A stretch of 59,388 bases of DNA, counting the filler, from Squatina squatina (Eukaryota): assembly GCA_031763465.1 (NCBI GenBank). It is 3 parts of 3 records of this genome, joined end to end, with 100 filler letters (N's around TTAATTAATTAA, not from the genome) between each part and the next. Parts side by side here need not be neighbours in the genome. Positions count along the whole stretch, not along the records: positions 40,225 to 59,388 come from JARFOE010000046.1; 2 more parts are not named here. One strand, 5' to 3'. Below are positions 1-59,388 of this stretch, piece by piece. Each line of letters starts with the position of its first letter. The first letter of the stretch is position 1. A program made the translations under genes and the position numbers. The notes under the pieces were generated by a model that saw nothing but the letters and a program-made list of their open reading frames with translations, had not been told where the DNA came from and searched no databases.

Positions 1-491
1 AGCCTGAATGTCTGGGATCATAAGTCTAGAAATTCAGAAATGGACATTTTTCTGTATTGCATTGCTGAGTCCCTTTTTAAGTTGCTGATACCTATGGACC
101 TTGCAGTGCTGGTGTAGGATGTATCCATCAATCAGACAATAGTACTACTAACCCCAAACCCATTAAATTATAACAGAATGAACCAGCAAATAAGAAATAT
201 ATACGCACGCAGTGCAGAGTTCCCTGGACTTTGAGACCTGCACGTGGTCTACAGGCCAAAGTTCATAACACCCCTTGAACATGTGAAATAAGTCTAGTAA
301 TTCAGAATATTACCAGCAGGTGTCACCTTTTTAAAGGAATTGCATTCAAAATAAGGCTTTCGTTCTTTTGTTCCTTGAACCCGAGGGAAGTTTGTTTTTA
401 ATAAGATGCTAGAAGTTGATGTTTAGAAATGCTTTAATTACATTATTACTAACCCCTGCACACATTTTTTTTATTCAGTTCAATGTCTTAG

Positions 492-704
<213 letters not shown>

Positions 705-1436
705 TGATTAGTACTATAGTGTGTGTAAGTGAGTAAGGAGTGGAAGAAGGAAAGAGAAGTGAGGGAGCGGGAACGACACTTCAGATGATCATATATCCCC
801 TGAGCTGCTTTCACAATACATGACATGCTGAAGTCCCAAGTTTTTAATAAAGGTGGAAAAGCCTTGTATGGTTCGGTTGTATGGTTAGGATAGTATACAT
901 GATGATGTTTAACTGGCAATGAGATAAAGCTGTGATCAACTTGACTGGTGAGGATGACCATTGTTAACTGATTTCAGCAGAGGTGAAAAGCAACAATGTA
1001 GCTGTCCTGTAATTGCTCTGTGAAGAGACCAGACAAATGGACATAGTGATATTAAGTGGATGCATTGCAGGTGACACCCCTGCAGTTAATTAGTCACAGT
1101 ATATTATTTCTCTCTCTAGAGCACTAGATCAACAAATACAGGGTACAATGAAGCAATAAGCATGGATGGTCTAAAAAGATTGTCTTTTGTAGATAAATAA
1201 GTTCAATCAGGACTTTTTAATAGTGGTTAATTTCTTGAACTATTTGAAGAACCGTTGGTGAGTTATTGTGCTTGGTGCAGTCAGGCTGTTAGAACAGTTA
1301 TTTCCCTTTTAAAATATGAAAAAGCCAAATAATAACTGTGATGTGAACATGCCAGACTGTGGACCTTTAAGCCTCAATTAACTGAATAAAAGGCTTTTCA
1401 AGACCATTTTCAACACGAGAGGCTAACTGTGATCAG

Positions 1437-1585
1437 TGGAAAACTGCCCAGGTATGTCCTGTCCACAAAAAGCAGGACAAATCTAATCTAACCAATTACT
1501 GCCTCATCAGTCTACTCATAATCATCAGCAAAGTGATGGAAGGTGTCATCAACAGTGCTATCAAGCGGCACTTACCAATAACACC
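1437..1585 (+). mobile_element. CR1/L2-group LINE ORF2 fragment (start of RT domain)
   Basis: Translates as WKTAQVCPVHKKQDKSNLTNYCLISLLIIISKVMEGVINSAIKRHL, the 'PVHKK...NYRPISLL...SKVME' motif of non-LTR RTs; runs into a gap. Confidence 0.85.
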
Positions 1586-1987
1586 NNNNNNNNNNNNNNN
1601 NNNNNNNNNNNNNNNNNNNNNNNNNNNNNNNNNNNNNNNNNNNNNNNNNNNNNNNNNNNNNNNNNNNNNNNNNNNNNNNNNNNNNAGAACTGGGTTGGCT
1701 TTGACATTAATCCTGTTTTTATCTGTGTCCTTAACATTTCCGTCCTTAACACTTCAGTTAGTGACGGGGCCGTTGTCCTACCTGTTACTACTGGCTTTGG
1801 AGCCTGGTTCTCGCAACCAGTGTCCCTGTTCATGAGTAGTGAGAGTTGATGGTCTAAACAAAAGGAGCAACATCTTTATTTTAATTTTATGTACACTTGT
1901 ATAATCACCAATGAGATTGTTCTGGTAGTGTTGTTCATTTATTTATTGAAAAAGTTGTTCTTTAATTTCTGTGTTTGTGTTTTCCAG

Positions 1988-2101
1988 TTCCAGAGTCCCT
2001 CATGGTGGCTTTGCATATCTCATGGGTGGCAGTGGGTTGCAGAAATTCACGGTAGCTGCAGTACCATACACTTCAAACCTTTTACCGACATCAAGTACTT
2101 G
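1988..2101 (+). CDS. HACE1: HACE1 penultimate coding exon (HECT C-lobe, ending in the split codon of the catalytic Cys)
   Basis: tttccag|T TCC AGA GTC...AGT ACT TG|gtatg; 114 nt = (S)[37 protein letters not shown](C), matching the HACE1 C-terminal region. Confidence 0.93.
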
Positions 2102-3891
2102 GTATGTACAGTTCATATGCAAGAGAAATTTATAAGTCAAAGCAAAGGTTTTTTTAAATTTCATATCCTATTTATCAGCTATAGAAATATCTTGCACACT
2201 GTAGTCTGCCCTCGATGCAGTTTTATAAAATGTGTTGCCTTTCTTGAGATTTCAGGCTATTAGATACTATGAAAGGAAGATAAATGCTGACAGTAGAATG
2301 AATGCATATGTGGTAGATTAGCATCACAGAAACTAATGGAATACAGTATTGGAAGTGTTCAAAATCCTGTGAAATTCTGCTGTTCCAAGGCAGAAATCTC
2401 TCCAATAAAATCTCCAACATATTGGCTAGTTTTCATCAAACAAATAAAATATTTGTATTTAGCTGGCAGTCTTACCATCTTTTTAATACCTGTGGTCTAT
2501 ACTTAAGTAAAGTAGGAGTATTTATTGGTCCTGTGGGTTTGTCACATGGCTAAAATAGTAAACGGTAATTTACTTTGACAAATATATGGATGCCAGAACA
2601 AAGGAATGTGCAGACATTATTCATATTTATGATAATTATGCACTATTAGAATATCAGCAGCAAACCTGATTAACAAATAAGGCATGAAATGCTGAAAGGG
2701 GAGGGATGGGGAAGATGTGTTTGGTGGTGGCATCACGCTGGACGTGATAGAAATCCTTTTTTTAGGTTGGATGTCTGATGATATCTATTCTGTGATTTGC
2801 GTAACTGGTACACACTCTGAATTACCAACTCATTTACTGTTGGGATGTGCTTTGCCCTAACAGAAAAACAAATGTCTCTTTAAGGTAAATGCGAAATGTT
2901 GCAAATCTGTCACCTTTATATTCAACCACAGTTCCTACTCGCTACCTGGATAGTTTTATCAAATTAGTATCTCTGAATCCATCATTTAAATATCAGATAC
3001 TGGTACTTTAGTAGCATCTGATCCTTGTCCATTAACAACAGGAATTGGGATAGCAAAGCTGTAAGTGGCAATTTTCCTCTGCTTTGTACCCAGGCAATGC
3101 TAATTCCCTAGGCATAAAGTCAGGAAAAAGGGGTGGAGATCTATNNNNNNNNNNNNNNNNNNNNNNNNNNNNNNNNNNNNNNNNNNNNNNNNNNNNNNNN
3201 NNNNNNNNNNNNNNNNNNNNNNNNNNNNNNNNNNNNNNNNNNNNAGACAATGTGACTTTAGGGGACAATTGCAACAAGAAGCTTTTATAACCAAGAAAAA
3301 TCACATTGCCACATGAAAATACAAGCATTGAACTGCTGACACCATGTGTCGCTATCAATTATGTTTGAAAGGCCCATTATAAGACTGTTACTTACCAGTT
3401 CTATTGTGTGATATTAGTTAGCTTAAACCTTTCTATATCTAATGTTTAAGAAAGTCCTTTTACATTTACTTTCTTGCTGACATGTTAATTCTCTTCTGTC
3501 AACTGAAGGGGCACTTATTTCTCATGGGTAATAATATCTGTTCTATTCATAAGGATACACACAGTCTATTCTTTTAAAACAAAATCCCAGACGGCAGTTT
3601 GGCATATTCCTCGTTATGTAAACACTGTCAACTATCTTGTATCGATACAGAAAGAGGGAAAGGAGTATCAAAGAAAGATACACTGGCTTTCCAATCATCC
3701 AACACAATTTTGCTGCATAAACTAACCATTCCCAAGTTTCTCGCAGAGGGGTTGGAATGACACCCTGTGAAAGTTGGCAATAAATGTGTTCACATGTTTG
3801 TATGAAATTCTGTTGCTCTCCATTTTAAATAAAGGCGTTAACCTTAAAGTACAGGGGAACGTCTTTGTTGAGACGTTCCCCTGTACAAAAG

Positions 3892-4036
3892 TAAAATACT
3901 GCAGACCCTGGAATTCTGAAATAGAAGCAGAAAATACTGGAAATACTCAGCAGGTCATGCAGCATCTGTGGAGAGAGAACCAGAGTTAAAATTTCAAGTA
4001 CGACAACCTTTCATCAGAACTGGAAAAGGTCAGAGA
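3892..4036 (-). mobile_element. Penelope-like element terminal-repeat fragment with degenerate minimal hammerhead core
   Basis: Same sequence family recurs at ~21162-21215 and ~53761-53843. Minus strand reads ccagtt-CTGATGA-aaggt-tgtcgt-actt-GAAA-tttt-aactctgg. Confidence 0.6.
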
Positions 4037-4039
4037 TTC

Positions 4040-4287
4040 GGCAGCGGATGAGAGGGGCAGAGAGCTGAGAGAAATCGCAAGAGGCAGCCAGCACATAAAT
4101 TGAGTGGGCGGCAGAGCGAGGCCTACATTTGGCAGTGGAAGAGAGGGGCAGAGAACTGAGAGAAATCGCGAGACGCGGCCAGCACAGAAATTGAGTGGGC
4201 AGCAGAGCGAGGCCTACATTCAACAGCGGAGGAGAGGGGCGGAGAGCTGAGAGAAATCACGAGAGGAGACTGGAGCGTAAATTGAGC
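4040..4287 (+). repeat. ~2.7 copies of a 91-bp tandem repeat, probably in a CR1 LINE 5' UTR
   Basis: Units start at 4040, 4131 and 4222 (ggcagcgg.../ggcagtgg.../aacagcgg...). Downstream 4347-4380 matches the reverse complement of 49066-49100, which lies 5' of a CR1 ORF1. Confidence 0.85.
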
Positions 4288-5181
4288 TTACCCACCTCAC
4301 AGAGACCAGCGGAAGAGTTGGAGCTGACGTCACATGGCAGGGGTGGCAGCTGATTGGTAAGTAGGATCAGGTGAGTATTTCCACTACTTTTACAGCTTAG
4401 TATTCAAGCTAAAGTCAAACCCAGATCNNNNNNNNNNNNNNNNNNNNNNNNNNNNNNNNNNNNNNNNNNNNNNNNNNNNNNNNNNNNNNNNNNNNNNNNN
4501 NNNNNNNNNNNNNNNNNNNNNNNNNNNATGGAAACAGCCCACTTGGCCTCACCAAGTAGGAAATAAATGGGAAATATTAGTATTAGCCAATCATTTATAC
4601 TTAAATTCTGTGGCTCACCTTTTTCCTTCAGCATAGCAACCAGCTAGCAAATAATAGCATTTGCCTGGTTTCTAATGCAACTATATATTCAGTAAGTTGC
4701 TCCTCATGTTCTTTATTATAATAAACCATATCATTGGTAGTTTAACACTTAGTAAGGTATATTAATCACGTCTGCCAGAACTGAAGTGCTCTTCCTTCCT
4801 GAATTATTATCATTAAATGGAACATAAATTAATGATAATTTATTAGCCGGAATTCACACTGCAAGAGGAATCAGTGCAAATGGAAATCCTGTAATTAAGC
4901 AGATGCAAGGAAAGAAAGACAGAAAATACATGGACGATCTCCTAATGGGCGACAGTTTCGAGTGAATAGGGAATCTCATGCAAAGTAAACTTAGTTTTGT
5001 GTTTTGCCAAAATAATATGCACATAGCTTCTTTTGATAGACCAATGACCAACAGAAATACTAATCATGAAATAACACAACAGATAATATATCAACAGGAC
5101 ACATCTGTGTCACCGTGCCTTTGTAAGTGTAGTTTGCTATCTTCACTGAATGAAAAGGAATTAGAATGGAATCTAAGAACA

Positions 5182-5561
5182 AACTTGCATTTCTCATCAC
5201 ACTTGCAGAATATCCCAATGCGCTTCAATGAAGTATGTTTTGAAGTGCAGTCACTATTGTTATGTAGGCAAATATAATGGCCGATTTGTGCACCGATCTC
5301 ACAAACAGCAAATGAGATGAATAACCAGTTAACCTGTTTTTGGTGGCACTTAAAGGGAAATGTTGGTCAGGAGAACTCCTGTTCTTTTTCTAAAAAAGCC
5401 ATGGCATCTTTCATGTGTGCTTGACTAGGGAAGTGGGGCTTTGGTTTAATGTGTCATTTGAAAGTCAGCATCCCAACAATGCAGTACCAACTTCACTGAA
5501 GTATCAGCCTAGAGTATGTGCTCAGGTCCTGGAGGTGGGGCTTGAACTCACAACCTTCTGA
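5182..5561 (-). mobile_element. Deu-domain tRNA-derived SINE (SacSINE1-like), decayed
   Basis: Reverse-complement similarity to the 8357-8795 copy along head, core and tail. Confidence 0.75.
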
Positions 5562-5629
5562 ATGTACAAACAATCCCAAGAAAGCATGATTGTGCAGCAC
5601 ATTGGTGTACTTACACTTTGTCCTGTGAT

Positions 5630-5793
5630 ATGGCTGCACAAGAGGGGAGGAAGAAAAGAGGGAGAGCAATAGTGATAGGGGGTTCGATTGTTAGGGAAAC
5701 AGACAGGCATTTCTGCGGCCGCAGACGTGACTCCAGGATGGTATGTTGCCTCCCTGGTGCCAGGGTCAAGGATGTCACTGAGTGGCTGCAGGA
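5630..5793 (+). mobile_element. CR1 LINE ORF1 fragment (SGNH esterase-like domain)
   Basis: RAIVIGGSIVRETDRHFCGRRRDSRMVCCLPGARVKDVTEWLQ corresponds to the CR1 ORF1 'VIGDSIVR...CCLPGARV.DV' motif, with GDS mutated to GGS. Confidence 0.88.
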
Positions 5794-5893
5794 NNNNNNN
5801 NNNNNNNNNNNNNNNNNNNNNNNNNNNNNNNNNNNNNNNNNNNNNNNNNNNNNNNNNNNNNNNNNNNNNNNNNNNNNNNNNNNNNNNNNNNNN

Positions 5894-6745
5894 AGTTTCT
5901 CTCTATCTACTCTGTCCAGATCCCTCATGATTTTGAACACCTCGATCAAATCTCCTCTCAATCTTCTCTGGTCCAAGGAGAACAACCCCAGCTTGTCCAG
6001 TCTATCAACGTAACAGAAGTCCCTCATTCCTGGAATCATTCTTGTAAATCTTTTCTGCACCTTCTCTAAGGCCTTCACATCCTTCCTAAAGTGTAGTGCC
6101 CAGAATTGAAAACAATACTCTAGTTGTGGCCGAACAAGTGTTTTTTTACAGATTCATCATAACTTCCACATTTTTGTATTCTGTACCTTATTCATGAAGC
6201 CCAGGATCCTGTAAGCCTTTTTAACTGCTTTCTCAATCTGCCCTGCCACCTTCAACGATTTTTGCACATATACCCCCAGGTCTCTCTGTTCGTGCACCCA
6301 CTTTAGTTTATATGTCCTCTCCTCATTCTTCCTACCAAAATGTATCACTTCACACTTTTCTGCATTAAATTTCATCTGCCACATATCCGCCCATTTCATC
6401 AGCCTGACTATGTCTTCCTGAAGTCTATCACTCTCCTCTTCACTGTTCACTATACTTCCAAGTTTTGTTTCATCTGCAAATTTTGAAATTGTGCCCTGTA
6501 CACTCAAGTCCAAGTCATTAATATATATCAAGAAAAGCAGTGGTCCTAGAACCGACTCCTGGGGAACACCACTGTATACCTTCCTCCAATCCGAAAAACA
6601 ACCGTTCACCACTACTCTCTGTTTCCTGTCACTTTGCCAGTGCCAGTTTCGTATTATTGCTGCCACTGTCCCTTCTTTTCCATGGGCTTCAACTTTGCTG
6701 GCAAGACTATCATGTGGCACTTTGTCAAACGCCTTTTGGAAACCC
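5894..6745 (-). mobile_element. CR1 LINE ORF2 (RT, C-terminal half), decayed
   Basis: ORFs 6157-6816 and 5611-6078: FQKAFDKVPH, SGVPQESVLGPLLFLIYINDL, KFADETKL, ALEKVQKRFTRMIPG, RRLRGDLIEVFKIM; broken by frameshifts and stops. Confidence 0.95.
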
Positions 6746-8356
6746 ATGTCAGTCTTTGGTTTACTAACTAGGCTAATAGGCTTGGCAGGGCAACTTAGGA
6801 GAGGTGCCCATGACATTTGTGTATTTGGAGTCTTATGGTGTAAGCAGTTGGGGTTTGAAACTCCTTGTGGGATATTTATAACACTCTAGGTGATACTCTT
6901 GTGTCAAATTAGCATGCAACAAAGACATTAACCTGTTTAAAATAAATAGGTTAATGACTGTTCAATAATGCACATAGAAATATGCCATCAGCACATTAAC
7001 CAGTGAGCTAAAAATAGCACCTCGAGGAATTTCAACGCCGTTATAAAACACCAAGCTCCAGCAGTAATACTGTCAGATATTAAACTCCTGTTCCCGTGTT
7101 GTTTTTCTCCTATCTCCCACAACTTCAATGATGTCATCTTTTTGTGAACATACTTATAATGATTTTACATTCGATCATTGAGTGAGTCTGTAGAACAGAC
7201 CTGCAGGGAGCAATGCACCATTTTCTTTATTGCTTTGACTTCAGACTGGATAATGCAATGGTACAAGGACTGCTCATCCAAATGTGCAAATGAGCGTGAA
7301 AGCTGAAAGGTCTCTTGCATACTGGAGCTGTTGTTTATGTCCAATTGAGCACAGCTGCTAATGTCAGAAATTACAGGTATTCAGTTGGGTTTCTGAAAAC
7401 CCACTTGGACTGAGACTGCCCAAAGCCATGGAGGGTGTTATTAGCCCGTCCGATTCAGAGGTGATGATGCTCTTAAAAGCGGAGCTCACGATGCGTAGAC
7501 CTCTTAAAATTCGAACAGTTAACCAGCACTATGATTACCCTTACAGTCCTTTCTTTTCCTTCTTCCATCAGCCAGACAGCCTCAGTAACTCCTCCTTAGT
7601 GGTTTACTGAACGGGTCATCAGCACTCGCTGTTTGAATAAATGTGTCCCAACAAAAAAGACAAACGTAAACAAAATGATATTGTGGTTATTTCCCGATCA
7701 TTCTTTGTAGCACGTTTCTAAGAGAGGGTTCTGGTGGCACAGTGTGTTCGAGAGCAAACCTTCATCCCTCACAGAAAGATTTANNNNNNNNNNNNNNNNN
7801 NNNNNNNNNNNNNNNNNNNNNNNNNNNNNNNNNNNNNNNNNNNNNNNNNNNNNNNNNNNNNNNNNNNNNNNNNNNNNNNNNNNAGCCCACAGCTTAAATG
7901 CCCCACACAGCAACATTTTCCACAGTTTAAGTGACTGTTTAGCTAGATACGTTTAGCATTCTCTTGGATTGACTACTTAATGGTGGATTACGTTCAGTGC
8001 ACCCTGATGCACCTGAGTTCCAAAACATGAGTTGGAAAGTTGGCTGTAGTTGCAAGTGTGCTTAAAAACAGGGAACATTTAGCTACCAATTGGTTGGAAG
8101 AGGTAAAGGGAGTGAAGGAATTTCACTCTCTTAATCTCTTCCAATATATTGCCTTAACTGTTATACTTCTACAATGTTTCCAAATCCTATGCTAATCCCT
8201 TGTGTTTCTACTGGAATTCTTACTATGGGCAGGGTTTTATGGGTGAACTGTTGTTTTCTCTATTATCATTGACCTATTACACATAAGCCACAGCTGAACT
8301 TTTTTCATTTTTACCAAATAAGTGGCCATTTAACTTCATAGCATTATTTCTCAAAT

Positions 8357-8795
8357 TGTTAGCTGTGGCTCAGTGGTTGCACTCTCACCCCCAAGTTCAT
8401 AAGGGTTGTGGGTTCAAGTCCTACTCCAGGAACAGTACAGAGGGAGTGCTGCACTATCAGAGGTGCTGTCTTGCAGATGACACATTAAACTCTGAGGCCC
8501 TGTCTGCTGACTCAGATGGATGCAAAAAAATCCCATGGCATTATTCTGAAGAAGAGCAGGGGAGTTATCCCTGGTGTCCTGGCCAATCATCTATCCCTCA
8601 ATCAACATAACAAAAACAGATTATCTGGTCATTATTACATTGCTGTTTGTGGGAGCTTGCTGTGTGCAAATTGGCTGCCATGTTTCCTACATTACAACAG
8701 AGACTCCACTTCAAAAGTACTTCATTGGCTGTAAAGCGCTTTGGGACGTCCAGTGGTTGTGAAAGGCGCTTCATAAATGCAAGTCTTTCTTTTCT
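8357..8795 (+). mobile_element. Near full-length Deu-domain tRNA-derived SINE (SacSINE1-like)
   Basis: Pol III A box TGGCTCAGTGG (8366-8376), B box GGTTCAAGTCC (8411-8421), central core (...gtgtgcaaattggctgcc...), L2-like tail ...aaggcgcttcataaatgcaagtctttc. At least 6 related copies in the window. Confidence 0.8.
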
Positions 8796-10604
8796 CTTTT
8801 TAAAATGCCATAATTGGTTGTTGGTTGTTTGTTTTCACAAACAAACTCCTGTCCAGCGGAAATGCCCAGAGCAATACGCCCACCTTCTTGATTGGGGTGG
8901 GGGCGGGGGTTGAGGGCTATCATTAAAATCTACAAATATAAATGGGTTTTTAACCTTTGATTCGACAAAGTGGAAAGTGTAGCTGGTGGTGCTTTAAGAG
9001 ACTGTGAGAGCGATAGCAGCATTTCTGCATCACTTGCAAAAATAAAGCATTGAGCGAACATCCATTATCTCCAGTGTGAACTTCAAACGGAGATATGCTA
9101 TGATCTTTGTGCGCCCGCTACTTTGTGGTGTTCAATTATATTCTCAATTATATTCGACAGAACATCATTAAAAAATACATAAAGGAAAACAAAAAATGAA
9201 TCTCCTTTGGTCCTAAAAATGATAATTGACTCTGTATGTGTCAGGATTGAGTGGGTTCTATTTTTATTAAGCTCTTTCTCTTTTTCCTGGACTTCTAAAA
9301 AATAAATGGCACCCGCACAGATGAAACCCAAGTTTACTAATTCCCCTGTTTAATATTCATTAGCTGTGTCCCAGTGTTGATTCTTTCTGTTACATTGGGG
9401 AGGGAGTGTTTCAGATGGAATTTCTGGTTTCCAACTGCTACCGCGTCACACTTTTCTTTGCTTCACGTAGAAGGGGCTGCTGGACTATTCGGCTGTGATT
9501 AGTGCTGCTCTGGGGATTCCTATTCCCCGTTCCCCCAAAACAAAAACTGCACCTTGGACAATTTCCAGTCACCACAGATATGGAAACCCTTTCAATTTAG
9601 AATATGAGAACTAGGAGNNNNNNNNNNNNNNNNNNNNNNNNNNNNNNNNNNNNNNNNNNNNNNNNNNNNNNNNNNNNNNNNNNNNNNNNNNNNNNNNNNN
9701 NNNNNNNNNNNNNNNNNTCTATGTTTCTATCCATTCTCAATAGGTAGTGCGTCATTGCTGAATTTTAACTCACTGCACACTTAGACGTGTAAAGGACACT
9801 GCACTTGCATTTGTTGAATGCCATGTTTATTTTATGAGTGCAGGAGGCAGAGCTGGGAATGAATAATAAACACAATATTCAACAACTTCATTTGCAGCAC
9901 TTTATATAACATACAGGACATAAGGAAAACATGTTGTGACAAGAGCTTTGGTGGCTTTGACCCTTTTTGTTTCATGTTGTGTGAAGTCACAGCTTAAAAT
10001 GGGCAGGGCTTGTCATCACTGTGATGCTTGTGGCATTATCAGCTGGTTGCTCCCAGAGGAAGACACCGTGTGCGCTGTTTGATTTTTATTTTGTTTGGGT
10101 GCTGTGTTACCTAAGGTTGTTGTGCGTTATACCAATTCTTTCTGCATCATCTTTGTGGTGCCAGCAAGGCTTATTTTGTATTACTGAGCTCCAGAACACT
10201 TACGGGTAGTCATGGTGAAGGAGTTGCCAAGGTTACGGCTGTGTACTCATTGACGGTGAGATCAAGCACAAGGCTGTTTGATTTTGTTTTTAAGTTGTCA
10301 GTAGCTTGTATATGAGATAGCAAGCAAGTGTTGCAGCTGTTCCTGGCCACCCTTTGTAAATGGCTTCCATTCATCTATCCTCCTTGTGTTTACTCTGACT
10401 CCATGCCTAGCTTAATATACGTGGAATTTTATAAATAGCTAACACCTGGGGAAAATGATACTCATAGCAATGCAATCTTTCACATTGGTGCTTGTTAAAA
10501 GAATGGCTTGACTGGTGGCTTGCCTTTCATTTCAAGTGTTGGTGCTTCAGATGGTACTCTTCTTACTGTGAGAAGTGCCATTTTCCAACGTAGTAATGTA
10601 TAAA

Positions 10605-10787
10605 TATCGGCTTGGCTTAGTGGCAGTACGCTTGTTTTATCAGGCAATCCTTGGTTTAAGGCCGATGCTTCAACGTATTACTGAGGGAATACTGCATTGT
10701 TGGAGGTGCTGGCTTTCATATGGAACTTTACACAAAGCCTCATCTCCCTATTCGTGTGGATGTAAAAAATCCTATGGCACAATTCAA
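10605..10787 (+). mobile_element. 5' part of Deu-type SINE, decayed
   Basis: tggcttagtggcag...ctgagggaatactgcattgttggaggtgctg...atgtaaaaaatcctatggcac is similar to 8366-8545. Confidence 0.65.
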
Positions 10788-10905
10788 TAACAACTTGTAT
10801 TTATATAGCACCTTTAAAAAGTAGTAAAATGTCCCACAGTACTTCCCAAGAACATTATCAAATAGAATTTGACACCAAGCCACGTAAGGAGATATTAGGG
10901 CAGAT
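10788..10905 (-). mobile_element. L2 LINE 3' end
   Basis: Reverse complement resembles the tails at 32915-33036 and 48330-48445. Confidence 0.7.
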
Positions 10906-11682
10906 NNNNNNNNNNNNNNNNNNNNNNNNNNNNNNNNNNNNNNNNNNNNNNNNNNNNNNNNNNNNNNNNNNNNNNNNNNNNNNNNNNNNNNNNNNNNNNN
11001 NNNNNATGCATATTGATAAAGCAACAAGATCATGGTCAGTATTTGTTTGCAGAACAAATGGGATCCAATTTATCGACTGGGTTTAAAACTAATTGCCCAT
11101 CTGTTTAGTACAGCTTTAATCTATTTTGCTATGAGTATATTTCTATCCATTCATTGCAATCCACAAGATAGTGTTACTTTTCATCATAGGCATTAGACTG
11201 AACCTTTCACAAAACAACACCACATTTATTCCACTACAAGAAGTCATTAATTTTGATTGTCTCATTTTCTGACATTGAGGTCAACTTCATCAATGTGTCA
11301 GGGGTCCATTTGACACTCTTGAAAATGTCCCAGGGTTGTGGACAGCACTGTAATTATGATAAAGCTGATAAATTATAGACACCTGAATAAAAATGGTTCA
11401 GCAGATGAGTATGACCTGGAACGATTAGGAACATGGAAATAGCTACTGAGCAGACAAATGTAGGATGCTGTCCTTTACAAGAAAGGGCTTTCAGCCTAAT
11501 AATAATGGAGAGATCTCAGATTAGTACACAAGACATTGTGAAAATGGATTATCTTATAAACTTGTAATAGATTTGTGATGCACCATGTAAATGTGATCTT
11601 GTCAGAAAGTCCAACTAACAAAAAACTGTTACACAAATATGGCAATTCAGTTAACTCATGAACTCCCTGTCTCTGGTTTTTA

Positions 11683-11867
11683 GTTCATTCCTGGGATGTG
11701 GGTGTCGTTAGCAAGGCCAGCACTTATTGCCCATGCCTAAGGGGGCGAAAGCACTTTAGAGCCAACGAAGTACTTTTTTTGACGTGTAGGCACGGTTGTA
11801 ATGTAGGATGCCCGGCAACCAGTTTGCACACAGCAAGGTCCCACAACTAGCACTGAGCTATTAACCA
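11683..11867 (-). mobile_element. Adjacent fragments: LINE/SINE shared tail (11683-11740) and Deu-SINE 3' part (11750-11867)
   Basis: First part matches 50978-51040; second part matches the reverse complement of ~8620-8745. Confidence 0.65.
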
Positions 11868-12567
11868 NNNNNNNNNNNNNNNNNNNNNNNNNNNNNNNNN
11901 NNNNNNNNNNNNNNNNNNNNNNNNNNNNNNNNNNNNNNNNNNNNNNNNNNNNNNNNNNNNNNNNNNNGCAAAATGCACAACTGAACAGAATACAGTATTA
12001 ACTGAAAAACAATCTGTGTCATATGCTCCTCATAACATCAAAAATAATAAATTATGCAAACTTAGCCCTGAGCCTATCTTCTCTTTTCAAGTCAGTACCT
12101 GATGAACTGACTGCCATTAACTTCAGCAGAAAAAAAGAGTTCTCTCCCACTCTGACTGTTTCAAATTCAAATTGGCTTTTACCCAGTCTGAGAGAGGAAG
12201 AAAAAGTAAACAGCTTAATTTATGCCACCCTCCCAGAACACTGTGTTGAGAATCGGCTCATTAAGCCAATAATTTAAACTAAACACACCCCTTCTTCCCA
12301 ATATGGGGTCATAGCAACACGCCGTCTGGCCAGATATGATACTTGCTGTCCTCATTACAAGTGAAAATGTCTCTAAAATGTACTAATGAACCTCATAGTG
12401 TCGCAAACTGATATGGTATGTAAGAAATACAATTCTATCTGCACCGTTATCTGATCTCAGTCAATGGTCCTAATCAGCATTGCCAGGCAGCTTCTGTGTT
12501 GTTGGAAGTTAAGTCCCTGGGTGCATTTAGCTAAATAATAACATCTTAATATAAACAAACACCATAA

Positions 12568-12686
12568 GGGGAAATTCGCTTTGGGCGTGGAAATTCCCAT
12601 GGAAAAAAAATTCCGAAGAAGTGCAAAACCAGCTGCCGATTTGCTATGGCCTGTTTTGCACTGTCACCCGAGATGAATTTCACCCC
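12568..12686. mobile_element. Short MITE with GGGG(T)GAAATT termini (PIF/Harbinger-like)
   Basis: Starts ggggaaattc, ends gaatttcacccc; same terminal motif as 14826-14949. No clean TSD. Confidence 0.5.
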
Positions 12687-13941
12687 TCTAATGTCTTCCA
12701 GGCCAAATAAGTAAAAATCTCAAAATGTAAAAAGGGGGATTCTCATTCATGGTTANNNNNNNNNNTAACCCCCCACAATGCATGTGAAAGGCGAGGGAGT
12801 GTGGTTAAGTTGGTAAAAATGTGAAACCACGAGAACATCAGAGTAACCCGCTCTGGAAAGGCGGGCTAGTAATTATAATATTTAAATGAGGCTCCATTCC
12901 TCAGCTTTTGGGGGCTATTTGAACTTAACTACTGCAAGCAGGATTTTCCAAGGCTCAGGAAACCTGGCAGCTGAAGGTGGCGGGGAGGGGGGCAAGTGCA
13001 CGGGAGCTTTCAGATCCCGCAGGTAAGTACTTTTCCAGTGCTGCTTGTNNNNNNNNNNNNNNNNNNNNNNNNNNNNNNNNNNNNNNNNNNNNNNNNNNNN
13101 NNNNNNNNNNNNNNNNNNNNNNNNNNNNNNNNNNNNNNNNNNNNNNNNGCATTCTCTGCTTTTATTTGTAGTTTAGGAATTGTTATTACTGCAACGGATT
13201 CTAGAGCTGAACTGTTGTCCATGTATTCTAGTCTTTGAGGTGGAAATCCACTTTCTTTACATGTTTGTTAAAGTGGAAGATTTTACTCCAAATCACTTTA
13301 ATTTGGTATAAAATTACCCATGTGAGTATTTAGTTATCTTTCTGGCACCCCTACTGAATGATTAATGATGTGAAAATGACCTAAGAATGCACATAACAGT
13401 ATCACGCAGTTTATCATAACAGAAAAATGCCAAATGGTACGGATCAGACACAGCAAATATATATATTTTTAAAAACACCAATAAAGAAATGTGACATATG
13501 TTACTCAGAAGGGTGTGAAAAGCTCCAGTCTGTGATTCAGGATGGTTCAACTGAACTGGAAAAATTTCAACAATCTGCTCGACTTCATCAAACTAATGCG
13601 AAAGCTGGTAGATGTAATGTCATCTCCCATGCATGTGAAATCACTCTCTGCAATGCTGTTCTAAACTGTCTGCACGTCTCAGTTTGGGGATGGGTTCCAG
13701 CTGAAGGCTCACACGAGGCAGATATTCAAAAAAATGCACCAGGCCAAATACATCTTTCTCTTTATCTGGGGCAGAAAGATTAATGGAAAGGAGACCAACC
13801 CTGAACCCAGGATAAATGAAAGCAACTTCCATTTGGAGGCTATTGATGGTTGGAACCAAATGTTAGAGCTTCAGCTTTAGCAGTATCTGAGTGGATTAAA
13901 TGGTTTGCTGCCTCCAATAGCTACGAACAGTGGTGATATAA

Positions 13942-14190
13942 AGAAAGAAAAGAAAGACTGGTAGTTACATAGCGCCGTTCATGACCTCAGAATGTCCCAA
14001 AGCATTTTACAGCCATTGAAGTGCTTTTTGAAGTGTCGTCACTGCTGTAACATAGGAAATAGAGCAGCCAATATGTGCACAGCAAACAGCGTGGTACCAG
14101 ATAATCTGTTTTTAGCAGTTTTGGCTGAAGGTTAAATATTGGCCTGGACACCAGGGAGAGCTCCCCTGCTCCTCTTTGAATAGTGTCATC
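13942..14190 (-). mobile_element. Deu-type SINE 3' half
   Basis: Reverse complement of ~8535-8795, including the simple-repeat tail. Confidence 0.75.
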
Positions 14191-14291
14191 GNNNNNNNNN
14201 NNNNNNNNNNNNNNNNNNNNNNNNNNNNNNNNNNNNNNNNNNNNNNNNNNNNNNNNNNNNNNNNNNNNNNNNNNNNNNNNNNNNNNNNNNN

Positions 14292-14805
14292 TGACCGTGT
14301 GCAGGTAGATACATCTGTAAAACATTGGGTTGGCAACGGTTAAGAGTGCTGTGTGCCAGTTCTGAAAGAAAGGACATTAATGCCACAGCAAGAGCAGTTT
14401 CATCAGGGATAGGAACCCAGAGTGATGAGGAGAGACATAAGATAATGAGACTATTTACAATGGAGCAGAGAGGGCGAAGAGGAGATTTAATTAAGATTCT
14501 TTTTTTAATTCTGAAGGGTTTTGATAGACTGCGTTCAGGAGAAATTATTTCCTCTGGTTCAGGAGTCAGCGGCAAGGAGTCATCAATTGAAAAGGCAGTT
14601 AGGAAAGAAAAAAAAACTGTCATTAAACGAGTGGGGAGAGAAGTCCGGAGAAATTTACTTTACATAGCTACCTGTTGGAGCATGAAATGCTTTGCCACAG
14701 GGAATGGTTGAGGTAGAGACCAGTGCTACTTTTAAGGGAAAATTGAATGAAAATCTGAAGCTGAGGATGATGCAGGGCTTTAGGGAGAAAGCGGGGCAGT
14801 GGAAT
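14292..14805 (+). mobile_element. Old CR1 LINE 3' end
   Basis: Residual 'LFTMEQRGRRGDLIKILFLILKGFDR' and 'VEVETSATFKGKLNENLK' motifs of the CR1 ORF2 C-terminus. Confidence 0.75.
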
Positions 14806-14825
14806 AAGCTTTGCACAGGCACAAC

Positions 14826-14949
14826 GGGGTTGAAATTCAACTTTGGCAGAGGGAAAAACAAACGGCAGCAGATTGGAATTCAAATGGACAGGTAAATCGG
14901 GCGGGTGGTACCTCCAGTTTGTACCCCCGCCAAAGTTAAATTTCACCCC
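14826..14949. mobile_element. 124-bp MITE with ~21-bp imperfect TIRs (PIF/Harbinger-like)
   Basis: Left ggggttgaaattcaactttggc; reverse complement of right end ggggtgaaatttaactttggc; flanks aac / aat (imperfect 3-bp TSD). Confidence 0.7.
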
Positions 14950-15317
14950 AATGGGCTGAACAAACTCCTTTGTTACTGTAAATTTCTATGGTTCGATCGT
15001 GCATTTATTTTTCTAGCTACAGTACTGGGGTTTGCCAGCTATTCTATTTGTCCCTGCCAACATTTGAAAAATAACAGTTTTGTAGCCACCTCCCTTTATA
15101 TTGTCTCATTCCCCTTAAATTTTCTCACTGCCCTTTAATGGCTACCACCGCTTGTGATTTTCTGTCTCATCCCTTCTGCAAGCTCTCAGCTGCAGGCGAA
15201 TACAAACCGTGAGCTCGCATATTCTCATAAGGTCAGAATTTGACATTTTTTTACATGCTGTGTGCTTTCAGCAACTCCACTTTGCCAGCAGTAGAATATT
15301 CCCCCTATGCAGTATCC

Positions 15318-15450
15318 TTAAACCCCTGTGCTCGCTGACCAACATTGGCTCCCAGTCCGGCAACGCCTCAATTTTAAAATTCTCCTCCTCGTATACAAAT
15401 CCCTCCATAGCCTCGCCCCTCCCTATCTCTGTAACCTCCTACATCCCTCC
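15318..15450 (+). mobile_element. L2 LINE ORF2 C-terminal fragment
   Basis: LADQHWLPVRQRLNFKILLLVYKSLHSLAPPYLCNLL is the typical L2 'LHWLPV..RI.FKILLL.YK.LH.LAP.YL' motif. Confidence 0.85.
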
Positions 15451-17054
15451 TCCTCCTCCTTCCTCTTCCAGCAGCTTGCCCAGTCATGCTCAATGCCAAG
15501 AGAAAGGCCTACTAGTCCACTTATGTCTTGGAGAAACTGGCTGTGCAGAAGAAGCCTTTAAGTTAGGAAAAAATACTTCAGCACCTGACAGACCACTTCC
15601 TGCAGACTATTGAAACTTTAACCAACTGTAGGAAGCACACAAAACTTGCAGAATTGCAGCAACAGCCAGAAAAAAATAAACCAGCAACTAGCCTGTAAGT
15701 AGTTGATGATCCTTTTAAATAGCGCTGGTGGGGGATCCTTCATGTTGCTGAACACGTGTTTAGCTGTGGGAAGCTAAGAGAAGGCATCAGCTGGAACATG
15801 GAGTTCTAAAATGGAGCCAAATCAGCGTTACCCGCTCTGCATACTTCTGGCAGATGTTAAGTGTGTGCTGCTAACCCCTTTACCAATATGGCATCTGGCG
15901 CGCTTCTTGTCAGATGTGTGCATGCCTGCTGCGGGCGCCATTTTGGAATGCTAATGGGCCCTGTAGCGGCCAAAAAATGGTGGTACCGAGCCCAATTTTA
16001 CCCCACCCAATCCCAAATGCCTTTGTAAGACTAAACAAAATGAAGTGAGAAGGCAGAACAATGGCCTAGGAACTGTTCCTTTTTAATAAAAAGTTGGAAA
16101 GAGTTATATGTAACGCTTTTCTCAGTGATGGCATTTAGAAATACAAAACACAAGTTTCAGAATGGAAAGCCTCGAAGTGGAAGGTGGATGGAAGAACCAG
16201 ATAGAAAAATGGCATTAACATCACGATCTGAAGCTGTTAAGGAGTGCAGGGGAAATTGATTCTGAAGTTTGTGTTGAGTTTTAGGTGGAAATTTGTCTTT
16301 TTATTTATACATAAAATACAATTCAGGAAATATGCCTGCAAAATATTTTATAGTTATTTTTGTAGCTTCTTCCTGTTCATTAGTGTTGCATGATATAACA
16401 TTCACGATTAGTAAGCCACTTTGGACCCAAATATAAGAGCTAATGTAGTGTGTTATTAATACAGAGATTTGATAAAATGCTAAAATTTTGAGCCCAAAGA
16501 CTAATGGACTAGGACCTGCAATCTGTTCTGCACATTGCATGACTGATGCTTTCATAAGAGCCTTATCTTCATGGAATTTATCAAAATGATAGCCACAAGG
16601 GCTCCTAACAAATTGACATCTGCGCAGAACAATTAAAGAAAATAAGTTCTTTTGTAAAGTAAACCAAATGACAAAAAATGCCCCAGGGCTTTGTGGAATA
16701 TGACAGCTGCTCACTGTTTTGAGAAGAGTGCTGTTCCAAACTGCATAGATCAGCGTGTTAAGCTTTAAATCGTGGCTGCGTGTCTGATTGTCCCGTTAAT
16801 TAAATGATCTCATTAATTTTTCATCTGAAGTTTCCAAGTTGAAAGGCTGAGCAGTGGAAACAAGTGAAATTCCTGGCATTCTGCTCAGAGCAAGAGATTT
16901 GGGGTACTTTTTCCCTTGACTGACCATAAGCTCAAAAGGGAAGCTGCAGAAAAAAATTCAGAAGTGAAAGCTTTTAGCAACTGCACATAATGATGCACAT
17001 TACATTAAGCGGATTTTCAAGCTTTGCAGAGACAGGATGGAACAGAGCTTTGCA

Positions 17055-17375
17055 GAGATTTGAAGACAAGTATACAGATTTTAAATTTAATAAATGCAAT
17101 GGGGGTCAGGGAGCTAAAGTGGGAACTAAGGAAGGTCAGTGAGGATAGGGATGATGGACAAGCAGAACTTGATGCAGGAATGGGATAAAGCTGGCTGTGT
17201 TTTGGACCAGTTGGAGTTTATGGAGGGCAGTGGGGGAATCCGTCAATGAGGTCATTCCATTAATTGTATTTAGAGGTGACAAAAGCATGGAGAAGGGTTT
17301 CAGCAGAGGAGTGAGCTGAGATAAGGTGGTCAATGTTGGAGGAGTGGAAATAAATGTTTTGATGATTATTAGAAT
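17055..17375 (-). mobile_element. Decayed L2 LINE fragment
   Basis: Minus strand retains 'LHKLQLVQNTAS' (L2 'LQLVQNAAA') and the following L2 C-terminal region. Confidence 0.65.
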
Positions 17376-18210
17376 TGTAGCACTTAAAGCTTTGCTCTGC
17401 GTTGGACAGGATTTTGCACGATCTGGTTCACCCTGTGTGTGAAAAGGGCTGAAGATATATTTTCTTTCATTCCTGGNNNNNNNNNNNNNNNNNNNNNNNN
17501 NNNNNNNNNNNNNNNNNNNNNNNNNNNNNNNNNNNNNNNNNNNNNNNNNNNNNNNNNNNNNNNNNNNNNNNNNNNNGAGGGGGTCACGGCGATTCAATAC
17601 TATATCAATATGAGATTATCGCTGAGGCTTACTCGTTATGGCAATAGTTCAGAAATTACCAGGGAAGTGGGGGGAAAAGAATTTTCTTATCTCCCTTGTA
17701 CTTGGCTGTACAACTGCACTGACTAAACTCAAAAAATAATTATTGTGGTTGTTTTGAGCTGCACCTTGGTGCTCACAAAGGAAATAATTAGATAGAATAG
17801 TAGTTTTTGAATGGTGGTACAATAAAGCAACACAAAGCAATTAAAAATTCAAGGATCGTTTTTTTGTCAATAAGTAGATACCTGTATCTGCAGCCCAGCC
17901 CTCGAGTGTTCTCTTCAAAAGTACAATCCAATTATTATGCTTTTAAACTCTTGAAAGTATCTTTGATTGTAAAGTTCACTTCAGTATTTCGCATCTAGCG
18001 TCTCAATCTAAGTTTCAATTTTTGCACTCACTTGGCCTCCCATCACCTTCTACTGCTCATTTATCAGCAGTGGAGCATTTCTTATCCATGTAAAGAAGTT
18101 CAAATGGACAGCACAGTGTCTGTTGTGTTAGTGCACTAGCTCTCAGTGCTGCGAAGTGGCGAGCAGTGCCAGTTTGTGGATCACTAATGCACTTGTGCTA
18201 TTACATGCAG

Positions 18211-18315
18211 GCCAAGCTGTCAAGGAACAGAGCCGTGTAGCTGCGGACTGGAGGCGGTGAAGCCCAAGAAATCCCACTGTCCGACCTCGAGCAAGACGTC
18301 GCCCGCATTATAGAA
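18211..18315 (+). mobile_element. Harbinger Myb/SANT-like protein fragment (TGGG motif), pseudogenised
   Basis: cag|AKLSRNRAV*LRTGGGEAQEIPLSDLEQDVARII resembles the 'K..NR....TGGG...LT..E' tail of Harbinger Myb-like ORFs; in-frame TAG. Confidence 0.55.
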
Positions 18316-20363
18316 NNNNNNNNNNNNNNNNNNNNNNNNNNNNNNNNNNNNNNNNNNNNNNNNNNNNNNNNNNNNNNNNNNNNNNNNNNNNNNNNNNNNN
18401 NNNNNNNNNNNNNNNAAAAATCAACCTTAGACTTAATACAGAGGCACATTTTAATTTCTGGCAATAGGTTTTAAATTTTACTGAAACAAATAATCACTAA
18501 TGTATCAGGAAAAAAAAGCAACATGCTATTCTAAGCCAAATAAATCATATGTTGATATTAAGTACGGGTCTATCATTTGTTTTGCCCACTGTAGTGTTAT
18601 CTTCAATGAGACCTATTAGATGTCATCTTGTCTGCTTGCAATTTGAATGAATAATAAGGGTGGTTTGCGGAATATTTCATGTTGCCAGCTACCAACAGAA
18701 GTAGTTTCCTCACCAGCTATAACTTTGGTCTTACTCCATGCATTTTGATAAGAAAATAAAAAAAAGTTCATAAATATTCTAGTCCTACCCCCATGAGATA
18801 CACTATAAAAGCCTACTGTTCTTTCATGGTACACAAATTTTCACTTATCTAGTAAATAGAAGCAATTTACGAAGAGATTCAGCAGAGCTTTTATGGCTGT
18901 GTGATTACTATTAGGAAACTAGAGTGTTTAATATTAAAATGAGGAGTTGTATGTGGATTGGTGTAGCGTACTGAAATGTTTGTACTGNNNNNNNNNNNNN
19001 NNNNNNNNNNNNNNNNNNNNNNNNNNNNNNNNNNNNNNNNNNNNNNNNNNNNNNNNNNNNNNNNNNNNNNNNNNNNNNNNNNNNNNNAAGGTGACCCACC
19101 CCCAACAAAGTCCGCAGGGTTAGAGGCAGGTCCCTCAGTTTAAACTACCCTGGTGGCTGCCCGACCCACTCTTGGGGCACCTGCCCATGGCAAGAAGCCA
19201 GGGTTTCTGATAGGTTTTGCTGGGTCTGGGAAGAAAGAGAAAATTCTTTATTCTTTTCCTCATCGTTGGGGGTCGAAGCCACAGCCCAGATATAACCCCC
19301 TAGCTGGGCCCCACAACTGCAAGCGAAGAGGCTGGTCCACCTGCTTTCACTTGGAATACCCGCCTCCAATGCTTGTTGGCTGTATTCCAGGCCAGTGCCC
19401 CTGGTCACATCCATTCTTATAGCAGTAGCCTTGTATGGGGTGCCGTGATTCCAGCGCTTATAAGCCCCCACAGAAATGCTGGTATTATGATGGGAGTGCA
19501 CCAGAGGGACCACAAATTTCCAGTGTAATCAACGTTTGGAGAAAAAAAATTGCAGCTTATAAATTGTTTTGTGAGCACTTGTTTTAGATATGCTGTAGAG
19601 ATTGGATTTCCAAACATTAACCGGTATAATAGTTGATTTCCTTATGTGGGAACAGTACAGAGATTGAAGTAATGACTGGCTTATAAACAATTGTAAAGGA
19701 ATCCTGCTGGGCGGAATGTAAAATTGAGCTATTCTGCTTTAACTTTCTATTTATTTAACCTTTATATTTCAGAAAGTTGCAGTGTACATTCCGCATGGGA
19801 AAGTAGACAGCTATTATACAGCTAGTTATGCACAAGGCAAACATGTACATTTGTAAATAACAACATGACTCACAACAACAGATAACCTCAGATTTATGGC
19901 ATGCACACCTAATCTGAAACGGCATATTCATGAATCTAAAATGAATGGAACATTACCTAAATGATCCTTGTGAAAGATTTAGCACATTGCAGTAGCATTA
20001 ATGCCACTTATTTTCAGTCAGCATATTTTTCATCTTCCCATGCTCTTAGTATATAACCATTAGGAAAATGACTTGGTTATGTGTCAAAGGCATATGGTTA
20101 CAACATATTACTGCTGATTAGGAATTTATAAAGAACAAGTCTGTAAATTCCACACAAATTTCAAATTGAAACAGTATCCGTCAAAGGTTGAATTGTATAA
20201 AGCTGTAATTAAGACAGAGAACAATCATATAAATGAGGTAAGACCCGAAAGAACTTTTCACTANNNNNNNNNNNNNNNNNNNNNNNNNNNNNNNNNNNNN
20301 NNNNNNNNNNNNNNNNNNNNNNNNNNNNNNNNNNNNNNNNNNNNNNNNNNNNNNNNNNNNNNN

Positions 20364-20977
20364 AGACATCTGTGCTTCACCAACGAGGTCATCACTGAAA
20401 TCTGCCACCTGCTACAGCCACGACTCCAACCTCACAGCAGGGCACAGACCGCGGTGCCTGTTAAGGTGACTGTGGCTCTGAACTTCTATGAATCTGGCTC
20501 CTTCCAGGCTGCTGCTGGAAGTATAAGCAATAACTCTCAGTTTGCAGTGCACTGTTACATAAGGGAGGTCACTGAGGCTCTCTATGCAAAGAAAGACAAC
20601 TTCATGTCCTTCCCTCTTGCCAGAGTGAAGCAGGTGGAGCAATCACAAGGATTGCAGGCTTCTCCATGGTGCTGGGTGCCATTGACTGCATGCACATTGC
20701 TTTACATGTGCCTCATGCCAACTCTGACATGTACCTGAACTGAAAGGGATTCCACTCCTTCAACGTGCAGCTAGTGTGTGACCAGAGGCAGCGCATCATG
20801 CAGGGCAATGCCCAGTATCCTGGCAGCAGTCATAATGCATTCATTCTGCAGCTGTCCTCTGTGCCAGCTGTATTTCAACCATCATGGCAAACCAAAGGCT
20901 AGCTACTGGGCGACAAGGGCTATCCACTGACGACATGGCTCATGACTCTGATCCACAACCCACACACACGTGCGCAG
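20364..20977 (+). mobile_element. PIF/Harbinger DDE transposase fragment (HARBI1-like), decayed
   Basis: VKVTVALNFYESGSFQ (HTH region), then after a frameshift VLGAIDCMHI, LN*KGFHSFNVQLVCD, YPGSSHNAFI, LLGDKGYPL. Confidence 0.92.
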
Positions 20978-21077
20978 NNNNNNNNNNNNNNNNNNNNNNN
21001 NNNNNNNNNNNNNNNNNNNNNTTAATTAATTAANNNNNNNNNNNNNNNNNNNNNNNNNNNNNNNNNNNNNNNNNNNN
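20978..21077. other. Artificial scaffold-joining spacer (44 N + TTAATTAATTAA + 44 N)
   Basis: TTAATTAATTAA at 21022-21033 (stop codons in all six frames), centred in exactly 100 bp; identical spacer at 40125-40224. Confidence 0.95.
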
Positions 21078-21084
21078 CACTTAA

Positions 21085-21215
21085 GAATATGGCAACAGGA
21101 CGGGTACTTGGGATTAGGATATTGCGAGGGTGCTACCCACTGAGCCACCGCTAACACTGTTAGGCAGCATCTTTGGAGAGAGAAACAGAATGAATGTTTC
21201 AAGTCGATGACCTTC
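21085..21215 (-). mobile_element. Deu-SINE 5' head followed by a Penelope-like terminal-repeat fragment
   Basis: Reverse complement gtgttagcggtggctcagtgggtagca matches the SINE head at 8357; 21162-21215 matches 3958-4010. Confidence 0.55.
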
Positions 21216-22824
21216 CACTCGTCTGCTTGCCGAAAGGAATTGAAAATTACTTAACCCATCAGGTGCGGCCCTGAAACGTTAAACAGCCACAAAAATAAGC
21301 CTGTGCAACAAGGTGAGCTGCAATTTAATAGTTAACCTAATTCACCTGGTGAATTTTAGTTTTAAAAACAGGAGGAGTCAAACCCAAGGATGTGGCAGGG
21401 AATCGTTTGATAATTGGGCTGGAAGTAGTTTTGTAACTAATAAACAAGTGGGACGGACATTAAGAATGGCAGACACTGGGAACACACACAGCAGGTTTGT
21501 CAGCTTCTCAAAAAGGAAGCAAAAGAAAGCACAGGTTAATAAGAATGGAAGAGGTCCCTTGTCAGAACTCAAGAAATAAAGGAGGTGAGGCTGAGGAGCA
21601 GGGCCAGTGGAATGTGATTGAGTTGATACTGCTGGATGGAGAGATTAAGAGAATGCATACAGCAATATGCAATAGATAGAACGGATTATATGACATGGTG
21701 AGAGCGTTGAACAGAGAGGTGTTGAATATCAATATTGAAAATATCAACAATAAAAGAATCAACATTGATAATATTGCAATTGTTTAATTGTTAATTTATG
21801 AAATCAACAGTGACAGGGCTGAATTCCAACCATTCATTTAATCTGAATGATCTCAATTTCAGGTTTCAGCCTGCAATCACTTGTATTACTGCTATACGCA
21901 GGCATACAATATGATTAATTTAATTGCATAAAACATACCTTCGTTTTAAATAGGTCACCGTGAGTCTGCAGTTTTCACAACCATCACGTTACATGGGTTT
22001 GACAAGTGTAATTTATTCACATTTCACAGCACCAACAAAAAAAAGTGGATGGGGGAGGGGGCTCCAATGTAAACAAGTTAAATATAAGAATCTGTGTAAA
22101 ACGCAAAATAGTTTGAACCAAAGAGTAAACTGCGGCGAGACGGCGGCTTTAGAGTGTGCTCCACTTAAACTTTAAAAATAGAAAAATCAATGTGCGGCAA
22201 GATGTCGAGTGCTTTACTACTTTTTAGAAGGTATATATCGCATAACAGCCCAACGGCCTCCCCTGATTCTGGTACAGTTTTTTTTTCTCGAGTATATCAA
22301 AAGTTCGTGCATGGACAAACGGCTGGAAGTGACGTTTCTGGTTTGGGAGCAGGATCATTGACCGCTGGTTGAGTCGAAGCGCATCCGTTTTCAAGTCAAT
22401 GCCAGTGCTCAGAAGAAACGCATCCTGCTTCATTTCCAGTGTATTGTCAGATCACTAGTGCATAAAATAAAGGAGTTGTGCGGGATCCCCTTGGCTTACG
22501 NNNNNNNNNNNNNNNNNNNNNNNNNNNNNNNNNNNNNNNNNNNNNNNNNNNNNNNNNNNNNNNNNNNNNNNNNNNNNNNNNNNNNNNNNNNNNNNNNNNN
22601 GGAAGGTTTGGCGGGCGATGGAACGTATTAACTTTCACTTACCTCACCTCTTCAGCACAGGTCTGAAGGCTGTTCTCACTTTCCCTTCTTGGTGCAGTAG
22701 ACATGTCTCGGTGAGATCTGCTGACCCGAGATCAGATTTCACATTTCTCACAAATCCTGAAAAACACAATTCGTTTTACAATAAGATTAAGTACAAATAT
22801 CAACATATTCAGGGGTCAAAAAGC

Positions 22825-22915
22825 AAGAAAGTCTTGCATTTCCGACCACCGGACGTTTCAAAACGTTTTACAGCCAATGAAGTACTTTTGGAGTGTGGTC
22901 AATGTTGCAATGTGA
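22825..22915 (-). mobile_element. Deu-type SINE 3' tail fragment
   Basis: gtcttgcattt...cgttttacagccaatgaagtacttttggagtgtggtc matches the reverse complement of 8700-8790. Confidence 0.65.
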
Positions 22916-22994
22916 ATGTAATGTAGCGTAATAAGAAACAGTTTCAGTGATCAGTCCTTCTTCCACATCTAAGTTTTCATACACACGCGCAGTA

Positions 22995-23410
22995 AGATAG
23001 ACAGATAGATAGACAAATAGATAGATAGAGATAGACANNNNNNNNNNNNNNNNNNNNNNNNNNNNNNNNNNNNNNNNNNNNNNNNNNNNNNNNNNNNNNN
23101 NNNNNNNNNNNNNNNNNNNNNNNNNNNNNNNNNNNNNNNNNNNNNNNNNNNNNNNNNNNNNNNNNNNNNNNNNNNNNNNNNNNNNNNNNNNNNNNNNNNN
23201 NNNNNNNNNNNNNNNNNNNNNNNNNNNNNNNNNNNNNNNNNNNNNNNNNNNNNNNNNNNNNNNNNNNNNNNNNNNNNNNNNNNNNNNNNNNNNNNNNNNN
23301 NNNNNNNNNNNNNNNNNNNNNNNNNNNNNNNNNNNNNNNNNNNNNNNNNNNNNNNNNNNNNNNNNNNNNNNNNNAAAGAGATAGAAAGAGAGATGGATAG
23401 ATAGATAGAC
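22995..23410. repeat. (GATA/GACA)n microsatellite spanning a gap
   Basis: gatagacagatagatagac... on both sides of the N run 23038-23374. Confidence 0.85.
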
Positions 23411-23784
23411 GCATATTTTGTGAATCTAACTAATTCATTCCGGAACAAGATGTTCTGTGTATTTGGTAATATTAGGATAATGTTAGAAATGCTCGGTAAT
23501 AAAGCGGTTTGTAAAATTGCGCCACAATGTGTACAGTTTGAAATCGGTGTTTATCTCTTATTTTGCGCGGTTTCCAAGCACATTCCATGCCACAGCGAGG
23601 TCACGAGGTAGCCTGGGAGATAAGTGTTCGGTGTAATTAAGAGATGCCTTCATTTACATCTTGAAAATAACACCTAGCACATTGAGGGAAAAAAGGGGGC
23701 GTTGGGCTGTTATTATATCGCCTTTCAGCTGCATGTTCAACATGTTAAGACCCAGCTGGTGCGGCTGGAGAAACGTTCAGGTAC

Positions 23785-24366
23785 CTTCAGTCCCTGATGT
23801 GTACTGGCAGTTGTCTTGTGTGGGGTAGGAAGCACAGTGCAGCTGGCCAGTAGCTACAAGCGTTTGCAAGTTGAATGCAGAAGTTCTCAGAATGCGGGCC
23901 GCTTGTGAAGAGTCTCCGAGAGAAATGATATCATCTACTTGGTTCACCGTGCCCTGGGAGGGCCTCATCTCCGCGCAGTACCTCCCTGTCCGGGACTGGC
24001 CACTCTGACAACCCACCAGAGTATTGGAGGCTGCTGTGTGCGCCAGAGACCAAATCCTCGGCTTCTCCGCTGTCCCAAAGCGCTGCGGGAGATTGTTCCT
24101 TGCTATAGAAACAGGTGGCTTATTTGTCAGCGTTTCTAGAAAGTCAGACCCAAGGGTGGAATTGTTTTTCGAACAGGAAAAGGTGTGCTGATTGCTTTGA
24201 GGCGACACATTGCAGTCACTTTCCTCAGACTCCACCAAACCTCTCCTTGGACCGACCTCACTTGATGCCTTTTCTTGGTCACTTTCACGTTTTTCTGATT
24301 CATCGTCTTCCAAGTCGTCCAGATCACTCAACCTCAACTCTTTGTCATCTCTGTATTCTTTCTCAT
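23785..24366 (-). CDS. IRX6: Iroquois homeobox gene exon 5 (acidic region + IRO box)
   Basis: cacacag|AT GAG AAA; DKELRLSDLDDLEDDESE, IRO box KPRIWSLAHTA, end CQYTSGTE-G|gtacc. If the donor is not used, read-through stops at TGA 23777-23779. Confidence 0.85.
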
Positions 24367-24992
24367 CTGTGTGCACATTCAAAAACATTAACATTTCTTT
24401 CTGTAATGTATTCATGTTTTTTGTTACTAATGAACGACTTTTGAAAGTATTCCTTTCTTACGATTGTAAGAACAAGTCTGAATAAACCTTACCTTGCAAA
24501 GTGCTACAAAATCTGTACGGGGTTATCAGGTCTCTGGTATCTAAAGGCTACCGACTTTATTCATATTATGATAATCTGTTGGTACTTTGTTAGATTTCTG
24601 AAACTTCTGAGTTTTCCACTTGCGTCTCACATTTAAGTTTTTTCCAGTTATTTTGCAATATAATTATGAAAGACAGTATACTAAGTCAAGGTCTGCGCGT
24701 CTATGTATCTGCGTGTCTATGTAGTTTCAAGTTATGCCCAAATAGNNNNNNNNNNNNNNNNNNNNNNNNNNNNNNNNNNNNNNNNNNNNNNNNNNNNNNN
24801 NNNNNNNNNNNNNNNNNNNNNNNNNNNNNNNNNNNNNNNNNNNNNNNNNNNNNNNNNNNNNNNNNNNNNNNNNNNNNNNNNNNNNNNNNNNNNNNNNNNN
24901 NNNNNNNNNNNNNNNNNNNNNNNNNNNNNNNNNNNNNNNNNNNNNNNNNNNNNNNNNNNNNNNNNNNNNNNNNNNNNNNNNNNNNNNNNNNN

Positions 24993-25047
24993 TTCTCGGG
25001 TGGCATTCTTGCGTCGAGTGCCGCCGTTGAAGTCCATGGTACCGCAT
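24993..25047 (-). CDS. IRX6: Iroquois exon 4, 5' part (homeodomain N-terminal arm; remainder in gap 24746-24992)
   Basis: gtttgtag|A TGC GGT ACC ATG GAC TTC AAC GGC GGC ACT CGA CGC AAG AAT GCC ACC CGA GAA = (R)CGTMDFNGGTRRKNATRE; RRKNATRE is the start of the Irx TALE homeodomain. Confidence 0.93.
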
Positions 25048-25238
25048 CTACAAACAGCAATAAGATCAAACCCGATCACCTCTTCCATTGAACCAAAAAC
25101 AGTGCAATTGACAGGGCAGTAGATGACAAAACCAACAATCGATAAATACATGCAACTGCAAATCCGAATAATTAAAAAAGCGCTTTTCCTCAAGCACCTT
25201 TTTGATCTGGGTATGTTTGCTATGATCAAAGGGCTTAC

Positions 25239-37846: not shown

Positions 37847-40124
37847 NNNNNNNNNNNNNNNNNNNNNNNNNNNNNNNNNNNNNNNNNNNNNNNNNNNNNN
37901 NNNNNNNNNNNNNNNNNNNNNNNNNNNNNNNNNNNNNNNNNNNNNNACTACAAATAAAGCAATGTTTGGTGTGAGTCTCTGATTTTTGCCTTTCCCCTCC
38001 CTATAAGCAAAGAAATTATACAATATAAATGTATTTAATTGTCTCCATGTTTCAGTTTGTTCTTTCTAAAAAAAAATAGCAACTGTGATTCAGTCAGACT
38101 TAATTGTTGCTACAGTGGAAATATAAAATAGAGATATTTCTTTCAATAATCCATCCCAATTTTGTTAAAAAAGTATTGACGGTAAGAGCTGCCAAATAGA
38201 CAGGGCCCAATACGATGTATCACTCTCTTAAAACCTCCATAAAAAGTGAAGCATTTCATGTGCCACCTAATACCAGCATTCGCTACACTAGAGGAGACAG
38301 ACTGCCTCCACATATAGTATGTGTTTTGGGAATGTGGTATTTATTTCCACAATGAAAGCTGACTGTACAATTCATCTTTGTTAAAGTTAAAATTGAACTA
38401 TTTGAATGCAGTAGAAATTTTGCACATTAATGAAAGGACGCACGTGCAAAGCTCTGTTTTTCCTGGTAAGAGTTTAATGCTGAGCCAGCAGTATAACTCG
38501 AGTCCCATGTTACTTTAAGAAGGTCTCACATTGAGGTCTGTAATATAACTGCACCCACATGTGCCAATATCAGTTTTGCAGTTTCAGTATTTCGGATTGC
38601 CTAATGTGTCGAAAATACTATTGTCAGATGTAAGCACGAAGGCAAGATCAATCCTTTCTTTTTTGCCTTGATTTTTAAAATATGTTAGGCGTCACTCAAA
38701 TATGGAAAACAAATAAACACTGCAATATATAAGGCAGATAGNNNNNNNNNNNNNNNNNNNNNNNNNNNNNNNNNNNNNNNNNNNNNNNNNNNNNNNNNNN
38801 NNNNNNNNNNNNNNNNNNNNNNNNNNNNNNNNNNNNNNNNNGATGCTCTACTCAAGGACGTTGTCATTGTATACAATTTACTGTAGCTGCATAACTGCAC
38901 AGAGAACTCATTTTTTTATTAACCAGTACCAAGTGTTCTCAGTGAAAATAGCTGTCAACAAAATGGGCCTTACCACAGTTCTATTGCATATCTAAACAGG
39001 AAACATTTTCCTTCTTTGAATTTCCATGTGTTGTGCAAGCCTAATTGTAATTACATATGCGTTAGTGAATACCCTGGCTCTCCTAGGACTTCCTCATCTG
39101 TTTCCAACATTCAGGAGAGAATGCAATAGTTTAGGGTTGGCTTAACAGCTTAACTCTTGGCCTACCAGCTACAGATGTAATCAAGCACAAGGAATCGGTT
39201 AAATAGCAATTGATTATACCTTTACCTTGAAAAGGATGCTCTTCTGATGCTGGATCTCAGCAAACCCTTCAAGGTTTGTAAAATATTTGCAGAATGCTGT
39301 ATCTTGTACACTATTCACAGGAGGACCGAGCACCTTGGAGGACAAGAAGCTGCCAACCCATTGATACAAATTAAGAACTTACTCCATCCCCAGCACTGAG
39401 GGACAGTTTAATACCAGTTTCTCTGGTTTTAAAAAGTTGCGAAAGCTCTCAATTAATAGTTATATAAATCAACTCTGAAAGTAATCTGACTTTACTAATA
39501 AAGACCATACATAAAAATATTCAGATGGTATAAATGTTTTTAAAATTTCCTATTAATAGTAAAATTGCTGAAAGCCTGGTGGTCTTTGACTTTCGACTGC
39601 CCCAAAATAATTTGATCGACTAAGATGAAAGAAAAAAAGAGGTGCTGATTCTTCCACTGTTTTTCTGATAGATCTTGCCTCAACTCATCCCTCTTCAGCT
39701 ATACATATGGTGAAATTGAGTTCTCTACAACTGAAGTAGCCAAAAGTGAGTTTAGGTTTCCAGCTAGCTAAGACTATTAAAGAGGCATTAAAGAACGGAA
39801 TTTACAGCTTATCGCTACAATTACTTGAGTTCCAAAACAAGATTTGGGAAGTAAAATCTTTTACAAAGTAATTTGTACTTATTTTAGAAAAATGCAAATA
39901 AAATGAACAAATTTAGACAAAAAAAGTTAGAATATGTAAGAACCTGTACTAAGTTATCTATTTTGACAGGATTGTATGCCTTGATTTATTCTTTTTTCTG
40001 AGCCACAGCATGAAGTACTGAAAGGATTCTTTGAACTTCTAAGAATATTATCCTTTCTTGCTTTGTTCAGACTAGATCTACAATACTAGATCCAGTTTTG
40101 GCCCCCTGCCTTGGTGGGGGATAT

Positions 40125-40224
40125 NNNNNNNNNNNNNNNNNNNNNNNNNNNNNNNNNNNNNNNNNNNNTTAATTAATTAANNNNNNNNNNNNNNNNNNNN
40201 NNNNNNNNNNNNNNNNNNNNNNNN
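40125..40224. other. Artificial scaffold-joining spacer (44 N + TTAATTAATTAA + 44 N)
   Basis: TTAATTAATTAA at 40169-40180; same layout as 20978-21077. Confidence 0.95.
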
Positions 40225-43200
40225 TATTTACAACATCCAACTTCTCCGGGGCTCTGCTACTTAAAAAATAGTTTACCGTGGAACCTGCAGTTTCTTTCTA
40301 TTCTGTTATATTATTTCTATGAGTGGAAAAGTCATTTATAAATAATGACACAATGTTTTTGGTCCCGGGGCGAGTCCAATATATCAAAGCGATTAGCAGG
40401 TGTATTGTTCTTTTCTTCAGCCTGTCTCCTTTCAGTCTTACTCTTCGTGTCGTCTATCCAAACCTCTTTCTAAACCCATTGTTTCCTCTATTCTTTCTGC
40501 TTGTTACAGTCCAATGACATTATTTTTTTTCTTTAGTTCAAGCACTCGCAGCGTGAAGGGGGCTCCTGCTTCCACAGTGTGTAGGCTTTTATTGTACACG
40601 TTCACATTCGCTTTCAGCGCGGCTTTAGACATTAGGGGAGCTGCTCGGGATCAAAACCAGTTTTTGAACCCGATTATTATTATGCTAAGTTATGGGAGAA
40701 AATGCACTTCCTTTACGAGCAGGATANNNNNNNNNNNNNNNNNNNNNNNNNNNNNNNNNNNNNNNNNNNNNNNNNNNNNNNNNNNNNNNNNNNNNNNNNN
40801 NNNNNNNNNNNNNNNNNNNNNNNNNNNNNNNNNNNNNNNNNNNNNNNNNNNNNNNNNNNNNNNNNNNNNNNNNNNNNNNNNNNNNNNNNNNNNNNNNNNN
40901 NNNNNNNNNNNNNNNNNNNNNNNNNNNNNNNNNNNNNNNNNNNNNNNNNNNNNNNNNNNNNNNNNNNNNNNNNNNNNNNNNNNNNNNNNNNNNNNNNNNN
41001 NNNNNNNNNNNNNNNNNNNNNNNNNNNNNNNNNNNNNNNNNNNNNNNNNNNNNNNNNNNNNNNNNNNNNNNNNNNNNNNNNNNNNNNNNNNNNNNNNNNN
41101 NNNNNNNNNNNNNNNNNNNNNNNNNNNNNNNNNNNNNNNNNNNNNNNNNNNNNNNNNNNNNNNNNNNNNNNNNNNNNNNNNNNNNNNNNNNNNNNNNNNN
41201 NNNNNNNNNNNNNNNNNNNNNNNNNNNNNNNNNNNNNNNNNNNNNNNNNNNNNNNNNNNNNNNNNNNNNNNNNNNNNNNNNNNNNNNNNNNNNNNNNNNN
41301 NNNNNNNNNNNNNNNNNNNNNNNNNNNNNNNNNNNNNNNNNNNNNNNNNNNNNNNNNNNNNNNNNNNNNNNNNNNNNNNNNNNNNNNNNNNNNNNNNNNN
41401 NNNNNNNNNNNNNNNNNNNNNNNNNNNNNNNNNNNNNNNNNNNNNNNNNNNNNNNNNNNNNNNNNNNNNNNNNNNNNNNNNNNNNNNNNNNNNNNNNNNN
41501 NNNNNNNNNNNNNNNNNNNNNNNNNNNNNNNNNNNNNNNNNNNNNNNNNNNNNNGCAGTGTCTGCGAGCTGCGCGGACTTTCAGTTTTCGGCAGATCGGA
41601 TTTTCTAATCGATTATTATTGGCAAATCTTATCAATTCCACAGAGCACAGGGAAAATGGTGCATTCGATTCAAGTCTTAATATAATTCATCAAATTATAA
41701 AATGATGACCATCCTGTTGGTTTTACTGGTAGAGAAATTGCTGCAATTATTGATTAAACTAATGAAATATTCTGCATACTCATTAACGTTTGGGATTAAT
41801 GTACATCACAAATACAGTTTTTAAAGCTCCATATCACACATCGCTTTGTTTTTGAATTTGTTGGAAATTAAGATTTAGGAAAATACGTGTTTTTGGATAG
41901 ATAGTAAGTAATGCGCCGGCGAACTTGGGTCAAAGTTTATTACCACTGGGGTAAATTGGTAAAATGTGGAGATCTTAACTCTTCCTCATCCCGACCATAG
42001 TCTCGTTACAAAGGGATTATTCAACCCGCAGGACACATTTGTGGATTCAAAGACTGGCCCCATTTAAAGAAAATCGCTGCACGCACACATACAAAATACA
42101 GAAACACACAAACAGGTATATCGAGAGACTAACACAGACGCGTGCAGACAAAACAAACATACACAGACACAGGAAACACAAATTCATCGGCACACCAGTA
42201 TAGCAACAGACAGACAATCACACGGACAAATATGCCCCAACATTCACACAGACGCGCAGAGCTGCACATACACTTGTCAGACACAAAAAAATGGTCCTGC
42301 AGACTAAGAGCTCACACTCAGCCACAAACTCAGTGAAGCTTTTAATGGGGTCTGTCTATGAGGCCATGGCCAAACTGGAGAAATTTACATGGCAGGTGCT
42401 TGATTCTTGTCACTCCATTTCTTAAAGGAACTTTAATAAGGGATAAATGAGCAGGAATTAAAACAACTGACGCTGGAATAAAAGAACTGCTCAGTCTTAT
42501 CACAGCCTTCACTATAACCGACGTTCAAGTCTACTCCAACCCTTTTGAAACTCCATGAAAGACGCATGCAAGTTTAACCGATTTGATTTTAAAATTTAAT
42601 TTTGGAGTACGCACTNNNNNNNNNNNNNNNNNNNNNNNNNNNNNNNNNNNNNNNNNNNNNNNNNNNNNNNNNNNNNNNNNNNNNNNNNNNNNNNNNNNNN
42701 NNNNNNNNNNNNNNNTGCTTGTTCTGCTTCTTCTTTCTGAGGCAGCTGCACAGCCAGCAATGCTGAGAATGAGGTGCTGCAGCATCAATGAACCTCCCCT
42801 TTAAGCAGCGAAAAAAGTTTGTGGCAATCATGCACCGGATATTGGTCTACTCTTTGAGTGTAACACTAATGAGCTTGGGCTTTAAGACTTGAATTCGGAC
42901 TCCAATCATTTTATTGAGCAGTGAGAACGAATTTTGCATGCTGCCTAAAGCATTTGCGCCTGGTGCTAATTCTCCAGCTTCTCTACATTCCTTGGCTATA
43001 AAGAATTTCTAGCCTGTAGTCTGTAAGCTTCATATGACTTCACCAACCGCAAGGAAGACATTCTTGTGGTATGAATGAAATTGGCCATCAGCAACAGAAA
43101 ATGCGATATCAAAATCACTCTATTAAACATGATAAATAATACCACATGTTTCTCAGTGAATTCAAGACAGCTACCTGATCTTAATGTTTGCATAACATAG

Positions 43201-44288
43201 AAGCACTCCAATTTTGTTCTGGTGGTTTATGTTGGCATATGAATCCCTTATTTTGATTTCTGCTTAAAAACTTACAGACCAGGATCCAATATCTTCAACG
43301 GTATACAAAAATGTCCAATGTATTGAATTAGGGTTAAATACAGAGAACTCTGGGCTCATAATAGATAGACTGCACATGTTCTTTGCTAAAGGCAAATTCT
43401 TTAGAAACTACCAAGATCAAGGACATAAATGATGTACAGTAATATGTAGGAGTATTAAATGTTTTGCAACATTACATATTTGGTTTCCAAGTATTAATGT
43501 TGGATTTAAATCAAACATGTAATATACTTAACAGTGAGGGAGTTACAGATGACTCTGTAATGGAAGATTTTTCAGGTTATCCGACAGTGATTAATATGTT
43601 CTGGAGATGTTTAATTCACATTGCCAGCCAAACAAGGGAGGTGAAGTCACAGCAATGAAGTTTCATGACACATATCTGCTTAAGAAGGAAGAGATTGAAA
43701 GATGTAGGCTAAGTACAGATATGGGTAGTCAAATAAATATGGAGTGAGATAGTTGCAGTCTTGTTGAAAGATGGGAATTTCATCTGTCGAATGCAACTCT
43801 TCACAGTTGAATGATGTGGATTGGAATGTTACATTGATACACAGGAGGTTTTTTTTATCATCTTCAGGGGTTCTGTGAGAAATTTCAAAGTTTTAGATTT
43901 GTTTTGCCTGTGGTTATGCACTTCTTTCGGCAGATCAAGTTGTTATGTAGGCTCCACAATGGTGCAAATTACGTAAGGTCGAGGGAGTGAGGCTGATAGG
44001 CTGAATTTTTCATTCTATACATTGGCCCTGAAATTGCGATCGGAGGCTTCATGCGTGCTAATGCCTCCGATCGCAAACAAATTTACGTACTTACCTAAGG
44101 GTCCTCGATCCATGTGACCTTGCGAGTTTGAGCCCCCCGAGTTGGAGTTTTGTAGCAGGGCTCTGTGGAGTCCTGGGCACGTTGAGCGNNNNNNNNNNNN
44201 NNNNNNNNNNNNNNNNNNNNNNNNNNNNNNNNNNNNNNNNNNNNNNNNNNNNNNNNNNNNNNNNNNNNNNNNNNNNNNNNNNNNNNNN

Positions 44289-44470
44289 TGAGGTGACTAG
44301 CAGCGATGCGTTTAAGGGGAAGCTAGATAACAACATGAAGGAGAAAGGAATAGAAGGATAAATTAATGGGGTTAGATGAAGAAGGGTGGGAGGAAGATTA
44401 TGTGGAGTGTAAACACTGGCATAGACCTGTTTGGCCGAATGGCCTGTTTCTGTGCTGTAACTACTATGTG
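44289..44470 (+). mobile_element. CR1 3' end
   Basis: EVTSSDAFKGKLDNNMKEKGIEG followed by the tail ggccgaatggcctgtttctgtgctgtaa. Confidence 0.8.
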
Positions 44471-47400
44471 ATACTACGTACTTATTCAGGAAAATCTTTT
44501 ACATTTGTGTGAAAGTTTCCAATTCCATTGTGTTTTTTTTAAGAATGAGAACATTACACCATACATAACCAATGTGTGGTCAGTTCAGATTGCTAACAAG
44601 TCATCCTGCATCTTCCATTTATAATACAAATGTTAACTTTCTACCACAACACGCCCCCTTTCTACACAATTGTAACAGACATGAGCAAAGGTGCACATTC
44701 CAACATTATTCATTTTCACAATGCTAACACTCCAATTTTCTTAAATTGGTACAAGCATTCAAACAATTCAAGTTACAGCAGCAGAGCAGGACTAACTCTC
44801 AGGAAATTCAGAATTTATCAAAATGTTAAGAATTTATTTAATGGGTTTGAAATCCATTTTTCAGTCCAACAGCGTAGCAATAAAGCATTTTCTGCCTTTT
44901 TTCTGACATTGTACATAGGACACAGTTGTTTCATATGTAACCTGTTCGCCAGCACACACCTAATAATAGGTTTGAACAAAAAGCCTTCGGGATGGAGGCG
45001 ACCTATATTTACATATGCACTGATAATTTTTTCCAACTTGTCGAAACTGTCAGAGTTTCACAGACTGAATCATTCAGTTAACGATGAGGACTGATCAAGA
45101 CAATCGCTTAGGGTTTACTTTGGGTGCTCTGGCAGGAGATCAGTGAAACCCCCTGAGAAATGGTGCAAATGTTTAAAAAGTGGCTGTTGATGCAATTTCT
45201 CCAGGGTTTCCACCCATCTTCTGCTAATGTTATAGTGGGGGATCGGGAGAAGCCTGTGGAAATACTACCCTAGCGAACAGTCAAAAAACACATTTGGGGT
45301 TGATTAAACACCCTGCAGAAACAGCAGGAGTTAGTTTGTTTCTGATCTGCCCAGCGGCAGCATGAGGCCATTGCGACTTTAATTACTGAATGTCATTACC
45401 GGAATGGCTGCAGGCCTCTGGAAAATTGCGCANNNNNNNNNNNNNNNNNNNNNNNNNNNNNNNNNNNNNNNNNNNNNNNNNNNNNNNNNNNNNNNNNNNN
45501 NNNNNNNNNNNNNNNNNNNNNNNNNNNNNNNNNNNNNNNNNNNNNNNNNNNNNNNNNNNNNNNNNNNNNNNNNNNNNNNNNNNNNNNNNNNNNNNNNNNN
45601 NNNNNNNNNNNNNNNNNNNNNNNNNNNNNNNNNNNNNNNNNNNNNNNNNNNNNNNNNNNNNNNNNNNNNNNNNNNNNNNNNNNNNNNNNNNNNNNNNNNN
45701 NNNNNNNNNNNNNNNNNNNNNNNNNNNNNNNNNNNNNNNNNNNNNNNNNNNNNNNNNNNNNNNNNNNNNNNNNNNNNNNNNNNNNNNNNNNNNNNNNNNN
45801 NNNNNNNNNNNNNNNNNNNNNNNNNNNNNNNNNNNNNNNNNNNNNNNNNNNNNNNNNNNNNNNNNNNNNNNNNNNNNNNNNNNNNNNNNNNNNNNNNNNN
45901 NNNNNNNNNNNNNNNNNNNNNNNNNNNNNNNNNNNNNNNNNNNNNNNNNNNNNNNNNNNNNNNNNNNNNNNNNNNNNNNNNNNNNNNNNNNNNNNNNNNN
46001 NNNNNNNNNAGTCTCAAGTTGATGTTGTTCAGGGGAAAAATAGGATATCAGCACTGCTGCTAGGTGCTGATAAACATGTTACTAAAACATCCATCTCACA
46101 GCTGCAATTTCAGCTGTCAAAAAAATTACTTACTTTTTTCAAATATCCTTCACTGAACAATCATCAGCATGAAAAATGAAATGACACAGGTTTACATGCA
46201 CATAATATACTTTGGTAATTGCGCAAGTGATGTAGCCCCAGTCCAAACTCACCAAATTAATTGCCTATTTCCATCTGTCAGTTTGGAGGGATTTTCAACA
46301 CATTAAGCTCTTAAAACCTCCTGTGAGAGTTTAGCATATGCTAATTTGCTTACTTCCTAGTTCCTTAATTGGATAATAAAATGGATCAGCAGAAAAATGG
46401 CAACACCACACACAATGGCCCAGAATTTGCAGTGGGTAATGAAGGTGAAGTATTAGCATTTGCCGCCATTACCCCTTTGAAACTGACCACAACTTCAGGA
46501 TATAACGCATGTCCATCTAAACACGGAAATCCTGAAGTTGCAGTCATTGCTTCGAAACAGGCTGCGCTGTGGAAGCTCCCTCCCCTCCACGCCCACCCCC
46601 GCAGTAGGCAATCAGTTAAATCAGTGAACCAAATAGAAACATGGGGGGCCCAATTGGACAGTTGGCGTAGGCGCAGAATGAGCACCAAATGGGTNNNNNN
46701 NNNNNNNNNNNNNNNNNNNNNNNNNNNNNNNNNNNNNNNNNNNNNNNNNNNNNNNNNNNNNNNNNNNNNNNNNNNNNNNNNNNNNNNNNNNNNNTTAAAG
46801 ACAACATATAAATACAAGTTGTTGTTGTTGTTGAAGTAATCATATAAAATCAAAGACTATCTATCTAACCTAACAATCTACTTTATTCAACTTCAACATT
46901 TGCTTTCCATAGGTGACACTGCCATGGTCCCAGCATCTAAGAAACTATGCAGTGTTTGATCATCTCAGAATGCTACTTTTCACAACTTACTGCTGAACAA
47001 TATTACCCTTACTTTCTTAAATAACTCTTTTTCATGTATGTTAAAAAAGGATAATATAGTTAAAACTATCTATCAAGGCTGTGGCACACCACAGAGTTCA
47101 GAAGATATCTATAGAGTGCTTCAGCTTTATTCTCACACCTCATTCTATAATTTTTTGGTATTCCATACATTACAGCCCTTATAATACCATATTTGAAAAG
47201 ATACTGGAAGTAAACATACATTCATTAGCATCTGCGGAGGAGTTAGCAAACTAGGATTACTTTCCATTACCAGTTACACTGAAGTGGAGCAGGATGGAAG
47301 CATTATTTTCACATCCGTGTCCACTAACTGCAACTGTTATTTAGCATTTTAATACTTGACTGTTAAATACCCTGAGGGTATTCAGTAAATCAATAAAGGA

Positions 47401-47962
47401 TATCACTGAAAGTGTGCCATGTGAATATTTAGATTCTCTGACTGTGTTTTGGTTTATCCTCTTTCAAATAAACAAAATCTTCAGCTTTTTCAAAATTACT
47501 GATGTACTTTGCTCGACATTTGTGCTTTTCTATCAGAACCAGCTGGTGCTGGAACCAATTTAGTCCTGTGAATTTCTAATCTCAATGCGCCAGCTTCCAT
47601 ATTAAGCTTTTGCAATGGCAGAGTGCATGAAATGGGTTTTATAATAGGGGTTTCTATGTCATGGAAGATTTTTTGAACTGCCTGTTAGCAGTTGATGTTG
47701 AAATGAAGCCACAGCAGTAGTGATACAGTTCCATTGGAAAGAAAAAAGGAAAGAAACACTTTTGTGTACAAAGTGTCTTATTATGATGAAATGGCTCAAG
47801 CATTTCATTCATTTGATTATTTTTGGAGTGCAATGATTGTTATGTACAACAACAATTAGGTAGTCAGAATATTCAACAAGAAAATATTCAACAGTGTGTG
47901 ACCATCCAACGGTCTTCTGAAGTTAAGCCAAGTATATATTTTTCTATTTCAAATAATTTCAA

Positions 47963-48445
47963 AGTCTGCCGCCATATCCTAACCTGCACCAAGCCCCGCT
48001 TACCCATCACACCTGTGCTCGCTGACATACATTGGCACCCGGTTCACCGATGATTAAAATTTAACATTCTTACCCTCATGTTCAAATCCCCTCCATAACC
48101 TCACTCTTCCTTATCTCTGTAACCTCCTCCAGTTCTATAACCCTCAGAGAACTCTACATTCCTTCAACTCTGGCCTCTTTCTGCATCTCTTTTGGCCCAC
48201 CTTTTGGCAGCCATGCCTTTTGGCCATCTAAGCTCTACCCTCTGGAATTCCCTTCCTAAACTTCCTCCTGTCTCTCTTTCTGTAAGATCCTTCTTAAAAC
48301 CCACCACTTTGGCCAAGCCTTTGGTCATCAGCCTGACCATCTGCTTCTTTGGTTTGACTGATTTTTTTTTCTTATTTATACTTCTATGAAGCACCTTGGA
48401 ATGTTTTCCTTTGTTAAAAGCACTATATAAATGCATGCTGCTGCT
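47963..48445 (+). mobile_element. L2 LINE 3' end
   Basis: PITPVLADIHWHPV and STLWNSLP motifs; tail gcactatataaatgcatgctgctg. Confidence 0.82.
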
Positions 48446-48687
48446 GAATTAAATTTTAGTATCTATATTTTTGTATTGGGTTGTAGAACAGATTATTGTA
48501 ATAGTAACTAGCAAATTTTCCACTTTTTTATTTTTGTTTTGCAAAGGTATATTTTAAAGCAGCTCAGCAGTGGAACATTTAAGATGTGNNNNNNNNNNNN
48601 NNNNNNNNNNNNNNNNNNNNNNNNNNNNNNNNNNNNNNNNNNNNNNNNNNNNNNNNNNNNNNNNNNNNNNNNNNNNNNNNNNNNNNN

Positions 48688-49140
48688 NGTGCTATCCACG
48701 ACGTCCGCAGCATCGCGGATGCTCAATGTATATACATTTGAAGCTCTAGCGCCGCAATGCGGTCTGCCAGTAGCTGCAGCTGGATACACTTCCTGCACAC
48801 ATGGTTTGTCCCTGATTTCCCACATAGCGCAGGAGGAGCATTCCACGGGGCTGAGCTGTGCTGCCATGTCTTTCCCTTTGATTATCTTAAATTTAATTAA
48901 ATCAAATCAAAGCCCACTAATTACACTACCTTTAAATGGTATTAATTACTCAAGGGCCCTTGTTTACTAGCACACCTCACTACGCAATAGAGATCTTTTA
49001 GAAACTATAAGACACAAAATAAAGACCTTCTAAACCTTATAAACTGTCAAGCTATAGATTAGTATAAATACTCACCTGACCATGCTCACCCAATCAGCTG
49101 CTTCCTTCTTGCCCGCGCCACTTTTTGAATCGTGACTGGT
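48688..49140 (-). mobile_element. CR1 LINE 5' UTR and ORF1 N-terminus (zinc finger + coiled coil), frameshifted
   Basis: ATG at 48867: MAAQLSPVECSSCAMWE, then in another frame HVCRKCIQLQLLADRIAALELQ. Confidence 0.82.
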
Positions 49141-49434
49141 TTCTGTGATAGGGGTGAGCATCTGCCCCTCCTCCACTCATTACATCTGGGTCTGAGGCCT
49201 CTCTGCAGGCCCTGCACTCTTTGTACNNNNNNNNNNNNNNNNNNNNNNNNNNNNNNNNNNNNNNNNNNNNNNNNNNNNNNNNNNNNNNNNNNNNNNNNNN
49301 NNNNNNNNNNNNNNNNNNNNNNNNNNCAGGCGGAGGAGGCTGGATGGGGACTAGTTGGGTCTCTGTTCAAAGAAGAAGCGGAGCGCCCTCGGGTCGTCCT
49401 GCTGGAGGACAGAAGTGTAGAGGGATTGGGCGTC

Positions 49435-49632
49435 CATGGTGAAAAGGCAATTGATAATAGATCAATTGTTAATTTTAAATCTAAGATCGATAGATTTATG
49501 TTAACCAATGGCATTAAGGGATATGGGCCAAAGACGGGTATATGGATTTTGGCTGGAAATCAGCCATGATCTCATTGAATGGTGGAACAGGCTCGAGGGA
49601 CTGTGCGGCCTACTCCTGTTATTATGTTCCGA
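49435..49632 (+). mobile_element. CR1 3' end
   Basis: SIVNFKSKIDRFMLTNGIKGYG followed by tail atcagccatgatctcattgaatggtggaacaggctcgaggg...cctactcctg. Confidence 0.82.
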
Positions 49633-49644
49633 TGTTTTGGTGTT

Positions 49645-49722
49645 GCTAAATAGGATATTCTTCATCCTCTTTACTTCCTCAACTAAAACCTCCAGGGCAT
49701 CATCGGAGAGTCTTGGCACTCT
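49645..49722 (-). mobile_element. Harbinger Myb-like ORF N-terminal fragment
   Basis: PRLSDDALEVLVEEVKRMKNILF, the same motif as 55085-55160; short. Confidence 0.5.
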
Positions 49723-50389
49723 CCCAAATCAATATTTTTTGCCTTCCAGTCGAGAAGAAGACTTCAGTTGAGCTAAGAGGTGCAGGCCATCTGGAACTGA
49801 TTTCCGGACATCTAAAATCCCCTCCCCAACAGCCAAACTGTGCAGTTACCAACACTATTCACACTGACCGCTCGCCCATCAAATTTAAACCACTCCACCC
49901 ACAATGTACCCATTTTTTCCCCGTGTTGCTAGAGAATTTGAAATGGACAAGTTAGATATAAAAATGTTTTAGATAACAATTTTCACTGCAGAGTTTGTGC
50001 AAATTTGTCTTTCTACCATGATTTTTTAATTATAGTGCTCCCAACTGTATTATAGTCTAAACTGTTGCCATATCACATTTTTTATGATCTCCTAAAGGGA
50101 ATAATGTAAGGATGTAAAATGGAAAAGGTAATTTCAGTGACCAAATTTGGAAATGTAACTGAGTACGAATGTTGAAAATTAAAGGAAAAAATTGAATACT
50201 TTCAAGTTGTCAAATTTTATAATTTTAAAACTTTCTTCTTCTCCACCCCAATTCAGAAATGGGCGGAGTTACACATTCGGACTCTTGAATGCCACCAGTG
50301 TCTGTGCCTGAAAGCCATCCAACTATTCACTGGCTTCAAATCAAAGTTCCATGGGAATGAAAGAAGAGCTTCAGCATGAAGGAGCGAGG

Positions 50390-50720
50390 AGCAATGCAAA
50401 GATATGCAAATGCCATGTGACTGCACTGATACTGTCTGAATGAGTTGGAAAGTTTACATTATGCAAATAGTCCCGATGCACAACAAAAGTGGAGTTGTAG
50501 TCCCCAGGATCAAAACACAGTTTTGCTTTTCACTGCCATGCCTTGTCGGTTCCTAGGGAGTCAGACATTTTCGCGTAAGTATGCTAACAAGAAACAGCAA
50601 ATACTTTGCTGGAGACTACTCATTCTAATTTGCTCCAGCCTCTTTGCTACAATGTTTGAATAAAAGGAGCACTGAACTCCTTATGGACAATGTGGTAGGC
50701 AGATTGATTAAATCTAATCA
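50390..50720. promoter_or_regulatory. Candidate POU/SOX enhancer
   Basis: Perfect octamers ATGCAAAT at 50404-50411 and 50461-50468; SOX-type AACAAAAG at 50482-50489 and ACAATG twice near 50650-50692. Confidence 0.35.
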
Positions 50721-50967
50721 TTGCTTGCTCGGGTTCTGGGTGTTTAACATTCCACTTTTAAAAAATGACAGAATTAAATGGTCTCTGAGAGTTATAGTGA
50801 CCAGTGAGATACAGCTATGCAATTTCAAACACAAAACTTACATTTGTCTAAATTTTCTTTAAGGAAAGAGAATATATGCATATATTTTGGGAAGTCACTG
50901 TGCAGTTTGGTCATACTTACAGGAGAATAGATTGCTTCATTTAGGGCTGTTGGTATGGTTGTGCACA

Positions 50968-51358
50968 TTTTTTTTAAATTCATTCACAGAATGTGGGCAT
51001 CGCCAGCAAGGCCAGCATTTATTGCCCATCCCTAATTGCCCTTGAACTGAGTGGCTTGCTGGGCCATCTCAGAGAGCAGTTAAGAACCAACCACCTTGCT
51101 GTGGGGTCTGGAGTCACTTATAGGTCAGACTGGAAAAGGACACCAGATTTCCTTCCATAAAGGGCATTAGTAAACCAGATGGTTACAACAATCCAGTAGT
51201 TTCACATGATTACTGTTATAAGCTTTTTTTTAAAATTCCAGATTTATCAAACTGTATTCTCCAGCTGCTGTGGTGGGGTTTGAAATCATATCTGTGGATC
51301 ATTAGTTGAGGCTTCTGGATTAGTAGTCCAGTAACATAACCACTAAACTACTGCACCC
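50968..51358 (-). mobile_element. tRNA-derived SINE with LINE-derived tail
   Basis: Minus-strand head gggtgcagtagtttagtggttatgttactggactactaatccaga...tttcaaacccc; its last ~65 nt match the LINE tail at 34627-34692. Confidence 0.75.
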
Positions 51359-51551
51359 ATGTGGCAATCTTATTGCCGTTATGCTGGGGAATGGTGTACT
51401 GCCCTCTCTCTCAGTATGCTGTTTGCTTTAGGGAGATCTAGAGACAGGAAAAAGAGGAGAAAATGAGTTCTATGGCTTAAAAGAAACATACTATGCGTTA
51501 ATTAGAAATAAATTTAAATTTAAAGCCTTAAAATGATACAGTGAGGTAAAG

Positions 51552-51975
51552 AAAGACATTATTTGCATTTATGTAGCAGCTTTCATATCCTCAGGACATC
51601 CATAAGCACTTCACAGCCAATTAAATACTGTTCAAACGTAGTCACTGTTGTAATTTAGGAAACACAGCCGCCATTTCATACAGCAAGCTCCCACAAACAG
51701 CAATAAGATAAATGTTGTTCAGTTGATATTGGTTGAGGGGTAAATATTGGTCAGTGTTCTGGGGAGAACTCCCCTGCTCTTCTTCAAATAGTGCCCTGGG
51801 ATCTTTAACGTTCACCTAAAAAGGCAGACAGAACCCTTTGCTTTAACTTCCCATCCAAAAGACAGCACCTCCCTCAAAGTGTCAGCCTGGATTATATGCT
51901 CATGTCTCATGGAGGGGGCTTTGAAACATATGATTTTCTAATCATGGTGGCAAGTTTGCTACCAGTGAGTCACAA
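51552..51975 (-). mobile_element. Deu-type SINE, near full length, decayed
   Basis: Reverse-complement similarity to 8357-8795 across its length. Confidence 0.78.
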
Positions 51976-52332
51976 CTAACATTGACCAACCTACCAATAC
52001 CTAATGCACTCAAGTGAAATCCCTTCTTCTGTTATTTTACTGAAAAAATCAACTCATTATAATGAATAGATAATATGCCTGTTAAATAGCAGAGGGAGGA
52101 ATTCCATATTCTAGCATTCTGTGGCGGGAATTCAAAGTGCTTTGACTTTAAGACTGAACTATAGGACAAATTGGTTCCTAACTCAAAGGTTGAGAGATCA
52201 GGGCAGTGAGAACAGTTGTAGACACAATGGGTTAAGTGGACTCCTTCTGTGCTGTACACCTCAATGGATCTAAGGAAACCTTGAACACTTAACAAGATCT
52301 CTCGTTACTTTTGGACTAGGGTGGCCCAGGAG

Positions 52333-52602
52333 TAGGATGACCAGATGTCCCGGTTTTGCCGGGTCAGTCCCGGTTTTTCAGGACACGTCCCGATACTTAC
52401 CTTCAAATTGCTCAAATGTCCCGGTTTCTGGGAGCGAGAGACAGAGCCCTGACTGCGCGCGCACAGTCGATACGGAGCCGTGACTGCGTACGCACAGTCG
52501 ATACGGAGCCGTGACTGCGCACGCACAGTCGATACGGAGCCGTGACTGTACACGCACAGACTGATTGTCCCGCTTTGGGACTCTTCAGATCTGGTCACCC
52601 TA
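52333..52602. mobile_element. hAT-type MITE with internal 31-bp tandem array
   Basis: TIRs TAGGATGACCAGAT / ATCTGGTCACCCTA (13 of 14 match); repeated (T)GTCCCG subterminal motifs; array units start at 52450, 52481, 52512 and 52543. No 8-bp TSD seen. Confidence 0.75.
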
Positions 52603-53760
52603 AATATGTGTTTTTCATGAAACAGACCAAGGTCCTTCAGTGCGTCACTTTATTTCTTCAACAAAGCCGACCTGAGTCTTTTGATGTCCCTGCGCTCAGT
52701 GCTTTAACAATACCCGGAATGTGGGCTGTGGGCTTAAAACATCTGGAAATGACCAAGAAGATATGAAAGAAGATTGACAACTGTTATTTCCTATATGCCA
52801 CACTCAGCCCTACTCTGAGAAACTCCAGCCAAAGTCAATACAACTCCCTCCAATGGGAAAATTGGAGGGTGATTCTTTTGCATTTCACAGGGCTGATTCA
52901 GAGTAGCGGAGTAGATTGTGAAGCCACCTTCTTGGTGGGAGGGACACNNNNNNNNNNGTGCATGAGGAAGAAAAAGATGGAGAGTACACAAATTGGAGAC
53001 AAACAGTTTGACCTTCCCGCAAAGAAGGACAGGAACATTTTGTTTTGTGGACAGATTAGGAGTAATAATCCTCAGAAAGAGCTGAGAGAAGCACGGTACA
53101 TTCTCAGTAAACATTGAGGGAAATGCAACGCACATAGAAAGAGGCAATGCAGAAAAACTGAATAAAGAGAGACAGAGAAAAGAACAAAAGGGATGGCATA
53201 AAAATGCAAAAGGTTCAGTAAAAGGAGTTGTGGCAGACACNNNNNNNNNNNNNNNNNNNNNNNNNNNNNNNNNNNNNNNNNNNNNNNNNNNNNNNNNNNN
53301 NNNNNNNNNNNNNNNNNNNNNNNNNNNNNNNNNNNNNNNNAGAGAAAGGCTGCCTCAACACTGACAATAGGGGATAATTGTGATGTTCAAGAAACGAGGC
53401 AAAAATGACGTGAAAAATACTGTGGTATGTCACAGCTCTATTCAGAACAAGCTAATCGGTTGGGTCACACCATAGAGGATGAAAACAATTGTCAGCCAAC
53501 TATGAAAGAACTAAGCAGAAGCCAGTGCATTATCCATTGATCATATAATTTGTTTTAACAATGCATGTGTCTTCAGAGCATTGAATCTCATTTATTTCAT
53601 GCGTTTTAAAACAGTTTCGACAGTCTCTACAAATCCTACCATGTGCACTTTTATAGAATAGCCACTTAGCTGAATTGCTGATCAGTGCCTGTGGAACACT
53701 GCCACAATAGGCAGTGGCTTCAGAAGAGGAGAAAAGTAGTTACAGTCAAATGTTACACGC

Positions 53761-53843
53761 AAACAGAAATTGCTGAAAATACTCAGCAGGTCAGGCAGTA
53801 TCTGTGGAGAGAGAAACGGAGTTGATGTTTCAGGTCGATGACT
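53761..53843 (-). mobile_element. Penelope-like terminal-repeat fragment
   Basis: Matches 3924-4008; truncated before the CTGATGA box. Confidence 0.6.
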
Positions 53844-55039
53844 TAGTCGAATGTGAGTAGCTTTATTACCGCAATATGAATGCGTGAGCTAAAAACCTAT
53901 GTAAAAACACTGGTTGGTCNNNNNNNNNNNNNNNNNNNNNNNNNNNNNNNNNNNNNNNNNNNNNNNNNNNNNNNNNNNNNNNNNNNNNNNNNNNNNNNNN
54001 NNNNNNNNNNNNNNNNNNNAGACCAAAATGATTCATGAGAATAGCCTGAAAACTATACACACGTAGCCTCAAACGTTCCATTAACCTAAGCACATTTTGG
54101 ACAGATGAAGTTGAGATAAATAGATCGAGTTACATCGGCGATCCTTCACTTTACAGAGACTCTTCGAAGAAAAACAGTCAAAGATATATTAATCCCCATT
54201 GTGTGGCTAACAATGGCTCTTGATTGAAACACATTTGATATCGCCATCAAAATTGGAAAGCTTTCTGAAGCTTAAATAATTCAATTACTTGCATTAAAAA
54301 ATAATTGAAAGGTGAGCTACAAAGTATGTGCATATCCCTGGTTACGAATTTTTGAATTGCTCATTGCATTTTGAATCAAAGAGTAGATGAGAACTTTTTA
54401 TCGAATATAATAAAGTGGTCTGTTTCATTGATTGATTGAAGATGATTTTTTATTTGTATCTTAACAGACAGAAATATACACGTGACGGTCCAGCAGGTGA
54501 TGTAAGACACAGCAGTGAGAGAGAAAATAGGGGCTGGACCTTATACTGGGAAAGAATGGGGAGGCAGGAGCCAGGAGAAAGCAGGGGTTGGTGGGCCTGA
54601 GTTAAACAGTGTTCCAAGGGAGGTGGCGGTGGGAGGTGGAAGTAGGAGTGTGCTGCACATCTTGGGGTTGATTTTAATTTATTATTAATGGGGTGGGAAC
54701 ATCCTCAAAATTGGGTTGGTGGCCTTATTGCCCTGTAAACTTCAACACCCAAAGCAAATGTCTGTTTCAGACAGTAAAGCCGCAATTTTTCCTATCAAGT
54801 CGGAAGCAAAGCCAGTGACTTTGGGTGCAAGCTGGAACCTTGCTCCTTTATTCATCTGCCTCTGTCCAAGTGATTTTATGTAGCTGAGGCTTGTTAAGCC
54901 CGCCCTGCAAGGTTCCCGACCAATTAAAAGGAAGCAGGTCTGATGATGTTATTGATGATGTGTCATCAGCCAGTTTCCTTAAAGGGACCATGTCTACATT
55001 CATTTTGACATTTGTGCTGTCAGTGTTCTACAGCATTGA

Positions 55040-55295
55040 GGAGCTGCAAACACTGACAAGCACTGCACAAGGGTGCACGGCTACACCCAGGCTCTCCCAT
55101 GACTCCCTCCAGATGCTTATGGAGGGAGTCACAGCACACAGGGAGGTTCTGTTCCCTTCCAATTGGCAGAAGAGACCTTCCCAGAACAACAGCGCAGCCT
55201 GGTCGCACATTGCACAGGAGGGCACAAGCAAGAATATCATCAGGAGGACCTGGCTGCAGTGGCGCAAACCTTTCAATGATCTCAGTGAATCAAGA
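55040..55295 (+). mobile_element. Harbinger Myb/SANT-like (trihelix) ORF fragment
   Basis: PRLSHDSLQMLMEGVTAHREVLF...AAWSHIAQE...RTWLQWRKPFNDL fits the 'PRFS...L..LL..V......LF...W..IA.......RT..QCRKRFNDL' pattern. Confidence 0.8.
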
Positions 55296-55744
55296 AATGT
55301 TACTGCAAAGCCACACGCAACCNNNNNNNNNNNNNNNNNNNNNNNNNNNNNNNNNNNNNNNNNNNNNNNNNNNNNNNNNNNNNNNNNNNNNNNNNNNNNN
55401 NNNNNNNNNNNNNNNNNNNNNNGATGATGATGAGGTACCTGGTGAGGGGTGAGCACATCATAGCTCCAGAAAGGACAAGGGATCTGTGGTCCAAATCTTG
55501 CATTGTGCTGTTGAGCTTGCATAGGACTTCACATCTGTGGCAGGATCCTCCACAGGGACATCTGTTGCTAATTCTGTACTTGCCAGCAATTCTATCAAAA
55601 AAATTCAAGGAATACTCAGCCACTACTTCCACCACACACTGAAAGCTCACTAGAGAAGGACATTTTCCTTCTTGATTAGGTCATTTAAAATGTCCATGAC
55701 ACTGAGCAGTCTGGTAACACCCAAAAGCACAATGACAACAAAAG

Positions 55745-55845
55745 AGCAGGAGAGTGGGACTAATTGGATAGCTCTTTCAAAGAGCAGGCATAGGCACAAT
55801 GGGCTGAATGGCCTCCTGTGCTGTATCATTCTATGATCCTATGAC
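55745..55845 (+). mobile_element. CR1 3' UTR tail
   Basis: gggctgaatggcctcctgtgctgtatcattctatgatcctatga is a CR1-type tail ending in the (attctatg)n-like repeat. Confidence 0.7.
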
Positions 55846-56744
55846 TGTGTTTCATGACACAGAATGTTGCTTGTAGCAGATTGGCTATACAGTTCATTTG
55901 TTTAGCACTGGTGAGAAATAAACAATCCTCCTCCTTCTCCCAACTTTGGATTGTTCCAATTTAGAGCTCCTTTCAGTCCTTGGAGGGTCAATCTGTAGTA
56001 GCTGCTTTTACTGTCCAGTTCTTCGATAGCTGAGTGTGATCCTATGGAGGTACTTTAGGTGATGAGTCCTTCCGAAGCTCAGCAGCCAGTCCTTTGTAAA
56101 GTATGTAAATTGAACATATTACATAGATTTATAATAAAATAATGGAAGTATTTAAATATATTATATATTTAAAAAGTGATTGTTTGTTTATTAATTAGTT
56201 AATTGTGCATTTGTATTTAAAGTACTGAACAGTACTCTTTAGTTTTGCACACTACAAATAATGTATTTGTCAATGTTTATTTTTATATTCTATCCAGCAG
56301 TGATAACAAAGAAAATTTCATATTCAGTTGTAAAATATGACAGTTATTTGACAATATGGTTTGCTTTTATGACTTTGTCCTGTGTCTTTTTAACTCCTTG
56401 GTGCCAGTTCTCCATTTCTATTTCATATACAGACTGTAAACCTACAACATCTTGCCTTCTTAATTCTTAAGGTTTCTAGAAGATTCTATCATGTTCTTTT
56501 AACCTCTGGGTCCCACTTTATTAATATCCTCATGTAGCAGATTACATGTTTTTTTTGTTGGAAACAAATAAATTATTTTCATCCCAAGCTCCCCTGAGCC
56601 TTACAGACAAGGAAAGTGTCAGATTTGATTCCTGGTCTTCCAGTACAGAAGACCAAGGTAGCTTATCTCAGCTAAGTTGGCAAAAATGGGGTTGGGTGTT
56701 TCAACAGCAGTAGTGGAAAGGATGGAAGCGAAACAGACAGAGTT

Positions 56745-57205
56745 CAGGAGGTGGAAATAGACATGCAGTATAATGGCGAAAAATGTGAAGTTGTCCACTT
56801 TGGAAGCAAAAACAGAAAGGCAGAGTATTTTTTTAAATGGTGATAGATTAGGGATTGTTGATGTACAAAGGGAGCTGGGTGTTCTTGTACACCAGTCACT
56901 GAAAGCTACCATGCACGTGCAGCGGGCAGTTAGGAAGGCAAATTGTATGTTGGCTTTTATTACAAGATTTGAATACAGGAGTAAAGATGTCTTACTGCGA
57001 TTATACAGGGCCTTGGTGAGACCACACCTGGAATATTGTGTACAGTTTTGGTCTCCTTACCTAAGGAAGGATGTACTTTCCATGGTGGGAGTGCAGCAAA
57101 GGTTCACCAGACTGATTCCTGGGATGCCGGGATTGCCGTATGAGGAGAGATTGAGTAGAATGGGCCTGTATTCTCTAGAGTTTAGAAGAATGAGAGGTGA
57201 TCTCA
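56745..57205 (+). mobile_element. CR1 LINE ORF2 C-terminal fragment
   Basis: QRELGVLVHQSLK, LYRALVRPHLEYCVQFWSPYLRKD, VQQRFTRLIPG, RRMRGDL. Confidence 0.95.
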
Positions 57206-57614
57206 NNNNNNNNNNNNNNNNNNNNNNNNNNNNNNNNNNNNNNNNNNNNNNNNNNNNNNNNNNNNNNNNNNNNNNNNNNNNNNNNNNNNNNNNNNNNNNN
57301 NNNNNGTGACCTCAGATGAGACAGTCGGAAGAGCCACCACCTAGTGTGGGACTGAACCCAGGTTAATCCCTGTTGTGTGCTGGGTTGGCTGATTTCAGCC
57401 AAGACAACAGTAGGGATGTTACAAGGGGCTTCAGTGCCCCAGTCTTCGGAGATGGAACAAAAAATCAGCCTCGATCATGCTACTGATGGCAATTTGGTGA
57501 CGGCTTGGACATTGTGAAGTAATGTTTGACCTAATATGTTTGCCTTTGTTCATTTAATCACTCGTTCCTCCTGCACTCAAACTTGATGCTTGGATTCAAA
57601 ATTCAACCAACAAA

Positions 57615-58095
57615 AGTGAGCAGGAAGTGGTTTGATGCACCGAATTTACAAAAAAATTAATGTCGCGGCTGTGCATACACACGACAAACTTACAGGGAAG
57701 ATTCATGAATATATAGTTGAATTGCCTTTGAACATAAATGCATGACATTTTGCATGCATCATGAAAACTAAATGATTCAAATCATGGAGTAAAAATGCCA
57801 CAAATGCTCGCAGTTGCTGATATAGATGGTATTAATAGGAAAATTTATCATATAACAAATCTTCCTTTGAGGTTCAAAAATAACCTTTTATGACTGAATG
57901 ATAATCATTTTACAGTCCTACTTAATTTCCCATTATGAAACAGATATGCACCAGATAATGTGAGTCAACAAACTTTTTAAAAATTTTCTTGTTGTACAAT
58001 AGGAAAAGTAATACCCACCTGTCCATTCACTTATCTCTGCAAGGGACCTCCCCTTAACCAGGGAATTTCTGAACAAGACCTGATTTAAGTACATG
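57615..58095 (+). promoter_or_regulatory. Candidate inducible immune-gene promoter
   Basis: ETS CAGGAAGTG 57621-57629; NFAT-type AGGAAAA 57837-57843 and 58001-58007; GATA AGATAA 57953-57958 and TTATCT 58031-58036; AP-1 TGAGTCA 57961-57967; NF-kB GGGACCTCCC 58043-58052 and GGGAATTTCT 58061-58070. Confidence 0.5.
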
Positions 58096-58178
58096 GCTAC
58101 ATGGCCTCAAATCAATATTTTTTGGCACAGTGGTGTTCTCTTCGTGACATATTGAGGAGCACCTGTTCAAACAGTAAA

Positions 58179-58304
58179 ATGCTGAAGTACGCGGCATTCA
58201 GCTTTAGCCTGATTCTCTGTGTTCTGTGTGAAGCAATGGAGGAATGCAGCTCAGTACATGAACTGCTGCAGGATGTGGATAATATAATTACGTTTTGCAA
58301 TCAG
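58179..58304 (+). CDS. Candidate exon 1 of a secreted short-chain helical cytokine (IL-9-like)
   Basis: aaaATG...AAT CAG|gtattc; 126 nt = MLKYAAFSFSLILCVLCEA-MEECSSVHELLQDVDNIITFCNQ (signal peptide, Cys, amphipathic helix, phase-0 donor), next to FBXL21. Other exons not visible (gap follows at 58339). Confidence 0.55.
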
Positions 58305-58725
58305 GTATTCTGATAATGATCAAGAATATTATTCTCAANNNNNNNNNNNNNNNNNNNNNNNNNNNNNNNNNNNNNNNNNNNNNNNNNNNNNNNNNNNNNN
58401 NNNNNNNNNNNNNNNNNNNNNNNNNNNNNNNNNNNNNNATCAAAAGTAATATACTTGCAATTTCAACATGACATTTGAGAAAAAAATCAAACAAATTTTA
58501 AAAATTCTTTGAAACTACACTTTAACCGAGGTAAACTTGACAAAATCACATCCCATTTTACTTTATTAAACTTGTTATCCCATAGACTAGTCTGATTTTG
58601 TTTAAATACCGTGCTAGGGTCGAAGCTAGTCATCTAGATCCAACACTTGCTAATTATAATTGTGTGCAAAATGCTCACTTTCAATAAAAGTAACACCACC
58701 TTTTGTTCCTCACTTTTTTTTCAGA

Positions 58726-59094
58726 ATGAAGCAAAACCGAGCTAAGCAAAAAGTTGAGACCCAGCCTGCTTCAGATGTTCTTAAAGGAACTAAAAGACAG
58801 AAGACCAGGTTAGCTCAAGGCAGTGAAACTTTGAGTGCTTCTCATGTAGACTGGGGAAACCTGCATTATGAGGTGATTCTGCACATCTTTCAGTACTTAC
58901 CATTGGTGGATCGGGCTTACGCATCATCAGTATGTAGAACATGGAATGAAGTCTTTCACATGCCGGAGCTATGGAGACGATTTGAGTTTGAACTGAACCA
59001 GCCAGCCACATCCTATTTGAAATCAACCCACCCAGATCTGATCCAGCAGATAATCAAAAAGCATGCAGATCATCTGCAGTATGTCAGTTTTAAG
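58726..59094 (+). CDS. FBXL21: F-box/LRR protein FBXL21, first coding exon (F-box domain)
   Basis: tttttcag|A ATG...TTT AAG|gtaaat; 123 codons with [37 protein letters not shown]...[24 protein letters not shown]. The residues ASSVCR, WNEVFH and [14 protein letters not shown] favour FBXL21 over its paralogue FBXL3. Confidence 0.88.
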
Positions 59095-59388
59095 GTAAAT
59101 AAAAAGAAAGTATGAGCCATACAGTTTTTTAAAGCTATTATTTCTTTTGGTATGCAGAATTTTTCCTTCTCTTCCCTCCATGCCCCCCCGCCCCCACAGC
59201 CCAATACATTTCTCTCCTTTACTGAAAGCCGGCAGTCCTCTGGTACCTTAACAGTGGCTATACTTCAGTTGAGAGAGTGTCAGAAGATTGGTTGACTGTG
59301 GGGAACATTATAGCCGAGTTTAATCCTATCCATCCTTCCACTTCATGAGAGAAATCACTTTATGATCAGGGGCAAGAATGTTAGTGAT

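Follow-up and report, generated by a model that had tools for sequence, protein, structure and literature searches.

The IL-9 gene comprises five exons separated by phase-0 introns, and in human IL9 a Cys lies eight residues before an Asp, with an intron nine residues after it. To our knowledge IL9 is the sole cytokine gene known beside FBXL21, with which human IL9 is presumably arranged head-to-head, and SLC25A48 is, we take it, a further neighbor of IL9 in mammals. A leader, a helix A and a phase-0 boundary are likewise found in IL-2, IL-10-family and interferon genes, and promoter sites for NFAT, AP-1, NF-kB and GATA factors are common to many T-cell cytokine genes, while type I interferon genes carry IRF sites in their proximal promoters. 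In the accessible parts of the published descriptions, mammalian IL-9 is given a leader of 18 aa (PMC6522352) and chicken IL-9 one of 20 aa, and the mature chicken chain, as read from a primer, has a Cys at position 3 (PMC9252340). The accessible text on the protein itself describes ten conserved cysteines forming five disulfides, a tip of helix A that is disulfide-linked to helix C, an A-C face that binds IL-9R-alpha and primes the recruitment of gamma-c, and a receptor specificity derived from helix C (bioRxiv 2022.12.30.522308). The mammalian IL-9 promoter is reported to be bound by NF-AT, AP-1, NF-kB and GATA3 (PMC1112611, PMC11263352, PMC5954031, in their accessible sections). Among related cytokines, the sections available describe an IL-4 exon 1 that encodes the leader and helix A in a gene with phase-0 introns (PMC4905449), and an acidic residue in helix A of IL-15L, IL-2, IL-15 and IL-4 (PMC7658486) as well as of the IL-5 family (PMC4690019).

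The record for fishes is largely one of absence. Redmond et al. 2018, in the portion of their report at hand, did not find IL-9 in the transcriptomes of catshark, blue shark and dogfish or in the whale shark proteome, list it as one of two T-helper genes missing in cartilaginous fish, and consider shark IL-9 to be either lost or yet to be discovered (PMC6238376). Yamaguchi et al. 2015 state that fish IL-9 had yet to be found, and a 2019 review restates, in its accessible part, the absence of IL-9 from the elephant shark (PMC6795676). The available text of Kubick et al. 2021 dates IL9 to amphibians and reports IL9R in ray-finned fish, while its introduction names IL9, by citation, among the fish interleukins (PMC8226699). 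The accessible sections of PMC9465101 and PMC13753702 add no information on shark IL-9, and no report of a shark IL-9 was found in the open-access literature, a scope outside which most subscription journals fall; a shark IL-9 candidate is thus likely to be novel. Other shark cytokines have been placed by their neighborhoods, with IL-4/13 reported between KIF3A and RAD50 (PMC4905449, accessible part) and the IL-5fam genes in the same KIF3A/RAD50 locus (PMC4690019, accessible part). The elephant shark IL-2, IL-4/13, IL-5fam and IL-26L genes resemble the candidate described below in being small and fast-evolving, in escaping homology searches and in being recognized by position and exon layout (PMC4690019, accessible part), but they have full ORFs and some of them supporting reads, whereas the candidate is a single exon of a draft assembly.

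The window analyzed here, by which we mean the entire 59,388-nt stretch of DNA from Squatina squatina (assembly GCA_031763465.1), consists of three unrelated scaffolds joined by 12-nt linkers with stops in all frames and 44 N on each side (at 21022-21033 and 40169-40180). Because these linkers join unrelated scaffolds, genes in different thirds of the window are not neighbors. Each scaffold is composed of contigs of 0.3-3.6 kb separated by sized gaps and many 100-N gaps, and the one bearing on the candidate is the third (40225-59388). An earlier reading made from the sequence only had proposed that 58179-58304 in this scaffold is the first exon of an IL-9 orthologue or a related gamma-chain cytokine next to FBXL21, with the other exons lost in the adjoining gap. 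The candidate's contig is not repeated elsewhere within the window and is flanked by 100-N gaps at 57206-57305 and 58339-58438; these gaps, and the F-box exon beyond the second, have the coordinates that reading described. The second gap, whose true size is uncertain, could hide the remaining exons. A control for such gaps is provided by HACE1 on the first scaffold, where exons at 540-671 and 1986-2101 (+) match residues 738-781 and 839-875 of PDB 8h8x and lie 1.3 kb apart with a single 100-N gap between them. A motif search of the window found none of the 57 HACE1 residues that separate the two matched exons, indicating that entire exons can disappear into the 100-N gaps of this assembly, while order and strand were preserved across the join in this single case. 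The last exon of HACE1 is likewise missing from the assembly.

The remaining content of the window is varied. The region 22650-26698 (-) contains an Iroquois homeobox gene, IRX6/IRX4-like in its features, with a homeodomain exon interrupted by the gap 24746-24992 and non-homeodomain exons that found no match in Pfam or PDB. A Myb/SANT-like domain (Pfam PF13873, E 1e-7) is encoded at 54888-55322 (+), and a broken ORF at 20364-20977 (+) on the first scaffold has by eye the look of a Harbinger-type transposase; both look like PIF/Harbinger remnants. The end of the contig preceding the candidate (56740-57205) is by eye a LINE-like fragment with no match in Pfam, and 20-nt and 31-nt tandem repeats are present at 52347-52559.

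Translation of 58179-58304 (+) reproduced the 42 residues of the sequence-only reading, with 42 codons free of stops running from the ATG at 58179, which has an A at -3, to a phase-0 CAG/GTATTC donor at 58302-58310. Reading through the donor adds two further codons and then meets three consecutive stops. This donor is the best-scoring GT in 58179-58338, and it is a weak one, with 0.8 bits on our own matrix, on which six true donors of the window score 1.6-7.7, and with 7% of 5,673 GT sites scoring at least as high. The exon has a GC content of 0.44, which drops to 0.24 just past the donor, where an AT-rich putative intron begins (58305-58338 (+)), bearing the three in-frame stops and cut by the gap. 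Residues 1-19 (58179-58235 (+)) are predicted by our own heuristic to form a signal peptide with Lys3 and a hydrophobic core (best 9-residue hydropathy 3.0), cleaved after Cys17 or Ala19. The remainder (58236-58304 (+)) is predicted to supply the mature N-terminus and helix A, with 23 mature residues encoded in exon 1 and a hydrophobic moment of up to 0.57. On a helical wheel the residues V26, L29, L30, V33, I36, I37 and C40 all fall within 120 degrees, Asp32 lies at the border of this arc, and Cys23, which is mature position 4 if cleavage occurs after Ala19, precedes the helix. Two further elements of the earlier description hold up at this level: the basic-hydrophobic leader with a cleavage site passes our heuristic filter for n-, h- and c-regions, and the hydrophobic residues spaced around Asp32 follow, by wheel angles, the pattern of an amphipathic helix. 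A predicted leader, an amphipathic helix A that includes an acidic residue, and a phase-0 end occur together in this exon, as in short-chain four-helix cytokines. A single-sequence AlphaFold model of the 42-mer (one helix over residues 3-41, pLDDT 70, pTM 0.29) adds no information on the fold. Codon usage, by which the candidate was outranked by 45 of 532 null stretches, is a powerless test here because seven of eight true exons scored negative when left out.

Homology searches recovered no relative of this short peptide. A phmmer search against 1.84 billion representatives gave 0 hits at E 0.001, a word-index search of the protein collection for entries of near and longer lengths gave no match, and the same was the case for Pfam and PDB and for the ESM Atlas queried with both the whole candidate and residues 18-42. 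Rfam gave no match either. The reach of phmmer for such a query can be gauged from simulated relatives, of which it caught 190/200 at 60% identity, 52/200 at 50% and 1/200 at 40%. As chicken and mammalian IL-9 already share less than 30% identity (PMC9252340, accessible part), tetrapod IL-9 lies beyond this reach. Annotated shark proteomes are present in a sister protein collection. The lack of a close shark relative among the representatives therefore leaves three options: a gene without annotation, a diverged one, or no real gene at all.

The last of these options can be weighed against the expectation by chance. The loose pattern of an ATG, a hydrophobic stretch and a phase-0 G/GTR donor is found in 6 ORFs in the window, and at this level the candidate is not beyond chance, since a Markov null gives 2.2 such ORFs per scaffold. 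A filter for n-region, h-region and cleavage site is passed by the candidate alone (1/20 ATG-to-donor ORFs in the window), with a null of 15 in 12 Mb or 0.04 per scaffold, and when a Pro-free amphipathic helix is added to the signal peptide the null falls to 2 in 12 Mb or 0.006 per scaffold. These filters, as well as the motif sets considered below, were all devised with the candidate sequence already in view, and the strictest tier, at 0.17 per Mb, corresponds to about a thousand chance ORFs in a multi-gigabase genome. As the whole genome would thus yield many chance passes, the filters gain weight from the genomic position of the candidate. It is against this background that a non-cytokine origin has to be considered, namely that 58179-58304 is chance sequence in intron 1 of FBXL21 or upstream of it, or else a non-coding alternative first exon of FBXL21 with an inducible promoter, whose ATG opens an upstream ORF alone. 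The thousand or so chance ORFs, the chance-level frequency of the loose pattern, the weak donor and the lack of both a homologue and any other exon speak for such an origin, as does the location on the same strand directly before the FBXL21 acceptor. The upstream region and the frame of the FBXL21 exon speak against it, as set out in the following, and we regard it as improbable in either version.

The 230 nt upstream of the candidate ATG contain a cluster of motifs of the inducible type that the sequence-only reading had overlooked. From its distal end this comprises, by consensus match, a GATA consensus (57953-57958) and an exact AP-1 consensus (57961-57967) at 57953-57967 (+), an NFAT-type WGGAAA (58001-58006) and a second GATA motif on the minus strand (58031-58036) at 58001-58036 (+), and two NF-kB-like sites (58043-58052 and 58061-58070) at 58043-58070 (+). 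The first of the latter matches GGGRNNYYCC, the second the relaxed GGGRNNYYCY alone, and neither matches the strictest consensus GGGRNWYYCC. NFAT-type and GATA motifs are common singly, with 150 and 143 matches in the window, while the AP-1 consensus occurs in 6 places and GGGRNNYYCC in 4, and 58043-58070 is the sole place in the window with two relaxed kB sites within 100 nt. All four classes (AP-1, kB, NFAT and GATA) occur together in 7 of 1,668 gap-free 250-nt windows, which overlap each other and lie directly before the ATG at 58179. These motifs were first spotted by eye and tested afterwards. For any one 250-nt stretch, the null rate of AP-1 together with a standard kB site is 6e-4. Leader exons of the loose type that have AP-1 and kB no more than 400 nt away number 7 in 16 Mb of null sequence (0.015 per scaffold), and 0 in 16 Mb when two kB sites are required. 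The joint chance of the exon anatomy and the motif cluster is hence at most 0.015 in the scaffold, which weighs against an origin of the exon as chance sequence.

The putative core promoter and 5' UTR (58082-58178 (+)), for which the transcription start is a prediction, have merely a weak AT stretch near 58083-58090 in the place of a TATA box, and no TATAWA match is present upstream of the candidate ATG. Two ATGs precede it, one out of frame at 58093 and one in frame at 58101 that adds 26 residues and would bury the leader if transcribed; there is none in 58104-58178. No STAT consensus was found in 57800-58178, and the same interval has 0 matches to the IRF pattern GAAANNGAAA, which argues against a type I interferon. 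Owing to the upstream motif cluster, the candidate is better supported than it was when first proposed.

The neighbor of the candidate is an exon at 58725-59094 (+), with the main ATG at 58726 and an F-box detected by Pfam, which is 82-89% identical to 'FBXL3-like' proteins of five elasmobranchs (89% to that of Mustelus). In a quick maximum-likelihood tree of this exon with 40 named proteins out of the 120 listed, assessed by SH-aLRT and no bootstrap, it groups with the five elasmobranch proteins (SH-aLRT 97), and this group falls inside the tetrapod FBXL21 clade (SH-aLRT 100), apart from FBXL3. The neighbor is thus, by its placement in the FBXL21 clade, the elasmobranch FBXL21 orthologue, so that identity and tree together uphold the earlier identification of this synteny anchor. 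The other half of the synteny argument, namely that IL9 lies next to FBXL21, is confirmed for placental mammals, in which IL9 and LECT2 flank FBXL21 according to the accessible part of PMC11505486. The assembled distance between the candidate and FBXL21 exons is 421 nt, including one 100-N gap of uncertain true size. As assembled the two are in tandem on the same strand, and the candidate's contig lies between two gaps. The earlier doubt about its orientation retains this latter basis, but the layout cannot be put down to the assembly without more ado, because the single HACE1 control join kept both order and strand; the tandem orientation may accordingly be real.

A feature that had also been overlooked is a CpG island 16 kb upstream of the candidate, where the scaffold begins and an 828-N gap interrupts the sequence (40225-42615), with a CpG o/e of 0.79 and 0.76 versus 0.13-0.52 in the other contigs of the third scaffold. 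This is possibly the promoter and first exon of FBXL21, in which case the assembled position of the candidate would fall within intron 1 of that gene; if the island belongs to another gene, the candidate would lie simply upstream of FBXL21. An E-box-like CACGTT at 40597, a perfect palindromic D-box at 43969-43976 and a further E-box-like site at 44178 are also present, and would presumably suit the promoter and first intron of a clock-controlled FBXL21. The bearing of the FBXL21 exon on an alternative-first-exon role is more direct. A splice from the candidate straight to 58725 is out of the FBXL21 frame and meets a stop six codons into that exon, whereas in paddlefish, amphibians and mammals the preceding FBXL21 exon encodes an unrelated N-terminal extension that is in frame; by eye the candidate has no likeness to such extensions among 24 named FBXL21/3 proteins. 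An alternative first exon would, moreover, place two ATGs in strong context upstream (58179 and 58236) and make the signal peptide pointless. Given these observations, 58179-58304 is probably a real, coding feature.

The search for the rest of the gene was negative. On both strands of the third scaffold, neither a splice-site scan nor a search by Cys motifs found further exons; among 129 ORFs of at least 48 aa only the F-box and the Myb/SANT transposon piece came above the cut-off, and the 85 of 305 ORFs of 24-47 aa that lie nearest the candidate included no further exon. Hence the earlier proposal that the other exons are lost in 58339-58438 gains from the HACE1 control, as such gaps do hide exons, but not from any further exon in the scaffold; by the same control, the absence of further exons means little. 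A segment at 56076-56275 (+), where four ATTTA fall within 150 nt of very AT-rich DNA as nowhere else in the third scaffold, was considered as a cytokine 3' UTR and rejected, as no convincing last exon precedes it. No SLC25A48 carrier-family motifs were found; a 28-codon ORF at 56045-56128 (-) with a by-eye likeness to a mitochondrial-carrier repeat has no Pfam match and is probably due to chance. The missing exons, together with the weak donor and weak TATA, would also suit a decayed IL-9 of which promoter and exon 1 survive in a dead gene, and so would the failure of Redmond et al. to find IL-9 in shark data. On the other side, the 42-codon frame, the helix periodicity and the motif cluster are all intact, the gaps account for the missing exons, and even the IL-4/13 and IL-5 genes are given as having 0-8 reads per 5e7 in resting shark tissue (PMC4690019, accessible part). 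Such decay is, in our estimate, very improbable.

Taken together, these observations render it quite probable that the candidate is the opening exon of a gene for an inducible cytokine of the helical type. For the identity of that cytokine the comparison with tetrapod IL-9 offers several likenesses: the FBXL21 neighbor, the length of the leader, a Cys early in the mature chain before helix A, and upstream consensus matches for NFAT, AP-1, NF-kB and GATA. It differs in having no detectable sequence similarity and in its tandem rather than head-to-head arrangement. The candidate has 126 coding nt and, relative to human IL9 exon 1, spacings that are one residue longer, its Cys lying nine residues before the Asp and its intron ten after, and no IL-9 counterpart of its Cys40 is known to us. 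The likeness to the IL-2/IL-15/IL-15L/IL-21 and IL-4/13 genes lies in the exon-1 layout (IL-4), the phase-0 intron and the acidic helix-A residue, and the hydrophobic spacing around the Asp is like that of IL-2 helix A; in this short-chain group, however, the shark genes have been assigned to other loci and there is no sequence match. The layout of leader, helix A and phase-0 intron claimed at the outset thus matches the cytokine group (PMC4905449, PMC7658486, both as far as accessible), and the helix-A Asp, which had been taken as a hallmark of IL-2-family cytokines, fits the wider cytokine family and does not single out IL-9. Support for the IL-9 or gamma-chain identity first proposed now comes from neighbor, layout and promoter motifs and not from sequence similarity to any cytokine.

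Since exon anatomy and promoter evidence are all family-wide, the exon could alternatively be genuine but open the gene of some other inducible and secreted helical cytokine, either at the FBXL21 locus or misjoined to it. Such a cytokine might be a gamma-chain or beta-chain family member other than IL-9, belong to type II, or represent a lineage lost in mammals. The acidic helix-A residues of the IL-15L/IL-2/IL-15/IL-4 and IL-5 families, the tandem orientation, the one-residue differences in spacing and an FBXL21 adjacency that hangs on a single 100-N join all leave room for this. We nonetheless deem it unlikely, because shark IL-4/13 and IL-5fam sit in the KIF3A/RAD50 locus, the missing IRF consensus is against a type I interferon, and no cytokine but IL9 is known to us beside FBXL21. 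Within the family it is synteny alone that singles out IL-9, the sequence itself holding nothing IL-9-specific. On balance we are inclined to interpret 57950-58304 as belonging to a gene for a secreted short-chain four-helix cytokine, of which it would comprise the proximal promoter together with the first coding exon, with an elasmobranch IL-9 orthologue as its likely identity, an interpretation that we favor by a modest degree. It is weakened by the poorly scoring donor, by the in-frame ATG at 58101, and by a location in tandem with FBXL21, between the CpG island and the coding exon of that gene.

If the exon indeed belongs to an IL-9 orthologue, its mechanism might be envisaged as follows. 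An antigen-receptor or inflammatory signal would bring NFAT, AP-1, NF-kB and GATA factors to the 230 nt upstream and thereby induce transcription. Exon 1 would supply a signal peptide of 17-19 residues and helix A, and would be spliced in phase 0 to further exons that are missing from the assembly. After cleavage, a disulfide of Cys23 could connect helix A, at its tip, with helix C, while the V26/L29/L30/V33/I36/I37/C40 face would pack into the core of the bundle. The A-C face with Asp32 might then meet the private receptor chain, upon which the common gamma chain would be recruited.

We consider the chances about even that a functional IL-9 gene persists in elasmobranchs with an NFAT/AP-1/NF-kB/GATA promoter reaching back about 450 million years, and that it lies in tandem with FBXL21 rather than head-to-head as in mammals, possibly within intron 1 of FBXL21. 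If true, the shark gene would be the first IL-9 outside tetrapods and would settle the question of whether it was lost or remained undiscovered in this lineage. It would also furnish a query for the FBXL21 loci of gar, sturgeon, coelacanth and teleosts, supply a ligand for the IL-9R-like chain of fish, and trace a Th9/ILC2-type effector back to the ancestor of jawed vertebrates.
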